A stretch of DNA of 64,000 nucleotides from a virus (taxonomy: Duplodnaviria; Caudoviricetes): IMG/VR virus record IMGVR_UViG_3300035498_000778, positions 32,001 to 96,000 of that record; one strand, 5' to 3'. Position 1 is the stretch's first letter, and each line of letters opens with the position of its first letter. Under the pieces are notes generated by a model that was not told where the DNA came from, did not search any database, and was given only the letters and a program-made list of their open reading frames with translations. Made by a program: the position numbers and the translations under genes. Of the stretch, positions 1-64,000 are shown piece after piece.

Positions 1-1
1 T

Positions 2-1042
2 GAGGCATCTAATGCATTCGACATTTCTATGATGAAGGTTGAATCTTTTTATGAAGCCGCTATGAGAGAATGTAACATTAAGCGTGCAGAGGCTGACCTA
101 TGCTATGCCACAGAATCTGTAGGGGACTATGAATATAGTTACATGTACGAAGATGCAGGTAATGGATTAGCTGACAGATTTGTCACTGCAGTAAAGAAGA
201 TTATCGAATCCATAAAGGAATTCTTCGCTAAGTTAAAGGAAAAGGTTATGGCTTTGTATAGAGATAGTAAGATCTCTGCTCTAGTATCTAAGGCTAAGGA
301 AAAGCTACGTAAGAATCCTATTCTTGCAAGAAAGAAGGCTCCTGAGACTATATCAAACCTAGCAGTCATAATCGAAGTATATGAAGATGAAGAGAGAGTT
401 CTTAATAGAGAAGCAGCAGTTGCTAGTACTGATAATTTTGATGAGGATGAATTTGATGAGCATCGCCAAAAGTTCCAGATTGAGGCTGATAAGGCTGAAG
501 AAGAAGAAATTGAAGTAACTGTCGATGAAGCCGTGGACGAGCTTGATGATGGAATTAAGATTATGGACAAGGTTGTTAATGAATCTAAGTCTGTACAGGA
601 TTCTATTAAATCTAAGGCTGACAAGGTTAAGGAAGTAGCTTCTGATACAGCTAATAAGGTGCTAAAGGTATTAAAGGCTATAGCTAGCACTGTCAAAGCT
701 AAGGCAAAAGCAGTCGTTGCAGCCGTTACAGACATGGCAAGAAAGGTTGCTAAGTTTATTAAGGGTGCCTTAGAAGTAGCAGATGATGCAGTCCATGCTG
801 GTCTAGAAGGAATAGACGCTGGTGCTAGCAATTATGCCGGTTACAGAAAGGCTAAAAGATCAGTAAAGCGTGGTGTGCGTACTGCTCAGCGTAGTTACAA
901 TACGCGTAGAAGTGAGCGTGCAGCATCTTTGAGTGAATCTACATTTGATTGTGATGGTTATCTAGATTATCTAATGGGTAATATTAATGAAAGTACATCA
1001 TATGATTGTGATGATTTCGATATAGATTCATTTTTAGACTAA
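2..1042 (+). CDS. Putative internal head/virion protein of the paralogous family, 5' end probably outside the window
   Basis: Frame is open from position 2. Hydrophobic-x-E sites (FYE, MYE) precede the amphipathic helix LADRFVTAVKKIIESIKEFFAKLKEKV shared with other family members. Confidence 0.55.
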   Translation, partial: EASNAFDISMMKVESFYEAAMRECNIKRAEADLCYATESVGDYEYSYMYEDAGNGLADRFVTAVKKIIESIKEFFAKLKEKVMALYRDSKISALVSKAKEKLRKNPILARKKAPETISNLAVIIEVYEDEERVLNREAAVASTDNFDEDEFDEHRQKFQIEADKAEEEEIEVTVDEAVDELDDGIKIMDKVVNESKSVQDSIKSKADKVKEVASDTANKVLKVLKAIASTVKAKAKAVVAAVTDMARKVAKFIKGALEVADDAVHAGLEGIDAGASNYAGYRKAKRSVKRGVRTAQRSYNTRRSERAASLSESTFDCDGYLDYLMGNINESTSYDCDDFDIDSFLD

Positions 1043-1052
1043 ATGAATATTG

Positions 1053-1087
1053 AAAATGGACGCGAATTATTGTTTCGCGTCCATTTT
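1053..1087 (+). terminator. Intrinsic terminator-like hairpin
   Basis: AAAATGGACGCGAA / TTCGCGTCCATTTT inverted repeat just after the stop codon. Confidence 0.7.
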
Positions 1088-1115
1088 ATCTTTTTATGAA
1101 AAAGGAGTGAATCAC

Positions 1116-2183
1116 ATGGATGAATGTCTATTTTGGTTAGAAAAAGCCAATGAAAGAGCTGAGGATTATATTGAATTGTCCTATACTCAAGCTTTTTATG
1201 AAGCAGATGACAGTGATACTAATAAAGCGAACGATAAGACCGAAAAAGACACAAATACATTTATCGGTAATGCTGCTAGAGCAGTAATAAAAATGATTGA
1301 AAATCTGATATCCAGTATACGAATATGGATTAAAAAGCATTTTAGTATAAAACATATAAATGATGTTAGAACTGCCATTAAGAACGCCGGTAAAGAAAAT
1401 GAGAGTGTAAAAGTTATTGATTCGAAGAAAGTAAACGCTGTCTACTCTGAGGCTATTAAAAAAGTAGAGGAAGAACAAAAGAAAGCTGTACAAGAAGCAG
1501 AGAGTATGAGTGAATCTAATACCGATGAAGCTGACACAGGTGTTGATGATAGTGGGAACTTTATTACTGGTATAGAAAATATGCTTTCTGAAAAACTACA
1601 AGGATTGGGAAAAGATTTGGGAGACGTTGCAAAAGTGGCACCCGCATGGACTACAACATTAGTTGCGGATGTAGCACTAAAGAACGCGATTAATGATGAG
1701 GGCACCGCTGAGGCATATCTTAGAATTCTCGAGTCTGATAAAAAGTTGATGGAAAAGCTGGAGCAACAACTTGGTAAAGCGCAAGCGAAGAAGTTTAAAA
1801 AGCAGATAAAATCCTGCACTAAGGCTATATCTCTAACTAGATTCGCTGCAAAGCTAAGAGGTGAATGTTTTAATTGCGAAGCTGATATAATATCTACTAC
1901 TATCGATGATGTTTCAAAGATAGTTAGTGCGCCAGTATCAGGAGCGGTCGGAGATTTTGTTAAGGGTAATAATATAACTCAGGATGGTAAAGATAGGACT
2001 CGTCGTGCATATTTACGTAGCAAGCTGGCATCCAATCCTCAAACTAAAAAAGGTGTGAAGGGACTTGTTAAAGGTGCTAATAGTGCTCGTAAGGCATATA
2101 ATTCAGCCAAGTTTTACGGTGATGGTGAAGGCAAAATTACAGCAGGTAATTTATTTAAGTCTATGCTCGGTGATAACGAATAA
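1116..2183 (+). CDS. Putative internal head/virion protein of the paralogous family
   Basis: AAAGGAG SD before ATG 1116. FYE-A site, then helix FIGNAARAVIKMIENLISSIRIWIKK. Confidence 0.5.
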   Translation: MDECLFWLEKANERAEDYIELSYTQAFYEADDSDTNKANDKTEKDTNTFIGNAARAVIKMIENLISSIRIWIKKHFSIKHINDVRTAIKNAGKENESVKVIDSKKVNAVYSEAIKKVEEEQKKAVQEAESMSESNTDEADTGVDDSGNFITGIENMLSEKLQGLGKDLGDVAKVAPAWTTTLVADVALKNAINDEGTAEAYLRILESDKKLMEKLEQQLGKAQAKKFKKQIKSCTKAISLTRFAAKLRGECFNCEADIISTTIDDVSKIVSAPVSGAVGDFVKGNNITQDGKDRTRRAYLRSKLASNPQTKKGVKGLVKGANSARKAYNSAKFYGDGEGKITAGNLFKSMLGDNE

Positions 2184-2216
2184 TGTAAGAAGAGGGTTTT
2201 ACCTCTTCTTACATTA
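2181..2216 (+). terminator. Terminator hairpin
   Basis: TAATGTAAGAAGAGG / CCTCTTCTTACATTA. Confidence 0.7.
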
Positions 2217-2224
2217 TATGGCGA

Positions 2225-2236
2225 AACAATTTAATA
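2225..2236 (+). promoter_or_regulatory. Late (nvRNAP-type) promoter AACA-N6-TA
   Basis: AACA-ATTTAA-TA between a terminator and an SD; the same motif precedes more than 20 genes. Confidence 0.7.
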
Positions 2237-2266
2237 AAATTAGAATAAGAAAAAGGAGTGATATTT

Positions 2267-3760
2267 ATGCGTACAAATTCGAAGTTTATACATGAATTTG
2301 ATGAATATGCACAAATAGCTTTAGCTACAGAGTCAGCTGATAGGATAGTGAATGAGGCGTTAGCAAACTGTTACAGAGCGGAAAAAAGAGCAAAGTACAG
2401 CGCAATGTTTGAGAACACCGATTCTTCATATATAGTAGAAGAAGCCAAGCAAGGTCTATTCGAGAAGATTGGCGACGCTATTAAAAGTTTAATCGCTAAT
2501 GTAGTTGATGCTGTAAAGAGCTTATTTTCGAAAATAAAGGGTAATGGTAGCCCTGCTAATGATACAATATCGGAAGCTAAAAAGATTCTTAATGAACACC
2601 CAGAATCGAAGGATGAATTGTTATCAGGATTGGAAGAAGGAAAATATGATATTGGTGATCTTGAAAAACTAAGAAAGGGTTACCAAGAGTGTACCGAACT
2701 TCTAGCTGAAGAGAAAATAGATACCTCAACATTCAAAGGAAAAATCCAAGCTCTTTTAAAGAAGTTTGACAAAGAACCACAAACGGTTGTTAGAGCAAAG
2801 AATTTTGCGGCGACTGTTGGAGTGGCAGTCACGTTATTGGGCCTTATATCAAAAACCCAAAAAGAAACCACTAATATCGCTGACACAGTCAATTCCATGA
2901 AGGAAAGGTTTCATCGTACTTTATCAAAAGAGGGTGATGATGGAACACAACAGTCTGTATTGGCAGCATTTTATGATGCCTCTAAGTTAATATTAAATAA
3001 ATCTGCGAGTGAAAGTGTAAAGCGTGGAAAGTTATTTACAGTTGTTGATAACTTCCTAAAGAAAGTAGTCAATAAATATTCTAAAACAGATTCAACGAAA
3101 CAAGAAGCATCTAGGGAAAAGCACAGACAAGCTGCAAATTCTTATTTACCTAACGCTAGAGATATAATGCTTCTTGAGAAGGAAATAGGTAGGATACAAT
3201 CAGAAATTAAAGAAACTACCGATCCAGACAAAGTAGAAAAACTAAAACGTGATTTAGAAAGAACCGAGACTCGTCTAAGAGAGATTAATAGACATCAGTT
3301 CACTGTTATTGATGACTTGATGGCGGATTCTGAAAAGAACGAAGGTGCCATAGCGCGAAAAGAAGCAGAATTAAAACGTAGGGAAAAAGAGATAGCGCGA
3401 AAAGAAGCAGAGGTTAGTAAACTATTAGCAGACGCACGACGTAAGTCTGCCGCTGCTGATAAACTAGTTAGAAAAAAACAGGCAATCGTCACCAGTGGAA
3501 AGAAAGATGCCATTAAAAATTATATCAGTGATTGTGAAAACGATATGATTGTCATTAATGGAGTAATCGATGATCTAAAAGACATTCGACAGGCTTTGAA
3601 CGCCATTTTGGGACGTAAAAAGGTTAGGAGCGATAAAGATCATGGCATACAAGAAGCTATTGGTAAGATCACCACTGAAATCGGTATAGCATCAGCAAGA
3701 TACAATCAACTAGTTGATAGTCGTAATGAAGCCAAGAAGGCTTTGAGTAAATTATCTTAA
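2267..3760 (+). CDS. Putative internal head/virion coiled-coil protein of the paralogous family
   Basis: VEE-A then GLFEKIGDAIKSLIANVVDAVKSLFSKIKG; coiled coil with a repeated IARKEAE; late promoter. Confidence 0.55.
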   Translation: MRTNSKFIHEFDEYAQIALATESADRIVNEALANCYRAEKRAKYSAMFENTDSSYIVEEAKQGLFEKIGDAIKSLIANVVDAVKSLFSKIKGNGSPANDTISEAKKILNEHPESKDELLSGLEEGKYDIGDLEKLRKGYQECTELLAEEKIDTSTFKGKIQALLKKFDKEPQTVVRAKNFAATVGVAVTLLGLISKTQKETTNIADTVNSMKERFHRTLSKEGDDGTQQSVLAAFYDASKLILNKSASESVKRGKLFTVVDNFLKKVVNKYSKTDSTKQEASREKHRQAANSYLPNARDIMLLEKEIGRIQSEIKETTDPDKVEKLKRDLERTETRLREINRHQFTVIDDLMADSEKNEGAIARKEAELKRREKEIARKEAEVSKLLADARRKSAAADKLVRKKQAIVTSGKKDAIKNYISDCENDMIVINGVIDDLKDIRQALNAILGRKKVRSDKDHGIQEAIGKITTEIGIASARYNQLVDSRNEAKKALSKLS

Positions 3761-3777
3761 TTGCGAGGTGATAATAA

Positions 3778-6700
3778 ATGATAAAAATCGCAGACTATAC
3801 GCAAAATAATATGTTCGAACTAATTTCCTTGTATAAGGATATAGATAGGAACATCTGCACAACAGGATTTAAGAATGCGTGTTATGGCATCAACGAATCT
3901 GCGTTAGATTCTATCATGTCATATAGCGTAGAACACATGGATTTTTCCAAGCCATTGAATTCATCTATTGAAAATTTGATGACCATAGAAGATACGGATG
4001 ATCTTGTATTATTCTATGAGAATATAGTTTCATCGTTCAATCTTAACAATAGACCGATTACCGTAGGTTTAATGGATACTGATGCTATATCCAAGATACG
4101 TCCACAATACCTAAATTTATATGTTAGAGAATTGAATAAGACATTTAAGAAATGGGCTGCAGGTTCTATTAAGGCAGACACAGTAGATATGGAACGTGTT
4201 AAAACGATATGTATGAAATTGGCTGATAAGACTAAGAAACAAGTTGTATGTACAACACTACCTAGTGCAGAAGCTTTGATGCTTCAAACACGTAATCCGG
4301 ATATGTTCACAGCAGACGCTGATTTCATATCTAACATTACAGTCCCATTTGTTCGTAACTTTAATATAGTTAAAGGCCAATTAATAAATGAGGCGCAGGA
4401 TATTCTAAGAGCTACGAATATGGTCAAAGATCAACTTCAATCTCTTACGGAGGCAGGTTCAAAGTTAAAACTGGACCCTGAAACAAAGAGATTATTTGAT
4501 TTTTATGTGTTTAATACCGTAAAGTTTTCATATGATATGATGACGTATATAGTTTCAATGACCATTCAGAGAATTGGTGCGTATGTTTACAACATGAATA
4601 CATTTTGTAAGTTGTATAATACGATTCATAACTTCTACCCAGAAGGCTCCAGAATACTACACGAGAATGCAATAGACAGTGGTCTTGATGACTTAGATGA
4701 CACAACTTTAATGAACGCTATGATATATAATGACACAACGTTTTTATATCCAATGATACACCAATGTCTTGATAGAAATAGCTTTGAGGCCGATCATCTA
4801 ACTAGATATGTAAATACTGATGATATCATTGATAATATCAATGGATATGATTGTGATGGTGAATATGATAAAAATTGCTATGAACAAACACTTGCTGTTT
4901 TAAAAATAGTAAATGAAAAAATGCGTGGCATGTATGAAGCGTCTAAGGATCCAAACATGACCGTTGATGATATCATAAATCGATCTGGTGCTAACGATGC
5001 GTTTACTGACAAGTTTGGACCTCTAGTAGCGGCTATTCCCGATACAAGCGCATATACAAGGGATCTAAATTCTGATAATGGTAGTCCACAAGCGGCTTTA
5101 AAAATGATAAAGACTGAACTAGCTAATTATGATACAAATATTTCGAAAATCGCAGCTGCATGCCAAGCTATATACAAGAATATATCCAGCATGCAGAAAT
5201 CTTACAAATACAATGTAAATGGTCAATTCGGATCTTCTGAACAAGCCGATGAACTTCTACAGTTTGCTGATGAATTTGAGCAACAGATTAAAGATATATC
5301 TATTAATCTTATTAAGGCATTCATTCAGAGACTCAAAGGCTTAAAGGGAGCTATGGAATCTATTGACGTTTTTCAGGAAAAAGTATGTTTGCCTATTGCT
5401 GTATACGATCGTGATGACGAATATTTAATAGAGGCTTATAATTCTATAATTGAAGAGAAAACCATTTTAGAGCGTGGTGCTTTTGAGTCATTATTGATGG
5501 ATTACAACTCTTATAGATCAAAAGTGGAACGTGGTGTAGAACTAGTATATGAAGCTAATACCAATGAAAAGAAAAACGATAATGATACTGATAAGAAAAA
5601 TGCTAGTAACGATAAATCTAGTGACAAGTCGGATGATAGTACCGATAATCCACAGGTTAATATATCATCTAATACCGATCAACAAAACGAGACTGATACT
5701 AATAATAGTGACAAGAATACTGGTGATCAGAACAACAGTAATACTACTGATAATTCAAATAACGACAATAACCAACAAGGCAAGACTGATGCTAAGCCAT
5801 CTGATACGAATAATTCCAATAATCAGAATAATTCTCAGTCTAATGCTCAAAATAATACCAATAACACAACTGATAACAACTCTCAAAATAATCAAAACAA
5901 GAAGGGTATTATTAGAGAAGCTTTAGATAAGTTTATGAAGTTTGTCAAAGATTTAATAAACAAGTTTAAAGGTAAGGTTAAGAAACTTGGTCCTAAGGCT
6001 AACTATGTCAAAAACAACAAGGATAAGATATTAAATGCTATTAATGAGAAAACATCACTAAAATTGCAACCATATTATCCTGCGTTTGATTATAAACGCT
6101 TCGTGGCAGACATGAAAACATTTGAAAATAATATAAAAAGTAAAGCTATTGAATCTGCCAAGAAATCTCAGGGAGAGTTCAGATCAGATATATTTGGTTT
6201 CATATCTACTAAACAAATAGGCAATTTCACTTTGGAAAATGATTTTGGTAAATTTATAATGGCGTATTATTCTTCAGGAAATAATATAGACGACTTCGAA
6301 AAAGGTCGTGTCGTAACGGGCGATGCGTTGAAGAATGATATGACTAATGAAATAGAATATATATCCAACTATGAGACTATATGTAGTGAAGTTGCTAATA
6401 CTTGTAACAGAATATTAAGATATATTGATGCAGAATTTGCTAATAAACTGGGTATTGAACCTAGTAATACGAATAATAATACACAGAATAATAGCAATAC
6501 AAATAATAATGCTACTGATAATAATAACAATACACAGAATAATAGTCAGAATACAAATGAGTCTGTAATACTTAACGAATCTGTTTTGTTCGAAGACGGA
6601 GAGCAGACTAATAGTAATGACAATAATAATTCCGAAGAAAGTATTATTAGCAAGGTTACTGGGGATGTTAGAGTCTTCGGAACGACCATCCTTACTGTTT

Positions 6701-6936
6701 TGGAAAAGCGTTTTATGAATGATACTAAGATTATGTATACTATTTTGAATGGCGGCGAACAGTCTAATAATCAAAATAACAATAATGACAATAATAATGC
6801 TAACAATTCCAACAACAGTTCAAACAACGATAATAACAATAACGACAATAATAATGACAATAACTCTAATAACGACCAGTCTAATAATCAAACTAATGAT
6901 AACAGTAATTCTAACAATCAAAACAATAATAATTAA
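3778..6936 (+). CDS. Large putative virion (internal head) protein with three Asn-rich low-complexity tracts
   Basis: 1052 aa. Internal VYE-A site followed by an N-rich linker and helix GIIREALDKFMKFVKDLINKFKGK. Confidence 0.55.
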   Translation: MIKIADYTQNNMFELISLYKDIDRNICTTGFKNACYGINESALDSIMSYSVEHMDFSKPLNSSIENLMTIEDTDDLVLFYENIVSSFNLNNRPITVGLMDTDAISKIRPQYLNLYVRELNKTFKKWAAGSIKADTVDMERVKTICMKLADKTKKQVVCTTLPSAEALMLQTRNPDMFTADADFISNITVPFVRNFNIVKGQLINEAQDILRATNMVKDQLQSLTEAGSKLKLDPETKRLFDFYVFNTVKFSYDMMTYIVSMTIQRIGAYVYNMNTFCKLYNTIHNFYPEGSRILHENAIDSGLDDLDDTTLMNAMIYNDTTFLYPMIHQCLDRNSFEADHLTRYVNTDDIIDNINGYDCDGEYDKNCYEQTLAVLKIVNEKMRGMYEASKDPNMTVDDIINRSGANDAFTDKFGPLVAAIPDTSAYTRDLNSDNGSPQAALKMIKTELANYDTNISKIAAACQAIYKNISSMQKSYKYNVNGQFGSSEQADELLQFADEFEQQIKDISINLIKAFIQRLKGLKGAMESIDVFQEKVCLPIAVYDRDDEYLIEAYNSIIEEKTILERGAFESLLMDYNSYRSKVERGVELVYEANTNEKKNDNDTDKKNASNDKSSDKSDDSTDNPQVNISSNTDQQNETDTNNSDKNTGDQNNSNTTDNSNNDNNQQGKTDAKPSDTNNSNNQNNSQSNAQNNTNNTTDNNSQNNQNKKGIIREALDKFMKFVKDLINKFKGKVKKLGPKANYVKNNKDKILNAINEKTSLKLQPYYPAFDYKRFVADMKTFENNIKSKAIESAKKSQGEFRSDIFGFISTKQIGNFTLENDFGKFIMAYYSSGNNIDDFEKGRVVTGDALKNDMTNEIEYISNYETICSEVANTCNRILRYIDAEFANKLGIEPSNTNNNTQNNSNTNNNATDNNNNTQNNSQNTNESVILNESVLFEDGEQTNSNDNNNSEESIISKVTGDVRVFGTTILTVLEKRFMNDTKIMYTILNGGEQSNNQNNNNDNNNANNSNNSSNNDNNNNDNNNDNNSNNDQSNNQTNDNSNSNNQNNNN

Positions 6937-6967
6937 TTAAGTATTAATATAGATATAAAGATGGCAT

Positions 6968-7003
6968 TTTAAGATAGAGAGGGCTAATCCTCTCTATCTT
7001 AAA
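6968..7003 (+). terminator. Terminator hairpin
   Basis: TTTAAGATAGAGAGG / CCTCTCTATCTTAAA. Confidence 0.7.
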
Positions 7004-7021
7004 TATCTAACGTAAAATTTA

Positions 7022-7034
7022 ATTATATATTATA
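7022..7034 (+). promoter_or_regulatory. Early (vRNAP-type) promoter ATTATATATTATA
   Basis: One of 11 intergenic copies; resembles the phiKZ/AR9 early TATATTA core. Confidence 0.75.
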
Positions 7035-7225
7035 ATTGTGAATAAGATAAAATAATCAACAATATATTGGTTTTAAAAAGGAGGTATCAATACCAATGTC
7101 AAATTCACAGTACAAGTCTAATGCATACATTTTTAGTAAATTAAGTAATAATCTCGGTGTTGAACAGAGATTAAATAATAATAACGCATGGGCGTTTGAA
7201 TTAATGTGTTTAATGGAGGATAAGC

Positions 7226-7510
7226 ATGAAGAAAAAAACTGTAATTTCAGAGTTGAAAGAGTACACACCAACAAGTATACAACCTTACGTAGAGCTAGCT
7301 GAGGTTTTAATAAATAATGAGCATGTGCAGCGTGCTGCTAGTAAAATAGGTGAAAGTATTCTAGGTAAGTACGAAGATAACAATGAGACAAGATCCGTGT
7401 CGGATTTTGTTTATGGTAATTATGTTTCAAAAAAGAAAGTCAAGAAATTAAAGAAACATAAAAAGAATTCAACTTGGTATTCAGTACATGATGATAGAGA
7501 TATCATATAA
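7226..7510 (+). CDS. Small early protein with Lys-rich C-terminus
   Basis: GGGAGG SD; followed by a terminator at 7521-7547. Confidence 0.6.
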   Translation: MKKKTVISELKEYTPTSIQPYVELAEVLINNEHVQRAASKIGESILGKYEDNNETRSVSDFVYGNYVSKKKVKKLKKHKKNSTWYSVHDDRDII

Positions 7511-7600
7511 ACCCATAGTAAAAAGATGGATATGATCCATCTTTTTTCTCCTGAAAACGAATAAACAGTAACATAACAACTTATGAAAGGAGTTTTTAAT

Positions 7601-8869
7601 ATGGTCAAAACATATAGTATTAAGGCTAAGGAACGTAAAGTAGAAGCTGTAGGTGGTAAATATTGTGTAGTCGAAAATATGGGCGATAGCACAGTATTTA
7701 TTTCTACAACGAGTAATATTGTTCCTAGCGCTGCAGGTGTTATAGCGATTGGTCCAAAGAGTGTTAAGTCTTTGATTGTTGATCCTCAGTACAAGTGGAG
7801 TTCTGCTGAACTTGCATTTGACTGGGTAGCTGATTTGTATGTTACATCAACTGATACAACAACAATCGAAGTTTCCGCAAGTGTAGAAAATTGCTATGCT
7901 TATATTGTAAACGGCGATTATGATACATCTGCACTAATAAACGACAACGCATCATCTGTCGAAACCGCATTTGAAATCAAGTTAACACAAGATATTGTTA
8001 GAGCTTTTGAAATTGCAGAAGGTGATAGTATGACTATCGACCTTAATGGTACAACATTATCAAACAAGGAAAATCAAAAGACTATAATTAACTCTGGTAC
8101 GCTTGTTATTAAGGACACATCAAGTGACAAGTCAGGTGTAATACAAAGTAATAGTAAGAAGACTGCTGTAATTCAAAATACAAGCACAGGTAGAATAATC
8201 ATCGAGAGTGGCGTGATTGAGCACACTATCGAAGATCCGGGTTGCTATACTATAGATAATGCTGGTATTCTCGAAATCAATGGCGGTACTGTTAGAGCTT
8301 CCAGTGGCAATGGATCACTGATTAGGAACATAGGTCCTAACGCAAAGACTATCGTTAATGGTGGTTTACTAACTAATAAGTGGATTACACTTAAGAACGA
8401 TGACGAAGGAACAATCATTGTTAATGGCGGTACTATTGAAACTACAGCTGCTGGTGGTAGTGGAATACAAAACTGGGGCACAGCAACTATTAATGGTGGT
8501 AAGATCACTTCCGTTGATGGTTCTGCAGCTATATATCAGCTAACATGGTCAGATGATTATGCTTCTAATCTAGTATTTAATAACGGAACTGTTAATGGTA
8601 CTGTTATGGTTAGACAGTACACAGACTACACAGGTTCACAAGTTCCTAAGTTCGTACTTAATGATGGATCTATCAATGGTGATGTTCTTCTAGGTAACAA
8701 CGAAGGTAGTGTATATGGTATTGCTGAATTTGAAGTTAATGGTGGTACTATCAACGGTGAAGTCTTTACTTATGATAACAATAACGATGATGGTAGAGAA
8801 AATATCATTACTGTTAATGCAGGATCAATTCTTTTAAATGGTAAGACAGTTTCTGCAGGAAATGAATAA
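7601..8869 (+). CDS. Beta-helix-like repeat protein, possible virion surface or adhesin protein
   Basis: Repeated (I/V)NGG(T/K)(I/V) units; late promoter 7564-7575; AAAGGAG SD. Confidence 0.5.
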   Translation: MVKTYSIKAKERKVEAVGGKYCVVENMGDSTVFISTTSNIVPSAAGVIAIGPKSVKSLIVDPQYKWSSAELAFDWVADLYVTSTDTTTIEVSASVENCYAYIVNGDYDTSALINDNASSVETAFEIKLTQDIVRAFEIAEGDSMTIDLNGTTLSNKENQKTIINSGTLVIKDTSSDKSGVIQSNSKKTAVIQNTSTGRIIIESGVIEHTIEDPGCYTIDNAGILEINGGTVRASSGNGSLIRNIGPNAKTIVNGGLLTNKWITLKNDDEGTIIVNGGTIETTAAGGSGIQNWGTATINGGKITSVDGSAAIYQLTWSDDYASNLVFNNGTVNGTVMVRQYTDYTGSQVPKFVLNDGSINGDVLLGNNEGSVYGIAEFEVNGGTINGEVFTYDNNNDDGRENIITVNAGSILLNGKTVSAGNE

Positions 8870-8964
8870 ATATATTATACGAAGAGGAATAAACCTCTTC
8901 GTATTTTGTTATTTTTAATTATCATTTTACAATTAGATAATAAATCAGAAAAGGAGATTGAAAT

Positions 8965-11079
8965 ATGAAAGCTAAAGTTATTATAGACAACGGTGAGGAG
9001 ATAAGAAAGAGTAAATTCTTATCAAAATGGAAAAAAGATATGATGAAGAGTATGCTTCAGATGAATCCACAATGGAGTGAAGAGAAAATAAGTGATATCA
9101 TAGATGATATGATAATCGAAAGATTCCAAAACCCAGAGGTGCTATGCGATAATAATTATACACACGAGTCAAAAAGAAGTAACTTGTTAGACGTCGTTGA
9201 CTGGGTAATGGATAAGAAACCTATTATTGCAGGAAATGGAACTTTTTATTTGAATCAAGATCAAGCAATTAATCCGAACGCTGTAATGGTAAATTCATTT
9301 CTAGCAGAGCGTAAAGCTATAAAGAAAAAGATGTTCTCAATTGAGGATGACACCAGCGAAGAATATGCGGCATGTGATAGAGATCAGGGTAATAAGAAAA
9401 GGTTAGCGAATTCATATTATGGAGGTTCAGGTGCTGAAACGTCAGCGTTTTATTCAAAGTGGAGTGCTCCTGCAACTACACTAACTGCACAGTCGGTAAT
9501 TAGTACCTGTGAGAGTACGATAGAAGCATTTTTAGGTAATAACTTCTTATTCTTAGATTTAGATGAGTGTATCCACTGGATGAATTTGGTGTTGAAAGAA
9601 AATCCTAAATCAGATAAATGGCTCACAAGTCATAATATAGATGATGTATTTGAGCGATTAGTGTCTAGATTCTATGATTATAACAACAGGTATGATCATA
9701 TTTTATATGAGTATCTATCGAATTGTAATCAAGATGAATTGAACGCCATTTATTATAAGAATAATATAACTGCGTTTACAAGTGAGAACTCATATGTATG
9801 TGATTTATACGAGAAGGTGTTCTCCAATGTTCAGATATATGAGACTGCAGATGATATAGCTTCTGTACCTGAGTTCTTTATATCCAAGCATTTAGACTTA
9901 GATGAAAATGCTATTATTAAAAAATGGAATTTATTTGTTAATGAATCGGCATTTCTTAATCCTAATAGTATCCCAGAAGCTGTCGCGTCATATATGGACG
10001 AGATTAAAAAGTTATATATGAAATACGTTTACATCGATTATATAATCGCAGATAAAATATATAGATTAAGGAAGTTCAAGCGAGATGCGGTTGTAATCGT
10101 TGATACTGATTCATGTATAATACAAATGGACACATGGACAGAATTATGTAGAAATTATATAATGAAATCAGATTATGGAAGAAATCCTGACATGAATACG
10201 TATATAGCTATCAACTCTATGACTGCTATCCTAACGGATGTTATTAGAGACATATTATATAAATATAGCCATTATACTAATATATGTGAAGAGCATTGTC
10301 GAGTTTTCAATATGAAGAACGAATTTTTATTCAGTAAGCTCATAATCGGAACTAAAAAGAAAAGATACATGAGCTTGATAAAAGTACGTGAAGGCACATT
10401 GCTCACAAAAGAAAAGTACGACGTTAAAGGTTTTGACTACATGAAGAGTGGAACCTCTATACAGGCAAAAGAATTCTTCGATCATATAGTTAAAGATTTA
10501 ATGTTATACACAAAGGATATAGATGTGTCATGTATTCGTAAAGAGTTAGAGATATTCACTAATAATATTTATAATGATTTACAAGCAGGGAATACTGGGT
10601 TCTTACCATTATTAAAGGTTAAAGAAGCAGGAAATTACGCTGATCCTTGGAGAGAAGCAGGTGTTCGTGGTGCTGTAACGTGGAATATATTGTATCCTGA
10701 CGAAGGTATAGAATTTCCAGTCAGTGTATCTGCGTTAAAGCTTACTATTAACGATGAATCCGATATAGCAGAATTACAATATACAGATCCAGAAATATAT
10801 GAAAAACTACTAGAGGTTTTGAATCATGAAATGACATACAAGGTTAGTAAAAGTGGAAAACGAGAATCGAGAGGAATTGCTATATTATGCATCCCACAAG
10901 GTGCTAAGATACCTGAATGGACTAAACCTTATATTGATTACGAAACAATCATTAATACAATAATCGGTAAGTTTAAAGGCGTAAGTAATTTGCTAAAGAT
11001 TAAATCTATAAAGGTAGGAAAGAAGATAGGATCCAATGATAGAAAGAGTGAGAAGTTATCTAACATAATAGGATTCTAA
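8965..11079 (+). CDS. Family B DNA polymerase, C-terminal catalytic half (split phiKZ/AR9 type)
   Basis: Motif B KRLANSYYG, motif C VDTDS and KKRY present; no exonuclease or motif A region seen. Confidence 0.85.
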   Translation: MKAKVIIDNGEEIRKSKFLSKWKKDMMKSMLQMNPQWSEEKISDIIDDMIIERFQNPEVLCDNNYTHESKRSNLLDVVDWVMDKKPIIAGNGTFYLNQDQAINPNAVMVNSFLAERKAIKKKMFSIEDDTSEEYAACDRDQGNKKRLANSYYGGSGAETSAFYSKWSAPATTLTAQSVISTCESTIEAFLGNNFLFLDLDECIHWMNLVLKENPKSDKWLTSHNIDDVFERLVSRFYDYNNRYDHILYEYLSNCNQDELNAIYYKNNITAFTSENSYVCDLYEKVFSNVQIYETADDIASVPEFFISKHLDLDENAIIKKWNLFVNESAFLNPNSIPEAVASYMDEIKKLYMKYVYIDYIIADKIYRLRKFKRDAVVIVDTDSCIIQMDTWTELCRNYIMKSDYGRNPDMNTYIAINSMTAILTDVIRDILYKYSHYTNICEEHCRVFNMKNEFLFSKLIIGTKKKRYMSLIKVREGTLLTKEKYDVKGFDYMKSGTSIQAKEFFDHIVKDLMLYTKDIDVSCIRKELEIFTNNIYNDLQAGNTGFLPLLKVKEAGNYADPWREAGVRGAVTWNILYPDEGIEFPVSVSALKLTINDESDIAELQYTDPEIYEKLLEVLNHEMTYKVSKSGKRESRGIAILCIPQGAKIPEWTKPYIDYETIINTIIGKFKGVSNLLKIKSIKVGKKIGSNDRKSEKLSNIIGF

Positions 11080-11090
11080 TAACTAAGGGT

Positions 11091-11120
11091 AAGTTGTACA
11101 TGGGCATCCATGTACAACTT
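11091..11120 (+). terminator. Terminator hairpin
   Basis: AAGTTGTACATGG / CCATGTACAACTT. Confidence 0.7.
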
Positions 11121-11129
11121 TGTTATTTA

Positions 11130-11162
11130 CCGTAATAGCATATTATTTAATTATATATTATA
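11130..11162 (+). promoter_or_regulatory. Bipartite early promoter CCGTAA-N14-ATTATATATTATA
   Basis: Identical spacing in five copies. Confidence 0.75.
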
Positions 11163-11167
11163 ATTGT

Positions 11168-11224
11168 GAATATAGAGATTAATATTAGCACATCGTTTCT
11201 ATGTTCCAGTATATAAGGATGTGC
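11168..11224 (+). ncRNA. Structured 5' leader (pseudoknot type II) containing TTCTATGTTCC
   Basis: GAATATAGAGA pairs with TTTCTATGTTC; GCACATC pairs with GATGTGC; the two stems cross. Confidence 0.5.
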
Positions 11225-11251
11225 ATCTTACATACCATAGGAGGTATAATT

Positions 11252-11545
11252 ATGAAAACAAATAATATCCAAAGAAAAGACCTAGTCAGCATCCTAGAGG
11301 AGCAATACTATGCGCAGTATGAGATATACGTAGATCTATATCCTGGCAAACGCAGAGAAAACAGACCAGCTAAGGTACTACTTGGCTACGACGGCTTGTT
11401 TAATCCAGATATGTCAGATGGTGCTATCGCTCTACTAATCATGTTCCAAGGCGACTATGACAAAGCTCGTCAACATCAAAAAGCAATCATCGACAGGATG
11501 GAAGACGTCCTACGCGATGCTGGCTTGGAAGATAAGCTTATGTAA
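11252..11545 (+). CDS. Small early hypothetical protein
   Basis: AGGAGGT SD before ATG 11252; early promoter upstream; terminator about 11566-11592. Confidence 0.7.
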   Translation: MKTNNIQRKDLVSILEEQYYAQYEIYVDLYPGKRRENRPAKVLLGYDGLFNPDMSDGAIALLIMFQGDYDKARQHQKAIIDRMEDVLRDAGLEDKLM

Positions 11546-11650
11546 TAAGTCTAGAAGAGTCTTTATGAGGAGTTTTTATGACTCCTCTTTTTTTATTTTT
11601 TATACGTGGTAAACAATCATATAATTTAATTTTATGGAGGAATAAAAATA

Positions 11651-12367
11651 ATGAGTGATTTTGAATTTAGAGATGTCATAACTAATAACGATGAAGGTTA
11701 TGACAATATATCAAAAAACAACAATAACGGCTCAGAAAATATAAGAACCGTGGCTAAGTTTGAAAAAGTGACTTTTGAGCAATTCTTTGATGATATGAGA
11801 AGTACTGGTTGTTTAGATGTTTTTTTGGATCCAGCTTCTGGATATGTATCTGATACTTCAGAAGCAGTAGGAAGAGTAGTAGAACTAGTTGAGAAAATTT
11901 ATGACAACATTAAGATTCCTTGTAGAGCTACTAATAAGTCTGCGGGATATGATTTTTTCTTGCCATTTAATTATAGTATATACTCTGGAATACAGTCAAT
12001 TGTAATTCCTACTGGTATAAGATGTAATATGCAAGAAGATGTCGCTTTATGGTTGATGCCTAAATCTGGTCTTGGCTTTAAGTATCATATGCAGTTAATG
12101 AATACAATAGGATTAGTTGATGCGGATTACTATAACAGCGATAACGAAGGACATATCATGTTAAAGATAAGTACAGACGACATGCAGCAATCATGTGGAT
12201 GTCATAGTAGTGATGATTCGTCTAACAAAGAAAAGTATGTACCGGAATATCTACAAGAGGGTAAAAAGATAATACAAGGAGTATTTTTAAAATACTACAC
12301 AACTAGTGATGATGATCAGACCGATTTTCAAACTAGGAATGGTGGATTCGGTTCCACAGGAGAATAA
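11651..12367 (+). CDS. dut: Trimeric dUTPase
   Basis: Motifs SAGYDF, PTG, PKSGLG, GLVDADYY, RNGGFGSTG. Confidence 0.93.
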   Translation: MSDFEFRDVITNNDEGYDNISKNNNNGSENIRTVAKFEKVTFEQFFDDMRSTGCLDVFLDPASGYVSDTSEAVGRVVELVEKIYDNIKIPCRATNKSAGYDFFLPFNYSIYSGIQSIVIPTGIRCNMQEDVALWLMPKSGLGFKYHMQLMNTIGLVDADYYNSDNEGHIMLKISTDDMQQSCGCHSSDDSSNKEKYVPEYLQEGKKIIQGVFLKYYTTSDDDQTDFQTRNGGFGSTGE

Positions 12368-12474
12368 TTATGTATATAATATATGCGAAGCAATTCGCAT
12401 ATATTTTTTGTGCAAATTTTACCTATCCCCCAACATAATAGTAATCAAAATAAAAATAGAAAGGTTGAATAATT

Positions 12475-13257
12475 ATGAGTGAATTATTTGGAGAGTACTA
12501 TGATATAGATAGTCACAGTATTTTAAAAGGTGTATCTGTGGATTTAATAATAGAATACTTAAAGGAGCAAATGGTTGATCCTTATAACTTAAGTACAAGA
12601 AACTATGTTGATGAATTTATAGGTGACTATGAATATTCTAAAAAGTGTGTAATAGAAGGAAATGAAGAAGCTGATGATATTAACGATACGGAACTAGATG
12701 AAGAGCTAGCTAGAGTAGAAGGGTATAGAAACAGGTTCATTGAATTCGTAAGAGGATTATTTTATAATAATTTATCAATAGGACTTAATGAATTTGATGA
12801 TATAGCACCTGATAAGCAGGATAAAATCTTGTCCGTTGTATATAGGTATTTTGTATTGAATATTAAGCGTAATTTCCTTAATTTATGTGAAGGATATATT
12901 GAAGAGCATAGGAATGATTTGGCTAAAGTTTATAAGAGAAACGGTGACATCACGGCGTTAGCACAAAAAACACGTGTTACTGATCCAATCGATATGATCA
13001 TCATTTCATCGCTGCCAGAGATTATTAATGAGATTATGAATATCGAATATCCTATTGACGAGTTCGTTGTCCATACATATGGTCTAGAACCTCCTGAGTA
13101 TGATGCAGTATTAGTCAAGGAATTAATTGATAAAGATATTATAACTGGTAACTTTGTACCACATTATAAAAAGCTTGCTAGCGATTACTTACTTAATGAT
13201 ATTGAATTCATCATAAAATCAAGCATATTGAGTAAGTATAATGCTGAGAAAGAATAA
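12475..13257 (+). CDS. Hypothetical acidic protein
   Basis: 260-aa ORF with SD and late promoter 12432-12443. Confidence 0.6.
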   Translation: MSELFGEYYDIDSHSILKGVSVDLIIEYLKEQMVDPYNLSTRNYVDEFIGDYEYSKKCVIEGNEEADDINDTELDEELARVEGYRNRFIEFVRGLFYNNLSIGLNEFDDIAPDKQDKILSVVYRYFVLNIKRNFLNLCEGYIEEHRNDLAKVYKRNGDITALAQKTRVTDPIDMIIISSLPEIINEIMNIEYPIDEFVVHTYGLEPPEYDAVLVKELIDKDIITGNFVPHYKKLASDYLLNDIEFIIKSSILSKYNAEKE

Positions 13258-13262
13258 AATTG

Positions 13263-13275
13263 ATTATATATTATA
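13263..13275 (+). promoter_or_regulatory. Early promoter
   Basis: ATTATATATTATA. Confidence 0.7.
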
Positions 13276-13357
13276 ATCTTAATGTGTACCAGTAAATTAT
13301 TATTGAGTATACATAAAGTTAAAATAAATTCAAACAAGAAAAAATGGAGGTTTTGCT

Positions 13358-14035
13358 ATGAGCAACTTTTACGGTAATCAATCGAACAGACAGTTCGGTA
13401 GTAACAACACAAACACAAGGGTTATGACATTATATTGTGATTTATCACAAATGATTATAACGTATTGGAATGACAAGGTATCTATCAAGATGACATCTGT
13501 TATTCCAGAGAGTGTGGTTGAAGGACAACTAAGGAGATATAATGATGGTGGTATTACTTTTGCACTCAGTCCATCTAAAGCTGTAGTAGTAGCTGAAGGT
13601 ATAACTGATTTGATATGCGGACGTAATAAGGGTTTCACTATCGAAACAGGCACACCGGGTAATGTTAATGAAGTTACCATCAAGCTGGATGAATCTGGTG
13701 ACTATGTGTTAATCTGTAACCGTCAATCACAGAATATCAGTATAACATATAAGTTTAACTCTGTTGATGTTAAAGAGATTAAGGATGATGGTTCTCTTGT
13801 AACTTCTAAGGTTCAAGGTGAACTGCTAAGTTTGAAGAGAATACTAGATAGTTATTCTGGTATCGTGTATGGTTCACAACACGCAGCGTCATTGAGTAAC
13901 AACTACAGACAATCTGCTAACAGACAACATACATCAAATGGATATAGCAGTTACCAACAGCCACAACAACAAGAAGCTACCGTCACTAATGTTTCATCAC
14001 CAGATGACATATTTGACGTTGAATCTTTGTTCTAA
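13358..14035 (+). CDS. Putative single-stranded DNA-binding protein
   Basis: Beta-rich body, Q/N-rich linker and acidic-hydrophobic C-terminal tip DDIFDVESLF typical of SSB tails; early promoter. Confidence 0.4.
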   Translation: MSNFYGNQSNRQFGSNNTNTRVMTLYCDLSQMIITYWNDKVSIKMTSVIPESVVEGQLRRYNDGGITFALSPSKAVVVAEGITDLICGRNKGFTIETGTPGNVNEVTIKLDESGDYVLICNRQSQNISITYKFNSVDVKEIKDDGSLVTSKVQGELLSLKRILDSYSGIVYGSQHAASLSNNYRQSANRQHTSNGYSSYQQPQQQEATVTNVSSPDDIFDVESLF

Positions 14036-14100
14036 TAAAAAAGTATGTCTAAAAGATGGAGCAAGTTGCTCCATCTTTTTTATGTTTGGGAGGAATAAAA

Positions 14101-14826
14101 ATGAGTAAAAGAAATGGTAATATATTGACAGGTGATGATGTTTTATTTGTTGAATTTGATGATATCATCAAAACACCATCGTTAACGTTAACATCACTAG
14201 TATCCAGATTAGATACTAAAGAAACCCAGATTTTAGATACGTCATTGGTGAAAGAGTATGATCCTCTGGCATTAATAGAATGGTATATCATGAGAAAGCA
14301 CAGAAACATTGTTGCTGAGCTGAGCAAATTGAAAACTCTGGATGAATCTGAATATGAGGATGTCCTAACTTATTTCTTAAAATCTCTTGATGCAGTGTAT
14401 GCTAGCTCACTGAGACTTAAGGGATGTGAACTTATTTATACGGCGCTATATCATAAAACATGCGACGAAATAATAATATATAGCGATTATACGAACGATG
14501 CCTATGTAAAGGAATGCACGAGGTTATTCGGTGATAAGGTAACTATTGTCGGAGGAGATTTTAGACAATCGATTAGATCTCTCCCTTATAATTCTTCATA
14601 TGTAATATCTGACATTAAAAAATTGAATATTTTATATGAAGAAAACAAGATAAACTGTACATCAGTTTTATTACCATTGGAATACCACTATAATAATATT
14701 CCAAATTGTTCAGAGATGATTCAGAAATATTGTGAGGATAAAAGTAAGCCTGTGAAGATAATGTACTTCCCAGTATGGTATACAGATCAGGATACAAAGC
14801 AGTCTGATAAAGGACAAAAAGCGTAG
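14101..14826 (+). CDS. Hypothetical protein, possibly a degenerate HAD-like fold
   Basis: N-terminal VLFVEFDDII resembles HAD motif I (hhhDxD). Confidence 0.3.
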   Translation: MSKRNGNILTGDDVLFVEFDDIIKTPSLTLTSLVSRLDTKETQILDTSLVKEYDPLALIEWYIMRKHRNIVAELSKLKTLDESEYEDVLTYFLKSLDAVYASSLRLKGCELIYTALYHKTCDEIIIYSDYTNDAYVKECTRLFGDKVTIVGGDFRQSIRSLPYNSSYVISDIKKLNILYEENKINCTSVLLPLEYHYNNIPNCSEMIQKYCEDKSKPVKIMYFPVWYTDQDTKQSDKGQKA

Positions 14827-14906
14827 TTTAGAGGAAACCGCATTTTTTATTAACTGTAAACAATAGTATAAATTAAATTTCAAATTTTTATGGAGGAAAT
14901 TGTTTT

Positions 14907-16853
14907 ATGAGTACAGAAAAACTAGAAAGAGAAAATGCCACATTTGGCGAAAGGCATGGCTTACATTTAGAGCCAATGTCTAACACACTAGGTAAGAGTG
15001 AATTCCAAACAAGAGTTAAAAAGGTATTTGCAGCTATTGCAGATAAGATTGGAAAGTCATTAGGACCCGGTGGCGAAACAACTTTTATTGCAAATTACCC
15101 TTATGTCCACCCAACAAAGGATGGTTATACAATCATGAAGAATCTAAGTTTTGACTTGTTCATCGATGATATAATTAAGGATATGGCGGATAAAGTTTGT
15201 AGTAGATTAAACTATAGTGTCGGTGACGGTACTACAAGTGCTATTATGGCTACTAACGCAGTTTATGATTCAGTAGCAACATCTCTAGATACCTATGGGT
15301 ACAAGTCAAGAGAAATAACTGAAGCATTTGATGAGATTCGTGAGGAAGTTGTTTCAGCTATGAAACAAGTAGCTATTGATATCCGCACAGATGATTCTAC
15401 GGAACTAGCACAGCGAGTACGTGAGATAGCATCTATATCATCTAACGGTAACGATGAAATTATTAACATAGTTACTGATTTATATTCTACTCTTATGTAT
15501 CCAGCTATTACAGTGGTACTAGCTAAGGATGGTGTGACTAAGTCAAGAATTATAAGAGGATATGAAGCTGAGGTACTATTAACTGATAAGATGTACATAA
15601 ATAATGATGATAATACAATGAATATTAATTCAGGTGACGTTATCGTTTTTGACCATAAGGTTAACGAGAATACATACAAGAGTATCATAAAGCCTTTAAA
15701 TGAAGAATGTAAGGCTAGGGGTAGAAAGTTGGTCGTTATTGCACCTTTTTATGATGAGGTAGCTTTAACAGGTATCATTAGACGTGATATTCTTGACGAA
15801 TACAACAAGGGAAAGTCAGTGAACCTAGTATTGACTGCTTGTAGAAACATGAATAGTAATCACAAGAACATGATTGCAGATTTAGCCATGTTATTGAATA
15901 CAGAGCTAATCACTAGCGGTAGAGAAGAAGAAATCGTTAAATCTACAGCTAGAGATAATATTCAAAGATTCTTTAACCTAGACGATAGAGCTATTGATGG
16001 TATATCTGTAGCAGCCTTAGGTTTAGATGTTGAGACTAAGAGCCCATATCTTTATATAGTTCCTGAGGAGGATAGAGCTAACCATAAGTTTATAGACTGG
16101 ACACTGGAGGAAGATCAAAAAACACCAACGGGTATCAGTCGTATTCGTGTAGGATTCGCTCGTAATATTGAATTAGGTCTTGGTTCATCTATCTTTGGTG
16201 ATTTTGTTTATAACGAAGACTTGTATAACAAGTTCTTGCAAGATGCAAAGATAGACTTAGAAGAGACTGTCGAAAAGTATAAGAAGCTAGGCTCGTTTAG
16301 TACTGAGGTTGTAAACAAGCAAAAGAGATTATATCGTCTAGGAATGAAGATGGGTATAATTGAAGTAGGCGGAGAATCTGATATATCTCAGAAGTATCTA
16401 AAGGATGCTGTTGATGATACAGTAAGAGCAGTAGAATCTGCATACAATCATGGTATTGTACAAGGTTGTCATGTAACACTTGTTGATGTATTGAAGTCCA
16501 TTGTTACTGGCTATAGAAAGTTGGTTAATGATGGCGAAATCGTATCAGAAGATGCCATAGAACACAACAAGTTGAAGATTATGCTAGTCTCATCCTTAAT
16601 TACTGGATTTACATCAGTATATGAATCAGTCCTAAGAAATGCTGATATATCTGATGATGACATTAGTAGTATTACCACAGAATCAAGTAAACAGGTAATT
16701 GCTTACAACATCATGACAAAGTCATATGATGGTACAGTAATCAATAGTTGTGAGACTGATATTGAAATTCTCCGTGCGGTTATAGATTTAGTGGGACTAA
16801 TAGTGACTGCTAATCAGTTAGTAATTTGTGAAGGAAGAAATGGTGATCAGTAA
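14907..16853 (+). CDS. groEL: Phage GroEL-like chaperonin
   Basis: Motifs SLGPGG, TKDGYTI, VGDGTTSA, IEVGG. Confidence 0.92.
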   Translation: MSTEKLERENATFGERHGLHLEPMSNTLGKSEFQTRVKKVFAAIADKIGKSLGPGGETTFIANYPYVHPTKDGYTIMKNLSFDLFIDDIIKDMADKVCSRLNYSVGDGTTSAIMATNAVYDSVATSLDTYGYKSREITEAFDEIREEVVSAMKQVAIDIRTDDSTELAQRVREIASISSNGNDEIINIVTDLYSTLMYPAITVVLAKDGVTKSRIIRGYEAEVLLTDKMYINNDDNTMNINSGDVIVFDHKVNENTYKSIIKPLNEECKARGRKLVVIAPFYDEVALTGIIRRDILDEYNKGKSVNLVLTACRNMNSNHKNMIADLAMLLNTELITSGREEEIVKSTARDNIQRFFNLDDRAIDGISVAALGLDVETKSPYLYIVPEEDRANHKFIDWTLEEDQKTPTGISRIRVGFARNIELGLGSSIFGDFVYNEDLYNKFLQDAKIDLEETVEKYKKLGSFSTEVVNKQKRLYRLGMKMGIIEVGGESDISQKYLKDAVDDTVRAVESAYNHGIVQGCHVTLVDVLKSIVTGYRKLVNDGEIVSEDAIEHNKLKIMLVSSLITGFTSVYESVLRNADISDDDISSITTESSKQVIAYNIMTKSYDGTVINSCETDIEILRAVIDLVGLIVTANQLVICEGRNGDQ

Positions 16854-17632
16854 TGGAATATCAAACATTGCAACAATTTATCGAGGAACCCTTCGGTAAA
16901 AAAAGTAATGCGGGCACTGAGTACAGAACAAAATATAACATATTCAAAAATGCCAACAAGATAAAACTTGTTGGCATTTCATTAGTTAGTGATGAATATT
17001 ATTATCATCTCAAAGTACCATCTGAGAGTACTACTACATATTATGACGTGGTAATATTATTCTTTTCGGATGACCCTAAAATTTCTAAAAGTCATTCTTT
17101 AACAGAATATAAAATTAAGTTCTTTTCTAACTGCCCAAGTTTTACTTATAAATATGCAGCGCTTTATAAAAAAGAAAAATATCTCATAGAGCAGTTGTAT
17201 CAAAAACTTAATGTTAATTATTTAAATACTATGCCTGATAAGACTAATCCGGACTATCAACTTATGTATGATAAGTCTTTATTCTTTGCTTGCTCATATC
17301 TACTTGATCATAAGCTTTTTGTTCTTAACAAGACTAATGTCTTTATTAAGAAAAAAACGTTCTCTAAATTTGTAGATGATATAAGAGAAAGCGAAGATGT
17401 TATGACTGATATAGCCATAAGTAAAATGGAGAAATCTATCAAAGAACCGGAGAAAAAGAAACTAGGTAATTTGGTAGCAAGATATGGGGATGCAGGTAAG
17501 ATGAACCCAGTCATAGCAAAGCAAGTTGGTAAAAATTTAGCAGACCATAAAATAGGTAAGGTAAAGCCGAAAGCTAAGGTTAAACCTAAACCTAAAAAAC
17601 GAGCCAAAAAGAAGACTTCTGGGTTAACATAA
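16853..17632 (+). CDS. Hypothetical protein with Lys-rich tail
   Basis: Translationally coupled to groEL (TAATG overlap). Confidence 0.6.
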   Translation: MEYQTLQQFIEEPFGKKSNAGTEYRTKYNIFKNANKIKLVGISLVSDEYYYHLKVPSESTTTYYDVVILFFSDDPKISKSHSLTEYKIKFFSNCPSFTYKYAALYKKEKYLIEQLYQKLNVNYLNTMPDKTNPDYQLMYDKSLFFACSYLLDHKLFVLNKTNVFIKKKTFSKFVDDIRESEDVMTDIAISKMEKSIKEPEKKKLGNLVARYGDAGKMNPVIAKQVGKNLADHKIGKVKPKAKVKPKPKKRAKKKTSGLT

Positions 17633-17639
17633 ATAAACG

Positions 17640-17652
17640 ATTATATATTATA
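17640..17652 (+). promoter_or_regulatory. Early promoter
   Basis: ATTATATATTATA. Confidence 0.7.
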
Positions 17653-17706
17653 ATGATGATATAACAACCGAATATGTTTTGTCTTTCGAAAGGAGAAATT
17701 ATTATC

Positions 17707-19248
17707 ATGAGTATGATTCCAAAAATAACTAAGTGGAAAAACAACGGTAAAGTGAAACTTGTTGATTATGACAACAAGCAATTTATAATTCACTTTGATG
17801 AGAAGTTGAATAATCCCGCGTTAGCATGCTACAATACGTTCATTATCAACAAAACTAGTTATGCAAATAAGTTAGATTCTATAAGCAGATATATAGCTTA
17901 TTTCATGAAGTACTATGATGAAGATGACGAACTACTGATGGCGTATTTAAAACTTAAGCATGATGTCGATGTTGTACATAAGTACACAGCCGATAATATG
18001 GATGAGTTTATAAACGATTTGTATGAGATTATGTTTACACCTTCAATCGAGCATAACCTTGACCAACTTGTAGAGTATAATAACGTTATTGACATTGAGT
18101 CTGACGACGACGGTAAAAAACAATACAAGACGACTAAGAAGTATGTGGAAAGTCTAGAGTTCACAAATAAGCACGTATCGTTATTATACAAGATAAGTTT
18201 TTGTATGAAGATGATAATACCCATCATGATGCACTACTTCGTAGTCAATAGGATTAAACCTAATAGTGATGAGAGTGGGAATATTTATAAATTCTTTGAG
18301 CCACTAATGGGTTCTAGATTTTCCAGTGAGATTAATATATACAACAAGTTATACGTGTATGTTAAATGCAAAATCCAAGAGAACCGTTCTCAAAATAGTA
18401 CTATCTATGAGCAGCGTGATATCTTTGGTAAGGACATCTCTACTTTGACGCAAGAATTTCTACGTAAGAAACTGATAACCGAGAATTTGTTTAAATATGA
18501 ATTTAATGGTAACCCTGTTGCATTAAACAAGACTATCGTGCAATCTCAATTAGGATATTTCATCAAAGAGAAGTATACTAAAACTATGACTCTTGTTAAT
18601 ATGGAACAGAATGGTGATGGACTATCAGGTATGGAAAAACTAGAAATGAGCATGGCTAAACTCGATGAAGGTATGCTAATATTTGCAGAAATTAACATAG
18701 CAAACGCCATAGAATCAATAAGAAACAGATACCAGTTCGATATAGGCGAAGATGAGTTACAATATATGATTCAATACCATATACCTTGTGAACTACAGAT
18801 AGAATTGATAACTCTGTTCTTTACTAAATACTTTGGCGAGTCCAGGAATATAAAACTATGCAATAAGAGGCAATACTGTACACTAGCTTTAATTTTAAAG
18901 AAACTATTACTAACGATGGAAGCTAATGAAACAGGTCAATTGGATATCAGTTATCTACCTTATGTGTTAACTGGTAATCTAGATGGAAAGGTTGAAGAAT
19001 CTATTATCAGAAACAACAAATTTGTTAATAAGCTACAAGCGTCTCCCAAGTATCAACAGTTAATTAATACAAAATATAAAGCTTTGGAAGAAATTCGTCC
19101 AGATACAATTTTGCTACTAATATCTTCTCTATGCAAGACACATTTTACCTATGTTACTCCTGAATATAAAGAAAAAACAGGAGAACCAATAGATACTAAT
19201 AAAAACAAGTTAGCATATGAGATGATTAATCTACTTTCATTAGCATAG
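17707..19248 (+). CDS. Probable nvRNAP promoter-specificity (sigma-like) subunit, AR9 gp226 / phiKZ gp68-like
   Basis: About 510 aa, helical, early promoter. Lies two genes from groEL, mirroring AR9 gp228 (GroEL) and gp226. Contains the segment LYKISFCMKMIIPIMMHY. Confidence 0.55.
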   Translation: MSMIPKITKWKNNGKVKLVDYDNKQFIIHFDEKLNNPALACYNTFIINKTSYANKLDSISRYIAYFMKYYDEDDELLMAYLKLKHDVDVVHKYTADNMDEFINDLYEIMFTPSIEHNLDQLVEYNNVIDIESDDDGKKQYKTTKKYVESLEFTNKHVSLLYKISFCMKMIIPIMMHYFVVNRIKPNSDESGNIYKFFEPLMGSRFSSEINIYNKLYVYVKCKIQENRSQNSTIYEQRDIFGKDISTLTQEFLRKKLITENLFKYEFNGNPVALNKTIVQSQLGYFIKEKYTKTMTLVNMEQNGDGLSGMEKLEMSMAKLDEGMLIFAEINIANAIESIRNRYQFDIGEDELQYMIQYHIPCELQIELITLFFTKYFGESRNIKLCNKRQYCTLALILKKLLLTMEANETGQLDISYLPYVLTGNLDGKVEESIIRNNKFVNKLQASPKYQQLINTKYKALEEIRPDTILLLISSLCKTHFTYVTPEYKEKTGEPIDTNKNKLAYEMINLLSLA

Positions 19249-19262
19249 ATAAAAGAAATTTT

Positions 19263-19292
19263 AAATACAAGTCTCATATGAGACTTGTATTT
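19263..19292. terminator. Perfect 30-bp palindrome / terminator
   Basis: AAATACAAGTCTCAT|ATGAGACTTGTATTT followed by a T-run. Confidence 0.7.
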
Positions 19293-19337
19293 TTTTAATA
19301 ACAGTTAGTTAAATTAATAAAAGGAGATTATACTATT

Positions 19338-20354
19338 ATGGAAATACGTGAATTAAAGTCACAGATAATACAGTCTATTATTACTAGACCTGTATTCTCA
19401 AAATATAATGGGGATGAATTAGTTACTAAGTGCCCTTTTTGTGGAGATAACAATAAATTAGACGACGGTCATTTATATATACAAACCAATGAACTCGATG
19501 ATTCCAAACCGATGTTATATCACTGCTTTAAATGTAATGAGAGTGGTAAAGTGAACACGGAGTTATTGGAACTACTAGATATCTTCGATGATGAGATAAA
19601 TTCAGATCTTAGTAGAATGAATAAATCTAAATATAAGATAGTAAATGTTAAGAATAACGAATTGAAAACTTATAAATGGAAGATGCCAATCGCCACAAAA
19701 AGGGACATCAACAAAATACAATATATTGAAAAACGCCTAGGCATTAAGCTCAACAAGTATATATACGATGATGCAAAAATTGTGCCTAATCTTAAAGATT
19801 TTCTTAGATTAAATGAACTAACCGCAACCTGCAAAGATGATATGCTTGATATTGTGTCAAATAATTTTGTAGGTTTTATGACTTCACGAGGTACACATAT
19901 ATGGTTTAGAAACATTAAGGATAGCGGTGAAATACGATGGTATAAGTACCCCATTATTCACTGTACTGCGGGTAAAAACTATTATTCTATAAAAACGGAA
20001 ATAGATATATTGAGCCCTGACAATATTAATATCAACTTATGTGAGGGCGTGTTTGACGCATTATCCATTGCATACAATTTATGCTATGAGAGTGATTTAA
20101 ACATAGCAGTCGGATCTACAGATTATTTACCAGTCATCAATCACATTATATCATTGGGACTAGTGGGAGATAATATAACACTGAATATATACAGTGATAA
20201 TGACAATAATGCGACAACGTCAATACAAAATTATAGGAGATTACTATATGGTTTCAAACCAATATTTAAGGAAATTAATATATATTATAATTTATTAGAG
20301 AAAGATTGTGGTGTGCCCAGAGAAAAGATAAGATTGAAAAAAGAGATAATATAA
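19338..20354 (+). CDS. DNA primase (Zn finger plus TOPRIM)
   Basis: CPFCGD...HLY...YHCFKC; TOPRIM motifs EGVFD and YSDND. Confidence 0.85.
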   Translation: MEIRELKSQIIQSIITRPVFSKYNGDELVTKCPFCGDNNKLDDGHLYIQTNELDDSKPMLYHCFKCNESGKVNTELLELLDIFDDEINSDLSRMNKSKYKIVNVKNNELKTYKWKMPIATKRDINKIQYIEKRLGIKLNKYIYDDAKIVPNLKDFLRLNELTATCKDDMLDIVSNNFVGFMTSRGTHIWFRNIKDSGEIRWYKYPIIHCTAGKNYYSIKTEIDILSPDNININLCEGVFDALSIAYNLCYESDLNIAVGSTDYLPVINHIISLGLVGDNITLNIYSDNDNNATTSIQNYRRLLYGFKPIFKEINIYYNLLEKDCGVPREKIRLKKEII

Positions 20355-20391
20355 ATACAGCTACAGGTCAACTGTAGTTGTATTTTTTTAT

Positions 20392-21234
20392 TTATATTCC
20401 TAACCAAGCTATAGCATCATAAACAGATTCATTTACATCATTGATCGTTGTATTCTGGGTACTTTTATAATTTATTATAACTTGCTTAAGATTTCGAAGA
20501 ATACTGCTATACGCCAATTGAGCAACCTGTAAAGATAATTTGTACCTTCTAATTTCTAAGTTGGTAACTTTATTAATAATAGTACTTAGTTCGCTATCAT
20601 ATTGAGGTATGCGTCGGTTACAATAATTGATAGTATCATTCACTAAACGTTCGCACGTCTTAACATCATTATTAAGTCGGTCTACTGCACTAGCCATATG
20701 GTCAATATATTTATAGTTTATAATATCCTCAACATATATTTTCGAGTTTTTGAGGGTGTTATCTGAGATATCTTTTTCGATGCTTTCAAATATTTCGTTA
20801 TTACAATTAATTGACTCATTCATTTCCTCTTTAACTATTTTAAACGCTTCGTCGTATACTGCTCTCGCCTCTTTTCTGGCACGCTTTGCAAGTCGTTCAG
20901 GAATATTATCCAATTCTTTATTAAGTGCGTCCATATCGATGTCAGAACTTATAAGATCACCCTCTACTTCATCAATCATTGAACGAAGAGCTTTTATATT
21001 ATTTGATATGCTAGAGGTTGTATTCAACGTCTTTAAATAATAATCTACATTTATAACGTCAACTTGCAATTTAAGTATATTTTTATCCTCTTTAGCTAAT
21101 TCTCTTACCCTTGATAAGTAGTTATCGGAATTCTTCTTAAAAATTACGCTTTGTAATTTTTCAATAAACTCTTTTATTTTTTCTTTTATGGCTTTAAATA
21201 ACTCACCTAATCTAGTCTTAATTTTTTCAAGCAT
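20392..21234 (-). CDS. Putative internal head protein of the paralogous family
   Basis: Begins with the family amphipathic helix MLEKIKTRLGELFKAIKEKIKEFIEKL; C-terminal VNES motif. Confidence 0.5.
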   Translation of the reverse strand: MLEKIKTRLGELFKAIKEKIKEFIEKLQSVIFKKNSDNYLSRVRELAKEDKNILKLQVDVINVDYYLKTLNTTSSISNNIKALRSMIDEVEGDLISSDIDMDALNKELDNIPERLAKRARKEARAVYDEAFKIVKEEMNESINCNNEIFESIEKDISDNTLKNSKIYVEDIINYKYIDHMASAVDRLNNDVKTCERLVNDTINYCNRRIPQYDSELSTIINKVTNLEIRRYKLSLQVAQLAYSSILRNLKQVIINYKSTQNTTINDVNESVYDAIAWLGI

Positions 21235-21337
21235 TAATAAAAACTCCTTTCATTTGTGCTTATTATGTATACTGTTTTTAAATAGTTCATAACAATAATG
21301 TAATAAAATTTTTATAACTTGAAAGGATTGATAAATA

Positions 21338-21775
21338 ATGATAACAAAATTTGAGGGCGACTACGATTATTTAAATATGTTTCACAACTGTTCAGTGACA
21401 TTTGAAGGTAGAACATATCTCAACGCATATGCGGCTTATCAAGCAAGTAAATGTGCTAATGAAAACGACAAACGTGCATTCACTAGATTAAATGCCCTCA
21501 AGGCTAAGAAGAGGTCTCGTACCATTACTGCTAGAGACGATTGGGATAAAATAAAGTTTGATATCATGTATAAGATACAAGAGGCAAAGTTTACACAGAA
21601 TGAAGACTTGAAGGAAAAACTATTAAAAACTAAGGGTCTAATTGTTAACAACACAAGTTATCCTGATAAAGACTACGGAGTACATAATGGACGAGGCAAG
21701 AACGCATTAGGAGCAATCTTAATGGAATTACGTGATAATTTATTATCACAGGAAAGAGATCAAACCGAGGAATAA
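21338..21775 (+). CDS. NADAR (YbiA-like) family protein
   Basis: YQASK, RDDWDKIK, AKFTQN.DL...LLKT, GRGKNALG..LMELR. Confidence 0.85.
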   Translation: MITKFEGDYDYLNMFHNCSVTFEGRTYLNAYAAYQASKCANENDKRAFTRLNALKAKKRSRTITARDDWDKIKFDIMYKIQEAKFTQNEDLKEKLLKTKGLIVNNTSYPDKDYGVHNGRGKNALGAILMELRDNLLSQERDQTEE

Positions 21776-21835
21776 AATAACTACGCTTATGGACTAAAAC
21801 AAAGTTCCATAAGCGTAGTCTTTTTTGTCGTGTAA

Positions 21836-22099
21836 TTAACGACTATAAAATCTTCTTTCATTATATACATTTTCCATCATGCCTTTCTTTAGGACATATC
21901 TGAAATCAAAGTCCAATGGTCTATTAATTCCTAATGCCTTATATAAATCTTTTCGATATGAAATATCATGCTTGTAATCGTAAAATCCTATGTCTGTCAT
22001 CCATTCTTCATATCCCTTATCATATAGTCGCACATCAATGTTTGTTCCTTCAATCCATTTTTCCCTCTTCTTATTCTTCAAAAACAGCATTAATATCAT
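21836..22099 (-). CDS. Small hypothetical protein
   Basis: GAAAGGA SD; late promoter 22138-22149 on the minus strand; shared terminator about 21781-21820. Confidence 0.55.
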   Translation of the reverse strand: MILMLFLKNKKREKWIEGTNIDVRLYDKGYEEWMTDIGFYDYKHDISYRKDLYKALGINRPLDFDFRYVLKKGMMENVYNERRFYSR

Positions 22100-22178
22100 A
22101 TCCTTTCTCTTGTTCTACATAATATTTTTTCTTTCTATATATTAATGTTTGTTTTGAGTATATGATAAATAATCGTTA

Positions 22179-22211
22179 CCGTAATGACGTAAACTATAGT
22201 TATATATTATA
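22179..22211 (+). promoter_or_regulatory. Bipartite early promoter
   Basis: CCGTAA-N14-GTTATATATTATA. Confidence 0.75.
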
Positions 22212-22266
22212 ATTGTGAAGTAAAGAAATAATGAGTACATTATGAACTACTTCAATATGTAAGCAC

Positions 22267-22343
22267 ATCCTGATCTGGAATATTGGAACGCCCAAATCAG
22301 GATATTTTCTATGTTCCATCGGGGAAAGCTTAAAGGAGGCCCC
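22267..22343 (+). ncRNA. Pseudoknot leader (type I) plus SD hairpin
   Basis: ATCCTGATCTGG / CCAAATCAGGAT stem; loop TGGAAC pairs with GTTCCA; GGGG..AGGAGG..CCCC. Confidence 0.55.
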
Positions 22344-22348
22344 ATATC

Positions 22349-22495
22349 ATGAAAGAAATGTTCGAACGTATGGTTGAAGAAATCGCTGAGGCTCAGAACT
22401 ACATAGACAGTAGCTGGGATGCTGTAGGGCATTCATCTGTTTACTGGACTAATGACAATAGCTCAGATGAAACTTTCGATTATTACGAAGCCTAA
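22349..22495 (+). CDS. 48-aa acidic early protein, missed by the ORF track
   Basis: AAGGAGG SD; translates as MKEMFERMVEEIAEAQNYIDSSWDAVGHSSVYWTNDNSSDETFDYYEA. Confidence 0.7.
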   Translation: MKEMFERMVEEIAEAQNYIDSSWDAVGHSSVYWTNDNSSDETFDYYEA

Positions 22496-22589
22496 GAATT
22501 TTGATATTCATGATGACATAAGTAAGCCCGTTGAGATTCAGAACCTCAACGATCCACTCTAGACCATAGATTCTTAAGGAGGAATCATT

Positions 22590-23039
22590 ATGTTAAGAAC
22601 AACCTTAACCAACACTATATCCGCTATTAGCGGAGTAATCTCTAAGGCACATGCCGCTCACCCAATAATCACTGGGTTAGTATTGTCAGAAGCTATCGAA
22701 ATGGGTATTAGAACTGTCAGCGGAATAATAACCACTGCAGTATTCAAAGTAGCCAAGATAGAAGACAGCCCTATGCCAACTGACACTGATGATATCGTTA
22801 GCATGACTCTCAAGCTTTCAGCCAGCAAAAGACGTATATGCTGTAACGGTATAGTCATTGCTCTTAGAGTATTAGTCATACTTGCATTGGGTACTATTCA
22901 GAGCCCAATTGCAGCATCACTCGTGAGATTCCTAATATTCGATAACGTACTTACACTCATCTCTGGTATAATAGTTCCTTATATGATGCGTGCGTTATTA
23001 CATGGTATCGATAAAGTCTCAGAAGTATGTGCTGCATAG
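22590..23039 (+). CDS. Early membrane protein, paralog of 45206
   Basis: Several hydrophobic segments; N-terminus identical to 45206..45652. Confidence 0.75.
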   Translation: MLRTTLTNTISAISGVISKAHAAHPIITGLVLSEAIEMGIRTVSGIITTAVFKVAKIEDSPMPTDTDDIVSMTLKLSASKRRICCNGIVIALRVLVILALGTIQSPIAASLVRFLIFDNVLTLISGIIVPYMMRALLHGIDKVSEVCAA

Positions 23040-23141
23040 TAAACCCACAAAACAATATTCATCTCACTCAGAGTACAAATTGTACTCATTCATAATATTC
23101 ATCGCATTGGGTTTAAAGTGAGTATACCTTATTTATAAACA

Positions 23142-23208
23142 AGGTGGATACGTAAAACGGAACGACGTATTCATCTAAATTCTATGTTCCGATCAGGGTA
23201 GGAGGCCC
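23142..23208 (+). ncRNA. Pseudoknot leader (type I) plus SD hairpin
   Basis: AGGTGGATACGT / ACGTATTCATCT stem; loop CGGAAC pairs with GTTCCG; GGG-TAGGAGG-CCC. Confidence 0.6.
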
Positions 23209-23215
23209 ATGAATT

Positions 23216-23971
23216 ATGAAAAAGATGTTACTAATCACCGCTGGTGTAGCTGCAGTTGCTGCAACAGTTATTGCTTCTATGGTAGTTATCAACAAGAAGA
23301 AAACACAACAAGTTGATACTATAGATGACACATTCGAATGCAGTGGCGATTGCGAAAACTGTCCTAGATACGACACATGCTGTGACATCGAAATCGAAGA
23401 AGTTTACGTTGAAGGTGTTACAACTGAGGATGAAACATCTGAAGAAAATACACCTGATACATCTGAAGACGACACTACCGACATCAACGATGACAACAGC
23501 GACGAAGATGACCCAAGAACCATCTACAACCGTATTATGCATAATGACTCTAAGGTGACCGAATTCCTCAAAGTAAAAATGCTTGCATCAATATCCGAGA
23601 TGGAATCTAAAGACTACAAAGGAAAACTAAATCATCCAGACTCTCAGGCATATTACAGATACAATAGTTTTGCAAATGCCCTCGCTAAGCTTGTAAGCAT
23701 ACGACTAAATATAAATATGATGCATGTGAATAATGAAAGCTTATTACGTGAAGAACCTATCGTTGGCTCTATCATAGAAACAGCCGCAAGAGTATTCTAC
23801 TTATCTGAAGATGGTAAGAATGTAGTGTGTGACCATGATGCCCATGAAAAGTTATTATTGTTATACTCAGAGTTCGACAAAAAATTTGGATACCAACATG
23901 AGGTAGACCATGTCCTAATGTATGAAGAAGTGGCCAAAGATTGTATCGATGGAGTTAACGACATTAAATAG
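23216..23971 (+). CDS. Early membrane-anchored Cys-cluster/acidic protein, paralog of 45828 and 46422
   Basis: N-terminal TM or signal segment, CSGDCENCPRYDTCC, D/E/T-rich linker. Confidence 0.75.
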   Translation: MKKMLLITAGVAAVAATVIASMVVINKKKTQQVDTIDDTFECSGDCENCPRYDTCCDIEIEEVYVEGVTTEDETSEENTPDTSEDDTTDINDDNSDEDDPRTIYNRIMHNDSKVTEFLKVKMLASISEMESKDYKGKLNHPDSQAYYRYNSFANALAKLVSIRLNINMMHVNNESLLREEPIVGSIIETAARVFYLSEDGKNVVCDHDAHEKLLLLYSEFDKKFGYQHEVDHVLMYEEVAKDCIDGVNDIK

Positions 23972-23980
23972 CAACAATTT

Positions 23981-24008
23981 AAAAAGAGTTTCATATGAAA
24001 CTCTTTTT
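23981..24008. terminator. Perfect 28-bp palindrome terminator
   Basis: AAAAAGAGTTTCAT|ATGAAACTCTTTTT. Confidence 0.75.
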
Positions 24009-24017
24009 TTTTGTGTT

Positions 24018-24105
24018 ATTATTTGCTTTTTCTTTTAAAAATGCTTTAACTATTGTATTTATTATAAATAGTAATATTGGTGTTATGAAAAATTTCTCAC
24101 TACCA
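24018..24105 (-). pseudogene. Frameshifted remnant of the 3' end of gene 47221..48432
   Basis: Nearly identical to 47221-47312 apart from small deletions. Confidence 0.8.
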
Positions 24106-24119
24106 GAAAACAAAAAATA

Positions 24120-24247
24120 AAATTAAAAGTATAGTGAAGATTTCTTCACTATACTGTTATATCAAATTTATAGAATCGTCTATGCAATAGATGCTGGAGG
24201 ATAAACACCTAAATAATATTCATAGGCATCATTATCAAATCTTAATT
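24120..24247 (-). ncRNA. Candidate late small RNA with an anti-SD motif
   Basis: AACA-ATTATG-TA at 24258-24247 (-); hairpin 24128-24155 is followed by a U-run only on the minus strand; contains UAUCCUCCA; no SD-led ORF. Confidence 0.35.
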
Positions 24248-24341
24248 ACATAATTGTTGGTTGTCGATCAGCTCAAGAATGATTTTTGATTTATCATCGA
24301 ACTTTTATTTAATTTATAAAATATTTTGGAGGAATATTAAA

Positions 24342-26939
24342 ATGAGAATAACATATATCAAATTGGTTAATTTCATAAATTTTTATAATTGCCTAGAGAC
24401 GACAGAAGTGTCAATAGATTTAAGTGAAGCTAATAATAGGATACTATTGATTACTGGAGCAAATGGAACTGGAAAGACGTCTTTACTATCAACACTACAT
24501 CCGTTTGCTACAAACGGTACCATGGATGTTAGAAGTGATAACAGTCTAATCAGAAAAGGTGAAGAAGGGTACAAAGAGATCCACATACAAGACGGATCAC
24601 ACAAATATGTGATAAAACATTTTTTTTCACCAAAAGGAGATACACATAGCGTAAAGTCGTACATCGCCAAAGATGACGTAGAGTTAAACACGAATGGAAA
24701 TGTTACATCCTTTAAAGCGATTATAAGCGAAGAATTAGATATGGAGCCAGAATACTTGAAACTAATGAGACTAGGCTCTAATGTTACTAATTTTATAGAC
24801 CAAAAAAGTACTGATAGAAAAAACTACATGAGTAAGATATTAGATGATGTAGATTTATTCATGAAATATTATAAGGTAAGTACTAATAAAATTAGAGAAC
24901 TTAAAACCATTATATCTCATTTATCGGATAAACTCAATAAACTAAATATATCAAATATAGATGAATATGTACTTGACATTGAAACTCAGAAAGAAAAGCT
25001 CACTGTAATAGAAACGAAAATAAAAGAACTAGAGCAGAAGCAAGCCATTTATAATCATGAAGTTGAAACTAGAGATGGTATAGGTGATATCACATCTGAA
25101 ATAGCTGTGTTGCAAGCTAAATTAAAAAAAGTTGATAAAGATGATCCTGAGGTGCAGTCAATATCTGATTGTGAGATAGCGATAGCAAATTTAGAAGAAA
25201 GACAAAATACTCTGAAACAGGAAATTGAGGTATCAAAATCATTACATGAAAATAATTTGAACCAATTATCAGAATTATCTTTAGAAATAAATGAATGCGA
25301 ATGTGAGATAGAAAAAGCTGAATTAGCATTTAAACTTCACGACTTAAGTAAAGAACGCGATGATATAGATGACAGAATAAAAAATATTTATAAGATTCAT
25401 AAAGATTTCGTGGACAGAGATGCATATCCATATACAAAGTCTGAACTAGAATTGTTGATATCCGCTTTATTGACATGCAATGAATTAGCAAGTACAATTA
25501 AGTCGTACAATCACGATGCATTAGTAAGAGTAACAGAATTAATAGAGAGCGGAAGTGATGTCAAAAGTGAAATAAGCAAGGGTTATTATTTATTATCGCA
25601 GAAGAGAACATCGCAAGAAGCTTACATGATAATAAATAAATTCATCGATGATATAGCAGATTGCCAGCCTAGTTGTGAGAATCAATCATGTCCACTTATG
25701 AAATTCTGGAACAAATATAAATCATTAAACACACATGTTGATCAGTCTGACAGTATGGGAGAGGATTATTATGAAGATATGTCGATTATTAATAACACTA
25801 TCATCTCTATCAATAAAACCCTTGAAAATTCTATAGGAATAATCAATAAACTTCCTGTTGAATTACAGATATTCTTAAGTCAGAAAGCTATGTTTGATAA
25901 TTTGATAAGGAATAGAGAATGCGTAGATATAAAACCATTTAATAAGCTATTATCAGATATAAGCGAATATGAATATCTTCAAGAACTTATTAAAGAATAT
26001 GATGCTATAGAAAAACGAATATCTCTAGCTAAAACCGATAGTAATATGGATTATTTAGAAAGAAGATTGTCTGAGTTGAACTGTAGAGTCGACGAACTTT
26101 CATCTTCCAACAGAGGTTTGCTTAATAAAATAGATACTAATACTAAGTCACTTAAGATATGTGAGAAGGACTTGGATAATATCACTACACTTTATGATAT
26201 ATTTTTGAATGTACAAGAAATAAGAGAATGTATATCAGAACTTAGAGAACAAGAGGAAGAAGTAAGCAAGTATCAATCTTTATTGAGTGAAGTCTCTGCA
26301 CATTTATCCAATTTACGTATTACACAAGTTAATATGAGTAGAGAAATAAACCAAGCGGACTATAAGATTAATGAGTACAATAATTTGATTGATGAATTTA
26401 ATAAGTACAATAAGAAGTACGACAAACAAATGCTAGTCCATAGAGCACTAAGTACAAAAGAAGGTATACCATTGAAATTCATTGAGATGTACTTTAAAAA
26501 GACTAATATGATAACTAATGATTTATTATATGCGGTGTACGGAGATTCGCTACAATTGAATCAGTTTGTTATTAATTCTGATGAATTCAAAATTCCTTAT
26601 ACTGTAAGAAATATGACTATACCTGACGTAGCATATGCAAGTCAAGGTGAAAAATCGTTTATTTCATTAGCGTTGTCGTTCGCTCTTGCATCACAAAATT
26701 TGACTAGATATAATATAATGCTTTTAGACGAGGTTGACGGTGTACTTGACAAATCAAAACGTGAAATGTTTATGCCGATTTTGGATACCCAGCTTGACAT
26801 GGTAGATGGTGAGCAAGTTATTCTGATATCACACAATTTTATGTTTGATAGTACACCTGTCGATGTTATAGACATGAGTAACAATGATAGAAATAACGAA
26901 TTGCCACTGGCGCACTATATTAAACTAAATATAAAGTAA
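24342..26939 (+). CDS. sbcC: SbcC/Rad50-like SMC ATPase
   Basis: Walker A GANGTGKTS, long coiled coil with central Cys hook, SQGEK signature, LLDEVDG, ISH. Confidence 0.9.
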   Translation: MRITYIKLVNFINFYNCLETTEVSIDLSEANNRILLITGANGTGKTSLLSTLHPFATNGTMDVRSDNSLIRKGEEGYKEIHIQDGSHKYVIKHFFSPKGDTHSVKSYIAKDDVELNTNGNVTSFKAIISEELDMEPEYLKLMRLGSNVTNFIDQKSTDRKNYMSKILDDVDLFMKYYKVSTNKIRELKTIISHLSDKLNKLNISNIDEYVLDIETQKEKLTVIETKIKELEQKQAIYNHEVETRDGIGDITSEIAVLQAKLKKVDKDDPEVQSISDCEIAIANLEERQNTLKQEIEVSKSLHENNLNQLSELSLEINECECEIEKAELAFKLHDLSKERDDIDDRIKNIYKIHKDFVDRDAYPYTKSELELLISALLTCNELASTIKSYNHDALVRVTELIESGSDVKSEISKGYYLLSQKRTSQEAYMIINKFIDDIADCQPSCENQSCPLMKFWNKYKSLNTHVDQSDSMGEDYYEDMSIINNTIISINKTLENSIGIINKLPVELQIFLSQKAMFDNLIRNRECVDIKPFNKLLSDISEYEYLQELIKEYDAIEKRISLAKTDSNMDYLERRLSELNCRVDELSSSNRGLLNKIDTNTKSLKICEKDLDNITTLYDIFLNVQEIRECISELREQEEEVSKYQSLLSEVSAHLSNLRITQVNMSREINQADYKINEYNNLIDEFNKYNKKYDKQMLVHRALSTKEGIPLKFIEMYFKKTNMITNDLLYAVYGDSLQLNQFVINSDEFKIPYTVRNMTIPDVAYASQGEKSFISLALSFALASQNLTRYNIMLLDEVDGVLDKSKREMFMPILDTQLDMVDGEQVILISHNFMFDSTPVDVIDMSNNDRNNELPLAHYIKLNIK

Positions 26940-26965
26940 GAAGAGGGATTTCCTCTTCTTACTTT

Positions 26966-28204
26966 TTACATAGATCTTGGTCTAGAATCATCAAGGATAT
27001 CTTCAACCATACTATTTACATACTCAACGTTTACATATATTAATATCTTATATGTGTAATATACGCCGCATCTTATGAACTTAATTTTCATATTTTCCAT
27101 ATCAACTATATAGTTAACTCCACTAGTCATAGGTTTTCCCTGTTGACGTATTCGAATATCTATGAAGTTTGTCCACGGAACGCCTGTAGCAATATGTCTT
27201 CGTATTACATGTTTTAAGCTGGCATTAAACAATGATGATATATCGATTTCATCATTTGGGTTATCCAATTTACATGATGGCTGTGTATATAATTGCCATC
27301 CGTCTTTTAAATCATAATCTTCCGCACATATAACATCAGTATATACAGGTATGATTGTAGCGTTATCAGGAACAGGTAATGTCATAGTTTTATTAAGTTT
27401 ATTAGAAAATAAGTAATAGAATCCAGTTCCCCAAAACTCTGCTCGAATATTAAATGATAATTGATACTGACTCATTACTTGTCCTACCTTTTCGCCTTCG
27501 TCTGTGCTTAATCCATTAATTATTGTGTCAATGTTAAGTGGATAGTATCTGTAAAACTCTGTACTATTAGTACTTCCCTGAAGCCTGTACGTAATCGGAT
27601 ATCTAGATATTCCGTTTAGATATTTGACAAACGGTTCAACAGAACCAGAAGCGTCTAACATCGGGACTCCAGATATATCCGAGATGATTTTCATTAGGTC
27701 AGGTGATAAGTAACTCTCTGCAGCGGTATTTATAGTTATACTACGAGTATTGCCTATATTATTTCTTATAAACGTTGCGTAGTTTATTTGCTCCATAAGG
27801 GTTGAGAATATTAATACAACATCGAAGTTTAATACACAACGGTCTAATTTAAATTTCATGCATATATTATGCTTTCTATCTAATATAAAATCTTCAAGGT
27901 TTGTACCACCATATTTACTATAAATATCTGTCATTCTTTCGTTCACCAATGTTTCGCCCATGAACATGTTAGAACTGTCCCAATCTATTCTAGGACGTAA
28001 TATCATCATAGGTTTCTCTTTTTTAAATACCTCATTTGTTGTAGATCTTAACTGCTTATGGGCTATTTTGCTATTCACATGAATCGTCTTAAATAGTCCT
28101 TGTGGGAACATGTCTAAAATCTTTTTTTGGATAATAGCTGTTATGTTACCATATGTGTGTGCTGAAGATGTTAAACATGAAATATAGTTTATGCCCTCAT
28201 TCAT
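26966..28204 (-). CDS. Putative virion structural protein
   Basis: 412 aa, beta-rich; late promoter 28229-28240 (-). Confidence 0.45.
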   Translation of the reverse strand: MNEGINYISCLTSSAHTYGNITAIIQKKILDMFPQGLFKTIHVNSKIAHKQLRSTTNEVFKKEKPMMILRPRIDWDSSNMFMGETLVNERMTDIYSKYGGTNLEDFILDRKHNICMKFKLDRCVLNFDVVLIFSTLMEQINYATFIRNNIGNTRSITINTAAESYLSPDLMKIISDISGVPMLDASGSVEPFVKYLNGISRYPITYRLQGSTNSTEFYRYYPLNIDTIINGLSTDEGEKVGQVMSQYQLSFNIRAEFWGTGFYYLFSNKLNKTMTLPVPDNATIIPVYTDVICAEDYDLKDGWQLYTQPSCKLDNPNDEIDISSLFNASLKHVIRRHIATGVPWTNFIDIRIRQQGKPMTSGVNYIVDMENMKIKFIRCGVYYTYKILIYVNVEYVNSMVEDILDDSRPRSM

Positions 28205-28332
28205 TTATAAATCACATCCTTTCATTTTTAAAGAATTGTTAACATGTGGATAAATTAATACCTAGCAAACATTAAGTTAATCCTTTTGGATACAAATAAT
28301 AAACGAGAGTTAAATACGGAGGATGATTAAGT

Positions 28333-28776
28333 ATGTTGGATATTACTATTCATGATCGAGATAATGTGTGTGGTGTGGGACCCACAATAACCAGCGCGGC
28401 ATCTGACTATCTAGATAAAAAGCTAATTAAGCTAGGATTCATACATAAGAATTACGGAGAGGCATGTCGTGTTAATGAAATCTATACTTATTTAGCTATT
28501 GATGTTAATCCGACTTTCATATGTGATGCGATTAACGCGTTTAGGCTTTATACGTTGGATTATTATGACGATGACTGTAAAGACGACCTATTTGTATTTT
28601 TCAACGATTCGATGTATATAAATCAGGTTCCGACAAATGTGTTTGATAACAAATCATCATACATAATCACATTATTTATCAACGATAACAATTACGAAGG
28701 TTTGCACAATTTTGAACTTACAATATCAGAAACCCATTCAGAGTTAGATAACTATCTTAATAGAAATAAGAAATAA
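28333..28776 (+). CDS. Hypothetical protein
   Basis: GGAGG SD; late promoter 28268-28279. Confidence 0.6.
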   Translation: MLDITIHDRDNVCGVGPTITSAASDYLDKKLIKLGFIHKNYGEACRVNEIYTYLAIDVNPTFICDAINAFRLYTLDYYDDDCKDDLFVFFNDSMYINQVPTNVFDNKSSYIITLFINDNNYEGLHNFELTISETHSELDNYLNRNKK

Positions 28777-28868
28777 CCGCATGAATAAGAGGCAATTTGT
28801 CTCTTATTCATTTTTATAATCTCATTTACATTAAGATAACGTTTAATTTAAAAAGGAGAATAATAGTA

Positions 28869-30062
28869 ATGGGCATAGAATTTAATAGCGGACAGCTTGA
28901 AGCTATATATAAAGCGGAAAAATGGTGGAAACATTCCACTAATCAGGTATTTGAAATATCCGGAGCGGCAGGTACAGGTAAGACAACATTAGTTAAGTAC
29001 ATTATAGAAAAACTGGGAATAGGATTAGAAAATACAGCGTTCGTAGCGTATATGGGAAAAGCGGCTATGCAATTGGCAAGGAACGGACTACCTGCAAAGA
29101 CTATTCACTCATTCATATACGACTGTATTCAAGAACCAGTGTGGGATGAAGAGGGTAAACCCGTATACACATCGGCAGGATATCAAAAAAGAAAGTTAGT
29201 ATTCAAGCTTAAAGATAAAGACACGATACCTGAGAACATAGAGCTTATTGTTGTAGATGAAGCGAGTATGGTTTCCAAGGAAATATCTGAAGATCTGATA
29301 AGCTTCGGAATTCCAATAATAGCAATGGGCGATTTAAACCAATTACCACCTGTATTCGGTAATAGTTATTTTCTAGTAAACCCAGATGTTATACTTACGC
29401 AGATAATGCGACAAGCAGAAGGCTCACCAATTATATATTTATCACAAGAAGTTCTTCATAACAGACAATTACAATCCGGTCAATATGGAGACTGCTCGGT
29501 TATGAAAAAATCAGATTTTCTTCCAGAAATGCTGAAAGATATGGATGTGGTTCTTACAGGAACAAACAAATTGAGATATAGTATTAATGACCTATACAGA
29601 TCTAATATATTGGATCTACGTAGACCTGAGATACCTAATGTTGGAGAAAAGTTGATATGCCGACGCAATAACTGGGATGTTTCTATCAAATCTAGGGACG
29701 ATGAATATTATCTTGTTAATGGCTTATCCGGAATAGTTGATTATAGCGACGTTTCGTCGTATAATGGGAAAAAAATGGAGATAGATTTTAAACCAGACTT
29801 TTTATCAAGGTCGTTTAAAAACCTCGTTATTGATTACAAGCATTTATTTGCACAGTACGGTACACCTGAATACGATGCAATCAACCTAGGAATGAATCCG
29901 TTTGAATTTGCATACGCTATTACCGTACATCTTTCACAAGGTTCACAATATGACAATGTTATGTTATTTGCAGAACGTGGGTCATTTGATAATAACACAT
30001 TTAAAAAACTGATGTATACAGGTATAACTAGAGCAAAGAAAAGGATTACAATTTTAATATAA
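28869..30062 (+). CDS. RecD/Dda-like SF1B helicase
   Basis: GAAGTGKT, TIHS, VVDEASM, GDLNQLPPV, YAITVHLSQGSQY, YTGITRA. Confidence 0.92.
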   Translation: MGIEFNSGQLEAIYKAEKWWKHSTNQVFEISGAAGTGKTTLVKYIIEKLGIGLENTAFVAYMGKAAMQLARNGLPAKTIHSFIYDCIQEPVWDEEGKPVYTSAGYQKRKLVFKLKDKDTIPENIELIVVDEASMVSKEISEDLISFGIPIIAMGDLNQLPPVFGNSYFLVNPDVILTQIMRQAEGSPIIYLSQEVLHNRQLQSGQYGDCSVMKKSDFLPEMLKDMDVVLTGTNKLRYSINDLYRSNILDLRRPEIPNVGEKLICRRNNWDVSIKSRDDEYYLVNGLSGIVDYSDVSSYNGKKMEIDFKPDFLSRSFKNLVIDYKHLFAQYGTPEYDAINLGMNPFEFAYAITVHLSQGSQYDNVMLFAERGSFDNNTFKKLMYTGITRAKKRITILI

Positions 30063-30093
30063 TAGAGTCATTTGACTCTATTATATTTAATTT

Positions 30094-30126
30094 CCGTAAT
30101 AGTAAATGATTTATTTATATATTATA
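30094..30126 (+). promoter_or_regulatory. Bipartite early promoter
   Basis: CCGTAA-N14-TTTATATATTATA. Confidence 0.7.
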
Positions 30127-30174
30127 ATATTGATAAGAAAGTTCGAGTAATAAAAAGATATGGAGGAAATGATT

Positions 30175-30360
30175 ATGAGAGAGCTTATCTATGATATTAT
30201 TATGGGAGTAAGTGAACATATGTTAAACGGTTATGAGCTTCTAGGTAACGCTTACTGGGTGCTATATATGTTTGGTATGTTATCAGTACTTACTCTTATA
30301 GTGATCTTTGACGATCACCAAAACGCAAAAAAGAAGAGTAAGAAAACTAAAAAGAGATAA
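30175..30360 (+). CDS. Small early membrane protein with Lys-rich tail
   Basis: One TM segment followed by KKKSKKTKKR. Confidence 0.65.
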   Translation: MRELIYDIIMGVSEHMLNGYELLGNAYWVLYMFGMLSVLTLIVIFDDHQNAKKKSKKTKKR

Positions 30361-30400
30361 TTTGATTATCTCTTTTTTTCTTATTTTAAACGTAAAAATG

Positions 30401-30413
30401 ATTATATATTATA
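30401..30413 (+). promoter_or_regulatory. Early promoter
   Basis: ATTATATATTATA preceded by ACGTAA. Confidence 0.7.
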
Positions 30414-30474
30414 GCTGTGTGTGGGTAGAATATAAATTACAAACTTGTTTAAATTATGAAAGGTGGTAAATTCT

Positions 30475-30675
30475 ATGTTTGCGTTTGTATTAACCGTGAT
30501 AGTAACAGCTGTAACTTTTGGAACAGCTTGTGCGGTAACATTTGTGTTGGACTTATGTGGAGCTCTCTCAACTGTTATTGGTGCATGTCTCATTACATTG
30601 GTTCTGGTTGTATCTATCAAAGTAATGACCAAAATCCTTATGATTGCTCACAAGGTGTATGGTCTATTTAATTAA
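30475..30675 (+). CDS. Small two-TM early protein
   Basis: Hydrophobic ORF after GAAAGGTGG. Confidence 0.6.
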   Translation: MFAFVLTVIVTAVTFGTACAVTFVLDLCGALSTVIGACLITLVLVVSIKVMTKILMIAHKVYGLFN

Positions 30676-30690
30676 AAAGGAGGACTTATT

Positions 30691-30957
30691 ATGGCAGATA
30701 TGTCAACAACCACAGCTGGTCTAATTCAATCATTCATGCCAAGCTGGATGACTTCAGGTACCGCTGTGTTAATTATGGTAATCATAGGTATAGTGTTCAA
30801 GTACAGGGTGGAGTTTCTAGCTGTAGCTCAGAATGTTCTCAATATCATACCAAAGAGAAAGAGCAAGAAGAAGACAATCAACAGTACTATCGATATGTTA
30901 GAAAAGAAGTACGGTAAGAAAAAAGTACGTAAAATATTAGCAAAGCGTTTCGGATAA
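30691..30957 (+). CDS. Small early membrane protein with Lys-rich tail
   Basis: AAGGAGG SD; TM segment followed by KRKSKKK. Confidence 0.7.
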   Translation: MADMSTTTAGLIQSFMPSWMTSGTAVLIMVIIGIVFKYRVEFLAVAQNVLNIIPKRKSKKKTINSTIDMLEKKYGKKKVRKILAKRFG

Positions 30958-31065
30958 AACCGAACAACAAGATTCCTTCAATATTCGTCTTTACAATACG
31001 TCTCAAAATTCAACGCACGGAATCAAGTTGAGCTGATAACTAAAAATAGAAAGGAGGTTTATATA

Positions 31066-31317
31066 ATGCCTTCTAATTCTATATCTATAGAAGATATGAT
31101 ACGTTCAGGCTTAGGGCTAATCGTATTTATATTGACTAGTTTATGTACTATATGTGATTGTATTGATAAGTTACAGGGTCGAAACACATCAAGTTATTAT
31201 GCTCCTTCAAAGAATTCTTTTGATGATATACTTAAAAAAGGGTCGAAAAGGAAGTCTAAAAAGAAGAAAAAGAAGAAGTATAAAACACACAAAGTATATA
31301 AACGATGTATCATATAA
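31066..31317 (+). CDS. Small early membrane protein with poly-Lys tail
   Basis: AAGGAGGT SD; TM segment followed by KRKSKKKKKKKYKTHK. Confidence 0.65.
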   Translation: MPSNSISIEDMIRSGLGLIVFILTSLCTICDCIDKLQGRNTSSYYAPSKNSFDDILKKGSKRKSKKKKKKKYKTHKVYKRCII

Positions 31318-31334
31318 GAAAAGAGGTGAATTGT

Positions 31335-31910
31335 ATGGTAACATTAGTTGGCAAGTCGGCAAGATTTATGACGGCAATCGGATACTTGTCTTTGATATTA
31401 TTCGTTATATTTGTCATACCAGTTACTAAGTTGGTAATAAAGGGTATAAAGTATGATGAACTACAGGACCAAATCGACACTCTCAATAATAGTCTCGAGA
31501 ATGTTGTTGAGTCCGTAGAAATAGCTACTGATGCTATAAAGAAAAATCAAGATGACATAGCCGAGTTGACATCAGCATATAATGATTCCGCAGACGTTAT
31601 TAATGAATTAGTTGATATATGCAACGATGAAATTGCGGATGATGGCGATGAAGATGATAACGAAGACGATGGTGATAAAAATGATGTCACTATTCAAACA
31701 GTTATAGACACAGTTAACGAATTAGTCGAGCAATGTAACGGATATGACAAAAAGTTCGACAACCTATCAAGCGATGTTGAAGTATTAGGTAATAAGGTGG
31801 ATAAACTGAAACGTAAGCTTAAAGATTACGTAACGTTTGATAAGCTTTATGAACTATGTGAAAACGACGCTGATAGTGAAGACATAATGAAAGCCAAGGC
31901 TGATGCATAA
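31335..31910 (+). CDS. Early membrane-anchored acidic coiled-coil protein
   Basis: N-terminal TM, heptad repeats, D/E tract. Confidence 0.7.
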   Translation: MVTLVGKSARFMTAIGYLSLILFVIFVIPVTKLVIKGIKYDELQDQIDTLNNSLENVVESVEIATDAIKKNQDDIAELTSAYNDSADVINELVDICNDEIADDGDEDDNEDDGDKNDVTIQTVIDTVNELVEQCNGYDKKFDNLSSDVEVLGNKVDKLKRKLKDYVTFDKLYELCENDADSEDIMKAKADA

Positions 31911-31962
31911 ATACACATCAGCCTAACATTTAATATAAAATAATAAAATTGGAGGAATTATT

Positions 31963-32520
31963 ATGAATAACAAGAAAATGATTAACAAGCTAGGTAAAAA
32001 GGTTACTCAGGATATTCAGGTTCTACAAAAAGGTAGATTACTTGATAATAGCAGAATCGATGCTATGACCGATGTAGTAACAACAAGTTCTATGTCTCCT
32101 GATGATATAGCTAGCAAGGGGATGTCAGCTCTTATTGTTAGTAAAGCAATAAAGTCAGTAGCTAAACATACCGATGACGAAACTGTCTTATCAATATGCA
32201 ATGAATTCTTAGATTGCTTAGAAGACAGTGCAAGTGATGGTAAGAAGTTTGTCAAGAAATCTGTAAAGAGAACTGATAAAGCTATAAATAACTATAATGC
32301 TGTGACTGACGTTGTTGATAAAACTCTTAAGAATGACATTTCAAAAAGTGCCAAGAAAACTAAAGCTGTAAAGAAGGTTAATAGGATACTTGGTACTACA
32401 GCCGATGATACTACTAAGAAGAAGACAAAGAAGAAGACACATAAGAAATACAAAGGATGCGGAAACCCCTCATCAGAAAAATTATTGAAGGGTATGACGA
32501 AGATTCAACAACAGAATTAA
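31963..32520 (+). CDS. Lys-rich early protein
   Basis: GGAGG SD; KKKTKKKTHKKYK; terminator about 32532-32565. Confidence 0.7.
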   Translation: MNNKKMINKLGKKVTQDIQVLQKGRLLDNSRIDAMTDVVTTSSMSPDDIASKGMSALIVSKAIKSVAKHTDDETVLSICNEFLDCLEDSASDGKKFVKKSVKRTDKAINNYNAVTDVVDKTLKNDISKSAKKTKAVKKVNRILGTTADDTTKKKTKKKTHKKYKGCGNPSSEKLLKGMTKIQQQN

Positions 32521-32675
32521 CCATTAGATTGAGGATGGGTGATTATTATACACCCATCCTTTTTTAAACGAGACGAGCCCTAGTTTTAAAAGGGAATACT
32601 ATTATAAATTTCATTATGTAATTCGCCAACAATTAAATAGGCTGAAGTTAAAACATAATGTGGGAGGATTTAACT

Positions 32676-33023
32676 ATGAATGAAATAAATATCAAAAATG
32701 TACATACTTTGTACAGACTTTTAGTATCTGTCGGATTTCTAGTATCATTATGGCTAGGATATGGTAGATGGTTCTTTTACCTAATGATGTTTATGTTTTA
32801 TGTGACCATATTCTCAGAGTACGTTTATAAAGCATACAGTGAATTGAACTTCATCGAGAAAGTATGGTCCGTTGCAGCTACCATAGTAGTAATAGGTATA
32901 TTATTCGACTTTGTTACTGCTGGTTTCAAAACTATAACATATGTCGGTGTAACAATAATCATCATATGTCATATGTTTGTAGAAAGGTTTTTGGATAAAA
33001 AAGAAAAGACACACAAAAGATAA
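32676..33023 (+). CDS. Four-TM membrane protein
   Basis: Four hydrophobic segments; ends KKEKTHKR; late promoter 32628-32639. Confidence 0.65.
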   Translation: MNEINIKNVHTLYRLLVSVGFLVSLWLGYGRWFFYLMMFMFYVTIFSEYVYKAYSELNFIEKVWSVAATIVVIGILFDFVTAGFKTITYVGVTIIIICHMFVERFLDKKEKTHKR

Positions 33024-33138
33024 TTAATTCTTAAAAAGAACTGGGTTTGTATTCCAGTTCTTTTTTTCTTTTTTTAAAAACAATTTAGTAAATTGAAGTG
33101 ATATAAGTCATAGTTTTATTTAAATGGAGGATGATTAA

Positions 33139-33837
33139 ATGAGTAAAATTATTAAAGCATCATACGAAATAATGGATAATCTTGATAGAGAATATATAGA
33201 TCGAATGATGCTAGCTCTTGGAAGATATGCGGGTATTTGCTACAGAGGAAGCGCAGACGTTAATATTGAAGATACTAAAGATAAAAGCGCTGAGCAAATT
33301 GAGCAAGAGCAATGTGAAAGACGAATTATTAATTGCATTAAGCGAGGTCATGAATCTGTCATTGAGCATGAAAAACTAACAGTTAAGTTCTTAGTAGATA
33401 GAGGTGTAACGCACGAGCTTGTAAGACATAGACTAGCTTCATTCACCCAAGAATCTACAAGATATTGTAATTACGACTCCGATGTACAAGGCAATAATGT
33501 TAAGTTTATAGATGTATGGCCAGCTATTGATGCAATGGATATTGATGAGGGTCATAAGAATGCAGTGTATCTACAGTGGAAAGCATCTTGTGATGCGGCT
33601 GAAAAGAAGTATCAGACTATGTTATTATATGGAGCTACTCCACAGGTAGCACGTGCAGTTCTACCTACTAGTACTGCGGCATCTATAGTCGTAACTGCAA
33701 ACTTAAGAGAATGGAGACATTTGCTTAAATTGAGAACTGATAAGGCGGCTCATCCACAAATGAGAGAAGTTATGGTCCCTCTATTGGAAGAATTGAAGAA
33801 TAAAATGCCAATAATATTCGGTGATATAACATATTAA
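33139..33837 (+). CDS. thyX: FAD-dependent thymidylate synthase
   Basis: GHESVIEH, HELVRHRLASFTQESTRY (RHRx7S), ARAVLP, NLREWRH. Confidence 0.95.
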   Translation: MSKIIKASYEIMDNLDREYIDRMMLALGRYAGICYRGSADVNIEDTKDKSAEQIEQEQCERRIINCIKRGHESVIEHEKLTVKFLVDRGVTHELVRHRLASFTQESTRYCNYDSDVQGNNVKFIDVWPAIDAMDIDEGHKNAVYLQWKASCDAAEKKYQTMLLYGATPQVARAVLPTSTAASIVVTANLREWRHLLKLRTDKAAHPQMREVMVPLLEELKNKMPIIFGDITY

Positions 33838-33875
33838 TACATATGATCTAGCTACAATATGTAGCTAGATCATTC

Positions 33876-33908
33876 CCGTATTCATAAAGCTTATAATTAT
33901 ATATTATA
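33876..33908 (+). promoter_or_regulatory. Bipartite early promoter
   Basis: CCGTAT-N14-ATTATATATTATA directly after the terminator at 33843-33873. Confidence 0.7.
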
Positions 33909-33968
33909 ATTATGATATTATATTATAATATATAATATGACATAATAATTCTAGAAGGAGGTGTTGTT

Positions 33969-34001
33969 GTGTTTGATGATGCTGCCGGACTAGATGACTG
34001 A
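33969..34001 (+). CDS. Candidate 10-aa micropeptide MFDDAAGLDD
   Basis: AGGAGGT SD 6 nt before a GTG; best-spaced ORF between an early promoter and the terminator at about 34020-34050. Confidence 0.4.
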   Translation: MFDDAAGLDD

Positions 34002-34052
34002 AAGTGTTAAATGTTGTCTAAAATAGAGATCGTTAAGATCTCTATTTTTTTT

Positions 34053-35357
34053 TTAATTATTGTATTTTTGTACAGATAACAGAATGTACATGAACATGGC
34101 TTTCGCGTATGCACTTCTTGTAGGTAGACGTTGGAATTTTTTATTGATACCAAAGTCTTCACACCATTTAGATAATATATTCTTAATCAAAAGTATGTTT
34201 GCGTTTTTTGTGTTGGTAACCTTAAAAGCTTTAAGACCAAACTCTAGAAATGCCTGAGAATTAATGGCTCTTATCTCAGCTTTAGTTTCATATAAAAATG
34301 CAAAACATAATGCTTCAATCGCTTTACGTAATTCATTGATATGATTTTTACTCAACATATTTACGACACACAGTCTTATCTCACTCATGGATACTTCATT
34401 GGCTCTTGCTGCTATTTGACATAACTTGAGATCAGGACCTGCTTGTTGCATTTTTGTAACAACCGCTATGGAGACACGTTCCACACGGTTAGTATTGTTC
34501 TCATTGTCAATTACTTGTGTATTGTCTTCATCATTCATAGTTTCGGCTTGTCTAGATACACCCAATCCAGCTTCGTAGTTCTTGCGAAACTCATTGTATA
34601 TATTTTTCATGAATGAATTCTGGTCATTTCTAATACGTTGAATGAACCTTATGATTTCAGCATCGCTTCCTATGATGAATCCTTTCTCATGAAATGAATA
34701 GGAATTCTGAACCATCATCATCAAAGCACCAAAAATAGTTTTTGATTTCTTAACCACAAAGTGTGCGGATAAGTTGTCAATCGTATACATCATGACGTAT
34801 TCATTTGGCTCATACTGAAAATACTTACTAAAAATACTTGGATAATTAGATAGCGCAATCATACTAAGAATAGCATTCAATCCTTTCTGATCCTTATGTA
34901 ACGTGTAATATCTTGCAATTGCATAAAACAGCACGAAGATAGGATTGTTTTTAATTAACTGCCATTGAGCTTTAGCATTTATGTTTTTCGTTGCTTCATT
35001 TATTACCTTCTTAATCTCACTTTCAGATATACCAAATAACGCATAATATTTTTCTTTTTCTTTTGTTACAAAAGTTAATAAATATTGTGGTCCGGGAGTG
35101 GATAGCGCTTTCTGGTTGTTATTCACATATTCACCTACAATATTTTGGAACTTCCTAGCTTTAGCCGGATCGTTTAATGTAGCTTCAACTTTTGGATATA
35201 TATAATTCATCATTATGTGTGTTTCTGATGTGGCTTCGTAACAGTAGCCTATATCATCGCTTAATTCTATATCATTATATATCCCTTCAGTCACAAATAC
35301 TGATCGATTATCAAAAGGTTCGAATACACTGTTGTATTCTGAACTCATTCGTTGCAT
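34053..35357 (-). CDS. Putative virion-associated protein
   Basis: Late promoter 35390-35401 (-); N-terminal VTE and CYE candidate processing sites. Confidence 0.5.
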   Translation of the reverse strand: MQRMSSEYNSVFEPFDNRSVFVTEGIYNDIELSDDIGYCYEATSETHIMMNYIYPKVEATLNDPAKARKFQNIVGEYVNNNQKALSTPGPQYLLTFVTKEKEKYYALFGISESEIKKVINEATKNINAKAQWQLIKNNPIFVLFYAIARYYTLHKDQKGLNAILSMIALSNYPSIFSKYFQYEPNEYVMMYTIDNLSAHFVVKKSKTIFGALMMMVQNSYSFHEKGFIIGSDAEIIRFIQRIRNDQNSFMKNIYNEFRKNYEAGLGVSRQAETMNDEDNTQVIDNENNTNRVERVSIAVVTKMQQAGPDLKLCQIAARANEVSMSEIRLCVVNMLSKNHINELRKAIEALCFAFLYETKAEIRAINSQAFLEFGLKAFKVTNTKNANILLIKNILSKWCEDFGINKKFQRLPTRSAYAKAMFMYILLSVQKYNN

Positions 35358-35449
35358 ATTCATCACCCTTTCATAGTTTTCAAATTAGTTATAATACTGT
35401 TTTTTGTACAATTCAATAATATATGTAATAACAGAAAGGAGATAATGTA

Positions 35450-36496
35450 ATGAGCAAAATAGATTTATTGTCCAACTGGACGGATATAACATATGAAAAC
35501 GACAATATAAGATTTGCTACGACAGCGCTTAACGAGATATATACCGATTACGCTGTTAATGACGAGATAATGCTGGATAAAATGTCAGGTCAAATGTCTT
35601 ATAAGAGAAAAGAAGATGGACAGATTATACGACCTGTGTACACTCGTAATGATAGAGTAGAAGACTTAGTACACAGTATTATGTCATGTACGCAGCAAAC
35701 AAACGGTTTTACGTTTAACAGAACTTCAGGGACAACAGATTACACTGCAGAGTATTTACTATGTTATAACTATAATCTAGGATATGTCACTAGACAAGTA
35801 AACTTGTTTAATGCGGGAAACCAATATATTGATTTTCCTGAAATAAGCTATTATACTAGCACAAATGCAGGTGTATTTATAAGATTAAACGTGGATAAAG
35901 ATTTGTATGCCGATTTGGGAATGGTTCCTAATAAACAGATAAAGATTACTATACTAACTACCTCATATTATACTAGCGGTGATAAGAAGATTAAAACTTA
36001 TACCGTGGAGGCCGAACCTAACAAGTATGCGTTCATAGCTCTTCCAAATACTACTGGAACATTAGTTAATGTAATATTTAATATATATTACATAAGTTCT
36101 AGCTTTTTAAGTTATAAAGAAAATTATAATGTTGATTTTTGGAATACTACTCAATCATCAAAAAATGGAGGTTCAGGTAAAATAAGCTCAATAGATTTTG
36201 CATTTGTTCAGAGAATACTATATGATGGAAAAACTAATTTGATGGAAAAAGCGTATCTTCCAGTAACAGATGCTGCCATGAAATCACCGGGATCAGCTGA
36301 TGATAGCTCTGAATATATCTACCCCATTAAATTGGATGCTATAGTTCCTCTATCAAAATTTGATCAGTATTCGCCAGTACAAACCATGAATGCCGTACCA
36401 ATAAAGGTAGGGACATTTACAACTCAAGAAGAAGCAATATTCTGTCCAACTGCAAGTTCTTCATTTACCGAGGCTCAGTTTCAAGCTAAAATATAA
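35450..36496 (+). CDS. Putative tail or baseplate structural protein
   Basis: Beta-rich T/N/Y composition; TACA-N6-TA promoter 35407-35418. Confidence 0.4.
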   Translation: MSKIDLLSNWTDITYENDNIRFATTALNEIYTDYAVNDEIMLDKMSGQMSYKRKEDGQIIRPVYTRNDRVEDLVHSIMSCTQQTNGFTFNRTSGTTDYTAEYLLCYNYNLGYVTRQVNLFNAGNQYIDFPEISYYTSTNAGVFIRLNVDKDLYADLGMVPNKQIKITILTTSYYTSGDKKIKTYTVEAEPNKYAFIALPNTTGTLVNVIFNIYYISSSFLSYKENYNVDFWNTTQSSKNGGSGKISSIDFAFVQRILYDGKTNLMEKAYLPVTDAAMKSPGSADDSSEYIYPIKLDAIVPLSKFDQYSPVQTMNAVPIKVGTFTTQEEAIFCPTASSSFTEAQFQAKI

Positions 36497-36597
36497 TATA
36501 AAAAGGAAGCATATTGCTTCCTTTCTTTTTTGTTAATATTTTATATACTAAAAACAATCTATTAAATATTTACTAAAAATTAATGGAGGTTGAAATC

Positions 36598-37116
36598 ATG
36601 AATTATCATAATATCACAACAGATGATATGCTAAACGGTCCCGGTCTAAGGACAGTATTATGGGTAGCAGGTTGCTCTCATCACTGTAAGGGATGTCAAA
36701 ATCCTGAGACATGGGATCCGGAGGGTGGTATACCATTTGATATGAAAGCTTTTAATGAAATTCTGGATAATCTTAACAAACCTTATATAACGGGAATAAC
36801 ATTTTCAGGTGGTGATCCACTACATGAAAATAATATCAAAGATGTTTTATGTATAATTGATTTTATAAGAGGTACGTATGAGTATACAAAATCGATATGG
36901 TTATATACAGGTTATACTTATGAAGAACTATTAACTATGTCTGAAACTAACGCAGATATAAATGCGATACTTAGTTACATAGATGGATTAGTAGACGGAG
37001 AATTTATCGAAGAACAAAAAGATATTAATACCGAATGGGCAGGAAGCACTAATCAGAAAGTCATAACAAAAGGATTACCATATTATGATACATATAAAGA
37101 ATATTTTAAATTTTAG
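36598..37116 (+). CDS. nrdG: Anaerobic ribonucleotide reductase activating enzyme (radical SAM)
   Basis: NGPGLR..LWVAGCSHHCKGCQNP (CxxxCxxC), GITFSGGDPL, WLYTGY, GSTNQ. Confidence 0.93.
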   Translation: MNYHNITTDDMLNGPGLRTVLWVAGCSHHCKGCQNPETWDPEGGIPFDMKAFNEILDNLNKPYITGITFSGGDPLHENNIKDVLCIIDFIRGTYEYTKSIWLYTGYTYEELLTMSETNADINAILSYIDGLVDGEFIEEQKDINTEWAGSTNQKVITKGLPYYDTYKEYFKF

Positions 37117-37128
37117 GAGGAATTGAAA

Positions 37129-38172
37129 ATGATAGACGTTATCATACCAGCATATAATTGTAAGAAAGAATTATGGAGAGTTCTTCATAGTACAGCGTCT
37201 CAAACTGTAGCAGAGAAGGTCAACGTTATAGTTGTTGATGACGCGTCTGATGAACCTCTAATGAGTTCAGATGATTTGGTATTTTGGGAAGGATGTTTTA
37301 AGTCTATACAGTGCAAACGTCTTGATGCTAATTCAGGCCCCGGAGCAGCGAGAGCAGCAGGGCAAGTAATTGGTAAAGGTAAGTACGTTACATTTATTGA
37401 CGCTGATGATACATGGGCAACTGCATATGCTCTAGAGAAGCTATCAGCCGTAATGAATGCTGATAGAAATATCGATGGATGTTTCGGTAAGTTTATTGAG
37501 GAAACCCGAAATGAAAATAGATATTGGCTTGAACATTCCAATGATAGAGTTTGGATGTTTGGTAAGATGTATCGAAGATCTTTCCTAGAGGAAAATGAGA
37601 TATTAATGAACGACTCTAGATCTAATGAAGATATGGGATTCAATCAACTAGTTTTGGCATGTACCGATAATATAGTTTTTATCAATGATCCCGTTTATTA
37701 CTGGCACTTCAAGGCAGACTCGATAACTAGGAAACCAGAAAACGAATATGACTTTACTGGGTTGAAAGGTTATATATATAATCACCAATGGGCATATGAT
37801 CAATGTGAGGAACGTGGTTTAAATGATCTACAAAAGCGTAAGGAAGCGGTTATATCAGCAGTAACCATGATGTATTTGTATTTTGTTGAGTCTTTAGAAA
37901 CAAGAGAACAAGCAAAAACTCAAGAGTTACTCGGATGGATCCAAGAGTTCTTTAATCACTGTATTGCTGAAAAGATAAATGAATATAATTTCGACAAGTC
38001 ATTTATAATGAGCATACTAAATTCAAGTGACATATATAAATTATATTTACCTTCAATCACGTTCTCTGATTTCTTAAATAGTTTATACGCGGCATACAAA
38101 AATCCGCCCGCTGATACATCGGACGGCAATGAATTGACTGATGCAGAAAGTAATATTGAATCAGTTGAATAG
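37129..38172 (+). CDS. Family 2 glycosyltransferase
   Basis: VIIPAYN, VVDDAS, GPGAAR, FIDADD, ED motif. Confidence 0.88.
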   Translation: MIDVIIPAYNCKKELWRVLHSTASQTVAEKVNVIVVDDASDEPLMSSDDLVFWEGCFKSIQCKRLDANSGPGAARAAGQVIGKGKYVTFIDADDTWATAYALEKLSAVMNADRNIDGCFGKFIEETRNENRYWLEHSNDRVWMFGKMYRRSFLEENEILMNDSRSNEDMGFNQLVLACTDNIVFINDPVYYWHFKADSITRKPENEYDFTGLKGYIYNHQWAYDQCEERGLNDLQKRKEAVISAVTMMYLYFVESLETREQAKTQELLGWIQEFFNHCIAEKINEYNFDKSFIMSILNSSDIYKLYLPSITFSDFLNSLYAAYKNPPADTSDGNELTDAESNIESVE

Positions 38173-38282
38173 ACGGTATTCAAAGTAACTACGGCATTTA
38201 CCGTAGTTACTTTTTAAATTATGTGTATTTAACTCATATCAACATTTTATTAAACGAATACAAAGAAAGGGAGTGATATACT

Positions 38283-38924
38283 ATGCTCAAATATGTAGGC
38301 TACTTAGGTACCCCCAATGAAGATAATGGTATACGTGTTTATTTTGGTAATAATACTGATAATATATTTTATGATGAGAAGTCTGTAACTGAGATATTAG
38401 ATTCGACTGCTAGTTCAATAAATACAGCATATGAGCCTCTCGGTAATCATATAAAAGATTTTAATAATCCACATAAGGTGACTGCTAAACAAGTTGAAGC
38501 TATGACATTAGATGGTGACAACGAATATATATATTCCAATAAAACGTTCATAAATAACGTCACTATAACTAACTTGAATTGTAATAGCATATCTGTTGAC
38601 GGCCAAAACATAACTAATATAACGGGTGATAATATAACTCAATGGATTGATCTTACTAATAATTATAATGCTGCCGTGGATGGCGCGGCTGACATTAAAA
38701 ACATTCTTGAAAATAGTATTCAGTACGTCGTACGCAATGAAATAGAAAAAGCCACAAATAATATAGATAAAACGATATCCGAAAATAAGAATACTATGAA
38801 ATCTATGTTGAACGATCTTGTAGATCAGATAATTGAAGAATGCTTACTAGAATTATTTAGTGGCGAATATGAAGGAGACAATAATATGATTTTTAGAATG
38901 GTAGGTGGAATAGAAGATGAGTGA
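38283..38924 (+). CDS. Tail-fibre-related protein, paralog 1
   Basis: NNPHKVTAKQV fibre motif; ends YEGDNNMIFR like the next gene. Confidence 0.55.
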   Translation: MLKYVGYLGTPNEDNGIRVYFGNNTDNIFYDEKSVTEILDSTASSINTAYEPLGNHIKDFNNPHKVTAKQVEAMTLDGDNEYIYSNKTFINNVTITNLNCNSISVDGQNITNITGDNITQWIDLTNNYNAAVDGAADIKNILENSIQYVVRNEIEKATNNIDKTISENKNTMKSMLNDLVDQIIEECLLELFSGEYEGDNNMIFRMVGGIEDE

Positions 38925-48530: not shown

Positions 48531-49988
48531 ATGAATAATATATTTATTAATAACATGATTTATGACCATGAGTTTAATTCTAAATTAGACCAGTATTTTA
48601 TTGAAATGGTAGAGTATAGACATGACGAAGACGCGTACCCTGTAATGTTTGAATCTGCAATGGACGGTGTTCGTAAATTGATAGATAATTTACTAGCCAA
48701 AGTTAAGAGCGTCATTGAAAAGGTGAAGGTATTTCTTTTTGGAGAAAAGGCAAAAAAGGATGAACAACAAACTGATGCTAAAGTTGAAAAGATGGAAGAA
48801 GTGATATCTGAACATCCTGAAATTGGACAGCAAGAGGTAACGACTATCGATTCAGATAAATATGTAAAAGAATGTAGAAAATTACGCAAGCAAAATAAAT
48901 TCACAGGAATAACAGATACACTTTTTAAAGCTTGTGCAGTGACTGGAACAGTGGCAAGTGTTATTATGATGTTTAAAAGTGGTAAAGTTAAAAAACAGCT
49001 TAAAAATGCAATGTCTGAGCTTGAACAGTCGAAGAATTCTATTACAAAGTTAAAAAGCGAACTAGATAAATCAGCTTCGGCTAATACAGCTTTATCCAGT
49101 GAGCTTAACAAACAAAAAACGACTAATAATGATCTTAAGACAAAGATTGCGGATCTCGAAAAACAAATAAGTGATAAGAATCAAGAAATAACACAACTAA
49201 AAAAAGACAATAAGAATAATCCTAGAATAACAGAGTTAGAGAATGAGGTTAAAGATTTGAAGACCCAAGTCAAAAATCTGACCGAAGAAAATAAGGGTAA
49301 CGTCACACGACTAGATACTGCAAAACACGAGAATACAGGTTTGAAGAATAACCTCAAAAAAAGTCAGGAAGAGGTCAATAATTTACATCAGGAAGTCTTA
49401 GACTTAAAAGGCAAGTTACAAACTGAAGAACAAAAGGTAGTCAGTCTAACAACAGAAATAGAGGGTCTCAAACGAATTGAGCAGCAACAAAAGACGATAG
49501 CGACCACTGGCTCTGCTAATAATATTAATGGTAAACAAGCTGCAAATAGTAGTGGTTCTACGAAGCCTGCACCAGCACCAAAGTCTAAAGATGAAAAAGA
49601 TACTGTAGAGAAAGATCATAAAGCATCACAAAATATGCGAGAATTAAAGGCTGCGCTTAATGCTCTTCGTAATAAGATAAAACTTAAAGATAACGTCCGC
49701 ATATCAGAATCGGTGAAATCGAGATATTTATGGTTTTTTAATGAAGAAAACTGCGGAAGAACAATGAAAAAGAGTCTCTCTGATGCCGAGTATATAGAAC
49801 TTGCAAATAGGATATCTTTAAAGACAAAAGCAAACAGTGAAGAAGAATGTAAAAACTTTGTAATAACAATGAAATATAACACTAAGGATGATATAAATGC
49901 TTTTATAAGTAGTAAACTTTGGGCTATCATTAGTAAATATAAAAATACTGTGGGAGCTGGAGGCAGTGGTTCTAAGCGTACGAAGTAA
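48531..49988 (+). CDS. Array member 1 (divergent): internal-head-like N-terminus plus coiled coil
   Basis: MNNIFINNM...MFE-SAMDGVRKLIDNLLAKVK is homologous to the next three genes; late promoter 48490-48501. Confidence 0.65.
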   Translation: MNNIFINNMIYDHEFNSKLDQYFIEMVEYRHDEDAYPVMFESAMDGVRKLIDNLLAKVKSVIEKVKVFLFGEKAKKDEQQTDAKVEKMEEVISEHPEIGQQEVTTIDSDKYVKECRKLRKQNKFTGITDTLFKACAVTGTVASVIMMFKSGKVKKQLKNAMSELEQSKNSITKLKSELDKSASANTALSSELNKQKTTNNDLKTKIADLEKQISDKNQEITQLKKDNKNNPRITELENEVKDLKTQVKNLTEENKGNVTRLDTAKHENTGLKNNLKKSQEEVNNLHQEVLDLKGKLQTEEQKVVSLTTEIEGLKRIEQQQKTIATTGSANNINGKQAANSSGSTKPAPAPKSKDEKDTVEKDHKASQNMRELKAALNALRNKIKLKDNVRISESVKSRYLWFFNEENCGRTMKKSLSDAEYIELANRISLKTKANSEEECKNFVITMKYNTKDDINAFISSKLWAIISKYKNTVGAGGSGSKRTK

Positions 49989-50084
49989 TAGTATATATTA
50001 GGTATATATGTGGTATATACCACATATATACATTTTTTACATTAATATAACCAATAATATATATAAGAAAGGATATGATGTATA
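49985..50084 (+). repeat. About 100-bp intergenic unit: 30-bp palindrome, TACA-N6-TA promoter and SD
   Basis: Palindrome 50002-50031; repeated at about 51264-51361 and 52970-53070. Confidence 0.9.
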
Positions 50085-51254
50085 ATGGATAATATTATAT
50101 TAGAGAATATGTATTTTGAACATAATATAAGCTCATTAACAGATAAATATATTATAGAATGTTATGAAGATAGTTATATGTGTGAGTCAGTATTAGATAG
50201 TATTAAAACATTCTTTAGTAATTTAAAAGAAAAGATAAAAGATATATTTAATAAGATAATAGCTAAAATAACAGGTAAAAGTAAAGAGAATACAAATAAA
50301 CTAAATGAAATAGAAGATAAGATTAAAGATAACCCTAAGTTAGGATTAGTTAAAGTACAAATAGCTGATCCTAATAAAGTAGAAGCAGAAATAGATAAAC
50401 AAAAGAAAGAATATTTAAATAATAAGAATAAAGAAAAAGGTAAGTTTAAAGTAGATAAGAAGAAAGTAGCTACCACAGCCACAGTTACTGTTACATTAGG
50501 TGCAGCTGTAGTATTATTAAAGAAAGGTATAATAAAACTACCTGATGAAGTTCAGAAGATTCAAAAAAATGTAACTAGTACTATAGATAAAAATAAAGAA
50601 CAACTTGACAGAGAATATAATATGTTAAGGAATAATTACAGGCTTTTTGGTTATGATCACCCAGAGCAGCATAGTGATAAAGAAATAGAAGATGCCCTTA
50701 AAAGAGAACAAAAAGTGTTTGGTACTAAGGGTGAACATAAGATGGAAGAAATAGAAGCTGAAGAAAAAAGGCTGAAGGAAATAGAAAGAGAGTCATCGGA
50801 AGTTGTACAAGCTGCACAAGAAGCCACAGTTATGAGATATGAACTTTTGCTTGAAGAATGTAATCGATTATTATCAGAAGCTCTAAACGCAACATATAAG
50901 GCTGAGCGCATTAAAAAAGATGATTTGGAAGGGTTGTATGATACTGACAGTGTAGAAAAATTTGATAAGATTGCATCAGCTGCTCGTGATAAAATTGAAC
51001 AAAATAAGAGTAAAATTGATTCAATAGAGGATAATTCATATAGCATGAGAGAGGACCGACGACGAAATATGGCTGAGATTCGTAGGAAAGCAGTGGACGA
51101 TAGAGCAAAAATCATAGATGCTTATAATAGAGATCTTGATGAACTAGAGAAAAAATACCCTTCTCCAGATGGAAAGTCCGCTCCTAGACTTTCAAATATG
51201 AGACCTAGCAAGATTAAACTCAGTATGCCAGAAGATATCCCGAACAACGGGTAG
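50085..51254 (+). CDS. Array member 2: constant N-terminus plus unique C-terminus
   Basis: First about 150 aa nearly identical to 51362 and 53071. Confidence 0.8.
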   Translation: MDNIILENMYFEHNISSLTDKYIIECYEDSYMCESVLDSIKTFFSNLKEKIKDIFNKIIAKITGKSKENTNKLNEIEDKIKDNPKLGLVKVQIADPNKVEAEIDKQKKEYLNNKNKEKGKFKVDKKKVATTATVTVTLGAAVVLLKKGIIKLPDEVQKIQKNVTSTIDKNKEQLDREYNMLRNNYRLFGYDHPEQHSDKEIEDALKREQKVFGTKGEHKMEEIEAEEKRLKEIERESSEVVQAAQEATVMRYELLLEECNRLLSEALNATYKAERIKKDDLEGLYDTDSVEKFDKIASAARDKIEQNKSKIDSIEDNSYSMREDRRRNMAEIRRKAVDDRAKIIDAYNRDLDELEKKYPSPDGKSAPRLSNMRPSKIKLSMPEDIPNNG

Positions 51255-51263
51255 AGAGAAGTA

Positions 51264-51361
51264 ATAATAGTATATATTAGGTATATATGTGGTATATACC
51301 ACATATATACATTTTTTACATTATTATAACCAATAATATATATAAGAAAGGATATGATAAT
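51264..51361 (+). repeat. About 100-bp intergenic unit, copy 2
   Basis: Palindrome 51281-51310. Confidence 0.9.
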
Positions 51362-52780
51362 ATGGATAATATTATATTAGAGAATATGTACTTTGAACAT
51401 AATATATCTTCATTAACAGATAAATATATTATAGAATGTTATGAAGAATCATACATGTGTGAAAGTGTATTAGATAGTATTAAAACATTCTTTAGTAATC
51501 TTAAACAGAAGATAAAAGATATATTTAATAAGATAATAAGTAAAATAACAGGTAAGAATAAAGATACTAATAATAAACTAAATGAAATAGAAGATAAGAT
51601 TAAAGATAATCCTAAATTAGGATTAGTTAAAGTACAGATAGCTGATCCTAATAAAGTAGAGAATGAGATAGATAAACAAAAGAAAGAATATTTAAATAAT
51701 AAGAATAAAGAAAAAGGTAAGTTTAAAGTAGATAAGAAGAAAGTAGCTACCGCAGCCACAGTTACTGTTACGTTAGGTGCAGCTGTAGTATTATTAAAGA
51801 AAGGTATAATTAAACTACCTAGTAAAGTTGAAAAGAGTAAAAAAGAAGTAAGTAATACAGTTGATAAATGTGAACAAAATGCTACTAAAACTGTAGAGAA
51901 TAATAGTGATAATAAAGAAGAAGTTAAAGAACAACAACAAGAAGCGGCAGAAGTTACACAAGCTAATGAAGAAGCTGCAGCTGCCGAGTATGAAAGTATA
52001 TTAAATACAATAGCTGAATTAGAACAGATAAGATATGATCATCATTTTGAAACCATGATGGCACAAACCGGTAACAAAAAAGAGGACGAAGATCTCATGG
52101 AGAAAGACAGAGAATTTGCAGACAAAATCGAAGGTAAACAACTTGATCTGAAGATGAGTGCTAGTTATCATGGTCCTAAGAGGAAAGAGCTTAGAAAGAA
52201 ACACAATGAACGCATGAAAAACATACATGATGACTACAGTAAAAAAACAATAGATACATTCTTTACTCCACCATCTGAGCCAAGGAAAGTAATATCAAAA
52301 GAAGAAGCAGATGAAATAAGAAGCGAAAAACAGAGGGATGATCAGGAAAAAAGGGAAAAAGCTAGGCTACGAGATGAAGAAAACGCAGTAACAGATAGGG
52401 TGTTGAAACGATATGAGGGCATTACTTCAAAGAAACTATTTAACACGTTTAAGGGATATGCTAAAAAGGAAATTCAAATAAATCAAGAATGTCTGGCAAA
52501 CATACGTAGGGATGTTGAGAAATTCTATAAGAAGTACGGCCATATATCCAAAGATAGGTGTGATAAAATTGAGAAGCAATATATGAGCATACGTTTAGAT
52601 AAGTTACGAGTACTTTATAAGGATTATCCTCCATTTAAAGATATATTTAAAGAACGCGGAGATGATGAGTATTTAGAGTTATATGATGGTCTCAAAGATA
52701 AAGTGGCAACAAGCTGGACTGATTCATCTGTTCCACTACATAGGTTTATGGATGATATAGTTAAAAACTCAGAGAAATAG
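51362..52780 (+). CDS. Array member 3: constant N-terminus plus unique C-terminus
   Basis: True start is ATG 51362 after the repeated SD. Confidence 0.8.
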   Translation: MDNIILENMYFEHNISSLTDKYIIECYEESYMCESVLDSIKTFFSNLKQKIKDIFNKIISKITGKNKDTNNKLNEIEDKIKDNPKLGLVKVQIADPNKVENEIDKQKKEYLNNKNKEKGKFKVDKKKVATAATVTVTLGAAVVLLKKGIIKLPSKVEKSKKEVSNTVDKCEQNATKTVENNSDNKEEVKEQQQEAAEVTQANEEAAAAEYESILNTIAELEQIRYDHHFETMMAQTGNKKEDEDLMEKDREFADKIEGKQLDLKMSASYHGPKRKELRKKHNERMKNIHDDYSKKTIDTFFTPPSEPRKVISKEEADEIRSEKQRDDQEKREKARLRDEENAVTDRVLKRYEGITSKKLFNTFKGYAKKEIQINQECLANIRRDVEKFYKKYGHISKDRCDKIEKQYMSIRLDKLRVLYKDYPPFKDIFKERGDDEYLELYDGLKDKVATSWTDSSVPLHRFMDDIVKNSEK

Positions 52781-52783
52781 TTA

Positions 52784-52981
52784 ATGTATACCAAAAAAAG
52801 CGTTACTTCAGCTGTAGCTGTAGTATTACTAAAGAAAGGTATAATTAAACTACCTAGTAAAGTTGAAAAGAGTAAAAAAGAAGTAAGTAATACAGTTGAT
52901 AAATGTGAACAAAATGCTACTAAAACTGTAGAGAATAATAAAAATAAAGATACTAAAGAAGAAGTCCAAGTAATAATATAA
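52784..52981 (+). pseudogene. Orphan copy of the constant/variable hinge region
   Basis: About 52815-52940 duplicates about 51780-51905; no SD and no C-terminal domain. Confidence 0.75.
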
Positions 52982-53070
52982 TGTGGTATATATGTGGTAT
53001 ATACCACATATATACATTTTTTACATTAATATAACCAATATAACCAATATATAAGAAAGGATATGATAAT
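52970..53070 (+). repeat. About 100-bp intergenic unit, copy 3
   Basis: Palindrome 52986-53015. Confidence 0.9.
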
Positions 53071-54378
53071 ATGGATAATATTATATTAGAGAATATGTAT
53101 TTTGAACATAATATATCTTCATTAACAGATAAATATATTATAGAATGTTATGAAGAATCATACATGTGTGAGTCAGTATTAGATAGTATTAAAACATTCT
53201 TTAGTAATTTAAAAGAAAAGATAAAAGATATATTTAATAAGATAATAAGTAAAATAACAGGTAAAAGTAAAGAGAATACAAATAAACTAAATGAAATAGA
53301 AGATAAGATTAAAGATAATCCTAAATTAGGATTAGTTAAAGTACAAATAGCTGATCCTCAAAAGGTTGAAGCAGAGATAGATAAACAAAAGAAAGAATAT
53401 CTTAATAATAAGAATAAAGAAAAAGGTAAGTTTAAAGTAGATAAGAAGAAAGTTATAACAGTAGCTACAGTAACAGTATCATTGGCTGCAGCTGTAGTAT
53501 TACTAAAGAAAGGTATAATTAAACTACCTAGTAAAGCTAAACAAGCAGAACAGAATGTAACTAAAACTGTTGATAAATGTGAACAAAATGCTACTAAAGC
53601 TGTAGAGAATGATAGTACTGATAAAACCACTGATGCTAAAGAAGAAGTTAAAGAACAGCAACAAAAAGCAGCAGAAACTGTACAGGCGGACCAAGAAGCT
53701 ATTACTAAATATCGTAATGCACTAGACGTAATGTGGCTGAATATCAATAGATGTATAGGATATGAGAAATCACTGAACGATCCAGATATTAGTGAAAAGG
53801 AGAAGAAACATATTAAGGAAGAGCAATGGGTCAATTATAAATTGTTTAAAAAAGAAGAGACTGCGGCTCAAAATTTATATGATGAAAATAATCCTGTTAT
53901 GGTAGACTTAAAGAATAAACATCAGCTCTCTGATAAAACAAAATCCCTTATGGATGAAATTAAAAATAGGCACGATAAGGAGTGGGCTGAAGCTACGTAT
54001 GCGTCAGAAACCGACATAGATAAACTTAAAACCATATTGGACGACATAGTTAAATTGTGCCCAAGAAGTGAAGAACTTTTCTATGCGAAGAGAGTACCGG
54101 ATATTAGTGAATCTGATGAGAAACGCCTTCAAAACGAAGAAGATCAGATAAATAAGAAAATCGCTGAATTAGTATCTAGTGCTAAAGAAATATTTAAAAG
54201 AGATAATAAAGAGATGGGACGACTTTGTTCAGACTATAATAGAAGCATAAAGGATATTAAAACAGAAATTGATAGCAAGTATAAACAAAAATATGGTTCA
54301 ACATTAAAACCTGCTCCTTCCAACTTTGCTGCTAAAATGCATAGGGCATACCGATATTCATTAAAGGATCCAGAATAA
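53071..54378 (+). CDS. Array member 4: constant N-terminus plus unique C-terminus
   Basis: N-terminal region nearly identical to 50085 and 51362; unrelated C-terminus. Confidence 0.8.
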   Translation: MDNIILENMYFEHNISSLTDKYIIECYEESYMCESVLDSIKTFFSNLKEKIKDIFNKIISKITGKSKENTNKLNEIEDKIKDNPKLGLVKVQIADPQKVEAEIDKQKKEYLNNKNKEKGKFKVDKKKVITVATVTVSLAAAVVLLKKGIIKLPSKAKQAEQNVTKTVDKCEQNATKAVENDSTDKTTDAKEEVKEQQQKAAETVQADQEAITKYRNALDVMWLNINRCIGYEKSLNDPDISEKEKKHIKEEQWVNYKLFKKEETAAQNLYDENNPVMVDLKNKHQLSDKTKSLMDEIKNRHDKEWAEATYASETDIDKLKTILDDIVKLCPRSEELFYAKRVPDISESDEKRLQNEEDQINKKIAELVSSAKEIFKRDNKEMGRLCSDYNRSIKDIKTEIDSKYKQKYGSTLKPAPSNFAAKMHRAYRYSLKDPE

Positions 54379-54401
54379 CTTTTTATTATATTAATAACAT
54401 T

Positions 54402-54435
54402 TATATTAAGTAAACCATATGGTTTACTTAATATA
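54402..54435. terminator. Perfect 34-bp palindrome terminator
   Basis: TATATTAAGTAAACCAT|ATGGTTTACTTAATATA. Confidence 0.7.
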
Positions 54436-54441
54436 TTTTTA

Positions 54442-54454
54442 ATTATATATTATA
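54442..54454 (+). promoter_or_regulatory. Early promoter of the nvRNAP beta' gene
   Basis: ATTATATATTATA. Confidence 0.7.
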
Positions 54455-54503
54455 GACATGGAAGTATATAAACATATAGACCATAATATGGAGGTAATAT
54501 AAT

Positions 54504-55790
54504 ATGGCTAAGAAGAAGAAAACGTACATCGAACGATTAAACTGGGACGCAGAGTATATCAGAGATGTAATGTCAGGTGAAGGATTTAAAATAACAGAAC
54601 CAGCATCTGTTACTGTGGATAGTGGAAAGGAAAAGACCTTGTATGGTTTATACTCACCACTCTATGGTACAGACTACTCAGATGAACAGTCTTTCGTTGA
54701 AAGATACCATTGTGATTGTGGCTACTTTACAGGTAAAGCTTTCGAGGGCGAAGTGTGTCCTAAGTGCAATACTAAGGTTACTTATAAGGATATAAATATT
54801 AAGTTTACTGGATGGATATCATTTGGTAGACATAAATTATTAAATCCTTATTGGTACAATGTACTTGACAAAGCACTGGGAACTGAATCTCTTAAAGGAC
54901 CTGATGGTAAGTCCGTTGGTGGTAGAGTTAACATACTAAAGACTATTATTAACTCAAAACAGATGGTAGATATTAATGGTCAGACTGCTAGGTATGACGC
55001 TGATGCGATGAATGAGAAAGTATCACATCCATATGTAGGTATAGGTATGACGGAGTTGTATAATAGGTTTGATGAAGTACTACGCTATTTCTATGACAAG
55101 AAACAAAACTCCAGACCTAAGATTAAGATGATAAAGGATGAAATACAAAAAGTATGGTGTACTAAGATTCCTATTTATAGTACATTCATGCGTCCAATGT
55201 CATCTACATCAGAGAACCTATACTACACACAAATGGACAAACAACTATCTCCTCTATTCACAATATCATTAAAGATACAAGATGCAGAGGATATAGAAGT
55301 TGACAACATGTTAACGCGTGCTCAAGAACGTCTTAATCAATACTGGGATATCAACTTCAGTTTGATTAATGGTAAGGAAGGTTGGATTAGACAACAGATT
55401 GTAGGCGGTAGTTTAAATAACACCTCACGTAATGTTATTATACCTGACCCTACCTTACGTGAAAATGAACTTGCGTTATCATATCACACATTCATCGAAT
55501 TATTTAAGTTCCAGATTATTGCATCACTACGTGATTACGGTGGTATGAGTTTAGCTGATGCTGACAAGCGCTGGAATGAAGCATACTACAAATTCGACCC
55601 ATTAGTATACGAAACTATGAATCAGATTATCAAGGAGAAGGAACCTTGTGTAATCATTAACAGAAACCCCACGTTAAACTATTACAGTATTTTACTGATG
55701 AAAATCAAACGCGTAAAACCCGACTTTAGTGATTATACGCTTTCGGTTCCCATAAGCATACTCGTGGGGCTTAACGCTGATTTTGATGGT
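54504..55790 (+). CDS. rpoC: Non-virion RNA polymerase beta' N-terminal subunit, exon 1
   Basis: Zn ribbon C.CG...CPKC, SRNVIIPDP, INRNPTL; ends NADFDG. Confidence 0.88.
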
Positions 55791-57569
55791 CCAAATGCTT
55801 AATTCATGATGCATGTATTGATTGAAATGTAAAATGGACGAACAATACAGTAAAAAGATAGGAATTAAGCGAGCAAGTTTTTGCCATCACTAAACCCTTT
55901 AAATTGCTGGAAGGACTTTATAACATATTGCTACAACGTGATTAGAAATGATGACCGTGAATGCTCTAAAAAGTATATGTTTTAGTCAATCAGCAGCCCG
56001 AATATTGAGATCTCAATTTATAATGATAACTTGCCACTCTAAATTTTATCTTTTAAAATATTCTAAGGAGGATTTAAAAATGAAAGAAATATTTAAAGAT
56101 GTGGTAGGTTATGAAGGAAAATATAAAGTATCCAATATGGGTTATGTTATATCTTCAAATGGAAAAATTGTTAAACCGTTTGCTGATAGAAAAGGATACT
56201 TAAGATGTTCTTTACACAACCCAAATACTATAAAAACCATTCATCGAATAGTTGCTACAGCATTTATACCTAATCCAGATAATAAGCCTGAAATTAATCA
56301 CAAAGATTGTAATACTGCTAATAATCGTGCAGATAATCTTGAATGGATGACTAGTAAAGAAAATAGCAATTACCGTGACAGTTTAGGTCACAACAATCGT
56401 GTAAATGCTATTGAAGCGCATAGTTGTCCATGTGCTATTTATGACTTAGAAGGTAATTTGTTGTATTTATTTAAAAGTCATAAAGAGGCTGCAGTCTTAC
56501 TAGATTTTGATGCCACTTACATTGGTCAAGCGTGCAAAGGTGTCAAAGCTACTTACAAGAACTTTATCTGGAGAGATGTTGATTATTGTAAACCGTCTGA
56601 AGTATCAGATTATATTCAAAAAATGCATCTTGAAGATGGGTTGGATAAGGTAATGCAGAATCGACCATCTAAAGAACAGGAATGTGTTCAATTATCAATG
56701 GATGATGTGGAACTAGCAAGATATAGCTCGTGTTCAGAAGCCGCAAGAGAATGTAAGTTAAGTGGTACATCTATAGCAAGAGTATGTAGAGGAGAACGTA
56801 ATTCATATGCTGGTTTTAAATGGAAATACTCAGGTAATAGTAATAATGTGAAAAGTGTCAAATATGACATTACTAAGTATGTAGCTCGTTTGGACTCTTC
56901 ATATAATATAGACAAAGTATACACCACTTGCAAAGAAGCTGCTGAAAAAAATAATATAAATCAATCATCTTTAAGCTCTGCGTGTAGAGGAGAATACTCA
57001 ATGTGCGGAGGATATAGATGGAGATACGTTACTGCTGACGAACTATTGAACACTGGTTTACAGATACCTAATGATAATAGGGCATCATCAAAACCATGTG
57101 CACAATACGATCCAGATACGAACGAACTGATTGATGTATATGTATCTTGTGTAGACGCAGGCAAAAGTGTTGGAGCAACTGGATGTAACATCTCAATGGC
57201 ATGTAATGGTCAAATAAGCAAATCGCATGGATACAGATGGGAATATATAGATATGGATACCTATTATAAATTGAAGAAACAAGATTAAGGTTCATCGACT
57301 ATCGAAACCAAAATACCAGTAGGAGAATATTTGGTATCTCCGAAAATGACTGTGAAGTCATTTGGTAAAATACGGAGCGTTGTGAAACGCACTTAAGGAA
57401 TTAGAGTACAGCCAAGCGGTGTGGTTGTGTGTAATAAGCACGTAATGCCACTTAAATGGAAATGTTGGGCACTATCCAAATAGTGAAGATATAGTCACAC
57501 CTTCTAGTGGAAGCTAGAGAAGTTCATAAGAGAACTGCGTGAGCGTAGCGAACTTGCGTGAAGATAGTG
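55791..57569 (+). mobile_element. Group I self-splicing intron (1779 nt) carrying a homing endonuclease
   Basis: 5' exon ends in U and pairs with IGS GCCATCA (55883-55889) through U.G; P AAATTGCTGGAA, Q AATCAGCAGC, R GTTCATCGACTA, S AAGATATAGTC; terminal G; splicing restores NADFDG-DILN. Confidence 0.9.
56080..57288 (+). CDS. Intron-encoded NUMOD4-HNH homing endonuclease with four NUMOD1-like repeats
   Basis: EIFKDVVGYEGKYKVSNMG; HRIVA.AFIPN...INHKD....NN...NLEW; four repeats ending (F/Y).W. Confidence 0.9.
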   Translation: MKEIFKDVVGYEGKYKVSNMGYVISSNGKIVKPFADRKGYLRCSLHNPNTIKTIHRIVATAFIPNPDNKPEINHKDCNTANNRADNLEWMTSKENSNYRDSLGHNNRVNAIEAHSCPCAIYDLEGNLLYLFKSHKEAAVLLDFDATYIGQACKGVKATYKNFIWRDVDYCKPSEVSDYIQKMHLEDGLDKVMQNRPSKEQECVQLSMDDVELARYSSCSEAARECKLSGTSIARVCRGERNSYAGFKWKYSGNSNNVKSVKYDITKYVARLDSSYNIDKVYTTCKEAAEKNNINQSSLSSACRGEYSMCGGYRWRYVTADELLNTGLQIPNDNRASSKPCAQYDPDTNELIDVYVSCVDAGKSVGATGCNISMACNGQISKSHGYRWEYIDMDTYYKLKKQD

Positions 57570-57740
57570 GATATTTTAAACATGATTGCACTAGTGGACG
57601 ACTATGACAAACATTTATTCAGACGTTATGACCCACATACACGTATGATGATTAGTCGTGATACTGGTTTGCTAAATAAGGACTACGCAATAGCTAAGTC
57701 ACAAATGATAGACCTATATTATTTCTGCACAATGGAATAA
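57570..57740 (+). CDS. rpoC: nvRNAP beta' N-terminal subunit, exon 2
   Basis: Begins GAT (Asp), completing DFDGD; spliced product is 485 aa. Confidence 0.85.
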   Translation, partial: DILNMIALVDDYDKHLFRRYDPHTRMMISRDTGLLNKDYAIAKSQMIDLYYFCTME

Positions 57741-57836
57741 CAAAAAGTATAGTTAAACAATATAGTAAAAATTTATGAGAAGAAGTTTTATAGACTTCTT
57801 CTCATATGTGAAATAAAATTAATGGAGGAATTTGTT

Positions 57837-58034
57837 ATGAAAGGATTAAGAGTTCTTGTAAATGTAAACAGTAATATTCTGTTCACCGAGGATGAATATG
57901 ACAACTGGAGTTATGATGGTACCTGCCTTATGATTGAAAAGGATGGCGGTTTGGTCGCACTTTACACCGTCAATAACATAATTGGCGCACTTAAGTGGGA
58001 CGATGATGATACCAATAACAATAATGAATCATAA
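57837..58034 (+). CDS. Small hypothetical protein
   Basis: GGAGG SD before ATG 57837; terminator about 58044-58078. Confidence 0.6.
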   Translation: MKGLRVLVNVNSNILFTEDEYDNWSYDGTCLMIEKDGGLVALYTVNNIIGALKWDDDDTNNNNES

Positions 58035-58088
58035 TACATATATAAATGAAGACTGACAATGTCAGTCTTCATTTTTTTATTTTTATAA

Positions 58089-61000
58089 TTATAGAATTAG
58101 CGCACGTATATGCGTATCATCTATACGCTTGATCATGCGAATATTTGTTTTTTCTTCTGAGTATGTAGCAATACCGTTAACGGCTGTCACATACTTATTC
58201 TTTTTACATGTACCATCATCAATACATACAAGTTTACCTAAGAATCCAACCATATCCCATTCTGATCTATCTTTACGTGAAACATATTCTTTAGTTTCAT
58301 CCCAGTCTGCACTTACCTTATCTACCATTCGGCTCCATTCCTCATACTTAACAGTACCGTCTTCATTATACTGAGCAGGGTATGTTACCTCTTCTTGTAT
58401 AATCTTTCCAAAGATATCATGTTCATACTTGTCATGCCATTCATCATCGTAACAGTCACCTATTACTATTGGGTCTGATGATATAATACCTATAATATCA
58501 TCACCTTTATTAGCTAACTTCATCTTACTTTCAGAATATTCATCATCACTGTCTGATAAGGATACTAATAATCCTCTTCTATCATCATCCTCTGGATTAC
58601 CATCTTCCCATTCCATATACTCAGCATAGTCGGCTGTACCAGATATAGTACCGTATATACTCTTAATATATCCGTACGCGAATGGATAAGATTTTTCTCC
58701 AACATACGAGTTTGCAGAACCTGTGGTTATTCTTGATATTATAACCCCATTTCGCTGTATCTGAAACCCTTTTGTATCGTTTACACGATTTAATATGAAT
58801 GATCCGTCAGTGATATATGCGGAATGACTGTTAACCTTAAAATCTAGGTTAGCGTCTATTTCTGTCTTAGTTATTTCAAACGCGTTGGATCGCGTGTAGG
58901 TACTACTATCATTATATGTAGTCCATGTACCGTTTCCGACACTGAATATAGTTGAGTCAACCGTTGAGCTGTTAGCTTTACCTAAGGCTATTTCATATTG
59001 GTTAGTAGTCGTTAGACCTGTGCCAAAACAATAAGTTCGGTGGTTCGCGGGTGTATTGCATTGACCCATTACATAGTTGAGTGTGTATTCTGAACTATTA
59101 GAACAGCCCAATACATACGATCCTATATTATTATACTGGAGCCTATCAGACTTCGCATATGTAAACGAATTATTGAAACCTAAGATCATCGAACCGTAAC
59201 AAGTACTGCTATTATTTCCACCGTAAATTATAGAATATGGTGCTGTAACAGTATTATCATGACCTCCACATAAACAACTTGAGCTGTCTGAATTTAAATT
59301 GTTAGACCAGCCCTCAACGATAGAATAAGGCGCGTCTACGGTATTATTATAACCCCCAACAATAGAATCCTTTCCACTCACAGTGTTTTCCTCACCAAAC
59401 ACAGATGTGTTGGTAGCATCAGATGTTAGACTGTTTTTGTAACCTCCAACAACCGTATTATTACCAGCACATGTATTACTATTTCCGTGTACGAATGATC
59501 TATCACCGCTTGCAGTACAACCGTTACCACCAGCATGTGAATCTGTTCCTGACGCGGTGCATGATCCGCCTTCAACATGTGATCTTGCTCCGCTCGCAGT
59601 ACCACCATTACCTTCTGCATGTGCTGATGAATTTGTCGCTTTTGTTCCATTACCTTCTGCATGGCTATTATTTCCACTCGCGGTAGTTTGATAACCCTCC
59701 GCATGCGCTTGTGGACCGCTAACGGTACAGCTATTACCTTCAACATGAGCGTCCGCTACTGCATTGATTTTGTTATTGTAGCCTTCAGCATGTGAGTCTC
59801 TTGATGAACCAGTAATGGTATTATTATATCCTTCAACATGAGCACCGCTACTTGCACTATTGTCAATAACGTTCTGGTATCCTTCGACATGTGAGTAGGC
59901 GCCAAGTGTAGCAGTACTGGATCCTTCTGCATGTGAGTAATTACCAATCGCGTAATTTGCTGAATTATTAAATACTTCGGCGCCTGTGCCTCCGGTAGAA
60001 CTAGCGATAGAATTAGAATTAATAGTTTTTGCACTGTAGCTATATCCTTCTCTTAAGTGGCCGACGCCATACAACTGACTATCAGAAAGTTTTATAGTGT
60101 CATTATCTATATAGCTACTTAAGTTTTTATTACTGAGCAATGTATACCATTCTGACCAAGTGGTGCTACCATTGGAACCACTGCCGCCTCTATATTGTAA
60201 GCCGTTTGCACTAACTCCATTTGTAATAAATAGCTGCGCACCAAAACCTGCTGTTGTATCCCATCCGAATGTTAATATGTATCCATCACCCATCGGTTTA
60301 TTAGATGTCATAGAACTTGTCGCAACCATCAAACTTAATGATGACTTCTGTAATGTCGTCAAATACTCACTTACATCATTAGCGTCAGCCTTTCTATTAT
60401 TACCACTGTAATAGTATGGAGATACAATATATTCATGCGTATGATCGCTGTCAGCTTTAGTATCAAGAGCATCGCATACAACCTTATTTTGGATAGCGTT
60501 GGTACTTGAGTAGTCTAATGAACTATCGACTATTACTCTAGTCGCTCTATTCTCAATCTGGGATAATTTCGTCTTATCAGCAGAACTCATAAGACCATCT
60601 GAAATCGTAGTAGCATTATTATAAACATGGACTATGTAATCCGCCCATGCTGCCGTACCATCACCGGTACATAATAACATCTGTCCATCTTCACCTCCAC
60701 TTGGAATATGCATATATCCAGATGTCGTAGGATGAACATAGTTATTAGCGCCAGCCGCAATGCCGTCTAATTTAGTCTTATCACTAGAACTCATAAGACC
60801 TGATGTGCTTGTGGTAGCTACACCGTAGGTCGTATCTGTTGGTATGACCCATGTACCGTCACCTCTTAAAAATGATGTCTGCTTACCCGCAGCTGGTGCT
60901 GGCACTAAACCACTTGTACCAGTACTACTTGATGTAGCACCAGTCATAACATCGTAAGTTATATTTTCAGAACCTGAGGTAATAGTACCGGTTGTACCAT

Positions 61001-61424
61001 CACCCTTAGTATACGTTATAGTATTACCCGTAGCAGAGAGAGATTTAATGTATGTACTAGAAATCTCCTGTCCGTTACTATCGTTTGTTGCACTAGTAGC
61101 TGATGTTGCGCTGGTTGCATTACCATTAAAAGCGGTTGCAGTAACAGAACCGGATACATCCAAACCACCGGATCCAACATGTACTACGCCTGTGTTGTTA
61201 TTGATATATAGATCGTTCGCGTTGCTACCAGTACCTGATGAAACTGGTGTGTTACTTAAATCAGTATAACTACCAGAGTACGCTACGGTTTTGGTATCTG
61301 ATATATACTTACTTATCTTACCCATCATTGTCTTTATACTTTCTCCAGAAGTAATATTACTTCTGGAGGTTGCTGTAGAAAATCCCACTGTGATATCTAC
61401 ATCATTCATTTCTATATTAGCCAT
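58089..61424 (-). CDS. Tail fibre/spike with YadA-head-like repeats and a C-terminal peptidase G2-like autocleaving domain
   Basis: SHAEG and AHVEG repeats; GLMSS.DKTKL fibre repeats; ADYAEYMEWEDGNP..DDRRG. Confidence 0.8.
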   Translation of the reverse strand: MANIEMNDVDITVGFSTATSRSNITSGESIKTMMGKISKYISDTKTVAYSGSYTDLSNTPVSSGTGSNANDLYINNNTGVVHVGSGGLDVSGSVTATAFNGNATSATSATSATNDSNGQEISSTYIKSLSATGNTITYTKGDGTTGTITSGSENITYDVMTGATSSSTGTSGLVPAPAAGKQTSFLRGDGTWVIPTDTTYGVATTSTSGLMSSSDKTKLDGIAAGANNYVHPTTSGYMHIPSGGEDGQMLLCTGDGTAAWADYIVHVYNNATTISDGLMSSADKTKLSQIENRATRVIVDSSLDYSSTNAIQNKVVCDALDTKADSDHTHEYIVSPYYYSGNNRKADANDVSEYLTTLQKSSLSLMVATSSMTSNKPMGDGYILTFGWDTTAGFGAQLFITNGVSANGLQYRGGSGSNGSTTWSEWYTLLSNKNLSSYIDNDTIKLSDSQLYGVGHLREGYSYSAKTINSNSIASSTGGTGAEVFNNSANYAIGNYSHAEGSSTATLGAYSHVEGYQNVIDNSASSGAHVEGYNNTITGSSRDSHAEGYNNKINAVADAHVEGNSCTVSGPQAHAEGYQTTASGNNSHAEGNGTKATNSSAHAEGNGGTASGARSHVEGGSCTASGTDSHAGGNGCTASGDRSFVHGNSNTCAGNNTVVGGYKNSLTSDATNTSVFGEENTVSGKDSIVGGYNNTVDAPYSIVEGWSNNLNSDSSSCLCGGHDNTVTAPYSIIYGGNNSSTCYGSMILGFNNSFTYAKSDRLQYNNIGSYVLGCSNSSEYTLNYVMGQCNTPANHRTYCFGTGLTTTNQYEIALGKANSSTVDSTIFSVGNGTWTTYNDSSTYTRSNAFEITKTEIDANLDFKVNSHSAYITDGSFILNRVNDTKGFQIQRNGVIISRITTGSANSYVGEKSYPFAYGYIKSIYGTISGTADYAEYMEWEDGNPEDDDRRGLLVSLSDSDDEYSESKMKLANKGDDIIGIISSDPIVIGDCYDDEWHDKYEHDIFGKIIQEEVTYPAQYNEDGTVKYEEWSRMVDKVSADWDETKEYVSRKDRSEWDMVGFLGKLVCIDDGTCKKNKYVTAVNGIATYSEEKTNIRMIKRIDDTHIRALIL

Positions 61425-61445
61425 AATTTATCACCTCATATTAAT

Positions 61446-62960
61446 CTATTTAACATTTAGCTTCAATGTATCGTTTACAGAAATTAGATCTACGATTGTG
61501 GCTTCTAATTTGCTCACTCTCTCAGTTAGATCATCAATTAGATCCTTCAATGCTTTACCTTGTGCAGCAGATAGAGACTCTGTGGTACTAGTACTTGTCA
61601 GTACGTTTTGTACTCCTCTCCAAGTATTTGTGTCGGTAAATTTAGCATCGCTTGGCACTGAAGCTTCTATAGTATATGTACAAGCAGTAGGTTTACCACT
61701 TGTAAAGTATACAGGTTGAGTTGCACTACCTGCAGTACTAGTATCAAGCTTAACTGCAGATGTGGCTGAACCACCCGCTGTAGTTGAACCAGCATACATA
61801 TGCGTATGGCCAACGTCTGCCTTACCACTTAATTGAGTTTGAATAGACTCAGTAACGCCTGACACATAATTTAATTCCGTTGCGCTTGAAGTAACTCCGA
61901 GATCGCTTAAAGTAACATTATGTGGGTTTCCGGATGTAAGTTGTGAATGTACATATGCAGTATTACCATAGTCACCTCTATATGCTGTACTAGAGGTTGT
62001 ACCTAAGGCTAAAGTTTCACTAATGACCACATATGTACTACCTGACCATCTGTAAATCTTTTTACTACTTAAGCACACATATATCTTACCGGATTCTTCA
62101 TCAATCTTATCTGTAAAAGAGCTATCAATGTAGAATCTATCAGTATTGCTGTCGTAGTATCCTTCTAGCACGTCATCTACATAACTAGGTAGTTGTGCAG
62201 CAGGCACAGTTCCGTTAGAATCGAGTTCAGCTAGACCGTTAACAGCACCTTTTAAATTAGAATTTAAAGGTGTATAACCTAATGATGAAGTTACGTCACT
62301 TGCGCTGATTTCACTTATGATAGTAGCAGCACTTTTATTTTCAACATTATCTAATCCAATATTAGCTTTAGTGATATTGATTTGACCAGTTCTGTAGCTT
62401 GTTTCACTATCACCTTTAACGCCAGTAACTGAGTTTACCTGTGCGCCCGCATCAATTCCTTCTAGCTTTGTCTTATCAGCAGCACTCATAAGACCATCTG
62501 CAGTTATAGTAGCATTAGGATAAGTACTGTCTTGTAGTATAACAGTTCCTGTTTCGTTATTACCCTTTGTATAAGTAATAACATTGCCTGAAGCAGAAAG
62601 ATCCTTAATGTACGTTACTGTTATTTCTTGATCAGATCCATCATTGGTAGCTTTAGTTGCTGATGTAGCGTTACCACTAAATGTCTTAGCAGTAACTGAA
62701 CCAGTGACATCTAGACCACCTGTACCAATGTGTACAACGCCAGTGTTGTTATTGATATAAAGATCGTTGTTGTTGGTACTAATTGGTGCATTGTCTAAGT
62801 CATTATAATCGTTTGAGTAAGCAATAGACTTTGTGTCAGATATATACTTACTTATCTTACCCATCATCGTCTTGATATTCTCGCCTGAGCTTATGTTTTC
62901 TCTACTGTCAGCCTCATCAAATTCGACATTTATCTGGGCGTTTATAGTTCTTTCAGCCAT
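61446..62960 (-). CDS. Tail fibre protein
   Basis: GLMSAADKTKL, NIGLDNVEN, QLPSYVDDV, NPHNVT, LSAAQGKALK; N-terminus homologous to the 58089 gene; late promoter 62990-63001 (-). Confidence 0.8.
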   Translation of the reverse strand: MAERTINAQINVEFDEADSRENISSGENIKTMMGKISKYISDTKSIAYSNDYNDLDNAPISTNNNDLYINNNTGVVHIGTGGLDVTGSVTAKTFSGNATSATKATNDGSDQEITVTYIKDLSASGNVITYTKGNNETGTVILQDSTYPNATITADGLMSAADKTKLEGIDAGAQVNSVTGVKGDSETSYRTGQINITKANIGLDNVENKSAATIISEISASDVTSSLGYTPLNSNLKGAVNGLAELDSNGTVPAAQLPSYVDDVLEGYYDSNTDRFYIDSSFTDKIDEESGKIYVCLSSKKIYRWSGSTYVVISETLALGTTSSTAYRGDYGNTAYVHSQLTSGNPHNVTLSDLGVTSSATELNYVSGVTESIQTQLSGKADVGHTHMYAGSTTAGGSATSAVKLDTSTAGSATQPVYFTSGKPTACTYTIEASVPSDAKFTDTNTWRGVQNVLTSTSTTESLSAAQGKALKDLIDDLTERVSKLEATIVDLISVNDTLKLNVK

Positions 62961-63037
62961 TTGGCTCAACTCCTTTTCTTTTTTAATGTTATAAGAATGT
63001 TTCTTGTTGAAACTTTCCACTTATAACCATAAAAATA

Positions 63038-63050
63038 ATTATATATTATA
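63038..63050 (+). promoter_or_regulatory. Early promoter
   Basis: ATTATATATTATA. Confidence 0.7.
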
Positions 63051-63100
63051 TTTGTGTAAGAAAAACAAACATAATAAAAGATACTCGGAGGTATAAAATT

Positions 63101-63910
63101 ATGAGTACAATTATGACTGCAACCGTTAAAGGAAAAGCTAACAATCATGAAGCTGTTGAAGCTTTCGCCAATATGTTAAACGTAGGAGTTAGAAACGCTC
63201 AGCGTTCATACTACACAATTGGTGCTAAGGATTATATAATTCTTGGTACAAACATAAATACGTCAAACATATTAGACATGGTAACAGAAGGTGACATGAT
63301 ATGCTTTGAAGGTGTAATTGATTGTAAAGAATCAATTATCGTTAGAATGGGAAGTGATATGGAATCTATGGGTATGAATGAGCCTATACAGGATTCTGAT
63401 AGAACTCTCTATCCTATCAGTATAAAACAGTTATTCGAACTCGTCCCAGATATTATGGAGATTGAGATTGATGGTAAGAATGAAGAAACTATGCAGGCTG
63501 AATCTATATATGTCAGACGAGAGGAATCTGGTTGTATTGCGTACAGTGAAGTGTCAGAACCTCTGGTGGGTTATATATGCTTAGACTGTTTAGCCAATTC
63601 TGTACAGAATCTTATAGCTGAACTTAAAGTTGTGCCTGACAGTTACACTCCAAATGACACGTATGAGTTTTATCAGACTATACCAAAATCATATCTTGAG
63701 TCAATAACTTGCGAAAATGATACACGACACAATAACTTCATCATTGATAGCGAATGGGGTTATAACGATGATAACGATATATTCGAATTGATGTGTAGTG
63801 CCGTTAAAACTGTTGTAAATGATTGGTCAGAAAACGATGAATCTACCGCTGACGATAATAGTCGCTTAGCTGGTACTTTAAAAGAATTAATATTAAGCGC
63901 AACCAAATAA
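63101..63910 (+). CDS. Acidic early hypothetical protein
   Basis: GGAGGT SD; terminator about 63914-63940. Confidence 0.7.
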   Translation: MSTIMTATVKGKANNHEAVEAFANMLNVGVRNAQRSYYTIGAKDYIILGTNINTSNILDMVTEGDMICFEGVIDCKESIIVRMGSDMESMGMNEPIQDSDRTLYPISIKQLFELVPDIMEIEIDGKNEETMQAESIYVRREESGCIAYSEVSEPLVGYICLDCLANSVQNLIAELKVVPDSYTPNDTYEFYQTIPKSYLESITCENDTRHNNFIIDSEWGYNDDNDIFELMCSAVKTVVNDWSENDESTADDNSRLAGTLKELILSATK

Positions 63911-64000
63911 AATAAAAAGAGAGCATTGAGCTCTCTTTTTTCTTGTTATTTCACATCTATTAATACGGTATTCTCTCTTTTTAGAACACACATAAATCTA

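Follow-up and report, generated by a model that had tools for sequence, protein, structure and literature searches.

T-even phages have hyperplastic internal protein (IP) loci, and T4 gp23 is cleaved after FLTE, directly before its mature N-terminus. Paralogous head proteins that are proteolysed and ejected have been described as gp92-97 of phiKZ and gp53/54 of SPN3US (10.1101/2024.03.24.586471; PMC10052503). The phiKZ proteins gp92-gp97 undergo proteolysis during packaging and several of them are injected (10.1101/2024.03.24.586471), and SPN3US gp53 and gp54 (paralog family A) are abundant head proteins whose N-terminal propeptides of 125-137 aa receive several cuts after Glu, preferentially where P1' is Ser (PMC10052503). 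The 64,000-nucleotide stretch of phage DNA analyzed here (the window) carries an array of paralogous genes whose products may be late, protease-processed virion proteins, head-internal or ejected, with a membrane-insertion helix; our confidence in this reading is about evenly balanced. The phage is an uncultured AR9/phiKZ-type jumbo phage with a ~227-kb genome, of which the window's contig and a 102-kb partner contig appear to be the two halves, given that their ends overlap perfectly over 107 nt, that their gene contents complement each other, and that CheckV gives estimates of 52% and 42%.

Genes 50085, 51362, and 53071 have a 153-aa N-terminal module (N-module) in common at 93-95% identity, in line with the roughly 150 nearly identical residues seen in the first-pass annotation. 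That annotation had also called g48531 a diverged member, and this gene is indeed 27-31% identical to the other three over its N-terminal part, with a single leader motif (MFES), a hydrophobic helix at approximately residues 130-148, and a long coiled-coil as its C-terminus. For g51362, an alternative longer ORF begins at 51287 and passes through the promoter unit. The constant part is, as first described, more A/T-rich (GC 0.23 and GC3 0.13-0.16, versus GC 0.34 and GC3 0.25 in the variable parts). The C-termini had been called unrelated, which holds for 50085, without detectable similarity to 51362 or 53071 past residue 153 (blastp E 0.08-0.15), but not fully for the latter two, which beyond that residue have just a ~55-aa linker in common (61% identity). 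Some distant relationships also exist elsewhere in the genome: a 137-aa stretch of the g50085 C-terminus aligns with that of P0006 on the partner contig at 31% identity, and the g53071 C-terminus is 34% identical to that of P0004, while a search with the g51362 C-terminus, an orphan, gave no relative. Between paralogs, C-termini are either unalignable or 31-34% identical.

The three close genes are each preceded by the same unit, first reported as ~100 bp with palindrome, promoter, and SD and measured here at ~94 nt, which combines a 30-nt palindrome folding at -18 kcal/mol (z -4.1), a T6 run, WACA-N6-TA, and an RBS (AAGAAAGGA), and which occurs in the 125-kb contig solely before these genes. 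Judged by the AR9 promoter consensus, used here for both late and early motifs (PMC5312081), TACA-N6-TA is late-promoter-like. WACA-N6-TA lies at -41 to -51 in six of six close members, g48531, and the head protease gene, P0004 being left out of this count as its start lies beyond the contig end. The gene for RNAP beta'-N next to the array carries an early motif instead of WACA-N6-TA, and the 133-bp segment after g53071 that contains it is identical, inverted, to the segment after P0004 (G000:C1:123555-123687); a head-tail-joining-like gene also adjoins the array. On our reading, each member forms an autonomous, moron-like late unit of terminator hairpin, AR9-type late promoter, RBS, and ORF.

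Table. Features of the array and its surroundings, in window coordinates.
Feature	Position	Strand	Description
AACA-N6-TA motif before g48531	48490-48501	+	
g48531, diverged family member	48531-49988	+	ORF, 485 aa
Upstream unit 1	49986-50084	+	hairpin 50002-50031, T6 run, TACA-N6-TA 50038-50049, RBS AAGAAAGGA 50065-50073
g50085	50085-51254	+	ORF, 389 aa; constant N-module 50085-50543
Upstream unit 2	51255-51361	+	hairpin 51281-51310, T6 run, TACA-N6-TA 51317-51328, RBS
g51362	51362-52780	+	472 aa counted from homologous start; constant N-module 51362-51820
Hinge remnant	52784-52981	+	65-aa ORF; 95-96% copy of 51767-51912 (hydrophobic helix + linker)
Upstream unit 3	52982-53070	+	hairpin 52986-53015, T6 run, TACA-N6-TA 53022-53033, RBS
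g53071	53071-54378	+	ORF, 435 aa
g53071 leader	53071-53172	+	motifs ILEN / IIEC / MCES
g53071 hydrophobic helix	53449-53508	+	hydropathy
Segment after g53071, 133 bp	54375-54507	+	AR9-type early promoter of RNAP beta'-N gene

N-module and upstream unit are homogenized by gene conversion between paralogs and held under purifying selection. N-module polymorphisms are mosaic and arranged in blocks, with 853 of 1431 informative site pairs failing the four-gamete test (PHI-like permutation p=2e-4), at dS 0.14-0.40 and dN/dS 0.17-0.40. The modular, recombining build proposed at first is further borne out by the hinge remnant, which has neither N-module nor C-terminus and which we interpret as a scar left by recombination where the constant and variable parts meet, and by a solo upstream unit in the partner contig (L008:4800-4880). 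The expected differences in copy number and C-terminus across related genomes were both found at one locus of a 236-kb human-gut sister lineage, where one strain has two tandem members and another a single member whose C-terminus differs; the locus flanks are 96-97% identical, and homology ends at nt 514 of the gene. Since the N-module and the unit are the sole stretches still common to paralogs, and since it is at their 3' edge that the scar and the strain-to-strain differences are found, these stretches probably provide the homology for replacement, duplication, or deletion of C-termini.

Such an array might instead be an assembly artefact of collapsed or chimeric repeats, and both contigs of the genome do terminate inside the family's constant region; the repeat therefore does confuse assemblers. 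However, the array copies differ by 6-12% in DNA and are therefore distinguishable, and a separate sister-sample assembly yielded a 13,142-bp contig that spans the entire array and agrees with window positions 46990-60131 at 99.977% identity and in gene order, with 3 mismatches and 0 gaps. Misassembly, which had been raised as a concern at the outset, is excluded by this independent contig, and an artefactual array is hardly credible.

The array is one locus of a family with at least eight members at four or more loci in this genome, a dispersal that had been overlooked in the first-pass annotation. P0003 and P0006 lie on either side of the head maturation protease gene of the partner contig (L008:5109-5966; phrog_3014 match, E 3e-23) and a virion structural gene. 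An exhaustive HMMER search recovered ~20 relatives of 219-560 aa, every match being N-module to N-module, and a profile search added 11, of which none has a Pfam domain; no relative was found in 50,697 GenBank phage records. Members in other lineages lie directly upstream of sheath-like and tube genes. In L010, a 3-TM holin-like gene and a GH25 lysin directly follow a member, in L008 P0003 is divergent from an endolysin gene, and further members are located among replication genes. With members beside lysis or replication genes, the genomic context is therefore not uniformly structural.

The N-module opens with an acidic leader of 35-55 aa that contains 2-4 hydrophobic-x-Glu-(Ser/Asn/Ala/Cys) sites; next come a basic amphipathic helix, the motif NPxxG...K-V-x-V-x-D, a Lys-rich stretch, and a Gly/Ala/Thr-rich transmembrane-type helix. 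The C-terminus that follows is lineage-specific, highly charged, and all-helical in the modelled cases. The leader is strongly enriched in phi-x-E-[SACGNT]: 20 non-redundant members together have 58 occurrences within their first 55 residues, a number reached by 0 of 2000 shuffles (16.6 +/- 3.7 motifs on average), and the rate there is 5.3 per 100 aa versus 0.5 elsewhere in the protein. Most members have their first motif (ILEN, FIES, ILES, LQES) at residues 5-8, and only three columns of the N-module alignment are invariant, among them E25 and E34. Three or more motifs in the first 55 aa occur in only 2 of 110 non-family ORFs (>=120 aa), including the major capsid protein (G000:C1:724-2526; phrog_20655, E 2e-33), whose N-terminus starts MLNFLTES. 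Similar motifs are present in the N-termini of the T4 core proteins gp67, gp68, and gp22, with gp68 beginning ...LVLEN. The motif is degenerate, and its P3 position is hydrophobic, as in T4, versus S/A/G in phiKZ and A in SPN3US. Together with the late-promoter motifs and the two members beside the head protease gene, these patterns make it plausible that the N-terminus is a packaging leader processed by that protease. It would act as a prohead-targeting propeptide, which, judging by the motifs, the phage's head maturation protease, of the T4 gp21 or phiKZ gp175 type, would cut after Glu; the proteins would go into the head and be delivered together with the DNA, and after ejection the hydrophobic helix would enter the host membrane, while the helical C-termini would be modules for binding or for filling space, under weak constraint or in an arms race.

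The same leader and late-timing evidence would apply equally to parts of the prohead core, scaffold, or inner body, whose N-module docks to a membrane-bound prohead, whose charged helical C-termini fill space, and of which the protease degrades most or all, so that nothing functional is delivered. The C-termini do resemble scaffolding in being charged, all-helical, and fast-evolving, phiKZ inner-body genes also number several paralogs per genome, and protease action in SPN3US has been tied to release of the prohead from the membrane (PMC10052503). Nonetheless, we consider a purely scaffolding role quite improbable: the motifs cluster in the leader, with a tenfold lower frequency outside it, which argues against wholesale degradation; turnover of C-termini and copy number between strains would be odd for an essential scaffold; and members are scattered as separate morons rather than gathered in one morphogenesis operon.

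Homology to phiKZ internal head proteins, the precedent named at first, was not supported. No window member matched PF12699 (phiKZ_IP) at E <= 0.01, the only family match (P0008) covered 34 residues and scored 17.7 bits, short of the cut-off of 27, and the genome-wide scan gave a sole match of 12.8 bits, in a different ORF. Comparison of the N-module alignment with the gp92-97 alignment by hhalign gave a probability of 1.8%, and the ESM Atlas feature score to the phiKZ_IP cluster (0.77) was within noise; phiKZ_IP membership was rejected on the sub-cut-off PF12699 score and the hhalign result.

The transmembrane-like helix that ends the constant module had been overlooked in the first description of the array, and the internal head proteins of phiKZ and T4 are not known to have one. 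Defined by hydropathy only, it starts at residues 96-168 in all members but one (KD19 1.4-2.5, versus a maximum of 1.3 in phiKZ gp92-97) and is Lys-flanked in most; P0006 has lost it and kept the remaining N-module. Given the conservation of this helix, another explanation stays alive, in which the proteins are made late but not packaged, span the membrane of the infected cell once, and serve to control lysis, remodel membranes, or exclude superinfecting phages, with C-termini that would diversify against competing phages or host envelope factors. The replacement of C-termini from strain to strain fits such a role, as do the L010 and L008 members next to lysis genes, the match of g48531 to PHROG 'hol-like chemotaxis' families (E 4.7e-7, over helix and coiled-coil only), and weak DUF948 and Rz-like matches, the Rz-like ones from single members at E 0.001-0.005. 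However, it leaves unexplained the motif enrichment of the leader and the recurrence of such clustering in the major capsid protein, and P0006, with its otherwise intact N-module, does without the helix. Neither the ~130-aa N-terminal part nor the highly charged helical C-termini fit any known holin or spanin, no member matches the holin Pfam families, and in the window the array has no lysis gene next to it; overall, we regard a non-packaged membrane role as rather unlikely.

Both modelled C-termini (g51362 and g53071) are all-helical, that of g53071 as confident helical bundles, with low AlphaFold confidence for the N-module (pLDDT 24-67). Foldseek returned no match for either at E <= 0.001, their best VIA Z of 10.3 lies below the noise level of helical models (~13), and a Pfam domain was found in none of the ~35 family members. 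The toxin or anti-defence enzyme payloads proposed in the first-pass annotation are therefore unsupported. A constant N-terminus with variable C-termini and recombination at the junction is formally like polymorphic toxins, where a fixed delivery leader would carry enzymatic anti-defence or host-takeover payloads, but beyond the domain and fold results, the 96-110-nt spaces between array genes hold the hairpin/promoter unit alone, with no small immunity-like ORF (the sole small ORF is the hinge remnant), and reverse transcriptase (PF00078) is absent from both contigs, in which control profiles were detected. These absences agree with what had been seen at first, and we consider polymorphic-toxin-like effectors very unlikely. 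A diversity-generating retroelement target was likewise rejected, as PF00078 is missing from the contigs and the variable parts, which cannot be aligned, do not look like adenine-mutated copies. An N-module of leader and helix joined to all-helical C-termini therefore probably marks virion-delivered proteins rather than toxins.

Among known systems, phiKZ gp92-gp97 are likewise tandem paralogs (370-820 aa) in a jumbo phage that encodes a gp175-type head protease and split multisubunit RNAPs, and their N-termini begin with L-x-E-S/G/D/N-type motifs. However, the phiKZ proteins have a domain in common along their length and are without the hydrophobic helix, whereas our family has the N-module alone in common. 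As in T4 IPI-III, Alt, and core proteins, a short N-terminal leader ends in hydrophobic-x-Glu and the genome encodes a gp21-type protease, but the family proteins are much longer than T4 capsid-targeted proteins, with several motif copies per leader, a conserved part of ~150 aa that includes a transmembrane-type helix, and packaging that is predicted. The SPN3US motif is A-x-E, unlike the hydrophobic-x-E here, and we know of no report of cassette-like C-terminal exchange in gp53/gp54. Polymorphic toxin, CDI, and Rhs systems similarly join a constant N-terminal part at a sharp boundary to a variable C-terminus that is exchanged by homologous recombination, and they too have orphan fragments; their products are substrates of bacterial secretion, whereas the genes here are phage late genes with neither toxin fold nor immunity genes. 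Finally, as in phage morons, each gene has its own terminator and promoter and is placed between unrelated genes at several loci, but while morons are usually single, unrelated, prophage-expressed genes, those described here constitute one repeated, homogenized family in a lytic jumbo phage.

The array in the window holds four family genes, each named by its start position there. Three of them, g50085, g51362, and g53071, carry the near-constant N-terminus noticed in the first-pass annotation, being 93–95% identical across residues 1–153 (hereafter the N-module) and diverging directly after ...KKGIIKLP. The fourth, g48531, is indeed a diverged member, with 27–31% identity to the other three over the N-module. 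The accompanying claim that the C-termini are unrelated held for g50085 against the other two (blastp E 0.08–0.15) but not for g51362 and g53071, which have a linker of ~55 aa in common at 61% identity and nothing thereafter. Each of the three similar genes is preceded by a ~94-nt unit, likewise recognized earlier, comprising a 30-nt palindrome, a T6 run, a TACA-N6-TA motif, and a AAGAAAGGA RBS; the palindrome forms a 13-bp hairpin (−18 kcal/mol, z −4.1), and the unit occurs in the 125-kb contig at these three places only. The constant part is also richer in A/T, as had been reported (GC 0.23 and GC3 0.13–0.16 versus GC 0.34 and GC3 0.25 in the variable parts; genome GC 0.336). Because a 13,142-bp contig from the sister sample 3300035499, an independent assembly, reproduces the gene order unchanged (window 46990–60131, 99.977% identity), the array is not misassembled, and an assembly artefact is an extremely improbable explanation. 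Pfam and PHROG scans returned no match for the three array genes and, across 23 members, coiled-coil-type or sub-threshold matches only. The analysis shows that these late, moron-like units make up a multigene family that is new and unannotated.

Features of the array, of dispersed family members, and of virion and transcription genes (L008 is a stretch of the partner contig G001)
Feature	Location	Strand	Details
g48531	window 48531-49988		ORF
g50085	window 50085-51254		ORF
g51362	window 51362-52780		ORF from homologous start
Hinge remnant	window 52784-52981		65-aa ORF; 95-96% copy of g51362 helix-plus-linker, nothing on either side
g53071	window 53071-54378		ORF
Diverged family member	G000:C1:29545-30474		
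P0004 (family member)	G000:C1:124482-124892	-	at contig end
P0003 (family member)	L008:3586-4719		
P0006 (family member)	L008:7455-8441		
Head maturation protease	L008:5109-5966		phrog_3014, E 3e-23
Major head protein	G000:C1:724-2526		outside window; phrog_20655, E 2e-33
Head-tail-joining-like virion gene	window 47221-48477	-	PF24214, phrog_3013
RNAP beta' subunit, N-terminal part (beta'-N)	window 54504-55802		phrog_2987
Homing endonuclease	window 55948-57288	+	HNH / NUMOD1 / NUMOD4; directly after beta'-N gene

Purifying selection acts on the N-module, which is far younger than the C-termini. Among the five close copies, its dS is 0.14–0.40 and its dN/dS 0.17–0.40, and the C-termini of close copies are unalignable or 31–34% identical. 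Homologous C-termini were found in two pairs: g53071 and P0004 match over 297 aa (E 9e-31), g50085 and P0006 over 137 aa (E 3e-11). A word-based search for relatives of the g51362 C-terminus returned only itself. At the dS observed, C-termini of the same age as the N-module would still be ~80% identical; recombination has therefore spread or homogenized the N-modules. Shared variants in the N-module DNA alignment fall into blocks with conflicting groupings: g53071 agrees with P0003 over the helix region, and g51362 with P0004 and the hinge remnant over helix plus linker. The four-gamete test was failed by 853 of 1431 informative site pairs, and neighboring sites were more compatible than in 5000 permutations (p = 2e-4). 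The N-module is thus kept alike by gene conversion, with scars at the constant/variable junction. A solo unit (hairpin, T-run, promoter, and RBS) with no family ORF behind it lies downstream of P0003 (L008:~4800–4880) and is either another gene-loss scar or the terminator of P0003. The hairpin in general fits a terminator of the preceding gene, and P0003 agrees with this: it has no co-directional upstream gene and lacks the hairpin while keeping the promoter part. A DGR was ruled out, since no reverse transcriptase was found in G000 (the window's own record) or G001.

The swapping of C-termini proposed from the array was borne out, together with copy-number change, by a strain comparison in a sister lineage; for the window's own phage, such comparison comprises one near-identical sister sample only. 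An exhaustive search yielded ~20 proteins at greater distance, all of them aligned through their N-modules. In four family members (P0007, P0010, P0011, and P0012) and a 521-aa protein, 138-aa N-modules are 83–94% identical and the linker is also alike, with unrelated C-termini beyond. P0012 and the 521-aa gene stand in tandem between ResIII/DEAD helicase and SMC-like genes on a human-gut (Hadza) contig of 236,364 bp, which carries P0007 at a different locus. In a related strain, P0011 alone occupies the site between these helicase and SMC-like genes, with flanks 96–97% identical; homology stops at nt 514 of the gene and returns just past its stop codon. Simple deletion between the tandem copies was ruled out as the origin of the one-copy strain, as the P0011 C-terminus, past ~70 aa, fits neither of the tandem copies.

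The window's contig is linear (124,892 bp, CheckV completeness 52%), the window covering G000:C1:32001-96000, and the only other close family relatives were found on IMGVR_UViG_3300035498_000575 (G001; 102,416 bp, CheckV 42%). The starts of the two contigs overlap, G001 (L008:1-107) being the 100% reverse complement of G000:C1:1-107, and this 107-nt overlap sits in the tandem acidic repeat of an ORF that continues through the junction. Apart from family members, G000 and the sampled 24.5 kb of G001 have no gene in common. Lengths (124.9 + 102.4 kb) sum to ~227 kb and completeness estimates to 94%; very probably, G000 and G001 form the halves of a single genome of ~227 kb. Both far contig ends lie inside the family's constant region, at P0004 and at L009:10001-10453. 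The reconstructed genome holds at least eight members: the four in the window, P0004, P0003, P0006, and one diverged member. Between P0003 and P0006 lie the head maturation protease gene and a virion structural gene (phrog_18911), and an endolysin-like gene is divergent and upstream of P0003. Directly 3' of both g53071 and P0004, 37 kb apart, lie the copies of a perfect 133-bp inverted repeat (window 54375–54507 and G000:C1:123555-123687) that bears an AR9-type early promoter. With the 450-bp N-modules inverted as well, this repeat might let the segment in between flip, a possible cause of the assembly break at P0004.

Beside the array, the beta' part has distant relatives only (23–29% identity) in phiKZ-like and AR9/phiR1-37/LPJP1-type jumbo phages. 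The HNH/NUMOD endonuclease gene that follows is consistent with mobile endonucleases having split the RNAP genes without introns or inteins. Also neighboring the array are the head-tail-joining-like virion gene, genes for a DnaB-like helicase and a DNA polymerase, GroEL-like and SbcC-like genes, and further pieces of RNAP. No DNA or protein match to the array, or to the distant members P0019 and P0023, was found among 50,697 GenBank phages (megablast and tblastn). A second paralog pair (window 45828–46319 and 46422–47174, +) has near-identical N-termini and different C-termini; both proteins start with a hydrophobic, signal-anchor-like segment (MKKMLLI...) and have a Cys-rich stretch and acidic DDTTEDETSEENTS repeats. 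A direct repeat of ~315 bp (82% identity) links window 46990–47310 with 23793–24106 (blastn of L012 against the window).

Late promoters of AR9 read AACA-N6-TA/G and early ones AAATATATATTAT-N6-G (PMC5312081). A WACA-N6-TA motif, with a background of 2.2 per kb per strand, lies 41–51 nt upstream of the ATG in all six close members, g48531, and the protease gene (the start of P0004 is missing at the contig end); as the six unit copies are not independent, these amount to three independent cases, namely the unit, g48531, and the protease gene. The beta'-N gene beside the array has the early motif, not the late one.

The first ~35–55 residues of the N-module, its leader, are dense in a hydrophobic-x-Glu motif. 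Within the first 55 residues of 20 non-redundant members, [LIVMFYC]-x-E-[SACGNT] occurs 58 times; as the members are related, this count reflects how well a repeated motif is conserved and not separate events. The motif's density is 5.3 per 100 aa in the leader versus 0.5 in the rest of the protein, and shuffled leaders gave 16.6 ± 3.7 motifs, reaching 58 in 0 of 2000 shuffles. Of the 118 ORFs that reach 120 aa in G000 and the sampled parts of G001, only two outside the family have three or more such motifs in their first 55 residues, and one of these is the major head protein. This gene was found via the motif scan and PHROGs, the phiKZ major capsid protein as query having matched nothing in G000 or G001. 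Its homology begins near residue 101, after a ~100-aa N-terminal extension with five hydrophobic-x-Glu motifs (MLNFLTES..FEET..FTEA..IMES..ISEA). The T4 major capsid protein is a canonical substrate of the gp21-type protease and is cut after Glu; its sequence (gp23) also contains FLTE, which immediately precedes the mature N-terminus. T4 core proteins start similarly (gp67 LIEA, gp68 LVLEN, gp22 LIAEA). Proteases of the gp21/gp175 type cut after Glu, with phiKZ-type major capsid proteins as canonical substrates (PMC10052503). The head protease of this phage has MTES, VMEA, and MEES within its C-terminal 85 residues, recalling the C-terminal self-cleavage reported for SPN3US gp245 (PMC10052503). 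We see about an even chance that the leader acts as a prohead-targeting propeptide, which the head protease would process, and that the proteins enter the capsid and are delivered, their hydrophobic helix being used for membrane insertion; a scaffold-like role for the family seems unlikely to us. Three co-directional ORFs adjoining the diverged member (window 29–1042, 1050–2183, and 2258–3760, +) also have N-termini rich in hydrophobic-x-Glu-Ser/Ala motifs, and to judge from these may encode further protease-processed virion proteins; the first contains three motifs within 55 aa of its start and has weak coiled-coil matches of a tape-measure-like kind.

All members except P0006 have a hydrophobic Gly/Ala/Thr/Val-rich helix starting at residues 96–168 (KD19 1.4–2.5), flanked by lysines in the window members and most relatives; phiKZ gp92-97 have no comparable helix (KD19 maximum 1.3). 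This helix, together with lysis-gene neighbors at two loci, is the basis for the main rival to packaging, a non-packaged membrane protein of the infected cell, which we consider rather unlikely. Nearly invariant N-module positions are an NP motif (P84), K90, D95, and K98, with E25, E34, and K98 invariant in a nine-sequence alignment. AlphaFold (23-sequence alignment) modeled the N-module with low confidence (pLDDT 24–67), and residues 210–420 of g53071 as confident helical bundles (pLDDT 80–93). The model of the orphan g51362 C-terminus is all-helical too (mean pLDDT 74). Foldseek gave nothing at E ≤ 0.001 for the g53071 model against BFVD and PDB or the g51362 C-terminus against PDB, and the best hit of a wide VIA-align search, an Sso2/syntaxin Habc-like three-helix bundle, reached Z 10.3, where ~13 is the tool's stated noise level for helical models. 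Syntaxin Habc/Sso1-Sso2-type bundles came out on top for the models of both g53071 (205–435) and g51362 (190–472), whose sequences are unrelated; with VIA Z 10.3 and Foldseek E 0.2 (probability 0.91), such matches are not significant for helical models and serve as a lead only. The C-termini of ~35 members contain no Pfam domain. Given no Pfam domain and no significant fold match, the payloads are not recognizable enzymes or toxins; the effector payloads envisaged at first pass thus found no support, and a true toxin-like effector system is very unlikely. A tape-measure protein was ruled out: at 330–530 aa the members fall short of the length that the tail of a jumbo myophage would need, each genome has many paralogs, and PHROG matches reach only E ~0.002.

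To our knowledge, the targeting signals and roles of the many proteins that jumbo phages package are largely unknown. This family, which carries no Pfam or PHROG annotation, offers a sharply bounded candidate packaging/processing module, a leader of ~35 aa within a 153-aa constant part, and a clear natural case of concerted evolution and cassette exchange within one lytic phage genome. Its repeats break metagenome assemblies of these phages, and recognizing them allowed two contigs to be joined into ~227 kb. More speculatively, and in our judgment quite improbably, the N-module would serve as a portable address in two steps (a packaging leader trimmed by the protease, then a membrane-insertion helix) in jumbo phages without a known phiKZ_IP family, loading interchangeable helical modules into the capsid and planting them in the host membrane at injection; the C-termini would recruit or remodel membrane round the incoming DNA as a shelter of the early-infection-vesicle type, and strain-level swapping would reflect an arms race with host defenses. 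Delivery and insertion in the host membrane, if true, would bear on how non-nucleus-forming AR9-type jumbo phages shield incoming DNA.

The comparison with phiKZ internal head proteins made in the first-pass annotation did not extend to family membership, as none of the members reached the cut-off of PF12699. The genome's only PF12699 (phiKZ_IP) signal lies in a 280-aa ORF elsewhere in the window (20392–21234, −), with two co-linear stretches, the best at 12.8 bits (E 0.003), under the cut-off. Functionally closest are the inner-body and ejection paralogs gp92-97 of phiKZ, gp53/54 of SPN3US, and the CTS-bearing internal proteins of T4. New here are the family itself, its transmembrane-type helix, the concerted evolution of a 153-aa module with its regulatory unit, and the cassette-like turnover of helical C-termini.
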